Source of the DNA: an uncultured Bacteroidota bacterium
GTDB lineage: Bacteria; Bacteroidota; Ignavibacteria; UBA10030; UBA6906
Direction of reading: 5' to 3'
Assembly (NCBI GenBank): GCA_963700635.1
Contig: CAVOYH010000003.1
Location: forward strand, 288,001 to 352,000
Length of the DNA: 64,000 nt
In this document: positions 1 to 64,000 of the stretch, one piece after another
Numbering within the stretch: position 1 is the first letter of the stretch
Layout of the letters: every line of letters begins with the position of its first letter
The notes under the pieces: model-generated
Seen by the model: only the letters and a program-made list of their open reading frames with translations
Database searches by the model: none
Told to the model about the DNA's origin: nothing
Position numbers and translations under genes: made by a program

Positions 1-11
1 TTGTTGAGAGT

Positions 12-2621
12 TCATGGTTCAACCGGTGTCCGTTCTGTTGGATGAAGAAGCGATTTCAGAGTTCGGGCGAATGTGCTCTGCCCGGCCCGTTCCAGATCCA
101 GCGCCACATGAGAGAAAAAGCCCCGGCTGTGGACCCCGTGCCGGGTCAACACATCGATGACGCGCATCGCATCGTCCTGTTCTCCGGCGCATGCCAGCAC
201 CGCGGCATAGGCGGCAAGGCTGAAGGGATAGTTACTTTCCCGGCACCGTGCTTGTTCCAGCACCGTGCGTGCAGCCGAGACGTTGCCGAGTTCAAGTGCA
301 ACAAGCGCATACTTCACCGGGGCCTCACGGAGAGCCGGATCCAGTTCGATTGCCCGCTGCAACTTTTGCAGGGCTTCCTCACGCCGGTTCACTTCAGCGA
401 GACTCACTCCCAGTCCGAGCATCGCCCGTGCATCAACGGGATCAGCCCGGAGAACATGCTCCCAGAGGGGAATCGCTTCGCTGTGATTTCCGAGTTCCTG
501 CTCCTGTGCGGCAAGTTCCCGGACCGCCCGGAGGTCGGTAGCCCCCAGTGCAGCCACCTTTTTCCGCCCGATCGCAGTATACTGCACCGCTTTCTCACGA
601 GTCCTTTCCTCGTTCAAGCGCCCGTAATGATGGATCGGTATCTGTGTGCGAAGGATCGGTATCTTTTTACGCTGCAGTGACGGCTCCACGACTTCGTGTA
701 CGGGTTGGTCATACAGTATCTCCGGCTGACGGGGGAAGAACCGCACCTTGTCGCTTGGCACCCATCCCGACCCCGCCTCTTCTTCATAAACTCCATCATT
801 CCGGCACCATCCCTGCAAACCCGCCTCATGAACATAGTTACGGGTCGTGAACAGTACTGCGGCCTGCGACCGGCGTGCCTCGTTCAGCACCTCCGCCAGA
901 GGGGCGCGGTCGCGGGGTGCTAAACGTTCATCCGCATCCAGAGTAAGGACCCAGCCCCCAGTCGCACACCCTAATGCGGCGTTACGGGCTTCGGCGTAGT
1001 CGTTCTGCCATGAGTGGGAGAACACCCGCGCACCACATGCCTCCGCCACCATCGGCGTACGATCGGATGAGCCGGTGTCCACCACGATGATCTCATCCAC
1101 GACCGTTTCCATCCCTGCGAGACACGCCGCAAGCATGGACTCTTCGTTTTTTGTGATCATGCAGAGCGAAATGCCGGTGGTGGCAGCCGGGCCAATCGGT
1201 CCCACCCGGCCGCGTAATGTCAGGGCCAGCTCAAGTAATGGTTCTTCCGGTCCGTACCGACCGAGACACTCGACGGCAATCGTCAGGGCTTCCCGGGCGG
1301 CGCCGGCGGAGGTGAGACATTCCGCATGCAGGTAGGCCAGATGCTTGTGCACCGGGTAGAACCGTCGAACGTCGGCCACAGCGCGAGCACCTTCAGTGTA
1401 CATCTGTACATCGTATACTGCCTCGCGATAACTTCCCAGGACTTCCGGGATGGTCGGACTCAGAAGAAATCCGTGTTCGATGAGGCGGTATGCCTCCTCC
1501 TTTTCCCCTCTCGCCCACAACAGGGCGCCCAAATGAGCATAGGATTCCCCAGAAGATGGATCGTATTGGATGGCAAGGCGAAAGGCGTGGATCGCCTCCT
1601 CTATGCTGTTTTCGTCCGCGTGGATCATTCCCTGCAGGCGTACTGCCCGTGCGTTCCGAGGATCGATCTCCAGAGCCTTCTCGACACACTGCCGGGCCAG
1701 CGTCAGTTCACCCAGCCCGAACATCGCAAACCCGGTTATGTCCAGCCATTCACGATTACGTTTTACGGCATCCGGAGTGGTCAGCAGCAGGTCCGAGACA
1801 GCTCTGTACCGGCCTGAACGCAGGAGCGTCCATGCCCTTGCCGAATGGAGTTTCGGGCTCTCAGGGATATTGTTGATCGCTGTATCAAGACGTGTGACTG
1901 CTTCATCAAAGAGACTGTCTGCTTCAAGATGCGCGGCCTCGGCAACAGCCGCAAGGACTTCACGTTTTGTCAGCTCTACGGGATCCGAAGGATTGATGGG
2001 ACTCCGCCTCCAGTACGGGCGTGGCGTTCTCCGCTCCGATGGATCCTTGGGAGACAGGGCGATCACGGTATCGCCGGAAAGACAGATCTCATAACCGGCC
2101 AGCGCCAGGCGGTATCCATAATCAGAAAGGACTTCATCAACGGTCGAAAGAGATTCATCAAAAAGACCCACAGTCCCTGAAAGCTCCCTCCGAAGAAGGA
2201 AACACTCTCCGGGGATGGAGTGCACAGGGAAACATCTTCCGGTTGTCCACTCCATATACCGGGCCCGTGTTTTCCCGTCGGAGAATTCTGAATCCCCAAC
2301 GGACACCGGTCCCAGGATGCCGGTGAGCGGCTTCGTGTTCATCAGAACAAGAAGGTGATCCACGCCCCCTCCGGCGAGCCGACTCCCCTCCCGTACTGCG
2401 AACACGGCATTCCCCTGCGCCTGAAGCAACGCACGATTGAGAAGGCGTGCATAGGCCGGACCGTCGGGGATCGTGCGCGGAAGCGTCAGCATATCGGCAC
2501 ACCCGGGCCGGGTTCCGATTGCCGCCAGCGTTCGCACTTCTTCCGACAGCACCCCGGGGGCATTATCCCCCGCCAGATGTGATCGGCCGCAAGGCTGTGT
2601 ACTATGGTGCCCCCTGTTCAT
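12..2621 (-). CDS. TPR-repeat glycosyltransferase family 2 fusion (degenerate N-terminal GT-A domain, TPRs, GT2, TPRs)
   Basis: GT2 motifs ISLCMITKNEE, VVDTGSSD, LDADE, VHE, HYG; TPR helices on both sides; RBS GAGGA 5' of ATG, 7 nt after the upstream stop. Confidence 0.9.
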   Translation of the reverse strand: MNRGHHSTQPCGRSHLAGDNAPGVLSEEVRTLAAIGTRPGCADMLTLPRTIPDGPAYARLLNRALLQAQGNAVFAVREGSRLAGGGVDHLLVLMNTKPLTGILGPVSVGDSEFSDGKTRARYMEWTTGRCFPVHSIPGECFLLRRELSGTVGLFDESLSTVDEVLSDYGYRLALAGYEICLSGDTVIALSPKDPSERRTPRPYWRRSPINPSDPVELTKREVLAAVAEAAHLEADSLFDEAVTRLDTAINNIPESPKLHSARAWTLLRSGRYRAVSDLLLTTPDAVKRNREWLDITGFAMFGLGELTLARQCVEKALEIDPRNARAVRLQGMIHADENSIEEAIHAFRLAIQYDPSSGESYAHLGALLWARGEKEEAYRLIEHGFLLSPTIPEVLGSYREAVYDVQMYTEGARAVADVRRFYPVHKHLAYLHAECLTSAGAAREALTIAVECLGRYGPEEPLLELALTLRGRVGPIGPAATTGISLCMITKNEESMLAACLAGMETVVDEIIVVDTGSSDRTPMVAEACGARVFSHSWQNDYAEARNAALGCATGGWVLTLDADERLAPRDRAPLAEVLNEARRSQAAVLFTTRNYVHEAGLQGWCRNDGVYEEEAGSGWVPSDKVRFFPRQPEILYDQPVHEVVEPSLQRKKIPILRTQIPIHHYGRLNEERTREKAVQYTAIGRKKVAALGATDLRAVRELAAQEQELGNHSEAIPLWEHVLRADPVDARAMLGLGVSLAEVNRREEALQKLQRAIELDPALREAPVKYALVALELGNVSAARTVLEQARCRESNYPFSLAAYAAVLACAGEQDDAMRVIDVLTRHGVHSRGFFSHVALDLERAGQSTFARTLKSLLHPTERTPVEP

Positions 2622-2628
2622 CGTTTCC

Positions 2629-3762
2629 TCATGGCCGGATGATGGAGAGTACGGGAAAACGCGTGTCTCCGATGAGCCGGATCACCATCGCCAGCGCCCA
2701 TGTGAGTAACATCGTTCCATGAACATCACTCACCGGCATGCCCACCGTAATGGGCACGCCGTGGTACACCGTCTGACTTTTTCCGATCCAGTATGAGAAA
2801 CCGCCATCCGGATTGTGGTGGAGTCGGATCATTTCCAGAAGTCCCTTGCAGTACTCGCTGATTTCCTCCCGCCGGTACCGGGTCTCCTGTACACACCGGT
2901 GCAACACGTACGCTGCATCAACGAGTTGACACCCTTCATGCCGGGGAAGCGAAGAGAGACAGGTGTCAATCAACCGTTCCGGTACATGGATCGGTTCCTG
3001 AAGCCAGTCGAGAGCGGTCAGAACTCTCATGGCGCCATTGATCATGTTGCCGTACGCGGGAACCGGCCCGGAAAAATATGCACCCGTGGACGTATCGAGA
3101 AGCTCGTGCAAGAACTGGCGTACGGCATCCAGAAGCGGTCCTTCGGCATCTACCGCAGCCGATCCATGGCCGGTCGCGAGCAACGTGACAAGGACTGATG
3201 CCTGACCGCCCGCACTCCAGGGACGGTGCCAGTCAAGACGGTCAAGGAAATTCAGAATTCCATCCGGCGTCACCGGCAGATCGGTATACCGGAAACGCGG
3301 CGAGGCTCCCACCTCTGCAAGTGCGGTGATCGCCTCTTTACTTTCATCCCGGATCACACACCGGATGTGCATCACGTGTTCGCTCGCGCTTGGCGCGAGT
3401 GATGTGCTCAACCGTAATGTGTCTACCAGAGGCAGATCGATAAATGCGCCGGCCTCCCACAGGCCATCCTCCGCGGCGTGTTCCCGTTGATACGAACGGA
3501 TGAGCGCAACATGGAGATTTTTCTCCTCCGCAGACATCGTTTCCCAGTGCCCCAGGATGACATAGAGTTTGATCGCGTGAGCCGTAAAACCCAGACTCAC
3601 CGTCGATCCGGCCGGTAAAACCCCTTCCCTCGCGGCGCGATATCGTGCGGGGGAGAGTGGATCCCGTATGGACGCAAGGAATGCCGGAAGGCCGCGCGTG
3701 GCATCATGAAGCCACTCTGCCATAGGCAGGCGGTCCAAGCGTCGAGCAGTGTTTTCGTTCAT
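2629..3762 (-). CDS. Hypothetical protein with prenyltransferase/squalene-cyclase-like alpha-helical repeats
   Basis: Long ORF; NPDGGFSY repeat-like motif; ATG at 3762 overlaps the upstream TGA (ATGA). Confidence 0.65.
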   Translation of the reverse strand: MNENTARRLDRLPMAEWLHDATRGLPAFLASIRDPLSPARYRAAREGVLPAGSTVSLGFTAHAIKLYVILGHWETMSAEEKNLHVALIRSYQREHAAEDGLWEAGAFIDLPLVDTLRLSTSLAPSASEHVMHIRCVIRDESKEAITALAEVGASPRFRYTDLPVTPDGILNFLDRLDWHRPWSAGGQASVLVTLLATGHGSAAVDAEGPLLDAVRQFLHELLDTSTGAYFSGPVPAYGNMINGAMRVLTALDWLQEPIHVPERLIDTCLSSLPRHEGCQLVDAAYVLHRCVQETRYRREEISEYCKGLLEMIRLHHNPDGGFSYWIGKSQTVYHGVPITVGMPVSDVHGTMLLTWALAMVIRLIGDTRFPVLSIIRP

Positions 3763-4022
3763 CCTGTGACCCATCCGTTTGAACCCGGTGTTTCCGGAAA
3801 GTCCACCCCGTCAAATTCCGTGGCGAATGCCCCGCAATATTCCGGCAGGGCGCCGTTGCGCCGGTACACAAGCAGTAATTCACCGGAGGCGCCTTCCGTG
3901 GGATGCGTGTCCGCTGCCTCCTTGTTGGGATTGTTGCGCAGCTCCCAAGGGGGGTCGGTGAGCAAAACAATCTGGATGTCGCACGGACGCTCCTGCACCC
4001 GCATTCCCATGCTAGCAACCAT
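3759..4022 (-). CDS. Small hypothetical protein (87 aa)
   Basis: Fills the operon gap exactly; GGAGG RBS; overlaps the upstream stop by 11 nt and the downstream start by ATGA. Confidence 0.55.
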   Translation of the reverse strand: MVASMGMRVQERPCDIQIVLLTDPPWELRNNPNKEAADTHPTEGASGELLLVYRRNGALPEYCGAFATEFDGVDFPETPGSNGWVTG

Positions 4023-4767
4023 CGGCGATCACGCCTCCTTCAGCCTTCAAGAATGCCGTCACGCGTTCAAGTTCAGTCACACGTTGTATATCCTTTTCCG
4101 GCGGGGGCGTAAGACTTACAGGATTCCTGAGTGAGAGAACTGCAAGGCCTCCCTGTAAATCTGGAAAAAGTTCGACAACAAATTTTCCGGGCCAGGCGGT
4201 CTGCCAGTGACGCAACGCATCCTGTTCCGGCTTCCCATTGGCATCACAGAGAAGAATGATGGCGCCCGGCGCCAGCCGTGGTTCGAGATGATACAGTGGC
4301 GCCTCACGGCCATACCGGAACGCCGGAGGCCCGCCAATCAAGACAAAATCAAAACGTGTATCCGGCACCAACTCCCGCATGTATGCAGGATGATACGTCG
4401 TGAACACGCGGCCGGCGTATTCGGTCACAGCCAGCGGCGCATGAAGCAGGCTAATGTCCGGATCCGGACCGATCGTCCTGCGGGTTTCGCCGATATAACG
4501 CCGGGAATGATCGATGGAAGTAAGGACCGGCCGGGTCGTGGTTCCGAGACGATGCTGAAGCCGCGAGAGGAAGAGTGTCGTGAGTCCGCTCCCGAACTCA
4601 AAAATGTGCCGGGGCTGTTTCCAGAGCACCAGCATCCCGACAAATTGTAAAGTTTCGACCGAGAGGGTCGAGCGACCTATCCCCTCAAGAATGTCCTCAT
4701 CCAGCGGAAATGTCGCTTTGTGGGCGTACAATTCTTGCATCATTCCGGCATTCGGACGCGCGGTCAT
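4012..4767 (-). CDS. Class I SAM-dependent methyltransferase-like protein (Methyltransf_24-like)
   Basis: IFEFGSGLTT motif I, SIDH motif II, FDFVLIGGPP; RBS GGAAGGAG before ATG 4767. Confidence 0.8.
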   Translation of the reverse strand: MTARPNAGMMQELYAHKATFPLDEDILEGIGRSTLSVETLQFVGMLVLWKQPRHIFEFGSGLTTLFLSRLQHRLGTTTRPVLTSIDHSRRYIGETRRTIGPDPDISLLHAPLAVTEYAGRVFTTYHPAYMRELVPDTRFDFVLIGGPPAFRYGREAPLYHLEPRLAPGAIILLCDANGKPEQDALRHWQTAWPGKFVVELFPDLQGGLAVLSLRNPVSLTPPPEKDIQRVTELERVTAFLKAEGGVIADGC

Positions 4768-4833
4768 ATGTGGTTCACTCCTTCCGGTCTGAGGGAAACA
4801 TGGTCCGGAAATCCGGTTCCATCTCACGTTCAA

Positions 4834-4848
4834 TCAATTGGAGTGCCA
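4834..4848 (-). promoter_or_regulatory. Sigma54 -24/-12 promoter (near consensus)
   Basis: Minus strand TGGCAC-TCCAA-TTGA, about 65 nt upstream of the methyltransferase start. Confidence 0.6.
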
Positions 4849-5045
4849 AGCGAACGAGTCAGGGACTGCTAATTCTGTGACTTATTGTGGATTAGCAGGA
4901 GATGGGCCGGAGGAGTGGTGGCGAATAACAACCACCTGCCCGAAGATGGACGGAAGAGGGGAGCGTTTTTCAAAACACAGGAGCCTCTTCCCGGCCCATC
5001 CCACCGCAGGTCGGAAAGAGGCAATCATGTGTGAAGTGTGTTGTC

Positions 5046-6548
5046 TTACACGCCGAGACGCCGGAGCTGTTCCCGGGCTGTTGTGTTCCACGGTTCTACT
5101 GTTGTGGCTTTCTCGTAAAAATCGCGGGCATCGTCCGTGCGACCGAGGATTTCACAGATACGCCCGATGCCGAGCAATGTTTCCACATCGGTGGGGTTCT
5201 GCCTGAGAAGCTCCACGTAGATTTTCAGGGCCTCTTGTGTCCGACCCTGTGCCACAACATAATAGTCGGCGAGATTTTTTCTGAACATGGCATTCCGGGG
5301 ATCAAGCTGCACAGCCTGCTCGTACTGCGGCCCCGCATCAGAAATCAGGCCCAGCTGGTAGTAGACATAACCAAGATCATTACGTGCAGCAGCGTCGTCG
5401 GGGTTGTCCCGGACACACTGCTCGAGCTGGCGCGCAGCTTCCTCGGAACGCCCGGCAGCGATTGCCTCCCGCGCCCTGGCATACGTGCTCTCCTCCAGAT
5501 GTGATGATTCCACGAAGGTCTCATTCAGGCTAATTGTTTCGCGGAGTTCGCGCGCTTGCTGATTCCAGGGTTCAAAACTCTGAAGTGTATCAAGAAATAT
5601 CAGGCCATCATCCTTCCTGTCAAGATCATGACAGATCTGCGCGAGAGCAAGGAGAGTTTCTGCGTCACGTGGCTGGATTCGCAGGATGTGCACATACTGT
5701 TCCAGAGCCGATTCGGCGTCCTTCACCACAACATAGAGGTAGTCAGCAAGGTTCTTACGGAATAACAGAGTCTCGGGATCAAGGGTGACCGCTTTCTGGT
5801 AGTGCTCCAGTGAACGATCAACAGCCCCCGTGCGGCAATAGAGTACTCCCAGAGCGTTTTGTGCAGGAGCGTGATCGGGTGTGGCGGCAGCAAATTGTTC
5901 GAGTGCGACAATGGATTTCGCATCATCTCCCTGTGCAACTATTTCCTGAATTTCCTCGAACGTCTGCACGCGGGGCTGCTGCGGCGCCGGAGGGCCATTG
6001 GCCCTCTTGTACTGAAGGAGCCGGTCAATAGCCTCGTCCATTCCTGTCTCGCTACCGGTTGTGAACGTGCGCTGCGCATCCTGCATCATGTTGGCAAACG
6101 AATCGCCCTTTCCTTCTTCTCTGGCGGGTGGGGGAAGTGCTTCGAGGGATTTTCTGACTTCCGTATTCCAGGGCTGCACCGAGAGGAGCCGTGTGTAGTA
6201 TCCGCGTGCGTCTCCGAATCGGCTCAGTGACGCACTGAGGTTCCCCGCAATCTGGAGCACTTCGGTGTCATCTGCTCTTAACGCCAGAACCTGAGAGTAC
6301 GCTTGCAGAGCCTCTTGTGTCTGCCCGAGGCCAACATAGCAGAAATCGGCCAGCGCTTTCTGAATTGCGGGATCCTGCGGGGACTGCCGCGCCGCTTCGC
6401 GATAATGGGCATGCGCTTTTTCCTTGTCACCGCGTTGATACCACAGCGCACCCAGCTGTTCGTGAGAAAGTGATTGCACCTCACTCGTTGGGGGAGCCTC
6501 CTGGTTTAATGCGGCCAAACGCTCTCCCGATTGACGAAACATCGACAT
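5046..6548 (-). CDS. Tetratricopeptide repeat protein
   Basis: Three internally similar TPR blocks (KNLAD..., EPWN...); RBS AGGAG. Confidence 0.9.
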   Translation of the reverse strand: MSMFRQSGERLAALNQEAPPTSEVQSLSHEQLGALWYQRGDKEKAHAHYREAARQSPQDPAIQKALADFCYVGLGQTQEALQAYSQVLALRADDTEVLQIAGNLSASLSRFGDARGYYTRLLSVQPWNTEVRKSLEALPPPAREEGKGDSFANMMQDAQRTFTTGSETGMDEAIDRLLQYKRANGPPAPQQPRVQTFEEIQEIVAQGDDAKSIVALEQFAAATPDHAPAQNALGVLYCRTGAVDRSLEHYQKAVTLDPETLLFRKNLADYLYVVVKDAESALEQYVHILRIQPRDAETLLALAQICHDLDRKDDGLIFLDTLQSFEPWNQQARELRETISLNETFVESSHLEESTYARAREAIAAGRSEEAARQLEQCVRDNPDDAAARNDLGYVYYQLGLISDAGPQYEQAVQLDPRNAMFRKNLADYYVVAQGRTQEALKIYVELLRQNPTDVETLLGIGRICEILGRTDDARDFYEKATTVEPWNTTAREQLRRLGV

Positions 6549-6600
6549 GGTTTCTTCTCCTGCTTGGCGGGACCGTAGGATCTGCTAACGGGATGTCCGT

Positions 6601-6616
6601 TGCAATGGCCGTGCCA
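6601..6616 (-). promoter_or_regulatory. Sigma54 -24/-12 promoter
   Basis: Minus strand TGGCAC-GGCCA-TTGCA, a perfect consensus 52 nt upstream of the TPR gene. Confidence 0.8.
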
Positions 6617-6727
6617 CAACACCAGGACTCAAGTGTGTGGCTGCCATTAGCCAATTTGCCGGAAATGGGGGGAATATACAGTTTTTGTCCGGGGGGTGGT
6701 GAGGAATAGTCGCCACATGGAGAACAA

Positions 6728-7327
6728 TCAGGGAAGGTAAAGGTGCAGAAGCCAATACACTAACGGGATAATCACACCAAAACTCACGAGCCAGGCACCC
6801 CGGCCGCTGATGCCGGTCTTGCCTTTCAGGACAAACATCCCCGTTATCGTGACCAGGATCAGACTGACCGCATACAGATCAGCGATGTAGGTCCAGACTC
6901 TTTTGGGAGTATTCAGATGGAGCTGGTTAAACTCGAAAAGCACCCTGCGGGGACGGACCTCTTCGGCAATGACCTTGCCGGTGGGGATGTCGACCGAATA
7001 GGTGAGACGATCGTAGAAGAGCTGGAGAGTTTCGGGATCGGGCCGGAAAACGTTGCGTGGTTCATCGGCCAGGCCAAGCCGCGCCCTCACACTGTCCACA
7101 ACTCCATCGCGTGAGACCCCGTCCAGCGGCCCGATTTCCAGCCCCCGCTTCTCTATCGAATAGTTCGGGTTCCAATCGGCCGCATGATTGACGGCAATCC
7201 CCGAGACGCCGTACACCAGCGTAAGGGCAACAACAAGATATCCAATATCTCTGTGGAGGATATTGTTCCATTTCCTCCACTTGACTTTCCGCGGGCGGGG
7301 CGGGGGTGTTGCGGATGGCCCGGACAC
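6728..7327 (-). CDS. PepSY-associated TM helix domain protein
   Basis: LHRDIGY, SGIAVNH and NQLHLN His motifs with TM segments. Confidence 0.85.
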   Translation of the reverse strand: MSGPSATPPPRPRKVKWRKWNNILHRDIGYLVVALTLVYGVSGIAVNHAADWNPNYSIEKRGLEIGPLDGVSRDGVVDSVRARLGLADEPRNVFRPDPETLQLFYDRLTYSVDIPTGKVIAEEVRPRRVLFEFNQLHLNTPKRVWTYIADLYAVSLILVTITGMFVLKGKTGISGRGAWLVSFGVIIPLVYWLLHLYLP

Positions 7328-7791
7328 TACTTTATCACCGCACCTTCGCCCATAAGACGCACGACCGTTTTCGGGCCTTGTACCGTCGAAGGATCAAACG
7401 TGGTGCCTTGTTCCTCGGCCTGATGTTCGCCCTGTTTGATGAGCTCATCGACGGAATACGTCCTGACAGACACTACACCTTCGGCTATTGCATTCTTGCC
7501 TTTAGCCTCCATCGGAAACACAATCACTCCATCATCAACCTTGAACTGGATAGATTCGTATTCCCGATCGCTTGCCAGCTTGATCCAGCATCCGCGTTTC
7601 TTGCACACATCCACAACTGCGCCTTCGACCCTGACCTTCTTGCCGTCGTATTTCCCGGGATGAGCCAGGATCTCGGATATTTTTGTCGTTCCCTTGAGTG
7701 TCAGGGACTTACCATAATTTTTCGGACTTCCACCAAAGGCGAATACTGCAGAACAGCAGAGTGCCAGAACAAGTGTCAACACAGACTTCAT
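7327..7791 (-). CDS. DUF4920 domain exported protein
   Basis: Signal peptide; VCKKRGCW motif; 1-nt overlap with the PepSY gene. Confidence 0.85.
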   Translation of the reverse strand: MKSVLTLVLALCCSAVFAFGGSPKNYGKSLTLKGTTKISEILAHPGKYDGKKVRVEGAVVDVCKKRGCWIKLASDREYESIQFKVDDGVIVFPMEAKGKNAIAEGVVSVRTYSVDELIKQGEHQAEEQGTTFDPSTVQGPKTVVRLMGEGAVIK

Positions 7792-7924
7792 GCTTCCCTC
7801 CGATTAGACTGATTGGTATGGGCAAAAATATACAAACTTCCCGCGTCCGAAGCCAGGAACATCGGGGGAACCGTGACCGGTGCGCGCGGCCTGCATACAG
7901 TCCGGCTGGTTTCCCTGAAACGGC

Positions 7925-9247
7925 TCATGGTTTTCCGGACCGGGCTGCTTCCAGCTGACCCTGTCTGGCATAGTCAATGGCCTCTCCGAGTATCCGGGCT
8001 GCTTCCTGGGGAGCATGGAATCCCATGGAGTTTTCGGCGGCAACAAAGTCGAATCGGAATTGCGCCTTCCGTTGAAGCGCCAGAGCCCGATCCAGGGCAG
8101 GATCTTGTACACCCCGCGCCCGGGCGGCAGCAACCTCATCAAACATGGCGAGGAGCGCCGATTCCGTCCGGTCCATTAACTTCCGGGTGCGTTCCTGAAT
8201 CTGATCTACGCGGGAGGCCATCTCCGCTTCCGGTTGCGGATGGCATGTCTGACAGGAGCGGGCGACACTGAGCAGCGGACTGCGAAGCTGGTGCTCACTG
8301 ATCTTTACGGCCCCGTCCCGCATGTACGGCATGTGGCAATCGGCACACGCGACACCAGAACGGGCGTGTATGCCCTGATTCCACATTTCGAACTCCGGAT
8401 GCTGGGCCTTCAACACTTTTGCCCCTGTCTCCTTGTGCGTCCAGTCCGAAAACCCCACTGAATCGTAGTATGCCTCGATTTGTTCTACCTTGAGTCCCTG
8501 TTGCCAGGGATAGGTGAGTGTCTTCCTGTCGCCTTTGAAGTAGTATTCAACGTGACACTGGCCGCACACATAACTCCGCATCTCCTGGCGGGTGGCCATG
8601 GTATTCGGATCGTAGTCCATAATGCCCCTGACGCGCATAGCAGCTTTGATGCCATTCAGAAATCCCGGACGGGTAACACGGAGATTCATCGTCTTGGGAT
8701 CATGGCAATCAATGCAGGCAATCGGGTGATCAACAAGTTTGCGCGCTTCCTTGTAGGGCATGGCACATATTTCTTCGAACCCTTTCTGGACATCTCCGTT
8801 CCCGGCCTTCCGGTAGGCAGGGATGATGGACGAATGGCAGTGGAGGCACGCTCCCGGTTGTTCCCGCTCCAGCACTCTCCGTGTTTCGTCCTGATCGCTC
8901 AACATGTAGGCATGACCGCGTTCTTCCCGGTAGTCCAGGCTGAAGGCGTAGCCGGCAAATATTCGTTTGAGTGCGGGTTCTTCATCGAGTTTCTGAAAGG
9001 CCTCACTCCCCCCAAACCGCGTGCGTATGGTGTCTACCGTCCGTCGGTATCCATCGTACTGCCGGGGGAAGTTCTTCCCCCACTCCGCCGGATCGATCGT
9101 CTCTTCGGTCAGATCTGCGAGACGGAACGACACTTCCCGGGCCTCCTCCTTCCGGTCAAAAATATTAAGGAACAGCCACATCACCGCCGCGGTTGCCGCA
9201 GCCACCGAGGCAAGAATAATGATGAAGCCGACGCGGGATTTTGTCAT
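7925..9247 (-). CDS. nrfA: Ammonia-forming cytochrome c nitrite reductase, pentaheme subunit (CxxCH first-heme variant)
   Basis: Five heme motifs CLHCH, CIDCH, CGQCHVEYY, CADCH, CQTCH; KAQHPEFE; ERGH; ENSMGFHAPQE. Confidence 0.95.
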   Translation of the reverse strand: MTKSRVGFIIILASVAAATAAVMWLFLNIFDRKEEAREVSFRLADLTEETIDPAEWGKNFPRQYDGYRRTVDTIRTRFGGSEAFQKLDEEPALKRIFAGYAFSLDYREERGHAYMLSDQDETRRVLEREQPGACLHCHSSIIPAYRKAGNGDVQKGFEEICAMPYKEARKLVDHPIACIDCHDPKTMNLRVTRPGFLNGIKAAMRVRGIMDYDPNTMATRQEMRSYVCGQCHVEYYFKGDRKTLTYPWQQGLKVEQIEAYYDSVGFSDWTHKETGAKVLKAQHPEFEMWNQGIHARSGVACADCHMPYMRDGAVKISEHQLRSPLLSVARSCQTCHPQPEAEMASRVDQIQERTRKLMDRTESALLAMFDEVAAARARGVQDPALDRALALQRKAQFRFDFVAAENSMGFHAPQEAARILGEAIDYARQGQLEAARSGKP

Positions 9248-9338
9248 GTTCGTTTCCTTTCTTCTCAGTCATCAGGCCGTCGCCTTGATTGTCCTGCTTC
9301 TCTGTCGCACCACCGTACACGCACCGGAACCGCTGTTA

Positions 9339-9806
9339 TCAACGCATCTCTCCATGCCCCACCGTGGCATGGCAATGCACGCACAGCCGCCCTTCGCCGC
9401 TCTTGCCGGGTCGATCCGCGATATGGATGACGAGGTCATTGTGGCACCGCACGCAATTCTCTTCCAGGTTTTCGCGATTCATGGTGGTCATCTGGAGACG
9501 CTCCGGGTAGTCCCTGAAGGTGAATTTCCAGGAATGACGGATTCCATTTTCTGCTTTGGCAAAGTACTTCGGGAACAGACTGACCGGCGTGTGGCAATCG
9601 TTGCAGGCGGCATAGGCGTGATGACCACTTTTTTGCCAGGAGTCCAGATAGTCGCGCATAATATGGCAGTTGGCGCACGACCGGGGGTCGTTACTGAAGT
9701 ACGACCCCCCTTCGGCATATCCCCAGGTAAAAAGGGCAAGTCCCGCAAACACACCGAGCGAGAGTGCCATCAACACCATTTTCACTTGAACGGTCGGACC
9801 AGCCAC
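9339..9806 (-). CDS. nrfH: Cytochrome c nitrite reductase small subunit (NapC/NirT family)
   Basis: N-terminal TM helix; CANCHIM, CNDCH, CVRCH, CVHCH; directly upstream of nrfA. Confidence 0.95.
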   Translation of the reverse strand: MAGPTVQVKMVLMALSLGVFAGLALFTWGYAEGGSYFSNDPRSCANCHIMRDYLDSWQKSGHHAYAACNDCHTPVSLFPKYFAKAENGIRHSWKFTFRDYPERLQMTTMNRENLEENCVRCHNDLVIHIADRPGKSGEGRLCVHCHATVGHGEMR

Positions 9807-9847
9807 GAAGGTGCCCTTCGATTTCGGATAGTTCTATCTGAATTAAG

Positions 9848-9877
9848 CAAAAAAAAAGAGCCACATTCAAGGCTCTT
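9848..9877 (-). terminator. Intrinsic terminator after tRNA-Val
   Basis: AAGAGCC-ttgaatgt-GGCTCTT followed by a T run on the minus strand. Confidence 0.8.
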
Positions 9878-9915
9878 CGGCAATTTACCCCAAAATTCGC
9901 ATCTCTTCAGCTTTG

Positions 9916-9990
9916 TGGACGCTGCAGGGTTCGAACCTGCGACCTTCGCCTTGTAAGGGCGACGCTCTGAACCAGCTGAGCTAAGCGTCC
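9916..9990 (-). tRNA. tRNA-Val(TAC)
   Basis: GGACGCTTAGCTCAGCTGG...CCTTACAAGG...GGTTCGAACCCTGCAGCGTCCA cloverleaf; CCA not encoded. Confidence 0.97.
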
Positions 9991-10016
9991 AAACGACGGG
10001 TGCTGATCTTACAACG

Positions 10017-10832
10017 TCAGGTAAACAACGCGCTGCTAAAATCTCTCCTGAACTTCCGGGTGGTCTCGTGCTCCTCACCCAGAACTTTGAAGATGGCCAC
10101 GCAGGCTTTTCGAGCCCCGTCATCGTCGTACATCCGCTCCCCCCTTATCACGTCTATAAACTTTGCGAGAGCCCTTTCGTAATCGAAGTTTCCCAGCGCC
10201 CGGAGGGCTTCAAGATAAATCTGCTTTACACTCCCATCCGGCAATGACCCGGGGTCTTCCAGTCTGGTGGTCAGCCCGGCAAATGTCCGGATCGCGTCCA
10301 CCATGGCAAAATGGGGGGAATCTTCTTCGATCCCTGTCACAAGCTCAAGCGCCTTGCCGGGAGCAGCTTCAAGATAGCTCCCGGCCAGAAGAACACGGGC
10401 CTGTTCGTTTCCTGTGTCTTTCTGCAGCACCTGACCGAGCAGCGCCTGCCCTTCAAGCAATTTTCCCTGCTGTAACAACTCCTCTGCGCGCGTGACATCT
10501 TTGTTCAGGGGGTTTGGCAATGCCCGGTTGAGCCATTGGACAACAGCCGGTTCCGGCAGGGCCCCCGTGAATTCGTCAATCACCTTGCCGTCGGCAAAGA
10601 GCTTCACATTGGGAATTCCCCGGATCCCGTACCGCGTCGCAATCTCTTGATTGTGGTCCGTGTCAACTTTTGCCAGTACCCATCGGCCGTTTGCCTGCCC
10701 GGCGAGGCGTTCGAGCACCGGCCCGAGCATCCGGCAGGGTGCGCACCACGCAGCCCAGAAGTCCACCAGAACCGGGACATTCCGGCTCCGGTCCACCACA
10801 TCACGTTCAAAGTCCTGTATTTCGAAGCTCAT
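10017..10832 (-). CDS. Thioredoxin with C-terminal TPR region (CnoX/YbbN-like)
   Basis: DFWAAWCAPC active site, GIP cis-Pro, C-terminal DDDGARK TPR_20-like tail. Confidence 0.9.
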   Translation of the reverse strand: MSFEIQDFERDVVDRSRNVPVLVDFWAAWCAPCRMLGPVLERLAGQANGRWVLAKVDTDHNQEIATRYGIRGIPNVKLFADGKVIDEFTGALPEPAVVQWLNRALPNPLNKDVTRAEELLQQGKLLEGQALLGQVLQKDTGNEQARVLLAGSYLEAAPGKALELVTGIEEDSPHFAMVDAIRTFAGLTTRLEDPGSLPDGSVKQIYLEALRALGNFDYERALAKFIDVIRGERMYDDDGARKACVAIFKVLGEEHETTRKFRRDFSSALFT

Positions 10833-10872
10833 CAAGAAACCACTGTGTCCGGGAACTCAATCATTCTTCTCT

Positions 10873-10901
10873 AACATACGATACGAGCGACTCATGGTCA
10901 A
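10873..10901 (-). promoter_or_regulatory. Sigma70-type promoter for the thioredoxin gene
   Basis: TTGACC-17 nt-TATGTT on the minus strand. Confidence 0.6.
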
Positions 10902-10917
10902 GTCCCCCCCCCATCAT

Positions 10918-11493
10918 TCATGGCTCGTAGGTGAGTGCAAAGGAAAGCCCGTCCATCCGGACGGAGTAGGCCGTTCCGGCCAGATCATGTAATGGATGAT
11001 ATCGTACGCCCGGCGTGAAGGTCACACCCCGGAAAGTGAACGGCTCCATCGTTGCTGAGACGTCAGCATTCTTTATTACCGTGATATCCTCCGCGCGGCG
11101 TTTGAACGACGCCACCTCGTCGTCGTCCTCAACAATTTCCATCCAGACGGTAAGCCCCCGGATCTCATGCTCCTTCGTCATGGCAGCAGACGCGGGCGGA
11201 CCGTTCTCCAGTGCGATGCGCACCAGGAAATGGAGCGGTGTACGCACACCGCCATTGTCGTACATCAGGATCACCTGTTCTTCCTGGTTCTCATCGAGGC
11301 GTCTGCTCACTTCCGAATCTCCCTGATACCGGAATCCGATGCGGTTAACAAAGAACCAGAGTTTGTATACCGGAGCACCGTCGGCATTATAGAACTGTTT
11401 GATCACCGGTTCGGATTTATCCTGCGCACTCGTGCCGTTCACCATAAACAGGCACAGAAGCAGGCACAACCACCATCGTATGTTTGTGTTCAT
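10918..11493 (-). CDS. Exported hypothetical protein
   Basis: Signal peptide (..TSA|QDK); RBS GAGGAGGA. Confidence 0.7.
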   Translation of the reverse strand: MNTNIRWWLCLLLCLFMVNGTSAQDKSEPVIKQFYNADGAPVYKLWFFVNRIGFRYQGDSEVSRRLDENQEEQVILMYDNGGVRTPLHFLVRIALENGPPASAAMTKEHEIRGLTVWMEIVEDDDEVASFKRRAEDITVIKNADVSATMEPFTFRGVTFTPGVRYHPLHDLAGTAYSVRMDGLSFALTYEP

Positions 11494-11571
11494 GCTATCC
11501 TCCTCGTCATGTGAAAGGCCCTCTCCCGGTTCTTCTCCCCTGTTCCCTTTCTGCGCCGGGTCTAAGCGTGT

Positions 11572-13929
11572 TTACCATGATTGGTGTTCTGTACGTTCAA
11601 TAATTTCGTCCTGCAGAGCCTTGCCGAGATTGCAGAAGTAATCGCTGTATCCGGCCACCCGCACAATGAGGTCGCGATGCTCTTCAGGGTGCTGTTGGGC
11701 AGCCCGCAGGGTTGCGCCATCGACAATATTAAACTGGATATGGTGGCCGCCCATGGCGAAATATGCGCGAACCAACCGTGTGAGGTGTTCAATGCCCTCT
11801 TCTCCCTCCACCAGACCCGGCGTAAATTTCTGGTTCAGCAGCGTTCCGCCGGTACGCACGTGGTCCATTTTTGCGGCCGAGCGTAACACCGCGGTAGGGC
11901 CGGCCCGATCTGCTCCCTGCACCGGAGAAATCCCCTCGGAAAGCGGCATGCCCCCCCTTCTGCCGTCGGGGGTCGCTCCAGTAATGGACCCAAAGTACAC
12001 ATGGCAGGTGGTCGGAAGCATTTGAATCCGGTACACACCGCCCTTCGTATTGGGCCGTCCATTCACAGATTCGTAGAACATCTCGAACCCCTCACGCATC
12101 AAGTCGTCTGCCCGGTCATCGTCGTTGCCATACCGGGAGGTCCGGTTCAGCAACAGATGACGCAGTCGTTCGTTTCCTTCAAAGTCACTCCCGAGCGCCT
12201 GAAGCAATTCGTCCATCCTGACGTTCCGTGTTTCAAAGACGTGCGTCTGTAAAGCAGAAAAACAGTCCGCGAGAGTCCCGATCCCGACACCCTGGATATA
12301 GTTCGTATTATACCGCGCGCCACCATCCGCATAGTCCTTTCCGTTCCGTATACAATCATCGATAAGAATGGAGAGAAACGGCGTTGGCGCATACTGCGCA
12401 TACAGGCGTTCGATAACGTTGTTTCCGCGCATCTTGATGTCCACGAAATGCCTGAGTTGCGCGCGATACGCGTGCAGGACATCGTCGAATGAGTGAAACG
12501 TCCGCGGGTCACCCGTGCGCAGGCCGATAGTCTTCCCTGTGCGGGGATCAATGCCGTTATGTAGCGTGACCTCGAGGATCTTCGGAAAGTTGAGATATCC
12601 GGTAAGAATGTAGCTCTCCTTGCCGAATGCGCCGGTTTCCACGCAGCCGCTTGTTCCCCCGCATCGCGCGTCCTCGATACTTTTCCCCTGCCGGAGCATC
12701 TCCTCCACCACTGTATCGGCGTTGAAGATGGATGGCTGACCCCATCCTTTCCGGACAATCCGGAGGGCCCGTTTCAGGAACTCGTCGGGATTCTTGCGAC
12801 TCAACTGAATATTGGAACTGGGTTGCACCAGGCGCATATCATCAATAACTTCCAGCACAAGGTATGTCACGTCGTTCACGGCGTCCGATCCATCAACACA
12901 CATTCCCCCCGAATTGATGTTCGCAAAGTCCGTGTACGTTGCACTCTCCGCTGCAGTGACGCCGACTTTGGGGGGTGCAGGCTGGTTGTTAAATTTGATC
13001 CAGAGACACTCCAGCAGTTCCATGGCCCGGTCAGTCGTGAGCGATCCCTGCGCAAGCCCGGTCTGATAGAAGGGAAGCAGGTGCTGATCAAGGCGGCCGG
13101 GATTGAACGAATCCCATGGGTTCAGTTCCGTGACGACCCCCAGATGGACGAACCAGTATGCCTGCAGTGCTTCATGGAAAGTGCGGGGTGCATGTGCGGG
13201 TACTCTGCGGCAGAGGGAGGCGAGCTGCGCGAGTTCCGCATGCCGCACCGGGTCGGTACACCGGGCCGCCTGTTCGTCAAGCGCCTGCGCATGCCGCTCT
13301 GCAAAATGTATCATCGTTTCGGCGGTAATCCGCATGCCGCGCAACTCTTCCTGCTTCCCGTACGCTCCGGGATCCTGGTAAAAATCAAGGTGGTCCAGAT
13401 GGAGATCAATCTCCCGGATAACATCCAGCATGCCCCGGTGATAAATCTTGTCGTCGAGCACGGTGTGCCCCGGGGCGCGCTGTTCCATAAACTCGGTGAA
13501 CATCCCCGCGTGATACGCATCGTGCCAGGGGGGGGTCATTTCCGTGAACACCTTCTCGCGAATGGTGCGACCCTGCCAGAATGGTATGATGGTCTCTGCA
13601 TAGTGTTTCCGCACATCATCACTCACCGCATAGGCGACGTGGGGGCGCGTGTGCAGAAGAGTCAGATCTTCAAGCGTGTGACAGCAGATTTCGGGATACG
13701 TCGGGGTTGCCCGCGGTGCCGGCCCACGCTCTCCGACGATCAGTTCGCCGGCATCGATGAAAATGGTCTTATGGGCCATCACGTGTTTGAATACCAGGGC
13801 CCGCATGACCGGTGCAGAATGGAAACCCATCGTGCGATACGCCTCCGTCACCAGCAGCGCCCGTTCGGCCGAGAGATATGGCTGTGTTTCACAACTTACC
13901 GCACGTAATTTCCGCACGCGTTCGGTCAT
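11572..13929 (-). CDS. hypD: Glycyl radical enzyme, trans-4-hydroxy-L-proline dehydratase
   Basis: RVAGYS glycyl loop; SGCVETG Cys loop; HypD-type EQRAPGH, NPWD, ESATYTDF and LPTTCH segments. Confidence 0.88.
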   Translation of the reverse strand: MTERVRKLRAVSCETQPYLSAERALLVTEAYRTMGFHSAPVMRALVFKHVMAHKTIFIDAGELIVGERGPAPRATPTYPEICCHTLEDLTLLHTRPHVAYAVSDDVRKHYAETIIPFWQGRTIREKVFTEMTPPWHDAYHAGMFTEFMEQRAPGHTVLDDKIYHRGMLDVIREIDLHLDHLDFYQDPGAYGKQEELRGMRITAETMIHFAERHAQALDEQAARCTDPVRHAELAQLASLCRRVPAHAPRTFHEALQAYWFVHLGVVTELNPWDSFNPGRLDQHLLPFYQTGLAQGSLTTDRAMELLECLWIKFNNQPAPPKVGVTAAESATYTDFANINSGGMCVDGSDAVNDVTYLVLEVIDDMRLVQPSSNIQLSRKNPDEFLKRALRIVRKGWGQPSIFNADTVVEEMLRQGKSIEDARCGGTSGCVETGAFGKESYILTGYLNFPKILEVTLHNGIDPRTGKTIGLRTGDPRTFHSFDDVLHAYRAQLRHFVDIKMRGNNVIERLYAQYAPTPFLSILIDDCIRNGKDYADGGARYNTNYIQGVGIGTLADCFSALQTHVFETRNVRMDELLQALGSDFEGNERLRHLLLNRTSRYGNDDDRADDLMREGFEMFYESVNGRPNTKGGVYRIQMLPTTCHVYFGSITGATPDGRRGGMPLSEGISPVQGADRAGPTAVLRSAAKMDHVRTGGTLLNQKFTPGLVEGEEGIEHLTRLVRAYFAMGGHHIQFNIVDGATLRAAQQHPEEHRDLIVRVAGYSDYFCNLGKALQDEIIERTEHQSW

Positions 13930-13933
13930 ACTC

Positions 13934-14836
13934 TTATCCTCGTCTGCGCACGGTAAAGCCGCACGCCGTCAGGGTCTCTGCGATCTCTTCAAGTCGTTGC
14001 CCCGGCAGAGCTGAAACATCCGTCATCCGGTGCCGCATGCCAAGACCTGCATACTTCGAAGCAGCGCCGGCATGATACGGCAGGAGGTGAACCTCCCGGA
14101 CCGTGCCCAGCTCTGTGAGCAGGCGTGCGAGTCCGCGGATATTCTCATCATCGTCATTGACCCCGGGGATGACGGGTACACGCACGGCCACGGAGGCATT
14201 CCTTGACGCAAGATAACGCAAATTCTCCATGATGCGAACGTTTGACCAGCCCGTGAGCTGTTTATGGCGCTCTTCGTCGATCAATTTCACATCAAACAGA
14301 AACAAATCCGTGTATGCACACACCTCCTCCAACCGATCCGGTGTCGTAAGCCCCGATGTTTCCACCGCGGTGTGCAGTCCGTTGGCTTTGCATGCCTTAA
14401 GTGCCGGGAGAAGAAAATCGAACTGGTGAAGGGGCTCGCCGCCCGAAAACGTTACCCCTCCTCCCGATTCATCGTAGAAGATGCGGTCCTTGAGGACCTC
14501 CGCAATCAGGTCTTCCACGCCGATCTCCCGTCCGATGGATTCCCGCGCATCCATGACACACTGGTCTGTGCAGGACCCGCACACCACGCATCGTTGGGTA
14601 TCACGGCTCACCCGCGTCTCCTCCAGCGTGAGGGCGTGTTGCGGACAATGGTTGACACACTCGCCACAGAGAACGCAGCGCTCCACGTGATAGGCAATCT
14701 CAATCCCGCCCCGGAGGCCTTCGGGGTTGTGGCACCACGGGCACGACAGAGGGCATCCTTTGAGGAAGACGGTGGTCCGGATACCCGGTCCGTCGTGTAC
14801 GGCATAACGCATAATATTGAATATCGTTCCGTGCAC
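13934..14836 (-). CDS. Glycyl-radical enzyme activase (radical SAM with 2x[4Fe-4S] insert)
   Basis: HDGPGIRT, CPLSCPWCHNPE, two ferredoxin CxxCxxCxxxC motifs, SGGEP; GTG start just after the peptidase stop. Confidence 0.95.
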   Translation of the reverse strand: MHGTIFNIMRYAVHDGPGIRTTVFLKGCPLSCPWCHNPEGLRGGIEIAYHVERCVLCGECVNHCPQHALTLEETRVSRDTQRCVVCGSCTDQCVMDARESIGREIGVEDLIAEVLKDRIFYDESGGGVTFSGGEPLHQFDFLLPALKACKANGLHTAVETSGLTTPDRLEEVCAYTDLFLFDVKLIDEERHKQLTGWSNVRIMENLRYLASRNASVAVRVPVIPGVNDDDENIRGLARLLTELGTVREVHLLPYHAGAASKYAGLGMRHRMTDVSALPGQRLEEIAETLTACGFTVRRRG

Positions 14837-14843
14837 GGTCAGG

Positions 14844-16043
14844 TCAGGGCCGGGAAGGGATAAGCCGTAGTGTTGTTTGCGGCCGGGAAAGATATTCCGC
14901 ACCATCATGGGTCACGACGACCATCTCCTCCACCGTTACGACACCGAATCCCTCCACAGTAAGTCGCGGCTCCAGCGTGAACACCATTCCCTCTTCCAGC
15001 CGAGCGAATGGTTTGTTACCATACTTCTCCCAGCGTGGAGCGAGCAATGCTGTTCCGTCGTGCGCAAATCTCCCCACCTGATGTCCCACAGCGTGGGGGA
15101 ATTCTGCGTATCCCCCGCGGGTGACCGTTGTGCGCGCGGCGTTGTCAATGCTGATTCCCTGGACGCCGGGTTTTATGGCGGCACGGGCGGTTTCAATTGC
15201 TTCTCTGATCGTATCAAACCCCCGTTGCACTTCCGCCGGCGCCTTTGTTTCGCCCGGACGAAGAACATAGAATGAGCGTTGGATATCCGAAACGTATTCT
15301 TCGACACGAACCCCAAAATCCATGTTCAGGACATGCCCGGGGCAGACAACCCGTTCAGTCGGATGGTAGTGAGCTCCGGCGGTATCCGGACCGGTAAAGA
15401 CGGCGGGGCACGTCCGGGGATCCCATGCAAAACCGAGATGCCGGCGCTCCACTTCGGCGCGCATAAAAGCGGCGATGTCCGTCTCGGTCTTCCCGGCCTG
15501 GATGTACAGCCCGGCCGCATCGAATATCTCTTCCGTATGCCGGATAGCTTCCCTGATGAGCACAAGCTCACCGGGGGTTTTCCGCTGACGCAGGGCGGAG
15601 ATAATCTGCTCGGCCGACACAACCCGGTCCGCAAGCCCCGCTTCGGTCAGCAGTCCCATCATGGTCAAATACATTCCATGCGTAAGTCCATCGCAGATCT
15701 CGGAATCCATGGAATAGTTGAGCGCGATCTTGCCCGGCGTGCGCCGGGAAAATTCCGCCAGCAGGGGGGCGCGGATACCTTCAACATAATCCACCACACG
15801 GTCGTAGGCACCGGTGTCTACCACCATCTGCCGATCGTACTTCCCCACGATGGCGGTCCGGGACCCATCATCACCGATGATCAGTGCACTCTGCCAGGTG
15901 AGGTCAGAAGGGACGAGGTACGGAATAATGGGGTCGCGCTGGAGCGCTGTTTCACGCACAAAAGTGATCCAGCAATCAACGTCGAATTCTTTCAGGAGGG
16001 CAGTCGCCTGCGCGATCTTTTCTCCGATCAGTTCGTAGGCCAT
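14844..16043 (-). CDS. Xaa-Pro peptidase (M24B)
   Basis: DFG, SDIQR, HAVGHQVG..HD, LEP and EE metal-site motifs. Confidence 0.9.
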   Translation of the reverse strand: MAYELIGEKIAQATALLKEFDVDCWITFVRETALQRDPIIPYLVPSDLTWQSALIIGDDGSRTAIVGKYDRQMVVDTGAYDRVVDYVEGIRAPLLAEFSRRTPGKIALNYSMDSEICDGLTHGMYLTMMGLLTEAGLADRVVSAEQIISALRQRKTPGELVLIREAIRHTEEIFDAAGLYIQAGKTETDIAAFMRAEVERRHLGFAWDPRTCPAVFTGPDTAGAHYHPTERVVCPGHVLNMDFGVRVEEYVSDIQRSFYVLRPGETKAPAEVQRGFDTIREAIETARAAIKPGVQGISIDNAARTTVTRGGYAEFPHAVGHQVGRFAHDGTALLAPRWEKYGNKPFARLEEGMVFTLEPRLTVEGFGVVTVEEMVVVTHDGAEYLSRPQTTLRLIPSRP

Positions 16044-16126
16044 ACAGGAAGATACGATAACGAAGGACCGGAATCAAAGGGATGAAGATTTCAGGGTGAA
16101 AACCGTGGAAACCCGGCGCTGAAGGG

Positions 16127-16453
16127 CTATGCCTTCCAGAGCAGGAGCATTCCGATGCAGATTGTTCCCAGAGCAATCATCTTCTGCAGGCTCAGAGCCT
16201 CTTTGAAGAAAGCGACTGACAGCCCCGTGATCAACAGAATACTCGCTGCGGACAGGATCGGATAGGCAACCCCGAGGTCAAGTCCTTCGAGCGACTTGAT
16301 GTACAGAAGAGTATTTCCAAGCCCAAGAGCAAGTGCAAGGAGTAAAAAACCGATTTTCTGGAAAGTCCATACGGGCATCCCCGAGGCATATTTGAACAGC
16401 ACGTTTGCCGCAGAATTCAGAATAATGGCGATTGTCAACAGCGAGTAAGCCAT
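16127..16453 (-). CDS. SMR/EamA-family small membrane transporter
   Basis: Four TM helices, LGVAYP motif, about 108 aa. Confidence 0.8.
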   Translation of the reverse strand: MAYSLLTIAIILNSAANVLFKYASGMPVWTFQKIGFLLLALALGLGNTLLYIKSLEGLDLGVAYPILSAASILLITGLSVAFFKEALSLQKMIALGTICIGMLLLWKA

Positions 16454-16489
16454 GCCGAATTTTCCTTCCTCGAACACGATGCGCACCTT

Positions 16490-18898
16490 TTAGGCACCCA
16501 CGGAGGGCTGTGCGATATCCTCGAACCGTATACGAAACAGGGTCCCTTCTTCGCGGAGTATCTCCAGATGACCCTGCAACTGGCGTGTCAGAATACTCAC
16601 CAGATGCAGCCCCAGACTCTTTGCCTCCGCCGGGTGTATATCCTCCGGGATACCGATCCCATTATCCTGAACCTCCAGCACGAAAAGGTCGGGTGTTTGC
16701 TGGCGGAGCGAAACACTGATCCGTCCCGACCGGCCATCCGGAAAAGCATGTTTCAGGGCATTGGTAATCAGTTCATTGATGATCAGCCCGCAGGGGATTG
16801 CTGTATCGATGGGCAGGCGGACCTCTTCAACATCAACCTGATAGGTCACCCCTCCATGTCCGAACGTATGAAAGAGGGAGACCACGAGAGATTCAATATA
16901 TTCTCTGAACTCCACCCGGGCAAAGTCTTCCGACTTGTACAGACGTTCATGGATAAGCGCCATAGAGCGAACGCGGCTTTCACTTTCCATAAACACCGCC
17001 CGGTCGCGCGGGTCGTTGAGTGTTTCGGCCTGAAGGTTGAGCAGACTTGAGATGATCTGGAGATTGTTCTTCACCCGGTGATGCACTTCCTTGAGCAGAA
17101 CCTCCTTTTCATGCAAAGCCCGTTCCAGTACTTCCGCGGTGCGTTTCTGGTCGGTGATGTCCACAACAATACCACGGATTCCGGCGGGACGGTTTTCCAC
17201 ATTGATCGTTGCCGTATAGATGAGTGCCGGAAACTCCGTTCCATCCCGGCGTACCATCTGATATTCATTCCCGGAGAGACGCTGCCCCTCCAGAACGCGG
17301 CGGATGTTCTCTGCCGCGCGCGAACGATCTGCCGCGCTCACCACATCGAGCAGGAAGAACCCCGTAGTAAGATCTTCCGGGGTATATTCGAACGTCGCAA
17401 AAGCCGCATGGTTCGTGAACGTCAGGCGTCCATTCACATCAGCTTCGAAAACAGGCTGCGGGAGGAGTTCTGCCATCTGCTGGAATTTGCGCTCGCTCTC
17501 CCGGAACGCTTTTTCGGCCTGACGGCGATCGCGGATTTCCTGTTCGAGTCCGGAATGCAGTATTCCGAGATTCTCAGCCATTTCGTTAAATGCCCGGCCG
17601 AGTATCTCTATTTCATCGGCCATCGTCAGCGTGTTCACACGCACATCCCGCTCCCCCCTGCCAAAGAGCTGCACCGCATTCGTAAGGCGGCGCATGGGAC
17701 TCCCCACAATCAACCATATCACCACGCCTGCAGTCGCGGACATGATCACCAGAGCCGCCGCAAGCCGTATGAATGATGTCTGCTCGAACAACCGTAGTTC
17801 ACCAAGGACTTCATCCGTAGGACGTGTCACGACCAGCTTCCATGACGTCCCCGGAACCCCGGCATACACCAGGAGCATGCCGGAATTGTCATCCTGCACG
17901 TACCCATCCACGCCGCTGGAAATCTGTACGAGGGTCTGTGCCGAAAAGTCCGTTTCCGCCGATTGTCCGGCGCGGATCCCTTCATGGTGACTCACATAAC
18001 GGTCTAGGGTATCGAGAACAAACCACTGGTTCACCCCGAGGAGCACATCACGGGCTACCGTTCTATTCCCCCCGCGTTCCGCGCCCACCGAAAGCCCTCT
18101 GGCCAGGACACGCATGTATCCTAATTCCCCCTCGGCGCGTTGTTCAAGCACCATGGTTTTCAGATTGTTGCGCGTGAAAACCGCTACAATTGCCAGAGGT
18201 AACAGGGAGAGCAATAGAAACCAGAACGTAAGACGTAGTCCCAGGATCCGGCGGTAGGTGCCTGTTACACGAACCGGCTGCACAACTTCCTGCCGGTCGA
18301 GAATCCAGAGTGGTGCGCGATAGTTGCGTGGGAGGACCAGAAAGAAGAGCGATGTTGTGACTGCCGTCAGGGTATATTCAACAACCCAGCCCTGCAGGAG
18401 GATTAAAATCGATTCGGAGAGCGGGAGATTCTGGGGTAGAATGCGGAAAAAGAACTCAGGGAAAAGCACCCGCACGGAAAGGAGAACGGGAATAGCGACG
18501 ATAAAGTAGTAAATGAAGAGAATGCCGTTCCAGCCCAGAAGCAGGGCAGGCATGCGGATCTGATCATGAGCAAGGCGCCTGTAGGCCCATCCGATCCAGA
18601 GGCAACCCACGACATGCATCGCAACAACGTAGAGTCGCACCGAAGGATCGGGATCGCCGAGACCGGCAAGAATGCCGATGATCACTCCTCCGACCGGTCC
18701 GGTAAATGCCGCACCAATGGTGACAAATATCTCCCGGGGGTCGGTAATAACTCCTGTCCCGGGAATACGTACGTGCAGGCCCGCAAGAATGGTGAACAGC
18801 GCCGCAGCACCAAAGGAAACCGACACCAGCAGGATCTTGGGCGTTGCGAGCCTGAGGTAAAGGCGCTCCCCTGGGGTGGGATTCCCCACGTTATTCAA
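16490..18898 (-). CDS. Sensor histidine kinase (LytS-type TM, Cache-like, HAMP, PAS, HisKA_2, HATPase)
   Basis: DPRE...FTGPVGG LytS-like N-terminus; DEIEILGRAFNEM HAMP; EVHHRVKNNLQ H-box; NALKHAF, DNGIG. Confidence 0.92.
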   Translation of the reverse strand: MNNVGNPTPGERLYLRLATPKILLVSVSFGAAALFTILAGLHVRIPGTGVITDPREIFVTIGAAFTGPVGGVIIGILAGLGDPDPSVRLYVVAMHVVGCLWIGWAYRRLAHDQIRMPALLLGWNGILFIYYFIVAIPVLLSVRVLFPEFFFRILPQNLPLSESILILLQGWVVEYTLTAVTTSLFFLVLPRNYRAPLWILDRQEVVQPVRVTGTYRRILGLRLTFWFLLLSLLPLAIVAVFTRNNLKTMVLEQRAEGELGYMRVLARGLSVGAERGGNRTVARDVLLGVNQWFVLDTLDRYVSHHEGIRAGQSAETDFSAQTLVQISSGVDGYVQDDNSGMLLVYAGVPGTSWKLVVTRPTDEVLGELRLFEQTSFIRLAAALVIMSATAGVVIWLIVGSPMRRLTNAVQLFGRGERDVRVNTLTMADEIEILGRAFNEMAENLGILHSGLEQEIRDRRQAEKAFRESERKFQQMAELLPQPVFEADVNGRLTFTNHAAFATFEYTPEDLTTGFFLLDVVSAADRSRAAENIRRVLEGQRLSGNEYQMVRRDGTEFPALIYTATINVENRPAGIRGIVVDITDQKRTAEVLERALHEKEVLLKEVHHRVKNNLQIISSLLNLQAETLNDPRDRAVFMESESRVRSMALIHERLYKSEDFARVEFREYIESLVVSLFHTFGHGGVTYQVDVEEVRLPIDTAIPCGLIINELITNALKHAFPDGRSGRISVSLRQQTPDLFVLEVQDNGIGIPEDIHPAEAKSLGLHLVSILTRQLQGHLEILREEGTLFRIRFEDIAQPSVGA

Positions 18899-19012
18899 TC
18901 CTTCCCGGGTTTTTCCCGCACTCGGCCATCAGCGCCTTTCTTTCCTCGACAAGAGCAGAACACATCCGCACTTTCCCTGAATCAGAAACCGCACCCTCTA
19001 CACCCAAGTTCA

Positions 19013-19225
19013 TCATGCCTGTTCATCGGACTTTTTCTGTCCGGCTGCATTCCATCCTTCCGCGATGAGCTTGTCAGTCAGCCGATCAGGATGATGGATC
19101 AATGCAGGGAGACATTGCGGGCAGATATTCGCTTCACGACCGGCCAGGCGGAGCATGAGGACCGGAAAATCGTGTTCCGAACGGCCACAGCTCAAACATG
19201 TCGCGATGTTGGGTGTGGAGGGCAT
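19013..19225 (-). CDS. Small putative zinc-ribbon protein (70 aa)
   Basis: CLSC...CPQC plus HH; RBS GAGGAG. Confidence 0.7.
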   Translation of the reverse strand: MPSTPNIATCLSCGRSEHDFPVLMLRLAGREANICPQCLPALIHHPDRLTDKLIAEGWNAAGQKKSDEQA

Positions 19226-19349
19226 ACGGTCAGTATCTCCTCGTCTCTCTTTTTCGTGATGATTGTGGGAACACGTGATTGGACACAAAGATTGATAAAC
19301 CCCGGTCGTTTGAATAACGCACGAACACACCTTGTATGTTCAGGCGAGA

Positions 19350-19775
19350 TTAGGCCTGGGCCACCCGGGTTACCATGGCCTTCTTTCCGAAGATCGCTGC
19401 TGTGATAACGCCCGCAACGATGTATTGAACCAGCGTTGAGAAGAACCACGTGATGGCCAGCGAATACGGGATCGAGATCATGGCGTACGTTCCATACGCA
19501 AACCCCAGACCCATCCAGATGCCGATGTAAAGTCCAAACCGGACTCCCTCCATGATGCCCTTTCCCTCATAGCCGCGCGCAAAGATAAAGACAAAGAGGA
19601 ATGCACCGACGATCATGATAACCTGGAACACCCACATGTAGGACATCATGTCCGGGCGCCAGAGGTCTTTCAGCGACTCGTAGGTAGACGTCAGCAGAAC
19701 CCCGTCCACCATGTAGCTAAATGCTTCAAAAAAGATGATGACCGCCAGAAAGCTGATCCATCCTTGTTTGTTCAT
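19350..19775 (-). CDS. Four-TM hypothetical membrane protein (DUF1761-like)
   Basis: Hydrophobic helices; RBS GAGG before MNKQ. Confidence 0.75.
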   Translation of the reverse strand: MNKQGWISFLAVIIFFEAFSYMVDGVLLTSTYESLKDLWRPDMMSYMWVFQVIMIVGAFLFVFIFARGYEGKGIMEGVRFGLYIGIWMGLGFAYGTYAMISIPYSLAITWFFSTLVQYIVAGVITAAIFGKKAMVTRVAQA

Positions 19776-19978
19776 GGTAACCTCGGCGTTATGACTGAAA
19801 ATGGGTGGGTTAGAGAAGACCGCAGAATAATACGACATCCAACCCTCATTCGCAACTGGTGCCCAGAACAGCATGGAATTGCAGAGATTTACATAATCAG
19901 ATCAACCCCGCAACAACTCCTCTCGCCGGAGGCCGTATACAGAGACAGTCACCCTGGAACAAGAAGGAGAATTGGACG

Positions 19979-21181
19979 ATGCCTACGCGGCGGAGCACTC
20001 CCGAAACATTCAGCAGCAAACCGGTTGTGCGGCTTGCCCTGTTTAACGGAACACTTCAGCCGGGTCATGACGGCGTCACGCGTGTTCTGTATAAGCTTCT
20101 TGATCACCTGGTGCTCGCCGGAACGCCGTGTGAGTGTTTCTCAACGATGATTCCCGAAATGGGGGAACATCCTCTCCCCATGCATCTCGTCCCCTCGGTC
20201 CGGTTTCCACTGTATCCCGATTACAGAATAGCCCTTCCCGGATGGAAGACTTTTGAGCGGCAGATGCGCCGGTTTTCCCCGACGGTCATTCATATCAACA
20301 GTCCCTGTTCCCTCGGGTACGCCGCCATGCGATACGGCCGGCGATTCGGTATTCCCGTTGTCGCCACGTACCATACTCACTTTCCCCGCTACGCCAGCTA
20401 TTACCGCCTGCCGGCTCTGGAATCGTGCGGGTGGAATTACCTTCGTGGATTATACAATTCCTGTGAGCGCACGTTTGTCCCCTCACGCCCTATCCTGAGT
20501 GAACTTGAACACCGGGGCATCCACAATCTTGAATGGCTTCCGCATGGAGTTGATGCAGAGACGTTCCACCCCCGGTTTCGCTCTTCCGAGTTTCGCCGGG
20601 CACATGGACTGGAAGGCAGGACCGTGCTGTTGTTCGTGGGCCGACTGGTCTGGGAGAAGGACCTGCGCACATTGATCGAAGCGTGGAGGTTACTCCGTCG
20701 GGATTTTCCCGACGCAGCCCTGATGGTCGCCGGTGATGGCCCCGTCCGTGCCGAACTACGCTCGATGATTCCTGAAGCCATCTTCCTGGGCCAGCTGGAG
20801 GGGGAACAGCTGGCGACGGCATTTGCCTCTGCGGATATCTTTGCCTTTCCATCGACCACCGAGACATTCGGAAACGTGATACTCGAAGCCATGGCATCGG
20901 GTACAGCACCGGTATGCGCGAATACCGGTGGCGCTGTGGATCTGATCCAGGACGGCAACAGCGGATTACTCTCGCGACCGAAGGACGCCTGTCATTTTGC
21001 AGAACAGATATCACGGCTGATCAGCCAGCCCTCGCTCCGTCAGGCCATAGCGCAGCGCGCCCTTACGCGTGCCCGGATGCAGTCATGGGGAAGTGTATTT
21101 TCGCAGCTTCTGGAAAGCTACTGCGCAACCATTTTGTCATATTCCCGCCCTACCGCCGGGCCACGCCGTCACGCCGCGTAA
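19979..21181 (+). CDS. Glycosyltransferase family 4 (GT-B)
   Basis: DGV, ATYHT, VGRLVWEK, PSTTETFGNVILEAMASG. Confidence 0.92.
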   Translation: MPTRRSTPETFSSKPVVRLALFNGTLQPGHDGVTRVLYKLLDHLVLAGTPCECFSTMIPEMGEHPLPMHLVPSVRFPLYPDYRIALPGWKTFERQMRRFSPTVIHINSPCSLGYAAMRYGRRFGIPVVATYHTHFPRYASYYRLPALESCGWNYLRGLYNSCERTFVPSRPILSELEHRGIHNLEWLPHGVDAETFHPRFRSSEFRRAHGLEGRTVLLFVGRLVWEKDLRTLIEAWRLLRRDFPDAALMVAGDGPVRAELRSMIPEAIFLGQLEGEQLATAFASADIFAFPSTTETFGNVILEAMASGTAPVCANTGGAVDLIQDGNSGLLSRPKDACHFAEQISRLISQPSLRQAIAQRALTRARMQSWGSVFSQLLESYCATILSYSRPTAGPRRHAA

Positions 21182-21275
21182 CCTGCACAACGTGTGCCAT
21201 TCCATTCTCCCACTTTCATCCGAGCCGGAATTCTCGTAGATTATGGACACCTTTGGATGAGGAGAATGGTGTTTT

Positions 21276-22841
21276 ATGGGCAAAAGGAAGAGATGGTCCG
21301 TACATCACGCGCTGGTGGTACTGCTTATCGCCGGCATATGTCCCGCGCCACTCCGGGCACTGCCGGCCGATCCGGAACCTATCGACTGGCGTGAAGTGCA
21401 CGAGATCACCAAGCGCGGCATCGATCATTTCTACCGCCTCGAGATTGATGCCGCGATGCAGAGTTTTGATTCTGTTGCGCGCATGGCTCCGCGCGACCCG
21501 CGGGGATATTTCTTCAGGAGCATGGTCCATTTTTCCCTCTATGCGCTGGAACGCGATCGGAAGCAATTTGATGCGTTCATGAGAGAATCGGATAATGTGA
21601 TTGCTGTGGGCGAACAGTTGCTCGACAACAACGGACACGATGCTTCTGCAAAATTCTACCTTGGAGGGACCTACGGTTATCGCGGTATGATGTGGCAGAC
21701 CGAAGGATCCCTGGTGAAAGCTGTCACGGAGGGACGCAAAGGATACAAGTATCTTGAAGAAGCGGTGGAAGACAAACCCGATCTCTATGACGCCCACATG
21801 GGATTCGGACTCTTCAGCTATCTTACCGCGAAGGCCCCCCGAACGCTTCACTGGGTGATAAAGCTGGTGGGAATTGCGCCCGATCTCGACGGGGGGCTAC
21901 GGATGCTTAAAACTGCTGCGGAGAGGGGCGTGTACACGCGGAATGAGGCCCGTCTCTATCTTTCGCAGTTCCTCTTTAACGAGCAGCGCCATGAGGAAGC
22001 ATTCCGGTATCTGAATGAGCTCTGTTCCGAGTATCCAGAGAACACGCTCTTTCTGATTCTCCGGGCAAGCTGGCTGCAACGCTCCGGCCGGTCGGACGAG
22101 GCCATGACCGACGCACTCAAGGCGGTCGAACATAATGCCCGCCGCCCGATTCACTATGTCGAAGACATCGCCTACAATACCCTGGGAAGCATACTCTTCT
22201 CCCGCAACGATTTTACCGGTTCGCGGAAGTACTATGCACTCTACGTCGATTCACTGCGTAACCCCGAACGGGTCTGGAACTGGACATGGTATCGCATCGG
22301 CGTTGCCCATGAACTCAGCGGAGACCGGAAAGGCGGGCTGGCTGCGTTTGGGCGAGTCCAGAAAAGCGGCGACGCAATGCGGCCGAGGGATGCGTACTAC
22401 TACCGGCGGGCACAGTACAGTCTGCGCCAGCCTATCTCAAAGGCTGAGGAGCTCGTTATCAGGGCGGGTAATGAGCAGAACAGCAAAAAGTATGACAACG
22501 CTCTTCGGCTCTTCACCGAGGCACTTGCGGCCTCCGGCAATGACGTCGAAATCCGCGCCCGGGCACTCCTGGGCATGATGCAAATCCAGTTTGAGCTGAA
22601 GCTGTACCTGGAAGTGGAACAGACCTCCCGCCAGCTATTTGTGTTAAAACCGCAGCAGGAAATCTGGGTGTTACCCCATGGATATCATAAGCTGGGGCAG
22701 GCATACGCGCGCCTGGGAAGGATTGAAGATGCTCGAAATGCGTTTGACATGGTCGACGAATACGACGATTACGATTTTCAGGACCAGCTTGAAACACGCG
22801 TAGAAGAGGAGATCTCTAAGCTCGACAAAGACGAGAAATAG
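21276..22841 (+). CDS. Exported TPR protein (DUF3808-like)
   Basis: Signal peptide; TPR helices throughout; RBS GAGGAG. Confidence 0.8.
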   Translation: MGKRKRWSVHHALVVLLIAGICPAPLRALPADPEPIDWREVHEITKRGIDHFYRLEIDAAMQSFDSVARMAPRDPRGYFFRSMVHFSLYALERDRKQFDAFMRESDNVIAVGEQLLDNNGHDASAKFYLGGTYGYRGMMWQTEGSLVKAVTEGRKGYKYLEEAVEDKPDLYDAHMGFGLFSYLTAKAPRTLHWVIKLVGIAPDLDGGLRMLKTAAERGVYTRNEARLYLSQFLFNEQRHEEAFRYLNELCSEYPENTLFLILRASWLQRSGRSDEAMTDALKAVEHNARRPIHYVEDIAYNTLGSILFSRNDFTGSRKYYALYVDSLRNPERVWNWTWYRIGVAHELSGDRKGGLAAFGRVQKSGDAMRPRDAYYYRRAQYSLRQPISKAEELVIRAGNEQNSKKYDNALRLFTEALAASGNDVEIRARALLGMMQIQFELKLYLEVEQTSRQLFVLKPQQEIWVLPHGYHKLGQAYARLGRIEDARNAFDMVDEYDDYDFQDQLETRVEEEISKLDKDEK

Positions 22842-22932
22842 ACCCGGACAAGGGAGATGTTCTCCTTCTCACGTTCGGATTTCCCGCAATCAGCCTCATC
22901 GGATTTCTCAACGACAACGTTAGCGGTCTGAT

Positions 22933-23898
22933 TCACCATTCGGTTTTGAAAAAGCTTGCTTCGGTATAATAGTCTTTTGTTAATCCTTCCAGCCTTTTCA
23001 TTCCAGCCGGGTCCAGTGGCACAAACTCCTTCGCAATCCGGACATTTTCTTCCAGCTCCGCGATCGTGGAGATCCCCACGATCACCGTGCTGACGGGAAG
23101 TGAAAGCACGTACCCCATGGCATCCTTCATCGTCGTAATTCCACCCGTCCGGAATATTCTGCCGCGGGCCGGGATTTTCATACCGATGATCGCCAGGTTT
23201 TTCTTAACCGCGATAGGAAGCAGGTTTTCAATGAACGATGCGCTGTGTCTGTCGGCCGCGTTTAACGCCATCAGAATGGCATCAAACGGATACTGTTCAA
23301 TCCCCTTACGCAGCACAAAGGGATCACGATGGCCGGTAATCCCGAGAAACCGCACGATCTTTTCGTCACGAGCCTTCTCCAGCGCCTTGACTGCGCCAGC
23401 ATGTGCAAACACCTGATCCAGATCATCCTGTGTCCGGACATTATGAAGTTGCCACAAATCAATGTGGTCGGTCCGGAGTCTTTTCAGCGATCCTTCCAGT
23501 GCACGCATCGAACCGTCATAGGACCGTTCACGGGTTTTTGTAGCCAGAAAGACCTCGTCGCGGCGACTGGCCATGACCGAGCCGATGTAGGTTTCGCTGA
23601 TGCCATTCCCGTACCGATGCGACGTATCAATGTAGTTCACGCCCAGATCGAGAGCCCGGTTGATGATGGCTGCAGCTTCGTCTGTCTTGCCGTCCTGTTC
23701 CAGCGTGGCCTGCCCGCCCAGGCTGAACAGCCGGACATTGTGCCCCGTGCGACCGAGGGGGCGCTCCGGCATTGTGCTGGCGCCGGAAACTGTTTGTGCG
23801 ATAGCATCAAACGGTTTTAAAACGCCGGCGACACCGAGCGCGGTGGTGCCCAGCACGGTGCGGACGAATGACCTGCGGGAGAGATCAGACTGCTTCAT
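22933..23898 (-). CDS. Aldo/keto reductase with Tat signal
   Basis: SRRSFV twin-arginine; NYIDTS..YG, LATK, IDLWQLH. Confidence 0.92.
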   Translation of the reverse strand: MKQSDLSRRSFVRTVLGTTALGVAGVLKPFDAIAQTVSGASTMPERPLGRTGHNVRLFSLGGQATLEQDGKTDEAAAIINRALDLGVNYIDTSHRYGNGISETYIGSVMASRRDEVFLATKTRERSYDGSMRALEGSLKRLRTDHIDLWQLHNVRTQDDLDQVFAHAGAVKALEKARDEKIVRFLGITGHRDPFVLRKGIEQYPFDAILMALNAADRHSASFIENLLPIAVKKNLAIIGMKIPARGRIFRTGGITTMKDAMGYVLSLPVSTVIVGISTIAELEENVRIAKEFVPLDPAGMKRLEGLTKDYYTEASFFKTEW

Positions 23899-23941
23899 GA
23901 TGACCTCCGGTCGGTTGGAAAAGCAATGCGACAGCGTCCAC

Positions 23942-24301
23942 TTAGTTCATCCTCGCCTTTGACATCCTGTGGAAATGCGCCTTCTGCGTCGAGGAACCCC
24001 CGACGTGCTGTATGACTAACACCAGGAACTCTGCGGAGGGCTCCACGTCCTTGATCCCTTCAAGAATATCTTCGTCATCAAGTCCCCCCTCGAGGATATA
24101 CTCCCGGATTTTCAGCGTGTTCCACCATTCCCACTCCAGCCCGTTCTCCGGCAAGAACACAAATGCTCCGTATTCATCCGTACCCTTCACCTTTTCGTTC
24201 CAGAGTCCCAGGTACGCAGAAAAGTGGGAATACAGATGCGCTATGATGGATGCGTGTGTCATTGAACAAACGAGCCGTTCCTCTGTTTCCGCAAAAAACA
24301 C
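23942..24301 (-). CDS. Hypothetical protein
   Basis: 119-aa ORF with natural composition between tRNA-Gly and the AKR gene. Confidence 0.55.
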   Translation of the reverse strand: MFFAETEERLVCSMTHASIIAHLYSHFSAYLGLWNEKVKGTDEYGAFVFLPENGLEWEWWNTLKIREYILEGGLDDEDILEGIKDVEPSAEFLVLVIQHVGGSSTQKAHFHRMSKARMN

Positions 24302-24383
24302 TTCTGCCCCCGCAGGAGCCGGAGGCAGAAGTCACCACTGGTCCAGCCAGATGGTCGATACTTGTAACACAGGTTGCCGACTG

Positions 24384-24455
<72 letters not shown>

Positions 24456-24470
24456 AGAAACATCACAAAA

Positions 24471-24499
24471 AATATACCGCCTTCTCTTCATAAAAGCAA
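24471..24499 (-). promoter_or_regulatory. Sigma70-type promoter of tRNA-Gly
   Basis: TTGCTT-17 nt-TATATT on the minus strand. Confidence 0.65.
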
Positions 24500-24731
24500 C
24501 GCTCGACGGCCCGTGTCTAATTACGCGAGAACCCTCCCGCTCCGAGTGCCGCCACCCACAGCGGTGAAGGAGCCCCACCAGGGGATCGCACAGCCATCCC
24601 GGATCCCGAAAAGCGATGCGCCTGAGATGCTGCGCAAAGATACCGATGAAAAGAAGGCAAAAGCAACTGGCAACGACGCGCTAGCGGAAACAACACCGGC
24701 TGACCAGCGCACCGGCGCCCTCACGCAGGAG

Positions 24732-24866
24732 TCATACCGTCAGGAAAATGAAATTCCACACCCGCAGAATCGCCTCCTCCAGAGTCACTCCGTCAAGAAG
24801 GTAGCTCGAAAGGAAACCGACGGCGAGGCCGTCGCCTGCACCACTCACGACCACCACATCACAATC
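24732..24866 (-). pseudogene. PfkB-family carbohydrate kinase C-terminal remnant
   Basis: Manual translation DCDVVVVSGAGDGLAVGFLSSYLLDGVTLEEAILR matches the PfkB GAGD signature; no N-terminal portion. Confidence 0.7.
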
Positions 24867-24892
24867 CCTCCGGGACGCTTCCGACCCAGCTT

Positions 24893-25477
24893 CTACAGCC
24901 ATACGGTGTATCCCAGACTGATACTCAGTTGATTCGACCCGTTCCGTTCTGTTGCCCCTTCACGGTTCATCGTCACCTGGAGGTACTGAATCGCCAGGTT
25001 CAACAGCCCGTTTCCGGTGATCGACATCTTCACGCCGCCGCGCCCTCCCCACGTAAAGCCCCTGTACGTGGTGCCGTTCGTTTGCAGAGAGTACCCTGCC
25101 AGTCCTTCAACAAACGGATGCACGAACGCTGGTGACGGCGGGTGGTATGCGATTGACCCCAATGCAAGGAGGCCGGTTGACGCTCCACCGCCGGAGGTCA
25201 TCACCGTCAGCCCGAGTGGGTTCAGTCCGATCTCCAGCCTGTCCAGTATGAACACGCCGACAAACGGGTTGATGGTAATGAAGGAGGCCGTGCTTCCTGT
25301 TTTGCCGTCGTGCACAGGCGTGTAGCTCTGAAACGAAGCCGATCCCCCAAGCTCAACCTGTCCTTTTGACCCGAAACGGGCGGGTTGTTCCTGAGAAAAA
25401 GTGGAGGCGGCGCTGACGAGGAGTGCCACCGACAATGCAAGCAGATACAGCGGGCAGGACTTCCGGTTCTTGATCAT
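24893..25477 (-). CDS. Outer-membrane beta-barrel protein (OmpA/8-strand-like)
   Basis: Signal peptide, alternating beta strands, C-terminal LGYTVWL. Confidence 0.8.
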   Translation of the reverse strand: MIKNRKSCPLYLLALSVALLVSAASTFSQEQPARFGSKGQVELGGSASFQSYTPVHDGKTGSTASFITINPFVGVFILDRLEIGLNPLGLTVMTSGGGASTGLLALGSIAYHPPSPAFVHPFVEGLAGYSLQTNGTTYRGFTWGGRGGVKMSITGNGLLNLAIQYLQVTMNREGATERNGSNQLSISLGYTVWL

Positions 25478-25507
25478 GAAGATAGTTCCTATTATTGAAA
25501 TGAGGGA

Positions 25508-25533
25508 GAGAGCCCCGGGTCAGCGGGGCTCTC
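25508..25533 (-). terminator. Strong hairpin downstream of the T9SS gene
   Basis: GAGAGCCCCG-6 nt-CGGGGCTCTC perfect 10-bp stem; weak U tract. Confidence 0.5.
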
Positions 25534-25578
25534 AGATGCGCGTTCTGATCCAGAACGTGTCCAGCGATTGTCATAGTG

Positions 25579-26871
25579 TTACTTCATCAGCGTCATCCGC
25601 CTGGTGGCGGTAAGTCCGGCGTGGTCGATCCGGTAGAAATACACGCCGCTGGGAAGCCCCCCGGCGTTCCAGAGAACCTGATGCTGCCCGGCGGGAAGCA
25701 CCTCGTTCACCAGGGTGGCAACCTCTTCGCCGATCGTGTTATAGACCCGCAGCGTCACCTGACCGTCAGCTGGCAGCACAAAGGAGATACGTGTCGACGG
25801 ATTAAACGGATTCGGATAGTTCTGTCCCAGAGAGAACTGCGCGGGCATCGTCACTGGATCATCTTCCCGTACACTTGTCTCATCGGCGTTGTACGCAAAG
25901 ATCGGGCAGGCGGGACGGATCCCATGGTCGCGCAGACCACGCTCGACAAATCGCATCGTCGCAGCAAGCTCCTGCGCGTAGTCCGGTTCGACAAGGGCCA
26001 CTGCGTCAGACAGAAAACCGGCCACCTGATCCGCCGTGACGGTCACATCGAAGCCCGGGATCGGGACATTCGCTTCGATAAGCATCTCCGCCACCGGTGC
26101 TGTCTGTGCGGCCAGAATTGCGATTGTTTGGTTTTCTGGCCGTGAGAAAGCCAACCCGTACTGGGTGATGAGCTTCTTGTATTCCTTTTCTGTCCCGACA
26201 ATCAGAGCGCTCGCATCTGCGACCGGTATTCCGGCAAACGCAGCGAGGTCCTCCGCATAGGCCGCTGCCAGCAGGTGCGGGACCTCGGCCGGACGCGTCT
26301 GCGCCGCAAGCATCATGCGCAGTCCAACACCACGGTCCAGGTTCCTCCGGACCAGCAGATCCACTGCCGTCTCTGAGAGATCGTGTCCCATTTCCGGTGC
26401 GAGGAGACCCGCCACGTAATCTGCGTCCGGCGAGGGAAGACCGCCAGCGTGCAGAATGTCCACAAGGACTGGCATGAGCCGGGGGACGAGCGCCGCCCCT
26501 TTGGCGATGGCATATCCTTCGCCGGGAAACATGAACGAAGCATGATGTGCAGTGAAATCGGCGCCCCAGGTATCATTGTGTGTCAGAAACCCCAAGCCGA
26601 CGGACTTCAGACTCGGTCTCCAGGCCATCCGGTACACCGGCATGAAATTGTGATGTGTCGCGTCATACAGGAACTGTCCGTTCGCATCGAACATAGTGTT
26701 AAACACATCCGGTAGGACCGCTCCATACATTTCGTTCCTATTCAACGGTCCGAATTTCACGCCGAGTTCCCTGGCGAGGTAGACGTGGGTCGCATTCCCC
26801 CAGCTGAATGCACCCTGCACCGCCACGAGAATCAAGAGTGCAGCCACGAACAACTTCTTTGCAGTGTCCAT
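25579..26871 (-). CDS. T9SS cargo protein with Zn-dependent phospholipase C/S1-P1-like N-terminal domain
   Basis: Signal peptide then WGNATH, GAVLPD, TH...AD...H and GH...E; C-terminal QNYPNPFNP...GVYFYRI CTD. Confidence 0.75.
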   Translation of the reverse strand: MDTAKKLFVAALLILVAVQGAFSWGNATHVYLARELGVKFGPLNRNEMYGAVLPDVFNTMFDANGQFLYDATHHNFMPVYRMAWRPSLKSVGLGFLTHNDTWGADFTAHHASFMFPGEGYAIAKGAALVPRLMPVLVDILHAGGLPSPDADYVAGLLAPEMGHDLSETAVDLLVRRNLDRGVGLRMMLAAQTRPAEVPHLLAAAYAEDLAAFAGIPVADASALIVGTEKEYKKLITQYGLAFSRPENQTIAILAAQTAPVAEMLIEANVPIPGFDVTVTADQVAGFLSDAVALVEPDYAQELAATMRFVERGLRDHGIRPACPIFAYNADETSVREDDPVTMPAQFSLGQNYPNPFNPSTRISFVLPADGQVTLRVYNTIGEEVATLVNEVLPAGQHQVLWNAGGLPSGVYFYRIDHAGLTATRRMTLMK

Positions 26872-26912
26872 AAGATCCCTCCTTCGATGGATAGTGGTTG
26901 TTGGACAGCACA

Positions 26913-26966
26913 AAGATACTCGTGCACAGCGTCCTCATGTCAAAGAACTGTCACAGGAGTGTAACA
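26913..26966 (-). promoter_or_regulatory. Triple 11-bp-period direct repeat plus -10 (promoter of the T9SS gene)
   Basis: Minus strand GTTACA-N5-GTGACA-N5-TTGACA-19 nt-TATCTT. Confidence 0.65.
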
Positions 26967-27055
26967 AATCCTCCTTCGTTGAAATCTCCATCTACGGACC
27001 GCCACTGCAACGCGGAGATCGTGAGCAGGATCGAACGATTCTCCGGGCGATAACC

Positions 27056-27109
27056 GTGATCACCCCGTGACGCTTTCATGACATCCCTGAGCTCCCCGCA
27101 TCGTACATT
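27056..27109 (+). promoter_or_regulatory. Triple 11-bp-period direct repeat plus -10 (promoter of the UbiA operon)
   Basis: GTGATC(27056)-GTGACG(27067)-ATGACA(27078)-20 nt-TACATT(27104). Confidence 0.65.
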
Positions 27110-27134
27110 TCTTCAGCACCATGCGGGAGGAACG

Positions 27135-28100
27135 ATGCGATTCGCACAGGTATCGACGATCACAGGGGCTATGATTACAACGATGCGCCCCTATCTGCTT
27201 TTTCTCTCAGGCGTCACGGGCCTCGCAGGCATCGCGGCAGCGAAGGACGCTCCGGCCAGCACCGTGCTCCCGGTTTTCCTCGCGGCATTTCTCTCCTACG
27301 GTTTCGGGCAGGCATTGACCGACTGCTTTCAGACAGACACCGATGCGCTGTCAGCTCCCTACCGTCCGCTGGTCCGGGGGATCGTCAGTAAGCGAACCGT
27401 CTTCGTGACCAGCATTCTGGGTCTTGTATCCTGCTGTGCACTGTTTGCCATAAGCAACAGCGTCACACTCGTTCTCGGGACAGTTGCAGTGGGAGGTCTC
27501 GCGACATACACATGGTTCAAACGCCGCTGGTGGGGTGGACCCTGGTACAACGCATGGATCGTGTGCGTCCTGTTTCTGATGGGGTATCTCTCGGGTGAAC
27601 GCCAGGGAACCGCTGCGGTACCGGTCTCCCTGCTCCCTCTCGTGGTCACGGTCTTTTTCGGATATGCAAATTTCGTGCTGGCCGGCTACTTCAAAGACAC
27701 CAACGCAGACAGGCGAACCGGCTACAGGACGTTCCCGGTGGTCTTCGGACGCCGGCGCGCTTCGCGTCTCAGCGATTTCTTTGCCGTTGGAACGGTCGTT
27801 GCTCTCAGCGTTCATCTTGCAGACACATGGAGTACAGATTCGTCATTCTGGTCCGTAGCCCCGTCCGCCCTCTTTGCAGGCTGGGGGCTCGGGCACGCTA
27901 TCATCGGGCAATTCCTGCTTCATCACAATCGGGACGATCAGGATGCCCACAGACCGATCCGCCACGTGGTGCAGAGTTATGTGTTGATGCTGTCTGCTGC
28001 AGCCGTGAGTTTTCATCCCGCGTGGGCGGTGCCGCTCCTGGCATACTACGGTACCTTTCTCCTCGTTCTCACGCACAGAACGGAGCAGAGCCAGATATGA
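27135..28100 (+). CDS. UbiA-family prenyltransferase
   Basis: MRP, TDCFQTDTD...RPL..G, KDTNADRRTGYRTFPV; multiple TM helices; RBS GGAGG. Confidence 0.88.
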   Translation: MRFAQVSTITGAMITTMRPYLLFLSGVTGLAGIAAAKDAPASTVLPVFLAAFLSYGFGQALTDCFQTDTDALSAPYRPLVRGIVSKRTVFVTSILGLVSCCALFAISNSVTLVLGTVAVGGLATYTWFKRRWWGGPWYNAWIVCVLFLMGYLSGERQGTAAVPVSLLPLVVTVFFGYANFVLAGYFKDTNADRRTGYRTFPVVFGRRRASRLSDFFAVGTVVALSVHLADTWSTDSSFWSVAPSALFAGWGLGHAIIGQFLLHHNRDDQDAHRPIRHVVQSYVLMLSAAAVSFHPAWAVPLLAYYGTFLLVLTHRTEQSQI

Positions 28101-29023
28101 TCGCGTACGTCAATCCGCGGGCTGGCGCGGGGCGGGGCATGGCCCGGTGGAGCAGCATCGAATCCCGCATGAGCAGGACCTACAGAGATCTTCACATTGT
28201 GATGGCGGATGCCCCTGACTCCGCTGAGCGTGCAGTCCGCCGCGCACAGCAGTCACCCGGCCGTCGCATAGTGGCGGTAGGCGGCGATGGCACCGTGAAT
28301 GCCCTGGTAAACGCACTCCTCAACGGAGATCACAACGGAGGCCCCCCGTGTACTCTCGGCGCAATCGGGACCGGTTCGAGCAACGACTTCCACAAGCCGT
28401 TCACGGCGGAAGCAACGATCGGAGCTTTTCCTGCACGCCTGGATTTTGACCGGGCTTCGGCATATGATGCCGGCAGAGTGGAGTGGACCAATGCTGAGGT
28501 ACCAAGCGCACGATACTTCTTTCTGAACGCCAGCGCCGGTATTACTGCGGCCGGCAATGCCCGATTCAATGTCCCGGGACCACTCCTCGGTTTGCTCAAA
28601 CGCGCCCATGTTCCCAGCGCCATTCTCTTTACAGCGCTGACCACGCTTCTCGGATTTCGAAACGTTCATATCAGGCTCACCCTGGGGACGGAACACCTGT
28701 TGGATGTGCCCCTGACGAACCTGGGGATACTGAAGAGCCCCCATTTCTCAGGCGACCTTCGCTACGATACCGCGGGGGATTATGAAAACGGGAAGTTTGT
28801 TGTGGTTGCCTGCACCGGAATGAACACTCTTGAGCGAATCACCCTCTTCCGTGCATTGCGCAGGGGAAGTCTCGCAGGGGTGCAGCATGTCCGCCGCTGG
28901 TCGACATCTGCCGTCACCCTGGAGTCCCCCTGTCCGATCGGCATCGAGTTTGACGGTGAGACCGTTCTGGCGCAGAGTGCCCGGTTCACAGTCGTTCCAC
29001 ATGCACTCCAGGTATGCCCATGA
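28097..29023 (+). CDS. Diacylglycerol/sphingosine kinase family lipid kinase
   Basis: VNPRAG, GGDGTVN, GSSNDF, DGE; ATGA overlap with UbiA. Confidence 0.9.
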   Translation: MIAYVNPRAGAGRGMARWSSIESRMSRTYRDLHIVMADAPDSAERAVRRAQQSPGRRIVAVGGDGTVNALVNALLNGDHNGGPPCTLGAIGTGSSNDFHKPFTAEATIGAFPARLDFDRASAYDAGRVEWTNAEVPSARYFFLNASAGITAAGNARFNVPGPLLGLLKRAHVPSAILFTALTTLLGFRNVHIRLTLGTEHLLDVPLTNLGILKSPHFSGDLRYDTAGDYENGKFVVVACTGMNTLERITLFRALRRGSLAGVQHVRRWSTSAVTLESPCPIGIEFDGETVLAQSARFTVVPHALQVCP

Positions 29024-30075
29024 CATCCGCGATACGCGAACTCGCACTCATTACATCGCTCACACGCACGTTCACCAGGTCACCCCGGCAGATGAACCGC
29101 TTGCACGAGAGTGACGCTGAATTGCTGAGGCTCCCGTCGGGCGATCTTCTCGCAATCACGACCGATGCGATCAGTGAAGAACTTTCCAGCGGATTGTACA
29201 GGGATCCATTTCTGGCAGGATGGATGGTGGTGATGGCGAACATGAGCGACCTTGCCGCCGTGGGGGCAGAGCCGCTGGGGATTCTGCTTGCACAGACCCT
29301 CCCCCCTTCATTGTCAGGAACCGAGCTGGAGAGGTTGCAGGAAGGAATCCGGGGTGCATGTTCTGCATGCGGCACGTACGTGCTCGGTGGAGACACCAAT
29401 GAAGGGCCCGCGCTTCATCTGACGGGCACCGGGGTTGGCGTGCTTTCCGGCGACCATCCGCTCTCACGAATCGGATGTCGTGAGCACGACGTCCTGTGCG
29501 CCACGGGGCCGCTGGGGGGTGGAAATGCCTTCGCCGCAAATCAGTTCGCGCGCTCGGAAGTAGCATCCACGGGCTACGCTCCTGCCGCCCGCATCCGACA
29601 GGGCATGGCACTTCGCAGCCTTGCCTCGGCATGTATGGACACCAGTGACGGTCTTTTCGCAACGCTCGATCAGCTCTCGCGCTTGAACGCCGTAGGCTTC
29701 GACCTGGACGACGATTGGGCAGATGGTCTTGATGTGGCGGCCCATGATGCCTGTGCGGATCTGGATATCCCGCTCTGGGCATTTCTTGCAGCTCCCCATG
29801 GGGAATTCGAACTGGTGTTCTCGATATCCCTGGAGCGTCTTCCCGTGTGCAAGGAACTCTTCGGGTCGTACGGATGGCGGCTCCTTCAGCTCGGCCGGGT
29901 ACGAGCCAGCTCCGGTATTCATGTTCCGGGCATCGGGACATTTACCCCTCCCCTGCTTGCGGCTATCAGAAACGCTTCGCCGCTCGGAAGAGGCGGCTTG
30001 ACGGCGTATCTCCAGTTGTTGCAACGCATCGGGAGGCTGGCGGAAAGGTTCGACAGCTTTGTGACATCTCCCTGA
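29020..30075 (+). CDS. Divergent ThiL/PurM-superfamily ATP-dependent kinase
   Basis: TTD, NMSDLAAVGA, GGDT, DTSDGL, GEFEL; ATGA overlap. Confidence 0.8.
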   Translation: MTSAIRELALITSLTRTFTRSPRQMNRLHESDAELLRLPSGDLLAITTDAISEELSSGLYRDPFLAGWMVVMANMSDLAAVGAEPLGILLAQTLPPSLSGTELERLQEGIRGACSACGTYVLGGDTNEGPALHLTGTGVGVLSGDHPLSRIGCREHDVLCATGPLGGGNAFAANQFARSEVASTGYAPAARIRQGMALRSLASACMDTSDGLFATLDQLSRLNAVGFDLDDDWADGLDVAAHDACADLDIPLWAFLAAPHGEFELVFSISLERLPVCKELFGSYGWRLLQLGRVRASSGIHVPGIGTFTPPLLAAIRNASPLGRGGLTAYLQLLQRIGRLAERFDSFVTSP

Positions 30076-30103
30076 CAAACGACGGGACGTCTGACGCTAC
30101 ATT
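30050..30103 (+). promoter_or_regulatory. Internal promoter with the same triple repeat
   Basis: TCGACA(30050)-GTGACA(30061)-CTGACA(30072)-20 nt-TACATT(30098). Confidence 0.65.
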
Positions 30104-30136
30104 GCAGACAGAGAAACCGAAGGAGGAGAAACAATC

Positions 30137-31456
30137 ATGAAACCTGATGTTGAGTACCGTGGTGGAGAGGACTTCGATCTGAAGAAGATGCTGATGCGCG
30201 GACGACATATGCGACTCGCAGAGCGTACGGCCCTCTTCGCAGAGTTCATGCGTGACCTGGGGACTCACAAAGAAATGCTCTGTCTCCGGTGCATCACATC
30301 GGCTGCCGACCGGACCGTGATGGTCCAGGATCCGGAAACCGGGGCAACTCGTCCCATGCTGATGTTCGGGTCCAACAACTACCTGGGTCTTGCTACCCAT
30401 CCCACTCTCAGGACGCACGCCTGTGAAGCATTGCAGAGTTATGGCGCGGGCGTTGGAGGCCCTCCGCTGCTCAATGGATACACCGCTCTTCATCGTTCAC
30501 TGGAACACCGGCTGGCCGCCTTGAAAGGAACGGACGATGCACTGATCTTTTCCAGCGGCTATGCCGCAAATGTCGGCCTGGTATCGGCCTTGATGAGCCG
30601 GAATGACATGGTATTCTATGACGCATACAGCCACGCATCATTCTCTGACGGCATGCATCTTGCGGGAGTGACGGCCCATCGGTTCGAGCACAATGACCTT
30701 GCTGATCTGCGCAGACTGCTTGCATCGCGGAAGAGATCCACCACCGGCGATACATATGTGGCGGTCGAAGGGGTGTACTCCATGGACGGCGACGTAGCCC
30801 CGCTGAGGGAACTCCTCACACTGTGTACAGCCCACGGGGCAATACTGATCGTCGACGATGCTCATGGAACCGGCGTCCTGGGAGCGCACGGTGGCGGAAC
30901 TGCGGAGCATTGTGGTGTCGAAGGACAGATCCCCATCACGATGGGAACGTTCAGCAAGACCTTTGCGGTCACGGGAGGATTCGTCGCGGCCTCGAAACCG
31001 GTGATCGACTATCTCCGCTTCTTCGCGCGCTCCTATATGTTTTCGGCCTCCCTCTCGCCAGTTTCCATCGCCACCGTACTTGCCGGACTTGACGTACTCC
31101 AGGAAGAGCCGGAGAGGATGTGGGCTCTCCGGCAGAACGTTGCATACGCCGCCGCCGGACTCCGCCGTCTGGGGTTCGACGTCCAGCCGGAGGCTGCCAT
31201 CATTCCCCTTCTGGTACCGCCGGGAATGGACATCCGGCGCGCGGCCCGGTTGTTTCACGAGGATGGAATCTTCGTGAATTCTATAGAATACCCCGCAGTC
31301 CCGGTGGACCAGCAACGATTCCGGATCAGCATCATGGCCACACACACGGGAAACGACATTGACCGGCTCGTGGCCAGCGTCCGTACGGTGTGGGCGGAGT
31401 GCAGGACATCAGGCGAGCAGGGGTGCCATGCGGAACCGCACGCATACGCAGCCTGA
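30137..31456 (+). CDS. Alpha-oxoamine synthase, serine-palmitoyltransferase-like (PLP)
   Basis: SNNYLGL, HAS, EGVYSMDGD, DDAHG, GTFSKTF; RBS AGGAGGAG. Confidence 0.88.
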   Translation: MKPDVEYRGGEDFDLKKMLMRGRHMRLAERTALFAEFMRDLGTHKEMLCLRCITSAADRTVMVQDPETGATRPMLMFGSNNYLGLATHPTLRTHACEALQSYGAGVGGPPLLNGYTALHRSLEHRLAALKGTDDALIFSSGYAANVGLVSALMSRNDMVFYDAYSHASFSDGMHLAGVTAHRFEHNDLADLRRLLASRKRSTTGDTYVAVEGVYSMDGDVAPLRELLTLCTAHGAILIVDDAHGTGVLGAHGGGTAEHCGVEGQIPITMGTFSKTFAVTGGFVAASKPVIDYLRFFARSYMFSASLSPVSIATVLAGLDVLQEEPERMWALRQNVAYAAAGLRRLGFDVQPEAAIIPLLVPPGMDIRRAARLFHEDGIFVNSIEYPAVPVDQQRFRISIMATHTGNDIDRLVASVRTVWAECRTSGEQGCHAEPHAYAA

Positions 31457-32822
31457 CCGGAAGAAAATACTCATCATCGTTCTGTTCCAGAACCTGGGCG
31501 ATTCGAACCCGTACTACGCCCGGAGCCCGGCGCCCCCGCTTCCGGGGTTACTTCTGGCCGCCCTGACGCCACCAATTGTCGATGTGGAAGTGCTTCACGA
31601 AATGGTGCGGCCGATCAACTATGAAACGGACGCCGGGTTTGTTGCGCTGAGTTTCATGGACTATCTCTCTCCGCATGCATACGACGTAGCAGCCCGTTTT
31701 CGGAAAGCCGGTAAAACCGTCATCGGAGGAGGAAAATTCGCCTCTACCTTTCCCGACGAAGTCCAGCCGCATTTTGACAGTATTCTCGTCGGTGAGGCAC
31801 AGGACATGTGGCCCATGATGGTGAGGGACCTGGTGGACGGCGCACTGAAGCCCCGGTATGAAGCATCGCTGAACGGGTCGCTGGCGGGTATGCCCTCACC
31901 CCGGTATGACCTTGCCGAAAGCACATACGTCACGCCGGTCGTCACGGAAGCGACACGCGGATGCCCGCATCCATGCACATACTGTCAGCTGAATATCCGG
32001 CGCACGCCGCACAGGACCAGACCGGTCGGAGACGTGGTGCGCGACCTGCGGAACACGTCGGCTCTCCCCTGGCACAAACGCAAGATGGCCATGGTGCTCG
32101 ATAACAACCTGGGAGGCGACCTGATCTATGCGAAGGAGCTCCTTGCGGCGATCGCTGATCTGAAGCTGTGGGGCCTCGGCGTACAATTCAGCATCGAAGC
32201 GCTACGCGACGACGCCTTTGTGGAGGTGCTTGCCGCAGCCCGATGCCGCATGGCATTCATCGGTATGGAATCCCTCGACCCACGCAGCCTTGCAGATGTG
32301 AAAAAGAAGCAGAACAACGTCTCGGAATACCGGGACGCATTCGACAAGCTCCACCGCCACGGGATCCTCACCTTCACCGGGTTGATGTTCGCGCTGGATG
32401 AGGACACCCCGGCCTACTATCGTGAACTCCCCCGCCTCCTTGAGGAAGTGGGCACCACGGTGATACTCCCGTCGATCGCGATCCCGATCTATGGGACGCC
32501 GCTGTACCAGAAAGTAGTTGCCGAAGGCCGGTTGCTTGACACCGACCTTTCTCACTACGAGGGCGACCATCTGGTGTTCCGGCACAAGTACATGTCGCCG
32601 GAGCAGATCCGTGAAGCCTATCGCACCGTTACCATGGGGTTTTACCGGTGGGGCACCATCCTGAAGCGGTGGATCAGATTCATGGGAAAGCAGTCGAAAC
32701 AGGAATCCCTCGGCGGGTTTCTTCTGAAGCTGTCTGTTCTGAGTTTCATATACGTGAAGCTGTCCGTCTTCCAGCGCCACCACGCCCGGATCCGCATCAA
32801 CGGCGGTGCGATGGCATCGTAA
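31428..32822 (+). CDS. B12-binding-domain radical SAM enzyme
   Basis: RGCPHPCTYC; N-terminal GG..AS...GEA cobalamin-type domain; IGMES; PIYGTPLY. Confidence 0.88.
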   Translation: MRNRTHTQPDRKKILIIVLFQNLGDSNPYYARSPAPPLPGLLLAALTPPIVDVEVLHEMVRPINYETDAGFVALSFMDYLSPHAYDVAARFRKAGKTVIGGGKFASTFPDEVQPHFDSILVGEAQDMWPMMVRDLVDGALKPRYEASLNGSLAGMPSPRYDLAESTYVTPVVTEATRGCPHPCTYCQLNIRRTPHRTRPVGDVVRDLRNTSALPWHKRKMAMVLDNNLGGDLIYAKELLAAIADLKLWGLGVQFSIEALRDDAFVEVLAAARCRMAFIGMESLDPRSLADVKKKQNNVSEYRDAFDKLHRHGILTFTGLMFALDEDTPAYYRELPRLLEEVGTTVILPSIAIPIYGTPLYQKVVAEGRLLDTDLSHYEGDHLVFRHKYMSPEQIREAYRTVTMGFYRWGTILKRWIRFMGKQSKQESLGGFLLKLSVLSFIYVKLSVFQRHHARIRINGGAMAS

Positions 32823-32842
32823 CGCGCACCCGGCATCTCCGG

Positions 32843-33559
32843 TCAGCGCTTCCTGCCTCGTGCGGATGACACCTTCCCTTCCCGGGAGAATTTGTATCCT
32901 GCTGTGTGCACGGTGAGGATATGCTGCGGTGTGGCGGCGTTGATTTCCAGCTTCTTGCGAAGAGAGAGAATATAGTTATCGACCGTTCTTGTCGTCGGAA
33001 ATACCTCGTACCCCCAGACCCCGTTGAGGAGCATGTCCCGCGTGACGACTTCCCCTTCGTGCAGAATAAGGAATTTGAGGACACTGTATTCGCGCACGGA
33101 CAGCTGCACTGGCACCCCGCCGCGCACTGCCTCCTGCTTGCGAAAGTCAACGGTCACGGAGGCAAACGCGTAGTCATCGAGTTCCGTCCGGAGTTCATGG
33201 CTCCTCCGGAACCGGGCATGAATGCGTGCCAGGAGTTCCCGTGTGCTGAACGGCTTGGTCATATAGTCATCCGCGCCCATCTCCAGACCGAGCACTTTGT
33301 CCATTTCCTGACTCTTGCTCGTCAGCATGAGGATTGGCGTTTGAACGCCGCTCTCCCGGAGTTGTTTGCACACTTCTTCGCCATTGATGTCGGGAAGACC
33401 GAGATCGAGGAGAATGAGATCCACATTTTCCTTCCGGCCCAGCGTCAACCCCCGCGAACCGGTCGGCGCGGTGAGGACCCGAAAGTGTTCTGCGGTGAGC
33501 ACCTCCTCCAGACCCTGGATGATGGCGGGATCGTCTTCAATAACGAGGATGGTTTTCAT
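32843..33559 (-). CDS. OmpR/PhoB-family response regulator
   Basis: IEDD, LLDLGLP, GADDYMTKPF, RTVDNYILSLRKKLE, GYKF. Confidence 0.95.
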   Translation of the reverse strand: MKTILVIEDDPAIIQGLEEVLTAEHFRVLTAPTGSRGLTLGRKENVDLILLDLGLPDINGEEVCKQLRESGVQTPILMLTSKSQEMDKVLGLEMGADDYMTKPFSTRELLARIHARFRRSHELRTELDDYAFASVTVDFRKQEAVRGGVPVQLSVREYSVLKFLILHEGEVVTRDMLLNGVWGYEVFPTTRTVDNYILSLRKKLEINAATPQHILTVHTAGYKFSREGKVSSARGRKR

Positions 33560-36038
33560 TGGACCTCTTCCGTGTGTTGGGAGCCGGAGCAGGAAACACC
33601 AATGTGATTTCGCTTCCTTTTCCCACGGCGCTTTCCACCTCAACCCGGCCGCCGTGAGCATCCATGATGTGCTTGACTATCGAGAGGCCGATGCCGACCC
33701 CCTGGAGACGCCGGGGAAGCGTGGGATCCCGGTAGAATTTTTCGAAGACATGCGGACGGGCCTCGGGGCTGATTCCTGCCCCGCGATCGCGGACGCTGCA
33801 GATGATGGCATCCCGCCGTTTGGCGGCAACAATCGTAATCATTTTTTCCTCACCCCCATACTTCATTGCGTTGGTGAGAAGATTCATGACGGCCTCGCCG
33901 ACGGCATCCGGGTCTGCGTGGATCGTGAGACGGGAACGGTTGCGTGGAAAGCGGCGCTCCACCCGAAATCCCTCTTTGCGCAGCTGGTATTCCAGGAGCC
34001 GGAGGACGGATTTGAGTGTCCGGAGCAGGTCCATGTCGCGAAAGGAGTACTGCACAGCCCCGTCTTCGATGCGTGCGGAGTCGAGAATCGTGGAGACCAT
34101 CCGGTTCAGACGATCCGCTTCACCCTCCACGACGGTCAGAAAGCCACGCCCCTTCCTGTCGCTCGCGGCGACATGCCTCTTGAGAAGCTCTGTGTACATT
34201 TTGATAGACGTGAGCGGCGTCCGCAGATCGTGTGACACGTAGGAAACAAAATCCGATTTCAGCGCGTTGAGGGTGAGCAATCTGTCGGCTTCAGCTTCCT
34301 TGACAATCAGCTGTCGCTGCAACCGGAGGCGTTCTATCTCCAGACCCGCCTGTGACGCAACGCCACGGAGAAGGTCAATGTCCTCGCTGCTGAACCGGTG
34401 TCCTGATTCCTTGGGCCCGAGCAGGATGTAGCCGAGGATCCGTTCCTGTTTCGAGTGGACCGGGACGGCGATCACAAGATCCCACATTGCCGCGAGGCGG
34501 GAGTCTGCCGTAACACAGGCCAGACCCTGTTCGATGGCGGCGTCAACGGCGATCGGGAGAGGGCGGCCAAATGTCTTCTCGTGGAGATATGCCATCAATT
34601 CCGAAACAGCTTCGACCGGTTTTCCATGCCACGCCAGGACCGTCGGTGTACCATCGTTCTTCGTGTCGACCACAAATGCAAGCAGGCTGGTCGGGAGAAG
34701 CCGTGCCAGCCGATCGATGAGTTTCCTCGCGAGAAGGGTTTCCGAGGGCGCGCGCCGGATCTCTTCCAGTAGCTCACCTGCCGCCTTCCGATAATCGTAC
34801 CGTACCCGGAAATAGCGCATATCGACGTGATGCTGCACTGTGCGCCGGAGGGGCTGGAAAACGAGGGCAATGAGAACAGCGCTGCCGGTCGAGATCACGA
34901 GCGAGATTTCGAACGTGAATGTTGTCACCATGGCAGCCACGCCGAGGACGAGCGCAAGATACACCCCCACAATGATCGCCGTCACCGTCGCATAGACGAC
35001 GCTCCGGTTGAGCAGAAGATCGATATCAAGAATGTGGTATCGCACGATGGAGATACCGAATGAGAGCGGAATCGCCCCCGAGAAGAGCAGCATGACCTCC
35101 TCGGGCACCAGCCCGTACGAGAGAATGATCGAGGGGATGACCCAGAGAACAACGAACGGAACGAAGCCGACAAACAGTCCCCAGACGACCCAGCGCAGCC
35201 GTCTGCGTTCCGGCTCTTCGCCCGCCGTCAGGTATGCGTGGCGCACCGAGAGGAGTCCACCGACCACCAGGGCAACAAGAAACCAGCGTGTTGCCGTGAA
35301 TGCCTGGAGATGAACATGGAAATCCGTCACCAGGCCAGTATCGGCGGCGCGAATGAACGTCACGCCGTTCGCCACCGAGAGAACGGCAGCGAGCCCATAC
35401 AGGCTCGCAAACATCCAGACGTGCTTCGGTGTTCGATCGCGAGGGAACAGCGATGCGAATCGGAGAAACCACACGGGGACAAACGCATACATGACTGAGA
35501 ATACGACCCGGAGCCCGATACCGACCTCAAGCGGAATCGTGCCGTACTGACCCCATGTTGTCGAGAGCATGACGGCGGTGCCGACGGCGCCCAGGTGAAA
35601 CACGCGCGCAGCCCGGTCTCCGGGTCGACGGAGGAACACAACGATTCCAACGCCGTAGAACAACATGCTGACGAGAATGACGATGACGAGATACAGGGAT
35701 CCATAGTATGGTACGAGGGAGATCGTAAGGGTGCGGAGTGTGCCGTCTCTCTCGACGACACACGGAACGAGCGTTCCGACAGTGTGGCGATCAAGGAGAA
35801 ACTCGATATCCTCCACGTTTCGCACCTGCTGACCTGCGATGCTGACCATCCGGTCTCCGGCGAGGAACTTCGAGGGAGGTGAGGCGACGTGAGTGCAGAC
35901 GATGCGCTCGTCAACTTCTGAGTAGCTGATCCCGAGGCCGGGCTTGGCAGCGATGCGGAGAATACCAACACAGCAGAGGAGGAGCACCCCTCCGTGGAGG
36001 AGCGCGGCAATCGGGTGCGCGCGAATCGAGGAGAACAT
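33537..36038 (-). CDS. Membrane sensor histidine kinase (PDZ-like, multi-TM, GAF-like, HisKA, HATPase)
   Basis: GDRMVSIAGQQV PDZ-like; SHDLRTPLTSI; NLLTNAMKY, DRGAG, GIGL; start uncertain. Confidence 0.92.
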   Translation of the reverse strand: MFSSIRAHPIAALLHGGVLLLCCVGILRIAAKPGLGISYSEVDERIVCTHVASPPSKFLAGDRMVSIAGQQVRNVEDIEFLLDRHTVGTLVPCVVERDGTLRTLTISLVPYYGSLYLVIVILVSMLFYGVGIVVFLRRPGDRAARVFHLGAVGTAVMLSTTWGQYGTIPLEVGIGLRVVFSVMYAFVPVWFLRFASLFPRDRTPKHVWMFASLYGLAAVLSVANGVTFIRAADTGLVTDFHVHLQAFTATRWFLVALVVGGLLSVRHAYLTAGEEPERRRLRWVVWGLFVGFVPFVVLWVIPSIILSYGLVPEEVMLLFSGAIPLSFGISIVRYHILDIDLLLNRSVVYATVTAIIVGVYLALVLGVAAMVTTFTFEISLVISTGSAVLIALVFQPLRRTVQHHVDMRYFRVRYDYRKAAGELLEEIRRAPSETLLARKLIDRLARLLPTSLLAFVVDTKNDGTPTVLAWHGKPVEAVSELMAYLHEKTFGRPLPIAVDAAIEQGLACVTADSRLAAMWDLVIAVPVHSKQERILGYILLGPKESGHRFSSEDIDLLRGVASQAGLEIERLRLQRQLIVKEAEADRLLTLNALKSDFVSYVSHDLRTPLTSIKMYTELLKRHVAASDRKGRGFLTVVEGEADRLNRMVSTILDSARIEDGAVQYSFRDMDLLRTLKSVLRLLEYQLRKEGFRVERRFPRNRSRLTIHADPDAVGEAVMNLLTNAMKYGGEEKMITIVAAKRRDAIICSVRDRGAGISPEARPHVFEKFYRDPTLPRRLQGVGIGLSIVKHIMDAHGGRVEVESAVGKGSEITLVFPAPAPNTRKRSNENHPRY

Positions 36039-36096
36039 GAGGCCTTCCGTGATGCCGTGCGCAATATACGGATTCTCCTCAAACTCCGCCAGAGCA

Positions 36097-36125
36097 TTGC
36101 TTTTCCTGTGCGATTTCGCCATACT
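36097..36125 (+). promoter_or_regulatory. Sigma70-type promoter upstream of the smpB remnant
   Basis: TTGCTT-17 nt-CATACT. Confidence 0.5.
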
Positions 36126-36149
36126 AAACGCGCAATTTCAAGACGGCGC

Positions 36150-36364
36150 ATGGCACACCAGGCAGAGGCGGACGAAAAAGTTGTTGCAACAAATCGTAAG
36201 GCACGCCTGAGTATGCTGTCCTTGAGGCTCTCGAAACCGGAATCGTCCTGACCGGCACGGAAGTGAAATCGCTCCGCCAGGGAAACGCGCATATGACCGG
36301 AGAGAAGATGAACAAGTCGCTGGATAACTACATCGGGATCAGTGCTCCGAACGCCGCCAGATAG
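36150..36364 (+). pseudogene. smpB: smpB 5' remnant fused to a TyrRS KMSKS-loop fragment
   Basis: MAHQAEADEKVVATNRKAR, then a frameshift near 36207, then EYAVLEALETGIVLTGTEVKSLRQGNA, then GEKMNKSLDNYIGIS. Confidence 0.8.
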
Positions 36365-36446
36365 ACCCCACAGAAACCACGGGAACTCCCATATCCGGCA
36401 ACTCGTTATACCCGATACACCTCCACCCCCATTCCTGAGGCAGACC

Positions 36447-37679
36447 ATGCACAATCTTGTGCGACAATCCGCGGTTCTCTTCGTCCTTCTTGCAAGTTCC
36501 ACCCTGCACCAGGCACCAGCCGGCCAGCCCAACCCGGATTCCTCCCTCTCCCTTCGAGCCCACACTCTCGCCCAACGCTTGACCATCGTGGATACCCACA
36601 TCGACCTGCCTTCGCTGCTGCTCGACAAATGGCATGATGTGTCGGTCAGAAAACCCGGTGACAACTTTGACTATGTCAGGGCAAAGGAGGGGGGACTCAC
36701 TGTTCCGTTTATGTCCATCTACATCCCCTCACGCCTGGAAGGAACAGGAAAGGCAAAAGAGCGGGCAGAACAGATGATTGCGGCAGTGCGCAAGATGGTC
36801 ACAACATGGCCGGATAAGTTTGACCTCGTCTACTCGCCCGTAGAGATCGAGCGGAAGAAACACTCAGGAAAAATTCTCCTCGCCATGGGGATGGAAAACG
36901 GCGCGCCTCTCCAGGGAAACCTCGCAAATCTTGCGTACTTCCATTCGCTCGGAATCCGCTACATCACCCTGGCCCATGCACAATGGAATCACCTCTGTGA
37001 TGCATCCTACGATCCGGAGAGACACTGGAATGGCCTGAGCCCGTTTGGCAAACAGGTGATCGGGGAGATGAACCGCCTTGGCATCATGGTGGATGTCTCC
37101 CACCTCACAGACAGCGCCGCATTCCAGGCAATCCGACTTTCACGTGCCCCGGTTATTGCCTCACACTCTTCATGCCGGTCCTTTACCCCGGACTTCGAAC
37201 GGAATATGAGCGATGAACTGATCGTCGCTCTCGCAAAGAAGGGGGGCGTTATCCAGATTAACTTCGGATCGGAATTTATAGACGACTCAGTCCGGACCGC
37301 GTATGTGAGGCACGGCAACGCTGTCGCTGATTCCATCCGGCGCAGGGGATTAAATCCACAATCTGCGGAAGCACGGAAGTTTAAACGGGAATACGCCAGA
37401 AAGAATCCGCAACCCTATGCAACGATCGACGAGGTTGCCGCGCATATTGACCATGTCCGGCACCTGGTAGGCGTTGATTTCGTCGGGCTCGGGTCTGACT
37501 TCGAAGGTGTTGGCAATTCGCTTCCTGAAGGACTTAAAGACGTGTCCGGATATCCGAACCTGATCGAGGCATTACTCCGGAGGGGGTATGATGAACGGGA
37601 TATCGCCAAGGTGTGCGGCGGGAACCTGCTCAGAGTCTGGTCTGCTGTGGAACAGGTGGCACACGAGGAACACCAATAA
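36447..37679 (+). CDS. Exported membrane dipeptidase (M19)
   Basis: DTHID, GMEN, MVDVSH, IASHS, GLGSDFEG. Confidence 0.93.
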   Translation: MHNLVRQSAVLFVLLASSTLHQAPAGQPNPDSSLSLRAHTLAQRLTIVDTHIDLPSLLLDKWHDVSVRKPGDNFDYVRAKEGGLTVPFMSIYIPSRLEGTGKAKERAEQMIAAVRKMVTTWPDKFDLVYSPVEIERKKHSGKILLAMGMENGAPLQGNLANLAYFHSLGIRYITLAHAQWNHLCDASYDPERHWNGLSPFGKQVIGEMNRLGIMVDVSHLTDSAAFQAIRLSRAPVIASHSSCRSFTPDFERNMSDELIVALAKKGGVIQINFGSEFIDDSVRTAYVRHGNAVADSIRRRGLNPQSAEARKFKREYARKNPQPYATIDEVAAHIDHVRHLVGVDFVGLGSDFEGVGNSLPEGLKDVSGYPNLIEALLRRGYDERDIAKVCGGNLLRVWSAVEQVAHEEHQ

Positions 37680-37705
37680 GGATAGAAGTCCTGGATGGCA
37701 TTCGT

Positions 37706-38590
37706 TCAACGTAACAGCATCATCAGGTGTGTGCGCACCTGCTTTCGGGTTTCCATCACGCACGCATACATCCCCGAAGGAAGCTCTGCCCCATCAAAGT
37801 ACAACTCGTACAACCCGGATTCATGGTGAGATTCAACGATCGTTCTGATGTGCTGGCCAAGAACGTTGCACAGGGATAGTCTGACCGGACCCGGCTGAGA
37901 CACACTATAATAGATGCGCGTGGATGGGTTGAACGGATTGGGAGAGTTGCAGAGAACTGTGATCAATCCGGAGTGAACAAGCTCACTCGTTCTTCCGGAA
38001 ACGGAGAGCGGCGCCGATGCTGAATTCCTGGGATTGGGGAGGCCCACCACAAAATCTTCTCCGTTATCCCCCGAGTCTTTTTTTCCATCCTCCCGCCGGT
38101 GTACCGACTGTGTGCTGCCCGGACCGGGAGCCGGAGCGGAGCCCTCAAAACAGCTGGCCGTCGATCCAAATCCCACAAAGTCCACAACCGACGGACCCAG
38201 AGGACACACTCCGGCAAGTGCCGCCGGCGAGTTGACAAGTGCCACCTTCCCGGCCGTCGCACTCATGGCAATTGATCCGGTGACGTCCGGGATTGGCAGC
38301 GCGACCGAACCGCCGCCACCGGGAGCCTCCTGGATCAGAAAGTATCTCGAAGGGTGTATCATGCCTGCCAACGGCGTGCCCTGCCAGGTTCCACCTGTTG
38401 CTGAGGCGTATTGCAGACTCCAGCCGGCGAGATCCACGGGAGATGAGCCCGTATTGAGAATTTCAACAAAATCGTGCGTAAACGTTGAACCGCTGTTCCC
38501 CCCACCGCCATAAATCTGGCTGATTCGGACCTGCCCCGGACACTTACCCGCCAGAACGACCAAAACAAGGAGAAATAGCACCTGTTTCAT
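37706..38590 (-). CDS. Lamin-tail-domain protein with T9SS CTD
   Basis: ISQIYGGGGNSG..DFVEI.N; NSPNPFNP CTD. Confidence 0.88.
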   Translation of the reverse strand: MKQVLFLLVLVVLAGKCPGQVRISQIYGGGGNSGSTFTHDFVEILNTGSSPVDLAGWSLQYASATGGTWQGTPLAGMIHPSRYFLIQEAPGGGGSVALPIPDVTGSIAMSATAGKVALVNSPAALAGVCPLGPSVVDFVGFGSTASCFEGSAPAPGPGSTQSVHRREDGKKDSGDNGEDFVVGLPNPRNSASAPLSVSGRTSELVHSGLITVLCNSPNPFNPSTRIYYSVSQPGPVRLSLCNVLGQHIRTIVESHHESGLYELYFDGAELPSGMYACVMETRKQVRTHLMMLLR

Positions 38591-38858
38591 GCTTCCTCAC
38601 CTCACCCTTAAACCCTGAGTAGTAATCCAGAAGTTGTGAACCTCCCACGGCACCAATCATCCCGCTACACTTACTACACCGTGACAATCAGAATTCCGTG
38701 TGCGGACAATGGGTATCTGCGTCTTGACTTTCTCAGCCAACGGTGCAATATTCTTATATAGAGAAGAACCCGAGATTGTCCTTTTTCTCGAAACCTCGTT
38801 CACTCCTGCCAACAGAGAGGGGTTCTCTGTTTATCCTACTTTCGAAGGAGGGCACACC

Positions 38859-40013
38859 GTGTTCACGCGCAAACTCCACCTCATTTTTCTCGGATTGCTT
38901 GTCTGCTCTCCGATGTACGCTGCGGATAATACCTACCAGGTGTACGTTACCCAGACCCTGGCTGGAAGCTACTACGATGTGAGCGTATGGATCGGTTCGG
39001 CAAGTCCGGAATTTGTCCTGGCGACCGCCGGGTTCAAACTCAGCTACAATCCCGAGGCTCTGGGATGCCCCACTAAACTCCCGTCTGACGACGGGCCCTG
39101 GGATCAGCAGACCGATGCCGATTATGCCAACATGACGCTTATTCTGCACGACGGCGCCGCCGTTGAACTCCACACCCGATTCCTGGGGGGTGTCGACTTC
39201 ACAGGAACACCCGTCCCGTCAGCCACGACGACCCATGTGGGCACTATCCGATTTTATATCCGCGACCCGTCTCTGCCGGCACTTCTGAACTGGAGCCAGC
39301 CCTTTGTCTTCCGGCTCAACTCACCCGGAACACAACCGCCGCTGGAAATATTGTACACCGCAGGCGGTGATTTTGTTCCGCCCGACGACCAGCCCCTTCC
39401 GATTACCCTGGCATCATTCGTTGGCGCGCCGGTTGCGGGAGGCCCGGGTGTGGAACTCTCCTGGCGTACATTGAGCGAGATAAACAACTACGGCTTTACG
39501 ATCCAGCGGCGTGTGGCGGAAATGGGAGAGTTTGTGGCACTCCCCGGGGGGTTTGTCCCCGGCGCCGGCACGACCGCTGAACCACGTTCCTATTCCTTCA
39601 TGGACCGGACTCTTGAACGGCCGGGACGGTATGAGTACCGTTTGATGCAGGAGGATCTGAACGGCAAGTTCTGGCTCTCTGAGGTTATCACCGTCAATGT
39701 CATCGTCACAGCACTCGAGGACATCGAAACGCCGATCGATCCGAGCCTGGTGCGGAATTATCCGAATCCGTTTAACCCGGAAACAACAGTGCAGTACGGA
39801 GTTGCTTCGCCATCCTGGGTGAGCGTGGAAGTCTTTACGATTCTGGGGCAGAAAGTCCGTACACTGGTCAACACCCGGCTGGACAGAGGCCGGTATGCAG
39901 TGACCTGGGATGGTAATGACGATCACGGACAGCAGGTGAACAGCGGCACGTATCTTTGCCGGGTGGCTTCTGAGGGTCAGGTCGGAACAGCAAGAATGGT
40001 TATGGTCCGGTAG
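38859..40013 (+). CDS. T9SS cargo protein (cohesin-like N-terminus, LPITL-Ig domain, FlgD-like CTD)
   Basis: Signal peptide; PLPITLASF..W.T.SE.NN.GF; NYPNPFNP..WDG; RBS GAAGGAGG before GTG. Confidence 0.85.
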   Translation: MFTRKLHLIFLGLLVCSPMYAADNTYQVYVTQTLAGSYYDVSVWIGSASPEFVLATAGFKLSYNPEALGCPTKLPSDDGPWDQQTDADYANMTLILHDGAAVELHTRFLGGVDFTGTPVPSATTTHVGTIRFYIRDPSLPALLNWSQPFVFRLNSPGTQPPLEILYTAGGDFVPPDDQPLPITLASFVGAPVAGGPGVELSWRTLSEINNYGFTIQRRVAEMGEFVALPGGFVPGAGTTAEPRSYSFMDRTLERPGRYEYRLMQEDLNGKFWLSEVITVNVIVTALEDIETPIDPSLVRNYPNPFNPETTVQYGVASPSWVSVEVFTILGQKVRTLVNTRLDRGRYAVTWDGNDDHGQQVNSGTYLCRVASEGQVGTARMVMVR

Positions 40014-41961
40014 GCCTGAATCTCCCCACCCATCCTCCACCGTTCGCAAGACGTATGCGGAAGTGAGAATCCTGTGTAACGGTGGAGGTTGCTGATTTGT
40101 AATCAATCGCCCGCTGATCTGCGTTCACGCCGTCCTGAAAAGCCGTGAGCGTGTATGATTTCCCCCCCTCAAGAAATGCACAGTCGATGTCCAGACTGCG
40201 GCCATCCCAGCCCGTGATAGCTCCGACATACCAATCCTCCCCCTTTCTACGGGCCACGGCCACATACTCTCCCACTTTTGCATGCACCACACGGAGGTCA
40301 TCCCACGTCGTGGGAATTTCCGCCATAAACCGCATACATTCATCCTCCCGGTAGTAATCGGGAGGAGCATCCGGCAACATGCGCATGGGGCTCTCGAGCA
40401 CCACACACAGCGCCATGGTATGCGCCCTGGTCCCCTGTCCCATGGGCCGGTTTACAATCATCCGGAACTCATGCTGCTGGGCATTGCGCATTGTCCCGGG
40501 AAGGTAGTCCGCCGGACCGGCTACCATGCGGATAAAAGGGAGGATGGTATGATATTCGGGCGAATCAGTCATATTCACCGCGTTCTGCTCAAACTCAATG
40601 AGCCCTTCCCGGGTAATAATATGGGGGAATGTCCGCCGCAATCCGTCCGGTTTGTAGGCCCCGTGGAGCACGACAAGCATCTTCCGCCTTGCAGTTTCTT
40701 CCGCGAGACGGTAGTAGAACTTCACCATTTCCTGATCGTCCCGGTTCATGAAGTCCACCTTGATGCCGGCGACGTTCCATCGTGAGAATTGTTCGAATGC
40801 AGCATCCCACTGACGTTCCAGAGTCGACCAGACTGCCCAGAGAAGCATCTGTACTCGTTTGCTCTTCGCATACGCAAGAACTTCTTCCATATCCAGCGCG
40901 GGGTTGATGCTCAAAAGATCGTCTTCCTTTGTCCAGCCACAATCCAGAAGGACATACTCCAGACTGTAGTGTGCGGCAAAATCGATCAGATATTTGGCGG
41001 TTGCGGTGTTTACATCACCCGGAAAATCCACACCAAAGAGGTTACGCCGCGCCCACCAGTCCAACGTCACGATACCGGGCTGTATCCAAGACGCCCCGGT
41101 AAGCCGGGAGGGTTCTCCCAGCAGGTAGACAAGCGAGTTGGTCAGAAGGTCTGCATCGTTTCTTGCTGCTATAAAAACCCGCCAGGGATACATCCTCGTT
41201 CCTCCGGTCCGGGCAATCTCAGGAGCATGTTTTGTCACCTTTCCCCGCGTATAGTGATCTGCGCCATCCAGCAGCTCCAGCGGATATCCGGGAAATGTGG
41301 AGCGCAGCACCCCTCCGCCCTCGTGTCTGATCCAGAGACCCGGATAGTCTTCCACGCTGGCTTCCGTCACCACGATGCGCCGTCCGGAACCCAGGCTGAT
41401 AAGGAACGGCAGGTTGCAGAGACTGTCCTGTGCCATGGCCGGAAGAGCGGTCGTCCGGTAGGGGTATTCATAGGATGACCAGAATTCCGGGTTGGCCTGA
41501 TACGTTATGATTGCGCCTTCGGGAAAGGTCAACGCCAGAGATTCCCGGTCAATCGTAATATCACCCCCGATGGAGGTGACAAACCGGTACGCAACTCCTT
41601 CATCATACGCACGCAGGACAATGCTGTACCGACCCCGGAACACCACTTTCACTTCATTGAACCTGTCGCGCAGGAGCGCGGCTTTTTCCCGGACAAGGGG
41701 ATGTTCAACGGTATCCTGAGACCGGCGGTGGGTAGCCTCGACAATGGGAACCACCCCGAACGGTTTTTCCCCCCGCATCGACATGCCGATTGATGAGAGA
41801 GAAAACAATGGTGTTGTACCATCGTTTACGCGCAGGGAGAGTGTCTGGCTGACGTTCAACGTCGCGGTGATACGCCCGTCGGGCGAAAAGACGGTGATTT
41901 CTTCAGCAGCCCCAGTGCACAGAAGACCGGAAGCCATGATCAGAAGCATCGTGTGTTTCAT
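40000..41961 (-). CDS. Glycoside hydrolase family 97
   Basis: SPDG, RAYDEGVAYRF, YPWR, GIKVDFM, TREG, GPADY.PG, WDD, ARR, GGG. Confidence 0.93.
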   Translation of the reverse strand: MKHTMLLIMASGLLCTGAAEEITVFSPDGRITATLNVSQTLSLRVNDGTTPLFSLSSIGMSMRGEKPFGVVPIVEATHRRSQDTVEHPLVREKAALLRDRFNEVKVVFRGRYSIVLRAYDEGVAYRFVTSIGGDITIDRESLALTFPEGAIITYQANPEFWSSYEYPYRTTALPAMAQDSLCNLPFLISLGSGRRIVVTEASVEDYPGLWIRHEGGGVLRSTFPGYPLELLDGADHYTRGKVTKHAPEIARTGGTRMYPWRVFIAARNDADLLTNSLVYLLGEPSRLTGASWIQPGIVTLDWWARRNLFGVDFPGDVNTATAKYLIDFAAHYSLEYVLLDCGWTKEDDLLSINPALDMEEVLAYAKSKRVQMLLWAVWSTLERQWDAAFEQFSRWNVAGIKVDFMNRDDQEMVKFYYRLAEETARRKMLVVLHGAYKPDGLRRTFPHIITREGLIEFEQNAVNMTDSPEYHTILPFIRMVAGPADYLPGTMRNAQQHEFRMIVNRPMGQGTRAHTMALCVVLESPMRMLPDAPPDYYREDECMRFMAEIPTTWDDLRVVHAKVGEYVAVARRKGEDWYVGAITGWDGRSLDIDCAFLEGGKSYTLTAFQDGVNADQRAIDYKSATSTVTQDSHFRIRLANGGGWVGRFRPTGP

Positions 41962-42104
41962 AATGGGACTCCCGGTTGAGGGACGTTGTGGGTGTGACAA
42001 ATGTACAGAACTCGCGTGCAAAAGGAAAATTGAGTCCACCAGGTGCATTTTGTTTTTCCATTTCCCATCTTGTCGTATCCTATCTCCCATCCGGAGCTCC
42101 ACCC

Positions 42105-44180
42105 ATGAAACGATCACTGATTCTTATTCTTGCATGCGCGTTCCTTCTCCTGGTTCCCGTCCTTATGTCTGCACAAACCCCGGCAGCATTCGATGGAAAC
42201 TGGGAACTGATCCCCCAATCCAGCGCTGACATAGACCATTTCCGGTCGCTGGCACTCACGATCAGAACCGAAGGGAAAACCCTCACGGTAATTCAGACCT
42301 GGCGTGCCCGCCTTACAGTCGTAGACTCGGTCACCCTTGTGCCCGGGGCAAAGGAGATCGAGGTCCCGGTGACCGACTGGGTGAACCCGCTTAATGTGTA
42401 CATGGGTATGCGCCGGCCCGAAGGCAGCAAACGGTTTCTCTCCGCCCGGTTTGAAGACGCCGGAAGGACACTTCTTGTTCAGGAGAGATTAACCCATCAC
42501 GGCTCGCAGGGATCCAAACCGGTAAGCGTAACACACCGGTATGCACTCACAGATGAGAAGGGCATCCTGACCTACACGATGACCCGTTCAACGCGCAAAA
42601 CCGGACCGGAGGTGGTGTACACATTCAAGGAAAAAGGTTCGCGTCATGGGTACGTGATCCGGCTCAAGGAAGATTTTACCATTCCCGCCGACCTTCCCTC
42701 AAATTCGATGATGATCTCCCTGCAGGGACTTGCAAATAAAAAAGGGCCCCTCGTGTATTTGCTCTACCCGAATGATTGGCCGTTTACGTACGTGAGTGCT
42801 GTGTTTGATTTCTACAAATCAAAACGGCATTACACATTTACCGAACTCCGGACCGCTGCCGATGCCGTAAAGGCCCTGGCCCGGTATGCGAAAGGATACG
42901 TGGTGTGGGATACCTCGGTGCGTACATCGCTGATTGTCGCATTCACCGTAGCCGGCCTGGAAGAGGCGGTCGTGGTGAGTGAAGCGGAAATTCCGCTCGT
43001 TCAGGCGGCGGGACTCAAACCGGTGGAGGATTTCCGTGGCAAGTTTGCAGGCATGAACGATGCCCAGATCTACACATGGGCCTACAACCGCTACTGGGCC
43101 CGCTGCAGCAGGGAATATATCATCTGGCTGGGCGGTGAACACGGAACTATGATGAAACCTGCGGTGGCCGACTGGGGTATTGTGAAGGGAGTGTTCTTTA
43201 ATGATCTTTCAACGCGTGTGACGGACAAAGAGGAATTCGCCCTTGCGGACCGTTTGCTGTCGGAGATGAAACCCATGTCGATGGTGATGGGCTGGCATTC
43301 ATACAAGAAAGACCTCGAAGAAGAGCATGTCGCGCTGACATCGAAGTACGGCCATCGCGTGGAAGGCCTGAACTCCCTTCCGAATCTGAGTTTCAGTTCG
43401 CAGATTTCCGTTTCACCGGGATTTGTCTTCAAAAACAACCACAACGTGAAACCCGGCGAAAAGATAGTGCCGAAAGAAAAGGTCTATATCGCGTGCATTC
43501 AGACTGACGGGATGGGGCTTGGTGCGTGGGAGAAACCCGGCCGTGGCGATATTCCCTATGCGTGGGAATGCCTGATGAACTACACCTGGATGGCTCCGGG
43601 CATGGCCGAGTATTTCTACTCAACCGCGACGCCCAATGACTATCAGATCGGCTGCCTCTCGGGACCCGGCTACTTGTATCCAAAGGCCGTGCCGCCGAAG
43701 TATCTGAAACAGCTCATCACCATGGCAAACGATCAGATGAAGACTCTCGATCTTCGTGTGTTTGAAACCATGGATTGGTCCGAGGGCTCCGAGGTGGAAG
43801 GGAATACGGATCTGACACAGAGCGTTATCGACATGTATTACGATGGTATGCCCGAGGCGATCGGGTTCGTAAACGGATATGGAGCGGGGTACACCTTTAC
43901 GGTGCGCGACGGCCGTCCCATGATTTCCTTTGACTATTATCTCTCCCCCCACCGTCCCGAAGCCGATGCTGTGGCGGACCTCGAGGAACTGGCGACGCTC
44001 AACACCAAGCGTCCGTACTTTTTACTTGTTCACGTGCGCGAGTACAGCGATGTGAAGAGAGTCAAAGGTATTCTGGACAAACTCGGGCCGGAGTTCGAAG
44101 TCGTCCCTCTGGATGTCTTCCTTACAATGGCAGGAACCAAGCCCACGTTTGAAAAACGAGTGCTGGAAAGTCCACGGTAA
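42105..44180 (+). CDS. GxGYxYP-family putative glycoside hydrolase
   Basis: SGPGYLYP motif, SLQGLAN, NLSF; signal peptide. Confidence 0.85.
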   Translation: MKRSLILILACAFLLLVPVLMSAQTPAAFDGNWELIPQSSADIDHFRSLALTIRTEGKTLTVIQTWRARLTVVDSVTLVPGAKEIEVPVTDWVNPLNVYMGMRRPEGSKRFLSARFEDAGRTLLVQERLTHHGSQGSKPVSVTHRYALTDEKGILTYTMTRSTRKTGPEVVYTFKEKGSRHGYVIRLKEDFTIPADLPSNSMMISLQGLANKKGPLVYLLYPNDWPFTYVSAVFDFYKSKRHYTFTELRTAADAVKALARYAKGYVVWDTSVRTSLIVAFTVAGLEEAVVVSEAEIPLVQAAGLKPVEDFRGKFAGMNDAQIYTWAYNRYWARCSREYIIWLGGEHGTMMKPAVADWGIVKGVFFNDLSTRVTDKEEFALADRLLSEMKPMSMVMGWHSYKKDLEEEHVALTSKYGHRVEGLNSLPNLSFSSQISVSPGFVFKNNHNVKPGEKIVPKEKVYIACIQTDGMGLGAWEKPGRGDIPYAWECLMNYTWMAPGMAEYFYSTATPNDYQIGCLSGPGYLYPKAVPPKYLKQLITMANDQMKTLDLRVFETMDWSEGSEVEGNTDLTQSVIDMYYDGMPEAIGFVNGYGAGYTFTVRDGRPMISFDYYLSPHRPEADAVADLEELATLNTKRPYFLLVHVREYSDVKRVKGILDKLGPEFEVVPLDVFLTMAGTKPTFEKRVLESPR

Positions 44181-44226
44181 CGGCACACAGACTCGATGAT
44201 GGCAGCTCACATGACGGAGAACCGCT

Positions 44227-45455
44227 GTGACTTCGCGTGAACGCGTCCTCGCCGCCCTTGACCATCAGACACCGGACCGGGTGCCTCTGGACTTTTCCGG
44301 ACATCGGTCTTCCGGGATTCATGCTCTGGCCTATGCCCGGCTCCGGAAATACCTTCACCTGCATGAACGCCCCCTGCGTATCTATGACGTGATTCAGCAG
44401 ATGGCGGTAGTGGATGATGATGTCCTCGAACTGTTCGGCGTGGACACGATCGAACTCGGGCGTGCGTTTGCTCAGGAAGCTTCTTCCTGGCACGACTGGG
44501 TCCTGCCGGATGGAACGCCATGTCAGGTGCCTGTATGGATCAGTCCGGAGCGGGAAGGGAACAGATGGGTCCTGCGATCACACTCCGGCCGGATTCTCGC
44601 CCAGATGCCCGACGGGGCCTTGTATTTTGAACAGACCTACTATCCTTTTCTGGATGGAACTGAAAACTTCGACGCTCTTCCGGAAGCTTTTGCCGAATCC
44701 ATGTGGACGGCCTATGCCTCGCCACCTGGTCCGATTGCAGACGGACCCGAAGGCACGCGGAGATTCATCGAGGGTGCAAAGGCCCTCCGGGCACGTTCGG
44801 ACCGGGCCATCCTGGCGCTCTTCGGAGGGAATCTTCTGGAGGTAGGGCAATTTCTCTACCGGAATGACGTCTTTTTTATGCTCCTGGCAGGCGAGCCCGA
44901 ACGGGCCCATGATTTTCTTGAGCATGTGGTGAATCATCACCTCCGCAATCTCGAATCGTTTCTCGGGAAGGTCGGCCCGTATGTTGATGTTGTGGTCTTC
45001 GGTGACGACCTCGGCATGCAGACCGGTCCGCAGATCTCTCCCGCAATGTACCGGGAGTTCTTTAAACCCCGCCACGCGCGGATGTGGAAGAGGGCGAAGG
45101 AACTCGCGGACGTAAAAGTGATGCTCCATTGTTGCGGCGGCGTGCGGGAGTTGCTCCCGACCTTATTGATGCAGGATTGGATGCAATCAATCCGGTCCAG
45201 ATCACCTGCCGGGGAATGGAAGCTTCATCCCTGAAGCGTGATTTCGGACATCAGATTACATTCTGGGGTGGCGGGTGTGATACGCGGGAAATCCTCTCCC
45301 GCGGCACACCGGAACAGATCAGGAATCACGTGCAGGAACAGATCCGGTCTCTGCATACCGGCGGAGGATTTGTGTTTCAGCAGGTTCATAACATCCTGGC
45401 CGATGTCCCTCCGGAAAACATTGTGGCGATGTTTGAGGCGGTCCGCGAGGTCTGA
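44227..45455 (+). CDS. UroD/MtaA-CmuA family protein, frameshifted near 45157
   Basis: TSRERVL, PDRVP, GDDLG.Q, HCCG; continues in another frame as DLIDAGLDAINPVQ...VHNILADVPPENI. Confidence 0.85.
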
Positions 45456-45464
45456 GGATTTTGC

Positions 45465-45523
45465 TTGACAAAATCCGACCGGCGGTGTATGTTATGGTTG
45501 ACTAAAGTCATCAAATGACTTTA
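45465..45523 (+). promoter_or_regulatory. Sigma70 promoter plus palindromic GntR/FadR-type operator
   Basis: TTGACA-17 nt-TATGTT; TAAAGTCAT-CAA-ATGACTTTA at 45503-45523. Confidence 0.75.
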
Positions 45524-45543
45524 TCACATCACCTCCCACGTCC

Positions 45544-46091
45544 TTGAATACACGCCTGCACCGCACACGGTTGCCAGACCAGCTCGCGGAACGGCTGCAG
45601 CGGTTTATCGCCGACCGGAATCTCAAACCCGGCGAACGGGCCGACACGTGAGGTGCTGCTCGACCTTGTCGAAGCCCGCAAGGCTATCGAACTGGAGACC
45701 GCCGCCCTCGCGGCCGAGAGAATTACCCCCGAGCTGGCAGAAGAACTTGAGGACCTCCTGAACGAAGCGTCTTCTCACCTGGAGTATCCCGACGCCCTTA
45801 CTCCTATCAACATGCAGATTCACCTCTCGATCGCCTCTGCATCCGGCAACTCAGTACTCAGACATATTCTTGACGTTATCCTGGATCTGTTCCGGGAAGA
45901 GCAACGCCTGTTACTGGATATCCATGGTTTCCCACGGAGCGACTATGATGAACACAAGCACCTTGTGGAGGCAATTTGCCTTCATCACAGAACAGTGGCC
46001 ATCAGCCGTATGCGTAAGCACCTCGATGGTATACAGAAGCGTTGTCCTTGACTGGAACAGTACCAACGACCAGCAGGCGGAAAGACGCTGA
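45544..46091 (+). pseudogene. FadR/GntR regulator with deleted HTH core and frameshifts
   Basis: RLPDQLAERLQRFIADRNLKPGER jumps directly (frame change near 45640) to FCD LLDLVEARKAIE...HL.IA.ASGN...EH; second shift near 46035. Confidence 0.8.
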
Positions 46092-46092
46092 T

Positions 46093-49071
46093 ATGTCAAC
46101 ACCATTCTTTCACCGTACCATACTGTGCTGCATCATCGCAGCAACACTCTCCGGCGCGGCGTACGGCCAGTCGGGGAAGGTGAGCGGCATCCTCACGGAC
46201 CGTGAAACACGGGAACCTCTGGTTGGCGCGAACGTCACACTTCTCGGAACCACCCTCGGCGCTGCAACCGATGCCTCGGGCGAATACTTTATCCTGCGCG
46301 TGCCCCCGGGTGTGTACACCCTGCGCGCCGCGCTCCTGGGCTTCCATGAGGTCACTATCCGCAACGTCAGGGTAAGCATCGATCTAACCACCCGTATCGA
46401 TGTTTCTCTTGACGAGGAAAGCGTGGATATTGGGGAGGAGGTGGTCATCACCGCAGAACGGCGTGTGATTCAGAAAGACGCCACGTCCAGTACGCTCTAC
46501 GTTGATGCCGCAACCATCGCCGCACTCCCCGTTTCCGACGCTCGTGAGGCAGTACTCGTACAGAGTGGCGTCTTTTTTGATCCGATCCCCGTCATCGGAG
46601 GTCTGGGCGGATCAGGTCGCGGCGAAACACGGTATGCGGTCCGCGGGGGAACACAACAGGAAGTCAAGTGGTTCTACGATGGCGCCCGTACTACGGCACT
46701 CATTGAGGGACGCGCCGATCGCGGCGGATCGTATACCGGCGTCAATCTGGATGCCGTGCAGGAAATCCAGGTCCTCACCGGCGGCTTCAGCGCGGAATAT
46801 GGCGATGCACAGTCAGGCATCGTCAACGTCGTCACCAAAGAAGGCGGATCCCGCTATACTGCCTCGGCGGAATATGTGTACGGGTTCGCGGGCCAGCACC
46901 ACTTCGGGGCCAATCTGTTCGATCAGAACACGCAAAAAGAGTTCCGTGACCACCGACTGGCTGATGGTTCGCTCGATCCGGCCTGGTGGACGCCATACCG
47001 CCAGAAACAGATCTATGACTACACGTCAATCCCCGATCACACCGTGTACCTCAGTGTTGGTGGACCGATCTATCATGGCGAAGCCAGCAGCGCAGGTTTC
47101 TTCCTCTCCGGGGCCCTGAAGAAGGAGGCGTACACGTACCCCCACCCGCGGGACACCCGCAACAATGAGAATGTCATGGGAAACGTGACATACCAGCCCC
47201 GTCCGGATATGAAACTGCGCATCACCGGCCTCTATGCGCATGAGGCTCATTCTACGCTGCAGGAAAACGGTGACTTTACGATGCAATCGAAGTACTACCG
47301 GGGGTGGGGGTCTTTGCTTGACACGTACACCACCAGCGGAAGCGCTCAATTCACCCATACCCTCTCCCCATCGCTGTTTTATGAGGCAAAACTCAGCGCG
47401 TATTTCTTCGATAGCCACGAAACACCCAGCGAATATCTGGCGCTGGGAGAAAGCAAAAATCCGGACCTCTTCGGTTATCAACGGTACGACGGATACCAGA
47501 GTGAACCCTTCGACGCCTACTCTTACGTCCTGCGCAACCATCTGCAGAACGGAGATCTTTCGTTGACCGGAAGTGCCAGCTGGCAGGCTGATCAGTCCAA
47601 CCTGCTCAAGGCGGGATTTGAGTTCCGTTACAACACACTCGCCGAGAAGGAACTCAGCCGGTGGCCTTCTTTCACCACTGCCCCCTCCCTCTGGCTGAAT
47701 CGTGGATTAAACGAGACATTCCATCCCATCCAGTTCTCCGCCTATCTGCAGGACAAGATGGAATTCGAGAGTATGATCCTGAATCTCGGCCTGCGGTACG
47801 ACTATTTTGACCCGAACCGCGACTGGTTCTGGGGGAACAATCTGTACAATCTGAGTATCGATCCCGAGTATTCGGCGGCGAAGGATCCGGACCGCGACCA
47901 GGTGGATTCGCTGGGCCGCGTTAAGTATGCATATGAGAATGTGCTGAAAAAACCGCGGACCAAATCCCCAACATACCACCTGCTTAGTCCGCGCATCGGC
48001 GTGTCGTTCCCCATAACGGAAAACACCGTCCTTCGGTTCAATTACGGACATTTTTATCAGATGCCGCCCCTCGACTGGATGTACGAATTTAACTATTTCC
48101 GGCCGATCTATATCGTCAAGGGGATCCAGACCGAAATGTCACAACCCAGTCCAAGGCACATCGCTTCGGCAGACGGGGATCCGGAACGTGTAGTGATATT
48201 GACGAATCAACCGTTGGATCCGATGAAGACCGTGTCGTTTGAGGTTGGCATAAAACATAATTTCTCGGATTTTGTGGTGCTGGATGTGGTCGGTTTCTAC
48301 AAGGATGTTACGGACCAGACCTATCCGCGGCAAGGCATTTTTGACCGGCGTATCTACGGGTACGATCCATTCACCCGAATGACGACCGCCAACACGTTCT
48401 ATGGAAGTCTGATTCCCGGGGATTACGGTGATGCGCAGGGATTCGAGATCACACTCCGGTCCCTCTTCAGCCGGGTTCTGATGTTTGACATCAACTACAG
48501 TTTCTCGCGCTCGCTCCAGGGACGGGCCTCCCCGGCGAGGGTGAACTACGATTCGGCAGGCGTACCCACGTATGTGTACGATACCGATGTCAACAAACGG
48601 ATTCCCATCGAATCCCATTTTAGCAGACCACACATTGTCCGGACCAATCTGCTCCTCCGGTATCCCGAGGATGCGGGGGAGTCGTTCCTCAGCACAATTC
48701 TCCAGGATGCCAGCGCGAGTATCCTCTACCGGTTTACGAGCGGACAGACGTTCACTTATCTCGCTCCGGATGATCCGCCCGATACATACGACAATCAGCG
48801 ATATCCGGCATCACATACCGTGGATCTCCGGCTGGACAAGACGATTCATCTGGGCGGGAAACGTGCCCTCACGTTCTCGCTCCGTATCACCAACCTTCTG
48901 AACGCAAAAAATGTCCGTTCCATCGGGGATATTTTCTTTGATCCCAACGCCATCAAGAAATACGTCGAGACCGGTGAAGTCTCGACCGTTGATGGTGCTG
49001 GATACGACATTTCCTGGCAAACATGGTACGAAGCCCGCCGCTACTACCTGAGCGTGCGGTTCGAGCTCTAA
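46093..49071 (+). CDS. TonB-dependent receptor with carboxypeptidase-regulatory-like N-domain
   Basis: GKVSG..D.ETREPLVGANV; plug GGFSAEYG.AQSG.VNVVTK; SPRIG; C-terminal VRFEL. Confidence 0.93.
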   Translation: MSTPFFHRTILCCIIAATLSGAAYGQSGKVSGILTDRETREPLVGANVTLLGTTLGAATDASGEYFILRVPPGVYTLRAALLGFHEVTIRNVRVSIDLTTRIDVSLDEESVDIGEEVVITAERRVIQKDATSSTLYVDAATIAALPVSDAREAVLVQSGVFFDPIPVIGGLGGSGRGETRYAVRGGTQQEVKWFYDGARTTALIEGRADRGGSYTGVNLDAVQEIQVLTGGFSAEYGDAQSGIVNVVTKEGGSRYTASAEYVYGFAGQHHFGANLFDQNTQKEFRDHRLADGSLDPAWWTPYRQKQIYDYTSIPDHTVYLSVGGPIYHGEASSAGFFLSGALKKEAYTYPHPRDTRNNENVMGNVTYQPRPDMKLRITGLYAHEAHSTLQENGDFTMQSKYYRGWGSLLDTYTTSGSAQFTHTLSPSLFYEAKLSAYFFDSHETPSEYLALGESKNPDLFGYQRYDGYQSEPFDAYSYVLRNHLQNGDLSLTGSASWQADQSNLLKAGFEFRYNTLAEKELSRWPSFTTAPSLWLNRGLNETFHPIQFSAYLQDKMEFESMILNLGLRYDYFDPNRDWFWGNNLYNLSIDPEYSAAKDPDRDQVDSLGRVKYAYENVLKKPRTKSPTYHLLSPRIGVSFPITENTVLRFNYGHFYQMPPLDWMYEFNYFRPIYIVKGIQTEMSQPSPRHIASADGDPERVVILTNQPLDPMKTVSFEVGIKHNFSDFVVLDVVGFYKDVTDQTYPRQGIFDRRIYGYDPFTRMTTANTFYGSLIPGDYGDAQGFEITLRSLFSRVLMFDINYSFSRSLQGRASPARVNYDSAGVPTYVYDTDVNKRIPIESHFSRPHIVRTNLLLRYPEDAGESFLSTILQDASASILYRFTSGQTFTYLAPDDPPDTYDNQRYPASHTVDLRLDKTIHLGGKRALTFSLRITNLLNAKNVRSIGDIFFDPNAIKKYVETGEVSTVDGAGYDISWQTWYEARRYYLSVRFEL

Positions 49072-50915
49072 TGGAGAAGCATATGACTCTTTTCTCACAG
49101 AACCTTCTGCTGATAACGGCCGTCCTGGTATGCACCAGCGCTGTGCACGCACAGCTTCGTACACCCGAATATCGCATCCATGACCGCGGGGAAGTATGGG
49201 ACACCATGAAGGACAACGGCCTGATCGGCGCGCCGAATCCCACCAACCGTTTTGAATATTTTCCGAGCCTGGATTGGCCCGGCGGACCGCACACGCTTGT
49301 CAACAAAGATGAGCAACGGTCCTACAGCTACCAGGCAGGAATGTGGATCGGAGGGAAGAAGTCGGGAACCCAGATCTTCTTCACCGAGAACGGGCCATTT
49401 TCATATGTCGACAATGGGACGTTCTCTCCCATCCAGAAAAAGACCAACTTCATCGGAAGTCCGGCTTTTAACCCTGCCGAGGCTGAGGAAACGATCACGG
49501 CCGAGTGGACGACCACGGAGGGGATGCGCATAAAGCGGATAAGCAGGAGCTGGAGCCCTCCGGGTTACAATACGTTTATTCTCATTGAGTATCAGGTCAC
49601 CAATCAGACGCCGGCGCCGATGACCGATGTCTTTCTCGGCTTCCCGTACCTTCTGCGCCCCAGCTATCAGGATTTTGTGGTGCACAACGGATGGGGGGAT
49701 GATTTGAACCGGGCTGACGAGCTGGTCGGATACGACTCAACACTCCGGATGATCTATGCGTACGATGACACACCCAATTTTAGTCTCCCCTCGGACGTGG
49801 GCAATTACTGGTCGAATGCGGATGAACTCCGCACCACGGGGTATGCCGGAGTCGCGTTACTCTTCTCTGATCCGGCAACCGGGGGACGTGTGCAACCTGC
49901 CAACGTCCTCTTTGCGCAACTCCTGGGGAATGAGCGGAATTTCACGCTCACCAGCGTAACCCCTGCGAAGATGTATGATGTGCTCACCGGCGCCGACCGT
50001 TCACTCCAGGCGACGCCAGAACAGAGACTCTGTCCCTTTATGCTGATGTCCTGCGGACCCTATGCGCTGCCTGCGGGTGGAACCGTGAAGGTGGTGCTTG
50101 CCCAGGGTGTAAACGGTCTGCCGCTCAGTGATGCCGTACTCGGAATTGCCATGCAGCCCAACCTGCCTGCAGGCCTGGATTCGCTCAAAGCGACAATGAG
50201 CAGGGCGGGCCAGGTTCATACAAATAACTACCGACTTCCCGCTTTTCCCCCTCCCTCACCGGAGGCAGAGTATATCGCATTGCCCAGCTCCCGGTCCATT
50301 GCATTAACGTGGCCCCCGATCGAAGACGTACATACGAACACGGAAACAGGAGCGCGGAATTTCCAGGGATACCGGATCTACAGGAGCAGCAGGAGTTTTG
50401 TCGGACCGTACACGCTCCTCCGGACAATCAATGTGCGTTACTCCCTGGACCGGACAAGATTTATTGATGCAGCGCTCGGGAAGTGGCGGGTTCTGGATCA
50501 GACGATCGATCTCGGCGTCACGTATTTTTACACCGTCACGTCGTTCGATAGTCTTGGCAATGAAAGCGGATTCACAAACCGGAACGAGCGCGGCATCGCG
50601 GCCACAAGTCCGCCGGCCGCCAATGCTTCCGATGTCCGCGTATTTCCCAATCCCTTTCGTGAGGTGTCCGGATTTCCCACGAGGGGTGAGGAAAGCTCCA
50701 TCGTATGGACGAACCTTCCCGGCCTGGCCACGATCCGGATCTTTACCTCCAGCGGGGAGCTTGTGAAGACCATTAAACATGAGAACCAGACATCAGGGCA
50801 GGTGGTGTGGACTCAACTGTCCGATGCACGCCAACGTGTTGCCTCCGGTATCTATTTCTGGACGGTGGAGTCGCCCGTCGGAAGCTCCCGGGGCACTCTC
50901 CTGATCATCAAGTGA
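49071..50915 (+). CDS. Exported hypothetical protein with Fn3-like domain and T9SS-like CTD
   Basis: Signal peptide; FQGYRIYRS..Y.VTSFD..NES; VFPNPF...SGIYF CTD; 1-nt overlap with the TBDR. Confidence 0.8.
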   Translation: MEKHMTLFSQNLLLITAVLVCTSAVHAQLRTPEYRIHDRGEVWDTMKDNGLIGAPNPTNRFEYFPSLDWPGGPHTLVNKDEQRSYSYQAGMWIGGKKSGTQIFFTENGPFSYVDNGTFSPIQKKTNFIGSPAFNPAEAEETITAEWTTTEGMRIKRISRSWSPPGYNTFILIEYQVTNQTPAPMTDVFLGFPYLLRPSYQDFVVHNGWGDDLNRADELVGYDSTLRMIYAYDDTPNFSLPSDVGNYWSNADELRTTGYAGVALLFSDPATGGRVQPANVLFAQLLGNERNFTLTSVTPAKMYDVLTGADRSLQATPEQRLCPFMLMSCGPYALPAGGTVKVVLAQGVNGLPLSDAVLGIAMQPNLPAGLDSLKATMSRAGQVHTNNYRLPAFPPPSPEAEYIALPSSRSIALTWPPIEDVHTNTETGARNFQGYRIYRSSRSFVGPYTLLRTINVRYSLDRTRFIDAALGKWRVLDQTIDLGVTYFYTVTSFDSLGNESGFTNRNERGIAATSPPAANASDVRVFPNPFREVSGFPTRGEESSIVWTNLPGLATIRIFTSSGELVKTIKHENQTSGQVVWTQLSDARQRVASGIYFWTVESPVGSSRGTLLIIK

Positions 50916-50925
50916 AGGAAGTGTC

Positions 50926-51867
50926 ATGAAATCCCTTATGCTTATGCTGCTCCTGGGCATGTCCGGGTTGACTGCCATGGCACAATTTGATTATGGCTTT
51001 GATTTCTCAAAGGCCGGCACGGCAGGACTACAATCCCTCAAGATTCTTCCCGGCTCGCGTGATGCCGCGCTCGGTGGAGCGGTGGCGGCGCTCACCAACG
51101 ACGTCACATCCGTCTTCGTGAACCCGGCCGGACTGGCGTTTGTGGAGAGCCCCCAGGCATCGGCGTCCCACGTGTCATGGCTCGTCGGCAGCCGTATGGA
51201 TGCGGCGGTCGTTGCTGCTCCGCTGGGGGGATTCGTCCTGGCCGTTAGCGCCATACGCTTTGGCGTCGATGAGTTCGAAGAAACAACCGTCCGGCAGCCA
51301 ATGGGAACAGGGCGGATGGTGGCCGCCGGCGATGTGGTCATCGGACTCGCGGCAAGCCGCCGTTTTTCGGATAAATTGACCATCGGACTCCAGTTCAAAT
51401 ATGTGCGTGAAACCCTGGACCATGACGTTGTGTCAAATGTCCTGTTTGATGTCGGAACCATCTATTATACCGGCTTTCATAATCTGCGTCTGGGCTTTGC
51501 GGTTCAGCATTTCGGGCCCGACATGAAGGTCCTCGACCAGAAATTCCGCTCACCTCTTCTTTTCAGGGTCGGCGCCGGCGAAGATATCGCGCTCGCGGAA
51601 GATCACCACCTTACTGCGGGAGTGGACCTGGTCCATCCAACAGACAATAATGAGTGGGTGAATCTCGGTCTGGAATATGATATGTTAAAACTGGTCAGCC
51701 TCCGCGCAGGATACAGAATCAACGTGGAACGGGGAAAGTTCAGCATGGGGGCGGGGGTTCATCCTCCGGCCGTGGCAGGCATATCCCTCAGCGTCGACTA
51801 TGCCTACACGCACTTTGATGCCACCATGGAACCAATCCAGCAATTTTCTCTACTTGTTTCATTCTGA
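50926..51867 (+). CDS. PorV/PorQ-family outer-membrane barrel
   Basis: L.I.PGSR.AALGGA, NPAGLA, LRAGY, DYAY, terminal F. Confidence 0.88.
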   Translation: MKSLMLMLLLGMSGLTAMAQFDYGFDFSKAGTAGLQSLKILPGSRDAALGGAVAALTNDVTSVFVNPAGLAFVESPQASASHVSWLVGSRMDAAVVAAPLGGFVLAVSAIRFGVDEFEETTVRQPMGTGRMVAAGDVVIGLAASRRFSDKLTIGLQFKYVRETLDHDVVSNVLFDVGTIYYTGFHNLRLGFAVQHFGPDMKVLDQKFRSPLLFRVGAGEDIALAEDHHLTAGVDLVHPTDNNEWVNLGLEYDMLKLVSLRAGYRINVERGKFSMGAGVHPPAVAGISLSVDYAYTHFDATMEPIQQFSLLVSF

Positions 51868-51868
51868 T

Positions 51869-54757
51869 ATGACCATAGCAAAGATTTTTCATCATGTTCT
51901 GGCCAGCGTGGGGTTTGCCCTCCTGCTTTTTTCGGCGGGGACTTCCCCCGCGTATGCGCAGTTCGACAGACCCTGGCGGATCTATCTGGTTCCCTTTTCT
52001 CACACTGACGTCGGGTACACTGCTCCGGTAGATGTGGTGCTGCAAAACCACCTGGCCTACCTCGATACCGCCGTAGCGTGGGTAGGCCGCACACGCAGCA
52101 ATCCGGCCAATGAACAGTTTCGATGGACGATTGAGATTCCCTGGGTGCTGGATGCGTACATCCGCCAGCGCAGTGCGGCGCAGGTCGAGGAGCTTATGAC
52201 CTGCGTGCGGAGTGGCGAGATCGAAATCGGAGGGATGTATTTTGGCCTTCAAACCGATCTTTGCGGCAACGAAGAACTCGTCCGCTCACTGATGTTTTCT
52301 CAGGAACTGCGGAATAGTTACCAGGTCCCGGTGCGAACGGCCTTTATCAATGACACGCCGGGGCTCACCTGGTCTCTGGCTCAGATCTTTCCGCGGGCGG
52401 GAATACCCTACCTCTCCCTCGCCATGAATTCCTTTCTCTCGGATTTTTACACGACCACCTCCCTGCCGAATCTTTTCCGGCTTCAGGCACCGGGCGGTGA
52501 ACGGCTTCTGGTATGGAGATCCATCGATCCCCAGTGGGCATACCTGGAAGGCACCGTGACGTGCAGGATCTATGCCAGCGGACCGGCGGTCATGCAGACC
52601 GGGCTTACAAGTTTTCTTCAGGGACTGGCTGCGGCGGGATATCCGTACAACGAGGTAATGATCAACTGTGCCACCGGAGACAACGGCGCCCCGAACTTCT
52701 ACATCGTCAACAACGCGCGCGAATGGAACAGCATCTATCCCGATGCAAAGATTCTTATCAGCACAGCGACGGCATTCTTTGACACGATGGAAGCGCGCCA
52801 CGGGGCGACCATTCCGGTTGTCAGCGGTGATGCGCCCAACTACTGGACCTGGTTGTTTGCACCCTCCGCAACCAGGGAGAATGCGCTATCCCGGAAAGCA
52901 CACAGGCTCCTGCCTGCCGCCGAGACGTTTGCCACACTTGCCGCGCAACTGGATCCGGGATTCATCAACTCTCCCGGTTCTTTCCGTGATGCCTATATCA
53001 ACAACCTGACGTTCGAAGATCACAATCTTGGCGCTGTCTATTCCGGTGGCAACGAGCCTTTCTGGGTCCTGAAAAAAGGATGGATCACGGCCGCCGTGGA
53101 CACCGGCACGGCAATTCTCGCGAGGGCGACTGACGCCTTCGCCCGGAGTATCTCAACCGGAGCTCACAGGACAATCGTGGTCTTTAACCCTCTCATCTGG
53201 CCACGCTCGATTCCCGTTACTTTGCCCCCGGAACAGGTTCAGGCCCTGGGATTCTGCGACATACAGGATGCGCTGACGGGCCAGCTGCGGCCCGTGCAGA
53301 TGCTTCACGACGGTTCGGTCTGTTTTGTAGCCCCTGAAGTTCCGCCCGTCGGGTATGCACTGTACACGATACTTCCCCGGCCGGGCTCATGGCCACTTCC
53401 CATGAGTCCCGGAATGCTGACTCTCGAAAATGATCACTACCGGCTGCGGCTCGACGCATCCACCGGCGGAGCACTTTCGGTGGTGGACAAAGCCTCGGGA
53501 ACAGACCTGGCCACGGGAACAGGTCGCTTTAATCAGTACCGGTACAATTCCAGCCAGACTGGCACCGCGTTTTCGGTCGCAGACACTGACAGCGGCCCGG
53601 TGCTTCAGCGCGTCACTCTTCAGGGTTCGGCGCCCGGTTCAAACGTACTCTGGACCACGGCAGTGCTCTATCATGAACTGAAACGAATTGACTTTCTGAA
53701 TCGATATGACAAACTGGCTCCTACACTCACCGAGACTGTGGATTTCGACTATCATTTCGCTCTCTCCTCGGCGAAACTTCGGTATGACATCCCCTTCGCC
53801 GATGTCCGTTTGTTTGATGACGAACTCAGCGGATTTCGGCCGAAACATTACGCGGCGGGCCAATGGTGCGCCGTGATTTCGGGCGCCAACACGATCGCCG
53901 GAGTCCTTGCACTCGAAAACGCCTCGGTTACGGCTCACCCGGGCGGGACGTTTGACGGGAGCCTGCGGTTGATGATCTCGTTTAACAACTCAGGGTCCGC
54001 ATACAGGGCCGGAACCGGTCTGCTTTCCATGAACTACTCATTGACGACCACTGCCGGTTTTGCCGTGGATTCTTCCATGAGACACGCCTACTCGGCATTC
54101 GCTCCTGCCCCGTTCCGCATTCTCCCTGCGGGACAGACAGGTGCGCTGCCGAATCGACATACATCATTCCTGCAGATTTCGCCGGCATCAATTTTTCTTT
54201 CGACCGTAAAGACTCCCCTCTCCGGCAATGGGATAATCGTGCGGCTGTTTAATCCATCTCCCCAACCTGTTTCTGTCACGCTCCGAAGTTACGGGAAGAT
54301 CCGCTCGGCGTTTGAAACATCTCTCCTTGAAGACGGTGGAATACCGCTGCCGTTTTCATCGGACACTGTTTTCATTTCTTTCGGACCCTACGAGATCAAA
54401 ACATTACATATCGATGCCGATCTCATCACGAGCGTCGAACCGTTCACGCCGGTCCCGGAAGCGTTCTCCCTTGAACAAAACTACCCGAATCCGTTCAACG
54501 GGCAGACAAGAATCGGTTTTTCGATCGGCCGGAATCCGGCTTCCGGAATCCATAAAAGTAACACTCCGGAAACACGCGTCGTTGTGAGTGTTTTCGACAT
54601 TCTGGGACGGAAGATCGCCGATCTTGTCGATGCCCCGTTTTCTCCCGGCCAGCATCACGTACTGTTTGATGCATCGGGACTTTCATCCGGCGTGTACCTG
54701 TATCAGATCCGAACCGGAGGATTTTCATCCACCAGGAAAATGGTACTTATCCGATAA
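51869..54757 (+). CDS. GH38-like glycoside hydrolase with T9SS CTD
   Basis: HTDVGYT, NDTPG, DNG, EDH, VFNPL.W.R, PYEIKT; QNYPNPFN CTD. Confidence 0.8.
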   Translation: MTIAKIFHHVLASVGFALLLFSAGTSPAYAQFDRPWRIYLVPFSHTDVGYTAPVDVVLQNHLAYLDTAVAWVGRTRSNPANEQFRWTIEIPWVLDAYIRQRSAAQVEELMTCVRSGEIEIGGMYFGLQTDLCGNEELVRSLMFSQELRNSYQVPVRTAFINDTPGLTWSLAQIFPRAGIPYLSLAMNSFLSDFYTTTSLPNLFRLQAPGGERLLVWRSIDPQWAYLEGTVTCRIYASGPAVMQTGLTSFLQGLAAAGYPYNEVMINCATGDNGAPNFYIVNNAREWNSIYPDAKILISTATAFFDTMEARHGATIPVVSGDAPNYWTWLFAPSATRENALSRKAHRLLPAAETFATLAAQLDPGFINSPGSFRDAYINNLTFEDHNLGAVYSGGNEPFWVLKKGWITAAVDTGTAILARATDAFARSISTGAHRTIVVFNPLIWPRSIPVTLPPEQVQALGFCDIQDALTGQLRPVQMLHDGSVCFVAPEVPPVGYALYTILPRPGSWPLPMSPGMLTLENDHYRLRLDASTGGALSVVDKASGTDLATGTGRFNQYRYNSSQTGTAFSVADTDSGPVLQRVTLQGSAPGSNVLWTTAVLYHELKRIDFLNRYDKLAPTLTETVDFDYHFALSSAKLRYDIPFADVRLFDDELSGFRPKHYAAGQWCAVISGANTIAGVLALENASVTAHPGGTFDGSLRLMISFNNSGSAYRAGTGLLSMNYSLTTTAGFAVDSSMRHAYSAFAPAPFRILPAGQTGALPNRHTSFLQISPASIFLSTVKTPLSGNGIIVRLFNPSPQPVSVTLRSYGKIRSAFETSLLEDGGIPLPFSSDTVFISFGPYEIKTLHIDADLITSVEPFTPVPEAFSLEQNYPNPFNGQTRIGFSIGRNPASGIHKSNTPETRVVVSVFDILGRKIADLVDAPFSPGQHHVLFDASGLSSGVYLYQIRTGGFSSTRKMVLIR

Positions 54758-54761
54758 GGCC

Positions 54762-56097
54762 GTGGCAAAACGACTTCTCATATGGTTTCTCTTTGTGCTC
54801 GGCGTTGCGGCCCTGGGACTTCTGTTCGTGCTCGATAGTGGCGGCCCTGCGGCCTCGTCGGACGGGCGTGTCCATCTGCGTTACTGGACGATCATCGGCA
54901 TGAAGGAGATCATCCCATATTTTGCAACGTCCTTCGGAACCGTCCAGAACCGGATTATTGTTGATACCACGCCGATACCGTGGCAGGAGCATGAGAAGAA
55001 AATACTCACGTCCATCGTGAGCGGGAACCCTCCCGACGTGGTGAATCAGATGACTCCGGTGCCCAAGTGGGCGGCGCGGCTTGCTCTGGTTCCTCTCGAC
55101 GAGTACATCCGGCGGGATCAGTTTGACAGCACGATGTTCTTTCCCTCCCTGTGGGAGGAGATGCGGTACCGGGGCAGGATTTACGGTGTACCGGTCTATT
55201 CGGGATCATATGCGCTGTTTTACAACAAGACCCTGTTCCGCCAGGCCGGCCTCGATCCTGATCGTCCGCCGCGGACTTGGGAGGAAGTATTTGCGCTGAA
55301 CAGCCGTTTCGTCAGCCGGAATACGCGCGGACAAATCCTCACGATGGGCTTCATCCCGAACTACGGGAATATTCAGGTGTTCATGTTGATGGCATGGCAG
55401 CGGGGGGCGCAGTTCCTGAGTGCGGATGGTGCCCGGGTACAGGTGGCTGATTCCGCCGTTGTGAGCGCCCTTGCTTGGGTCCGGCGTTTTTATGCCGAAT
55501 ACCCCCAGCAGGATGTGGCTGCCTTTCTGGGGGGGCTGGGTTTTGCTGACCAGCATGGATTTATCGCGGGCAAAGTCGCCATGATGATCCTCGACAGCAG
55601 CTTCCCCGATCAGATCCGCGCGTACAAACCCTCTCTGGACTACGGCGTGGCCATGATCCCCACGTTCCCCGGATCCCCTACTGCGTCCATTTCGGGAAGC
55701 TGGTGGCTGGGCATACCGCGGGGCGCAGCGCATCCGGACGAAGCATGGGAGTTCATCAAACATGCCGTCACCAAAAGAATCCCAGCTCCTTGAAATTGAG
55801 AAGACCGAAGAGAGCCTGTTCCCAGCCAACCGGTATGCCGCCGAAGATCCACGATTTATGAACACGCCGGCACGGAACATATTCGTTCGGATGATGGATC
55901 ACTCCCATTCACCCTCCGTTGTTCCGCTCGCACATGATGTGTTCTGGCGTGAAATCACCGGCGCCCAGGAGCGGGTGATCCATGGTCTCCAGACACCGGC
56001 ACTTGCCCTGGAACAGGCGCAGAAACAGATCCAGTCCATACTGGATGAAGCGCGGGACTACGACAGTTATGTCTATACGCATACGGAAACCCGGTAG
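54762..56097 (+). CDS. ABC sugar substrate-binding protein, frameshifted near 55775
   Basis: GNPPDV, YGVP, LFYNK.LF..AG..PP.TWEE; continues in another frame as KESQLLE... Confidence 0.85.
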
Positions 56098-57021
56098 ATG
56101 AAGTTCTCCGATTCACCCTGGATGAAGACGAAACGCAGAAGACGTGAAGCACTGCTGGGCTTCCTCTTCGCAGCACCGTGGATCGGTGGATTCCTGGTAT
56201 TCGGACTGTACCCGATGGTCATGTCGTTGTATTTCAGCCTTTGCAGGTATGACGTGTTGCGCATGCCCCAGTATATCGGATTGGACAACTACACCACGAT
56301 GCTGATGGGCGATCCGTATTTCTGGACAGCAGTGGGAAACACCCTTTACTACGCATTCGTGCGTACACCTCTCTGCATTGCCGGTTCCCTGTTCCTTGCT
56401 GTGCTGATCAACAAAGCCACATGGGGTGCGCGGGTCTACCGGACGGCGTACTTTCTCCCTTCCATCATCTCGGGCGTCGTCGTCTCTGTACTCTGGCTGT
56501 GGCTGTTAAATCCGCAGTACGGGCTCATCAACTCGGGCCTGCAGTTTGTCGGAATCGAGGGACCTCTCTGGCTGCAGAGCCCGGAATGGTCAAAACCATC
56601 CCTGGTGCTCATGAGTCTCTGGTCCGTCGGAGGCGGCCGCATGATCGTTTTCCTGGCCGCCCTCCAGAGTGTTCCTCCTCATCTTTACGAGGTGGTGGAA
56701 CTGGACGGCGGAGGAGGCTGGCAGAAATTCCGTCATGTGACTCTCCCGATGATATCGCCCGTCCTGTTTTTATGGGTCGTCCTTGAGATTATCTTCTCTC
56801 TCCAGGTGTTCACCGAGGCCTATGTTATGACCAAGGGCGGACCGCTAAACTCCACCCTCTTCTACAATTTGTATCTGTACTACAAGGCATTTGATGATTT
56901 TGATATGGGATATGCTTCCGCCCTTGCATGGCTGCTCCTATTGTTTTCGGTCGTTGTCACGTATTTTCAGTTCAAGCTCGGGAAACGATGGGTGTACTAT
57001 GAAGCCGACCCGAGGGGTTAG
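56098..57021 (+). CDS. Carbohydrate ABC permease (MalF/UgpA-like)
   Basis: GLDNY, LYEVVELDG..F.HVTLP EAA-loop variant, GYASA. Confidence 0.93.
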   Translation: MKFSDSPWMKTKRRRREALLGFLFAAPWIGGFLVFGLYPMVMSLYFSLCRYDVLRMPQYIGLDNYTTMLMGDPYFWTAVGNTLYYAFVRTPLCIAGSLFLAVLINKATWGARVYRTAYFLPSIISGVVVSVLWLWLLNPQYGLINSGLQFVGIEGPLWLQSPEWSKPSLVLMSLWSVGGGRMIVFLAALQSVPPHLYEVVELDGGGGWQKFRHVTLPMISPVLFLWVVLEIIFSLQVFTEAYVMTKGGPLNSTLFYNLYLYYKAFDDFDMGYASALAWLLLLFSVVVTYFQFKLGKRWVYYEADPRG

Positions 57022-57024
57022 GAC

Positions 57025-57861
57025 ATGAAACAACAACGAAGCCTCTGGAACAGGCTTGGCCTGTACGGAGTGCTTACGATCTTCGGGATGGTATTCCTGA
57101 TTCCGTTCGTCTGGGTGGTCTCCACGTCCCTGAAGGGAAACGAACAGATCTTCACGATCCCGCCCGAGTGGATTCCGACCCGGATCCGGTGGGAGAACTA
57201 CGTGGAAGTGTTTCGCCGGATGCCGGTCCTGCTCTATCTGAAGAACTCCGTCATTATCACGGTGTTCCAGATGATCGGAATCGTCGCTTCAAGTTCACTG
57301 GTTGCCTATGCATTTGCCATCCTCCGCTGGCCGGGCCGGAATATCCTCTTCGGGGTTCTCCTGGCAACGATGATGTTACCCATGCAGGTGACGATGATTC
57401 CCATTTTCGTGCTCTTCAAACAATTTGGCTGGCTGGACACGTTCAAGCCGCTCATTGTCCCGGCGTTTCTGGGCGGTGGCGCGTTTAACATATTCCTGCT
57501 GCGGCAGTTCTATCTCGGGATACCCAGTGATATTGTCGATGCCGCACGCATCGACGGATGCTCAGAATTCCGGATCTACTGGAACATTATGCTCCCGCTG
57601 GCGAAGCCGGCTCTGGCAACCATCGCCATTCTGACATTTATGTTCTCCTGGAATGATTTTCTTGGACCATTGATCTATCTGTCCGAAAAGAGCAAGAGTA
57701 CCCTGGCTCTCGGTTTGGCGATGTTCGTGGGGCAACAAACAAGCGAATGGGCGCTCCTCATGGCTGCGTCGATTCTGATGATGATCCCCATGATCGTGAT
57801 TTTCTTCTTCTTCCAGAAGTATATTATCCAGGGATTCACTATGAGCGGAATCAAAGGATGA
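57025..57861 (+). CDS. Carbohydrate ABC permease (MalG/UgpE-like)
   Basis: ENY, DAARIDG, WNDFL.P, FQKY..G. Confidence 0.93.
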   Translation: MKQQRSLWNRLGLYGVLTIFGMVFLIPFVWVVSTSLKGNEQIFTIPPEWIPTRIRWENYVEVFRRMPVLLYLKNSVIITVFQMIGIVASSSLVAYAFAILRWPGRNILFGVLLATMMLPMQVTMIPIFVLFKQFGWLDTFKPLIVPAFLGGGAFNIFLLRQFYLGIPSDIVDAARIDGCSEFRIYWNIMLPLAKPALATIAILTFMFSWNDFLGPLIYLSEKSKSTLALGLAMFVGQQTSEWALLMAASILMMIPMIVIFFFFQKYIIQGFTMSGIKG

Positions 57862-60800
57862 AACCTCTTCTTCTGATCCTGTTGATCTCAGGATCGTTTC
57901 TCCACGCACAGGAGCGTGAAGACCGTCATATGGTCCGGACGCCCCTGCAGCCGGACGGAAACATCTCCGCCTGGCTTGTTGCGGGCCCGTACGAACAGGG
58001 TATCGAAGGATTCGGTTCATGGCGTTCGCTCGATGCGATAGGCGAAGCCACAATCCGCCCGCGCACCGGGATGTCACTTGCGGCTCCGCTCATCGCCGGG
58101 GGAAAGACCTCCTGGCAGCCGCAGTCAATCGATGCGCACGGTTATCTCGACCTCAACGCCTGCCTTGGCTGGGCAATCCCGGGACAAACGCCGGAAAAAG
58201 TTTGGTGGACAAAAGCCGGGTATGCGTACGCCGCCCTGGAATCACCTGTGGCTCAGGACCTGCGCCTGCTTGCAGGAACAAACTCGCAGCTTGTCGTCTT
58301 TCTTAACGGCGTTCAGATGTACGAGTTCACCGGGCACCGCGATGCCAGACCCGACCAGGACACCGTGACGTTGCCGCTTGTTGCGGGCGTGAATCACCTG
58401 CTGTTGAAGATCGGGAATTCGTTCAAAAATCATCGTTCACCGTTCTTTGGAGGGATCACATTCGGGTGGGGTGGCTTTTTCAGAATCGTACGTTCCGATG
58501 GTCAACCCGCACGTGATTTGTCGCTGGTGTTTGAAGATCTGCCCGTTCAGTCAACCATGCGGCTCCACCCCACGATCTTTTTCCGCAGGGAGGGCACACA
58601 GCTCATGCAGCGCCATGATCTGGAGATCTTTTCCACCGCGGTGGACTCTTCGAACGGCTCGCTCACCGTCACGGGAAAAGGCCGGAACGAACAACGGAAG
58701 GTGCGCCCGATACAGTGGGGGTGGAATCGTATTCCACTCTGGTTCGCGGCTGCCGATGAGTCCGTCCCCGTGACATGCCAACTCGACTTTGCCGGACAAC
58801 ACGTCACGGTGGCCGATACCCTGCACGCTGAACGCCACTATGAACTCCACCTGATTTTCCTCACACACACCGACATAGGATACACACACCCCCAGCCCGT
58901 TGTGCAGGAGTTACATTGCACGGCTCTGGACCAGGTACTCGCGCTGTGCAGAAAACACCCGGATTTCCGATGGACGATAGAGACGGTGTATCAACTTGAG
59001 CAATTCCAGCAATCACGCGCGCCGGCCGTTCTTGAGGAATTGTACCGGTACATGAGGGAGGGACGGATCGCTCTCTCTCCGATTTCCACAAATCCCTACA
59101 CCGGCTGGGTGAGTGAAGAAGAAATGATCCGGTCGATGATGCCCGGTGAAGAGATCCGCAACCAACTGGGGATTACGACCCCGGGTGCCATGTATAATGA
59201 CGTCCCCGGACTTGCGTGGATGATCCCGCGCGTATTTCATGATGCCGGGGTAAAACTGCTTGTCTGCGGCCTCAATGAAGTATATGGCGGGTACACTCTC
59301 CAGAAATCACTGCCGAAGGCCTTTCTCTGGCAAGGAGCGGATGGCACCCGGCTTCCCGTGTACCGCACGGAAACCTACACCGAGGGAACCGATTATGGTC
59401 TGGAGCGGGAACTTCCGGTTATCGCTCACCGGATGTGGGAACGGCTGCACAGATTACGGTCTCTCGGTGAGGACCGGACGATGGTCCTGTTAAATTCTGC
59501 GTGGTTCGACAACGGCCCACCCGCGGAGCATCAGTTCGAAGCAGCCAAAAAATGGAACGCAGAGTATGCATATCCCCGTTTTGTCATCACTACACTTGCC
59601 GACGCTGCAACTGCATTTCTCCGGAAGTATGAGACCTCTCTGCCGGTTTTGCGCGGAGACTGGACATCTTCATGGGACATGCTCTTTCAGGGAGAACCTG
59701 AGCGTGTGATATCCCAGCGGTCAACCCAGCAGCAACTCATTGAAGCGGAAGCACTGGATGCGGTGACCACTACACTCCGTCCGGATATCCTTCCGGCGAC
59801 ACGTGCTGCAGACCGAGCATACGCCTCCCTGCTCGAATACAGCGGCCACGGGAGTGGATTGGAAGCAGGCCTGGGTACACCGGGCGAAAACTCCCTGACG
59901 ATGGGGATCCGGGAGCACTACCTGCGGAACGCCGCAACAACCGCCACAACCATATACTCCAGAGCGATCACCAGAATTGTTCGCGCTGAAGAGGCTTTTG
60001 AAGCCGAAGGACTGATACTCATCAACCCTCTCACCTGGCACTGCACCGTGCCGGTGGAGGTTGAACTCAAAGACTCGTCAGACCGGCAATTCCGGCTGAC
60101 GGATCTGGTGACAGGCCGAACGGTCCCGTCCTTTAGAAAAGGTTACCGCTTATCCTTCGTCGCACCCGATCTGCCTCCGTTGGGCTTCAAGAAATTCGAG
60201 ATGGCTGCCGGATCCAAAGGTGTTTCCCTTTCCGGCACCTCAGACCTCTTCATGACGGAGGCGTCAATCGAGAATGGCAGATATCGAATCGGTGTTGATC
60301 GTGTGACGGGCCAGATCACATCGATCGTTGATAAGCAACAGCAGCGTGAACTTGTCAGGTCGGGAGGGATCCCCTTTGGCGGGCCCGTTATCCAGCGGGG
60401 ATTCGAGGATCAGAAATTCGAGCCGGTTCGCGCCACCGGTGTTACGGTGGCACTGGCCGACGAACGGCCCGTACGCCTGGTCCTTTCCCTCCTCCGGCCA
60501 GGTGAAGTTGTCGAAAAGACCGAGTATATTCTCTGGTCGGGTGTGGACCGCGTCGATATCGCCCATACCGTCCATCTTGATGCCCTGCGGCCACCCCGGG
60601 AAGTAGAAGTCTTTGCGGCAGGATTTCCTCTTTCTTTTGGCGGAACGGCCACCCCCTACATGGACATCCTGGGAGGATTTCTTCATGCACCGGCCGACCG
60701 ATTGGCCGGGGCGCTGACGGATGTGTATTCCATCCGCCGGGCAGTCGCGTTGAGCGACGGTCGGACCTCTGTTTCTTTCGCAGCAGCGGACAGCCGTATC

Positions 60801-61307
60801 GTATTCTGGAGAACCGATTCGCTCTCCGGCTCGTCAACACTCCTTGCAAATCTGGTGACCAACTTCCCGGTTGAATGGAACCGGAACGAAGCCAACTCCG
60901 GGCGCCTGCGACTCCGCTTCGCCCTGAACAGCCACGATGGCCCATTCAATCCGGACAGAACAACACGCCTCGGCTGGGAAGTGCAGACCGATTTTTTCAG
61001 CCGTGCCACACTGATCCGGAGAGTCCCGGCACAACAGAGTTATCTTTCGGTCACCGGCACCAGCGCGGTGCTCTCCGGGCTGAAGCGGGGCTCCTCGCCC
61101 GGCGAGACCGTCCTGCGTGTGACCAATGTGGACCCCGTCAACACGACCAGGGCAACAATTGCTTCGTCGGTCTTCCTGCCGGGGCGTATTATCCAGGCCA
61201 CCATGTTCGAACATCCCGGGAAGACACTCACTATCGCAGATTCGACGGTGACAATCGATCTGGGCCCTTCGGAAACGAAGACGTTGTTGATACGAAAGAA
61301 TCCGTGA
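57858..61307 (+). CDS. GH38-like glycoside hydrolase with an N-terminal beta-sandwich extension
   Basis: Signal peptide; HTDIGYT, NDVPG, DNG, NPLTW, PSETKT; ATGA overlap. Confidence 0.8.
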   Translation: MKPLLLILLISGSFLHAQEREDRHMVRTPLQPDGNISAWLVAGPYEQGIEGFGSWRSLDAIGEATIRPRTGMSLAAPLIAGGKTSWQPQSIDAHGYLDLNACLGWAIPGQTPEKVWWTKAGYAYAALESPVAQDLRLLAGTNSQLVVFLNGVQMYEFTGHRDARPDQDTVTLPLVAGVNHLLLKIGNSFKNHRSPFFGGITFGWGGFFRIVRSDGQPARDLSLVFEDLPVQSTMRLHPTIFFRREGTQLMQRHDLEIFSTAVDSSNGSLTVTGKGRNEQRKVRPIQWGWNRIPLWFAAADESVPVTCQLDFAGQHVTVADTLHAERHYELHLIFLTHTDIGYTHPQPVVQELHCTALDQVLALCRKHPDFRWTIETVYQLEQFQQSRAPAVLEELYRYMREGRIALSPISTNPYTGWVSEEEMIRSMMPGEEIRNQLGITTPGAMYNDVPGLAWMIPRVFHDAGVKLLVCGLNEVYGGYTLQKSLPKAFLWQGADGTRLPVYRTETYTEGTDYGLERELPVIAHRMWERLHRLRSLGEDRTMVLLNSAWFDNGPPAEHQFEAAKKWNAEYAYPRFVITTLADAATAFLRKYETSLPVLRGDWTSSWDMLFQGEPERVISQRSTQQQLIEAEALDAVTTTLRPDILPATRAADRAYASLLEYSGHGSGLEAGLGTPGENSLTMGIREHYLRNAATTATTIYSRAITRIVRAEEAFEAEGLILINPLTWHCTVPVEVELKDSSDRQFRLTDLVTGRTVPSFRKGYRLSFVAPDLPPLGFKKFEMAAGSKGVSLSGTSDLFMTEASIENGRYRIGVDRVTGQITSIVDKQQQRELVRSGGIPFGGPVIQRGFEDQKFEPVRATGVTVALADERPVRLVLSLLRPGEVVEKTEYILWSGVDRVDIAHTVHLDALRPPREVEVFAAGFPLSFGGTATPYMDILGGFLHAPADRLAGALTDVYSIRRAVALSDGRTSVSFAAADSRIVFWRTDSLSGSSTLLANLVTNFPVEWNRNEANSGRLRLRFALNSHDGPFNPDRTTRLGWEVQTDFFSRATLIRRVPAQQSYLSVTGTSAVLSGLKRGSSPGETVLRVTNVDPVNTTRATIASSVFLPGRIIQATMFEHPGKTLTIADSTVTIDLGPSETKTLLIRKNP

Positions 61308-61429
61308 CACAGAAAGTTGAGTCCGTACTAAAAGAGAAAGGAAACTATGCACGATTCCGGTATTCGTGAGTATTCATACGATTCCAGCGTTTCACCCAAC
61401 ATCCATTCACTTAACAGAGGAGTCATTCC

Positions 61430-62272
61430 ATGAATTGGAAACGACTTACTACAACGTTGGTGATTCTTGTGCTGCCCCTGCTCCTTACACACTGTCTGAT
61501 CACCGGGGTGCAGCAGCCGGCTGCGGCAACCGCCAACAGCAACATAACCACGATCGTCACAATCACCGATGACATTGTCCCGGAGAGTAACCCCCATAAG
61601 GGCGTCTTGTGTGTGCTGGTGCCGACGGACTGGAGTTTTGTCTCCGGAACGTATTCGGCGACACTGGACAATGGTTCAGCGCTCGGGAACGGCACCATAG
61701 TGCTGGCGGCGAACTGGGCGGACTCTGCTGCGACGGTTGTCCCTCCACCCGCCGGTTACAAGTGGATCGGGCTCCTTTCCAGTGCCGGATATACCTACTC
61801 GGACACCATTTTTGCTGAAGCCTCCGTCACCCTCAAGGTTGGAACGAAGAACGGTGTGTACAACATTGGTTATCTTACCACCAAGAACACAGGCGATCTT
61901 CTTTCTCACCTCGGACCTCCGGACTTCTGGGCTGACACCGCAATGAACTTCAAGATTACAGTGACCGGTGGAACCTCCGTGGAGGAACGTTCCCTCGGAC
62001 GGATTCCCGATTCGTACGGACTTTCCCAGAACTTCCCGAATCCTTTTAATCCGTCAACAGCGATCCGCTTTGCGCTGAAGGAGCGTTCGACCGTCCGGTT
62101 GTCCGTCTTTGATGTCACCGGCCGGGAAATCGAGACGCTCGTCGACGGTGTCCGCGACGCAGGAGAGTACGAAATTACCTTCTCACCGGAGAACCTTTCG
62201 AGCGGTATCTATCTGTACCGTTTGAGGACGGGTGATTTTGTCAGGACAATGAAGATGGTATACACACGATAA
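61430..62272 (+). CDS. Small T9SS cargo protein
   Basis: Signal peptide; QNFPNPFNP...SGIYLYRL CTD. Confidence 0.85.
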   Translation: MNWKRLTTTLVILVLPLLLTHCLITGVQQPAAATANSNITTIVTITDDIVPESNPHKGVLCVLVPTDWSFVSGTYSATLDNGSALGNGTIVLAANWADSAATVVPPPAGYKWIGLLSSAGYTYSDTIFAEASVTLKVGTKNGVYNIGYLTTKNTGDLLSHLGPPDFWADTAMNFKITVTGGTSVEERSLGRIPDSYGLSQNFPNPFNPSTAIRFALKERSTVRLSVFDVTGREIETLVDGVRDAGEYEITFSPENLSSGIYLYRLRTGDFVRTMKMVYTR

Positions 62273-62366
62273 GAACACCGTATGAATGCCGGCGGGGGTT
62301 GTGTGCCGCGGAATGTTCCCGCAACCAACCCTCGCCCGGTACTCTGCGCTCTCCCCGGGAAACCCC

Positions 62367-64000
62367 ATGATACCGAATGTTCAAGACTGCGCAAGCGATC
62401 CTCTTATTCACACGTTCGGGGATATGTTCAATCTTCCCGGCCTGACCAACTTTCTGGGCTGCGTACAGGTGGATCTGGACATCACAGGGATTCGCAGTCT
62501 GAATTTTCCGCCATTTGCAACGTCAGACACCACAACGGGGTGTCTGTACCTTGACGGAGTATTCTTCAAGGCCACCGCAGCGCCTATTACATTTGTCTGG
62601 TACCCGGACCGCATCGAACGCACTGCGGAACATGCCGGCATCAGGTTCCATTCGGTAACGGTTCTGGCAGTCGGAGAAATGGCCGCACTGGTGAGACTTG
62701 AGGTAGAAAACCGCTCGGGGTCGGCCCGCACCATAACATTAAAATACGGGCTCCGCGGAGGTGTCACGAGGTCCGATGCCCCCTGGATCACGGCAATCCC
62801 GCCGTCGGAAGAAAACAATACTGTCCACGTTGACAAACATCACGGGGTCCTGCTCTTCTCTGCGCAGGCGTCACATGCGGTGTCCTGTCAGGGTATCGTT
62901 CCCGCCCCCGCCGGCATGACATCCAAATCAATGACGATTGACTTGTCACTCGCTCCCGGCGAGAAACAGGTTATGACCTGCATCAACACGATCGGGGGTA
63001 CGGCGGACGAAGCACTTGCGTGTTATCGGCGGGTGGCCTCATCGCCCGATAAAATCATTCTTGCAGCAAGAGAGAACTGGAATCAGGAACTTGCCGCGGT
63101 GTTCACTCCGGGCAACAGCCGTTACTCCGGCTCTCTGCCCGTTCTCGAAACCGTGGACCGAGAGATCGCCCGGATATATCATGCTGGTATTCTGGGCGTC
63201 ATTTCCTTCAAACGTGACACACCCTTTTCGGTAATAGGCCGCTCGTATGACACGCTCATGCCCAAATGGTGGCAAACCGTCACGTTCCTCTGGGACTACA
63301 GTCTGAGTTCGATTGTCCATGCCCTCCTTGACCCGGACGTGATGAAAAAATATCTCCACCACTGGATGAAGAGTGATATCCACAAACACTTTGGCACTGA
63401 GTATCTCACCGGCGGGCCGGTTGGTCCCTGGTATTCGGTGAATGACTTTGCGATGGTCGGGCTGGCCCGGGACTACGCCCGCTGGACCGGGAAGATGGAG
63501 TGGCTCAAGGAACAGGTGGCAGGGCGTCCTGTCCTCGACTATCTGACCGACTACGCACACAACTGGAAGCAGTTCCGCCAACCGGGCGGCCTGGCTGACT
63601 ACGGCGGACTGTTGAACCTGCTCGAGTGTGTGAGCACCTATGTCCACCAGGTTGCGAGCCTGAATGCCGCAAATGTGTTTAACCTGCGGACCGCTGCCGA
63701 CTTTCATTCCATCATGGGAAACAACGAACAGGCACTCACCCTTCGCACTGAAGCACAGGAGCTACTCCGGGATATCCTCCCGCTCTACAATGAAGGGAAA
63801 GGATCCTGGTCCGCCCGATTCCCTGATGGATCCCTGGTGGACGTCCGGCACTGCTACGACTTCTTCACGGTCATGAACACGATCGGAGCCGACCTCTCGG
63901 AACGGCAGCGTGAGGAAATGGTGGCATTCTTCCAGCGGGAATTCCAGGCCAGCACGTGGATGCATGCGCTTTCCTGTGACGACGATGACGCGATGTTCAG
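62367..64000 (+). CDS. Partial ORF, putative (alpha/alpha)6 glycosidase-like protein (runs off window)
   Basis: Manual translation MIPNVQDCASDPL...TLMPKWWQTVTFLWDY...WYSVND...LLECVSTY...WMHALS; same frame at start, middle and end. Confidence 0.75.
   Translation, partial: MIPNVQDCASDPLIHTFGDMFNLPGLTNFLGCVQVDLDITGIRSLNFPPFATSDTTTGCLYLDGVFFKATAAPITFVWYPDRIERTAEHAGIRFHSVTVLAVGEMAALVRLEVENRSGSARTITLKYGLRGGVTRSDAPWITAIPPSEENNTVHVDKHHGVLLFSAQASHAVSCQGIVPAPAGMTSKSMTIDLSLAPGEKQVMTCINTIGGTADEALACYRRVASSPDKIILAARENWNQELAAVFTPGNSRYSGSLPVLETVDREIARIYHAGILGVISFKRDTPFSVIGRSYDTLMPKWWQTVTFLWDYSLSSIVHALLDPDVMKKYLHHWMKSDIHKHFGTEYLTGGPVGPWYSVNDFAMVGLARDYARWTGKMEWLKEQVAGRPVLDYLTDYAHNWKQFRQPGGLADYGGLLNLLECVSTYVHQVASLNAANVFNLRTAADFHSIMGNNEQALTLRTEAQELLRDILPLYNEGKGSWSARFPDGSLVDVRHCYDFFTVMNTIGADLSERQREEMVAFFQREFQASTWMHALSCDDDDAMF

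Follow-up and report, generated by a model that had tools for sequence, protein, structure and literature searches.

A conserved gene cluster in uncultured bacteria that probably encodes a hitherto undescribed membrane-lipid pathway

Five tightly packed, co-directional genes on the forward strand of an uncultured Ignavibacteria bacterium probably represent one version of a conserved, hitherto undescribed membrane-lipid pathway. They occupy positions 27135-32822 of the window, the 64,000-nucleotide stretch of DNA analysed here, and encode a UbiA-superfamily membrane transferase (27135..28100, with an alternative upstream ATG at 27078; PF01040, 98.3 bits), a lipid kinase of the DAGK/YegS/sphingosine-kinase family (28097..29023; DAGK_cat, 65.3 bits, plus YegS_C), a ThiL-like kinase of the AIRS/PurM superfamily (29014..30075; AIRS, 74.2 bits), an SPT-like, PLP-dependent alpha-oxoamine synthase (AOS; 30137..31456; Aminotran_1_2, 189.4 bits) and a class-B-like radical SAM enzyme (31428..32822; Radical_SAM, 52.6 bits, plus DUF4070, 21.8 bits). 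The core genes are translationally coupled: the UbiA stop overlaps the DAGK-like start by 4 nt (ATGA), and the DAGK-like and ThiL-like genes overlap by 10 nt. A 61-nt gap precedes the AOS gene, which overlaps the radical SAM gene by 29 nt if the latter starts at the ATG at 31428. A full-text literature search found no description of the cluster or its product, and none of the five proteins reached the cut-off of an NCBIfam model. An earlier sequence-only reading had noted that this grouping matches no recognised pathway; our NCBIfam and synteny analyses bear this out, and identify a conserved module for which no curated family was matched.

The conservation of the cluster was traced through its ThiL-like gene, which we used as a search marker. 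This gene has 292 relatives in 185,579 species genomes, and 80 loci were examined, 43 of them well flanked (4.5 kb or more of sequence on the left, 5 kb or more on the right). UbiA is encoded at all 43, the DAGK-like kinase at 42 and the radical SAM enzyme at 40, so that the invariant core consists of UbiA and the two kinases, nearly always with the radical SAM enzyme. Among loci that have 2.2 kb or more on the left, UbiA is present in 66/66 and the DAGK-like kinase in 65/66. The five-gene system originally proposed survives as this core; the AOS, found at 32 of the 43 well-flanked loci, lies outside it. The order UbiA-DAGK-ThiL-like-AOS is kept in all six other phylum-sample genomes that carry the ThiL-like gene, and the same order recurs across the 80 loci, which come from several phyla. 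The grouping is thus far beyond chance. Carriers are uncultured bacteria of the Ignavibacteria/Bacteroidota, Gemmatimonadota, Aminicenantes, Verrucomicrobiota and others, and frequent accessories include an SPT-like AOS, an SDR (21 of the 43 well-flanked loci; sometimes fused to UbiA), a FadD-like acyl ligase, MacB/DevC-type exporters, Omp85 proteins and a PDZ/multi-TM sensor kinase.

We consider that there is about an even chance that the cluster phosphorylates one lipid alcohol twice and forms a UbiA-dependent ether-type link on a sphingoid-type backbone. The order of steps that we favour is more tentative. All of the chemistry is read from family membership, for five proteins that score below curated cut-offs. 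In this scheme the AOS would join an amino acid and an acyl thioester into a 3-keto long-chain base, which the cluster SDR or, where that is absent, another reductase would convert to a sphinganine-type amino alcohol. The DAGK-like kinase would then produce a sphinganine-type 1-phosphate, structurally mimicking the archaeal intermediate GGGP, and the DGGGPS/chlorophyll-synthase-like UbiA would attach an isoprenoid chain, drawn from the cellular prenyl-diphosphate pool, to a free hydroxyl as an ether. A second phosphate from the ThiL-like kinase would complete a lipid diphosphate head group, and the radical SAM enzyme would modify an unactivated carbon of one of the chains.

The AOS carries the GTFSK PLP-lysine motif attributed to it in the earlier reading (...TMGTFSKTF...) and, among solved structures, stands closer to SPT than to BioF or Kbl, as was suggested there from the motif: a Bacteroidota enzyme, Sphingobacterium SPT, is the best match (282 bits), with BioF/Kbl at 241 bits and CqsA at 132. 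Against NCBIfam models it scores 374.3 for bioF (cut-off 426), 359.9 for SPT-CFB (640), 329 for Kbl (460) and 212.9 for the CqsA type (428). A quick tree places 45 of the 46 cluster AOS rows in a single clade (SH-aLRT 94) that excludes the SPT-like paralogues. The exception, at a Verrucomicrobiota locus (L079), belongs to another lineage, was independently recruited and adjoins a FadD-like ligase and an SDR. Named NCBIfam matches of the cluster SDR include 3-ketodihydrosphingosine reductase (125-142 bits, cut-off 400). No orthologue of this SDR was found in the window genome, where generic SDR matches of at most 35% identity were recovered, and the reduction step is therefore without an assigned enzyme there. 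The window genome also contains a separate SPT-like gene, located with a GNAT and an epimerase-family reductase.

The DAGK-like kinase retains the GGDG motif (VGGDGTVNA) and scores 62.5 against TIGR00147 (cut-off 118.65); other members of its family are the bacterial ceramide kinase CpgB and the dihydrosphingosine kinase of P. gingivalis (bioRxiv 10.1101/2023.05.01.538943). The ThiL-like kinase scores 148.4 bits against TIGR01379 (thiL; cut-off 184.15), its top PDB matches are ThiL structures (92 bits), and it has Asp residues that are invariant across 14 orthologues. Its predicted reaction turns a phosphate monoester into a diphosphate; for an enzyme of the ThiL type to produce a terminal lipid diphosphate would, to our knowledge, be without precedent.

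Among characterised enzymes, the UbiA protein is most closely related to two O-prenyltransferases, DGGGP synthase and chlorophyll synthase. Its top NCBIfam models are archaeal prenyltransferase/DGGGPS models (66-67 bits; cut-offs 269-353), and its best PDB match is 6m31, a DGGGPS (31.9 bits), followed by the chlorophyll a synthase 9sau (31 bits). Across 64 orthologues motif 2 is conserved as KDxxADRxxG, while motif 1 is kept as GQALTDCFQxDxD, in which Q replaces the second Asp of the canonical NDxxDxxxD; given this departure, the enzyme may use a diphosphate other than the ordinary prenyl diphosphates. Two SDR-UbiA fusions (P0122 and P0123) have UbiA parts 47-50% identical to the window UbiA and SDR parts 35-41% identical to the cluster SDR, and one F9-UbiA fusion was also identified (P0121). 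A UbiA-DAGK-AIRS protein (P0124) has truncated domains and is possibly an assembly artefact.

These features bear on the strongest rival to our scheme, in which the two kinases turn a free lipid alcohol into a diphosphate that serves as the electrophilic donor for UbiA. Either an isoprenoid alcohol would be phosphorylated, with the AOS/SDR product as acceptor, or a sphingoid 1-diphosphate would donate the sphingoid base itself, assisted by the amine next to it. In plants and cyanobacteria phytol is salvaged in a comparable manner, by the phytol kinase VTE5, the phytyl-phosphate kinase VTE6 and then UbiA-family transferases, and the route considered here would be a non-homologous analogue. The strict linkage of UbiA to a diphosphate-forming kinase fits this model at least as naturally as our own: the UbiA, DAGK-like and ThiL-like genes overlap and co-occur almost invariably, and the diphosphate expected from a ThiL-type enzyme is the very group bound by the Asp-rich motifs of every UbiA enzyme. 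Furthermore, an unusual diphosphate substrate could account for the change in motif 1 (TDxxQxDxD), and the SDR-UbiA fusions would suit an SDR that makes an acceptor hydroxyl for direct use by UbiA. Against this, prenols are not known to us as substrates of any DAGK-family enzyme, the clusters encode no source of free isoprenoid alcohol, and neither a polyprenyl synthase nor a prenol-forming gene was found among the conserved neighbours. A saturated sphingoid 1-diphosphate, moreover, would be neither an allylic nor an anomeric electrophile, unlike known UbiA donors. Overall, we regard donor supply as possible, though rather unlikely.

The radical SAM enzyme is the most conserved protein of the cluster (54-75% identity across phyla). 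An N-terminal Rossmann-like region, a CxxxCxxC core, DUF4070 and a C-terminal hydrophobic helix (segment 430-448) give it a class-B-like architecture; C179, C183 and C186 are invariant in 32 orthologues, and the helix suggests membrane association. It had been labelled a B12 radical SAM enzyme, which our searches do not uphold: the B12-binding domain PF02310 was not detected in the window protein even at E<=5, and the scores that two orthologues reach, 30.1 and 25.5 bits, lie under the cut-off of 32.1. Family profile matches were 9ccb, AprD4, TsrM, CysS, TokK and OxsB; the chain title of 9ccb reads merely 'radical SAM core domain-containing protein'.

Downstream of the five genes and convergent with them, on the reverse strand, lie an OmpR/PhoB-type response regulator (32843..33559, ORF open to 33661, likely start at M35 of the ORF, MKTILVIEDD; Response_reg 103.7 bits, Trans_reg_C 82.4 bits) and a sensor histidine kinase (33537..36122; PDZ_2, GAF_2, HisKA and HATPase_c). 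The kinase comprises a TM helix, a periplasmic PDZ domain, some 8-9 further TM helices, GAF, HisKA and HATPase (hydropathy places TM segments at 37-55 and 145-422), with a PrsK-like match of 122.6 bits (cut-off 300). The layout of AOS, multi-TM kinase and response regulator resembles cqsA-cqsS and lqsA-lqsS, and the earlier reading had raised a CqsA/LqsA-like autoinducer, sensed by the kinase in a feedback loop, as an alternative. On this model the AOS would make an amino- or hydroxy-ketone of the CAI-1/LAI-1 kind, or a lipid derived from it, which the multi-TM kinase would sense within the membrane. The regulator adjoins the cluster at 28 of the 43 well-flanked loci and the kinase, across phylum labels, at 26, and one locus (L020) reuses the same PDZ-TM-GAF sensor module beside the cluster with a SpoIIE phosphatase output. 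Nonetheless, the low CqsA-type scores of the AOS given above argue against such a signal, 4 of the 11 well-flanked loci that lack an AOS still have the kinase, 10 of the 32 with an AOS do not, and the invariant UbiA and two kinases are given no role. We therefore judge a signalling function to be decidedly improbable. Of 394 genomes that lack the ThiL-like marker, 34 also have a member of the sensor family, located next to genes for T9SS cargo or Omp85; the two-component system, previously called dedicated, is associated with the cluster but not dedicated to it.

Modification or esterification of a tetrapyrrole by an ALAS-like AOS, a chlorophyll-synthase-like UbiA and a BchE-like radical SAM enzyme, the kinases supplying prenyl diphosphate, or formation of a prenylated aromatic in an Aminicenantes version of the cluster with a COQ7-like gene, is highly improbable. 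Weak matches to ChlG/BchG (43-45 bits), BchE (40.9 bits) and ALA synthase (258.6, cut-off 338.55), the second-best PDB match of UbiA (chlorophyll a synthase) and a COQ7-like gene in an Aminicenantes locus point this way, but lipid-type matches are stronger (SPT, BioF and Kbl above ALAS, DGGGPS above ChlG), the conserved neighbours hold no other tetrapyrrole or quinone gene, and the carriers are, by their organism labels, not known phototrophs.

It is barely credible that thiL and bioF (or kbl) merely happen to stand beside unrelated prenyltransferase, lipid kinase and radical SAM genes: although thiL and bioF are the top NCBIfam names (148 and 374 bits), annotation pipelines call the orthologues 'thiamine-phosphate kinase' and in four carriers of the class Ignavibacteria the cluster copy is the sole ThiL-like gene, both scores fall below cut-off and the synteny crosses phyla. 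The observation that no bio or thi genes lie nearby extends genome-wide, as ThiC and ThiE were not found in the window genome (97% complete), nor BioA, BioB or BioD above cut-off. Assignment of the ThiL-like gene as a thiamine kinase was accordingly rejected, the genome encoding a thiamine pyrophosphokinase (TPK) and canonical ThiL accompanying the cluster copy in 6 of 10 other carrier genomes; so was assignment of the AOS as BioF, with the bio pathway missing, and a separate Kbl is encoded elsewhere (516 bits, cut-off 460).

The sphingoid-type lipid, phosphorylated twice, prenylated or ether-linked and radical-modified, thus remains the best reading of the cluster, as the earlier reading proposed, although the AOS it had included is missing from 11 of the 43 well-flanked loci and from all Gemmatimonadota-labelled (0/16) and Aminicenantes-labelled (0/5) loci. 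With the SDR also absent from 22 of the 43, a sphingoid backbone stays tentative as far as the core goes. All five AOS-less carriers tested encode an SPT-CFB-like gene elsewhere in the genome (521-553 bits). The wider distribution of such genes is uninformative about a link to the cluster, as they occur with and without it: among the sampled Gemmatimonadota 86 of 151 genomes have one, and in the class that contains Aminicenantes 141 of 151. Where a cluster lacks an AOS, an SPT-like gene of this kind would supply the long-chain base.

Five open reading frames on the forward strand fill positions 27135-32822 of the window with hardly any spacing between them. A UbiA-family transferase (27135, or 27078, to 28100; PF01040) is followed by a DAGK-like kinase (28097-29023), whose ATG overlaps the UbiA TGA, then by a ThiL-like kinase with AIRS domain (29014-30075), an alpha-oxoamine synthase (AOS; 30137-31456) and a radical SAM protein (PF04055; 31428-32822). 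Convergent with these, on the reverse strand, lie an OmpR-type response regulator (32843-33559) and an 861-aa histidine kinase with PDZ, GAF, HisKA and HATPase domains (33537-36122). Pfam upheld every gene family named in the sequence-only reading, and none of the five biosynthetic proteins reached a curated NCBIfam cut-off. A scan for promoters and terminators returned no sigma-70-like promoter and nothing informative; Bacteroidota promoters are of a different type. The downstream neighbours, an M19 membrane dipeptidase (36342-37679, forward), a GH97 glycosidase (40000-42117, reverse) and a GxGYxYP-family protein (41976-44180, forward), have no conserved link to the cluster across loci. T9SS C-terminal sorting domains occur in proteins encoded to either side of the cluster (25579-26913, reverse; 38700-40013, forward), and a homologue of the upstream protein adjoins the cluster in 17 of 84 stretches compared.

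With the ThiL-like protein as marker, 7 of the 401 genomes in a phylum sample gave a match at E<=1e-20, which also shows that ordinary ThiL proteins fall short of that score. By tblastn, the order UbiA, DAGK-like, ThiL-like, AOS is the same in all six of the other genomes, and the radical SAM gene then follows in three. Searching one genome per species (185,579 species) yielded 292 marker relatives, and the best 80 of these 292 loci, all from MAGs, carry the labels Ignavibacteria/Bacteroidota, Gemmatimonadota, Aminicenantes, Calditrichaceae, Zixibacteria, Verrucomicrobiota, Lewinellaceae and a few others. Among these 80, UbiA is present in 66/66 and the DAGK-like gene in 65/66 loci with at least 2.2 kb left of the marker. 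In the 43 well-flanked loci (at least 4.5 kb left and 5 kb right), UbiA occurs in all 43, the DAGK-like gene in 42, radical SAM in 40, AOS in 32, the response regulator in 28, the histidine kinase in 26 and a short-chain-type reductase (SDR) in 21. AOS was seen in none of the 16 Gemmatimonadota-labelled and none of the 5 Aminicenantes-labelled loci among the best 80, some of which lie on short contigs. A cluster recognised in a single window is thus conserved elsewhere, in gene order within the phylum and in linkage across phyla.

The ThiL-like protein has an AIRS/PurM-type fold (AIRS 74.2 bits in Pfam). ThiL structures align with it over residues 33-271, nearly its full length, and D34, D51, D64, D79, D127, D209 and D212 are invariant in 14 orthologues. 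Its chemistry, too, is likely to be that of ThiL, in which ATP serves to turn a phosphate monoester into a diphosphate. It differs from ThiL in its non-thiamine gene context and in scoring 148.4 bits on the NCBIfam model TIGR01379, below the cut-off of 184.15; orthologues from nine other carriers of the cluster also fall below it (128-173 bits). The window's own genome (4.2 Mb, 6 contigs, 97% complete, 6.7% contamination) has no better match to this model than the cluster gene. ThiE (PF02581) and ThiC (PF01964) were not found in this 97%-complete genome while thiamine pyrophosphokinase is present (86.8 bits, C3:1191601), so the organism looks like a thiamine auxotroph that would make TPP directly from thiamine. 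In six of ten other carriers (G224, G401-G405) a canonical ThiL above the cut-off (224-294 bits) stands beside the cluster copy (128-173 bits), and in the four Ignavibacteria-class carriers among the ten the cluster copy is the sole ThiL-model gene. The only other ThiL-model match of note in the window's genome is the hydrogenase maturation protein HypE (C3:482420-483661, C-terminal PRIC), which points to a [NiFe] hydrogenase in this organism.

Biotin genes were sought in the same genome, and BioD gave no match, BioB 41 bits at best against 225, and BioA 235.8 against 405. The organism appears to be a biotin auxotroph too. The lack of bio and thi genes noted near the cluster therefore extends across the genome for ThiC, ThiE, BioB and BioD, with BioA present only below its cut-off, and on this gene content the cluster is independent of thiamine and biotin metabolism. 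In metagenomes, at least 1047 proteins among 8000 scored match the marker at E<=1e-10, and where their source annotation names them it does so as 'thiamine-phosphate kinase'. No fused ThiL-like form occurred among the longer proteins searched, which is weak evidence. An apparent ThiL-AOS fusion at locus L022 was rejected: its 692-aa open frame is an upstream frame, in another reading frame than the DAGK gene, in GC-rich DNA.

The UbiA protein matches PF01040 at 98.3 bits (gathering threshold 34.2) and is hydrophobic throughout, with two segments exceeding a strict hydropathy cut-off. Its nearest characterised relatives in the PDB are DGGGP synthase (31.9 bits) and chlorophyll a synthase (31 bits), both O-prenyltransferases. 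On NCBIfam models of DGGGP synthase (DGGGPS) type it scores 62-67 bits (cut-offs 269-353), and on the DGGGP synthase equivalogs NF009521 and NF009522 62-66 bits (cut-offs 296-353). The Asp-rich consensus motifs of the family are NDxxDxxxD and DxxxD. Motif 2 (KDxxAD) is canonical and conserved in the cluster proteins; motif 1 is TDCFQTDTD (TDxxQxDxD), where DGGGPS has NDIFDIEID, and the glutamine at its second Asp position is conserved in 64 orthologues. Four longer relatives of UbiA turned up when such forms were sought. In two an SDR is fused to UbiA, one joins UbiA to F9, a family of 141-aa membrane proteins without a Pfam match, and the fourth is a 726-aa protein of truncated UbiA, DAGK and AIRS parts that should be treated with caution. 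The SDR-UbiA fusions are the strongest sign, at the sequence level, that reductase and transferase may act on the same membrane intermediate.

The DAGK-like protein matches PF00781 (65.3 bits against 23.6) and carries the GGDG motif as VGGDGT. It scores 62.5 bits on the lipid kinase model TIGR00147 (YegS/Rv2252/BmrU), below the cut-off of 118.65, and its PDB matches reach 21-23 bits at most. The radical SAM protein has a recognisable core (PF04055, 52.6 bits), and its CxxxCxxC cysteines C179, C183 and C186 are invariant in 32 sequences; its best NCBIfam model gives 52 bits against a cut-off of 251. The B12-binding domain PF02310 has no match in the window protein at E<=5 and scores 30.1 and 25.5 bits in two orthologues (cut-off 32.1), and the family profile matches the class-B structures TsrM, CysS, TokK and OxsB, and also AprD4. 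Of the cluster's proteins the radical SAM enzyme is the most conserved: across phyla it shares 54-75% identity with the window's copy, save for an outlying sequence from locus L082 (30-32%).

The AOS is a PLP enzyme of AOS fold with the lysine motif GTFSK. It is one of three AOS paralogues in its genome, beside a Kbl (516 bits, cut-off 460; motif GTLGK) and an SPT-CFB-like protein that shares GTFSK. On NCBIfam models it reaches 374.3 bits for bioF (TIGR00858; cut-off 426.45), 359.9 for SPT-CFB (NF047600; 640) and 329 for Kbl (460). Its best PDB match is the Sphingobacterium SPT 3a2b/8guh (282.3 bits); other matches are 7poa BioF/Kbl (241), Kbl (220), Sphingomonas SPT (217), BioF (212) and cysteate acyltransferase (204). 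A quick maximum-likelihood tree was built from 54 rows, with cluster AOS frames restricted to 380-480 aa. It unites 45 cluster AOS in a single clade (SH-aLRT 94) and places the carriers' SPT-like paralogues in another (SH-aLRT 98). The Verrucomicrobiota cluster AOS groups on the SPT/Kbl side of this quick tree, implying that AOS was recruited independently to the same trio of UbiA, DAGK-like and ThiL-like genes. The proposal that the enzyme is more SPT-like than BioF- or Kbl-like holds for its nearest solved structure and its GTFSK motif, and fails for the family score and for the clade, which lies apart from SPT-like paralogues. That it is not BioF is borne out both by its score and by the biotin gene content, since a BioF would feed no pathway where BioB, BioD and BioA are not found.

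Gene-family clustering of all frames of at least 100 aa in 84 stretches (families chosen by summed similarity and representatives scanned; L017-L019 omitted as duplicates of L023, L050 and L055) identified several accessory genes, with counts that are too low for short or split genes on short contigs. A classical SDR is present in 39/84 stretches, usually as the gene immediately preceding UbiA, with two copies in Aminicenantes; no orthologue of it was found in the window's own genome. F9 occurs in 10/84 stretches and Omp85-type proteins in 8/84. At L029 (13961-16096, reverse) a single protein combines the Omp85 beta-barrel with an endonuclease/exonuclease/phosphatase domain, a fold family that includes sphingomyelinases; here and at seven other loci the Omp85 protein adjoins the cluster, or at L114 a homologous two-component system. 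The Verrucomicrobiota cluster contains a FadD-like acyl ligase. A variant group (L020, L022, L046, L070, L101) lacks the radical SAM gene and has instead a MacB/DevC-like ABC exporter, a 345-aa GNAT and DUF3419, to which the betaine-lipid enzyme BtaA belongs; in L046 this set occurs without AOS. A COQ7-like di-iron protein (L089 16910-17452, forward) and an unannotated 251-aa protein follow one Aminicenantes version of the cluster.

An SPT-CFB-like gene (521-553 bits) lies outside the cluster in each of the five genomes examined whose cluster has no AOS. In phylum- or class-level samples of genomes with and without the cluster, such genes occur in 86 of 151 Gemmatimonadota (57%; counting two genomes not yet published, G462 and G502) and in 141 of 151 genomes of the class containing Aminicenantes (93%), and because of this background their presence in 3/3 and 6/6 carriers says little. 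On contig C2 of the window's own genome (about 126,000-131,000; L109 7377-11924), the SPT-CFB-like AOS (476 bits on NF047600) has a divergent epimerase/dehydratase-family reductase on one side and, on the other, a 372-aa GNAT followed by IlvE; genes for a polyprenyl synthase, a TonB receptor and a MacB-type ABC transporter lie near. In gene layout this locus resembles the bacterial Spt/CerR/bCerS ceramide locus, in which a GNAT-type ceramide synthase and an epimerase-family ceramide reductase adjoin Spt. Neither the GNAT nor the epimerase-family protein at C2 receives a name from any NCBIfam model. The GNAT of the variant clusters shows no similarity to the GNAT beside this SPT-like gene, so no bCerS link could be made.

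The cluster shares with bacterial sphingolipid synthesis an SPT-like AOS, a reductase and a DAGK-family kinase, and its carriers also encode SPT-like genes. It differs in that its AOS forms a clade apart and in that neither a GNAT-type (bCerS-type) ceramide synthase nor an epimerase-family (CerR-type) ceramide reductase was found in it by Pfam or among neighbouring families. We know of no sphingolipid pathway with a UbiA transferase, a ThiL-like kinase or a radical SAM enzyme. A passage of bioRxiv 10.1101/2023.05.01.538943 names Spt, CerR and bCerS and counts among DAGK-family enzymes the Caulobacter ceramide kinase CpgB and a P. gingivalis dihydrosphingosine kinase.

We propose in general terms that the cluster makes a lipid alcohol on a sphingoid-type backbone that is phosphorylated twice and receives an ether-type bond from UbiA, a statement for which we see the balance as even. 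More tentatively, the AOS would act first and the reductase second, the DAGK-like kinase would add the first phosphate to the lipid alcohol, UbiA would O-prenylate it with a prenyl diphosphate from the pool to form the ether-type bond, the ThiL-like kinase would add the second phosphate, and the radical SAM enzyme would tailor the product last. We favour this order because each enzyme keeps the usual chemistry of its family on one backbone and no unexplained outside substrate is needed. In the chief rival scheme, the two kinases would make the diphosphate donor that UbiA uses. This would account very naturally for the strict linkage of the trio, but it requires an unexplained free prenol or a non-canonical electrophile, and we consider it unlikely, if deserving of attention.

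Two known systems resemble parts of these schemes. The first is archaeal ether-lipid synthesis, since DGGGPS is the nearest characterised relative of the cluster UbiA, and in the proposed scheme, too, a phosphorylated lipid alcohol would be O-prenylated at a free hydroxyl before its phosphate is activated. In Archaea the head group is activated after DGGGPS by CDP-archaeol synthase. There are differences: the cluster UbiA matches DGGGPS at 32-67 bits, far below equivalog cut-offs, with an altered motif 1; the backbone would be a sphingoid base instead of glycerol phosphate; and a ThiL-type kinase using ATP, not a CTP transferase, would carry out the activation. The second is phytol salvage in plants and cyanobacteria, in which the phytol kinase VTE5 and the phytyl-phosphate kinase VTE6 precede UbiA-family transferases. 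Here, as in the cluster, two serial kinases would take a lipid alcohol to a diphosphate on which a UbiA-family enzyme acts, but the cluster kinases (DAGK_cat and AIRS/ThiL) are unrelated to the VTE5 and VTE6 families, and their genes are grouped with AOS, SDR and radical SAM.

In the histidine kinase, a single TM helix precedes a periplasmic PDZ domain and some 8-9 further TM helices, which lead to GAF, HisKA and HATPase domains. The sequence-only reading regarded the two-component system as dedicated to the cluster, a view that its wider distribution supports only weakly: the kinase adjoins the cluster, across phylum labels, in only 26 of the 43 well-flanked loci, and its sensor family (residues 1-600) occurs in 39 of the 401 phylum genomes, namely 5 of 7 carriers and 34 of 394 others. 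The kinase-regulator pair of five non-carrier loci has no cluster gene in its vicinity and adjoins either T9SS-tail proteins or an Omp85 gene. The system is better described as envelope-associated and often linked to the cluster. At L020 a SpoIIE phosphatase, in place of the kinase, forms the output of the same PDZ-TM-GAF sensor, and at L021 (5718-6641, forward) a receiver fused to an adenylate/guanylate cyclase domain lies between a cluster-linked histidine kinase and OmpR-type regulator. The suggestion of a CqsA/LqsA-like autoinducer synthase draws on a likeness to CqsA/CqsS and LqsA/LqsS, an AOS-family enzyme adjoining a multi-TM sensor kinase and response regulator, but it is made improbable by the distance of the AOS from CqsA (212.9 bits on NF005526 against a cut-off of 428; CqsA structures at 132 bits, behind more than 40 other AOS entries in the PDB), by invariant cluster genes without counterpart there, and by a PDZ and GAF kinase architecture unlike that of CqsS/LqsS and found also outside the cluster.

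A full-text literature search did not find this gene combination described, nor did term searches in PMC11214058, PMC11334938, bioRxiv 10.1101/2023.05.01.538943 and PMC12419801; the supplements of PMC11334938, on Spt-like clades, and of PMC11214058 may be relevant to the AOS and radical SAM families. The main text of PMC11334938, on diverse bacterial sphingolipids, contains none of the terms kinase, prenyl and radical SAM, and the abstract and outline of the review PMC13459092 list only Tes, Mss, Gms, Grs, Gmm, Cds, HpnH/J/P/R, Jaw5 and ladderane enzymes.

All enzyme families of the cluster are known, its pathway and product would be new, and there is a real chance of a new lipid class. In its fullest form, which we think rather improbable, this would be a hybrid class with a sphingoid (amino-alcohol) backbone, an ether-linked isoprenoid and a pyrophosphate head group, bringing archaeal-type UbiA ether chemistry into bacteria, with the ThiL-derived kinase as the first identified enzyme converting a lipid phosphate to a diphosphate. 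In a bolder variant, the sphingoid diphosphate itself would be the non-prenyl alkyl donor of UbiA. The cluster is small (4-6 genes), making it directly testable by heterologous expression and lipidomics. If the proposal is true, at least 292 species-level genomes, from sediment, soil and bioreactor lineages with few or no cultured members, would hold an unrecognised lipid pathway that joins bacterial sphingolipid chemistry with UbiA ether chemistry typical of archaeal lipids. This would be relevant to the 'lipid divide' and to the question of where orphan environmental lipids that serve as biomarkers come from. More generally, it would give a function to a large family now mislabelled thiamine-phosphate kinase by annotation pipelines, and a candidate enzyme type for the conversion of lipid phosphates to lipid diphosphates.
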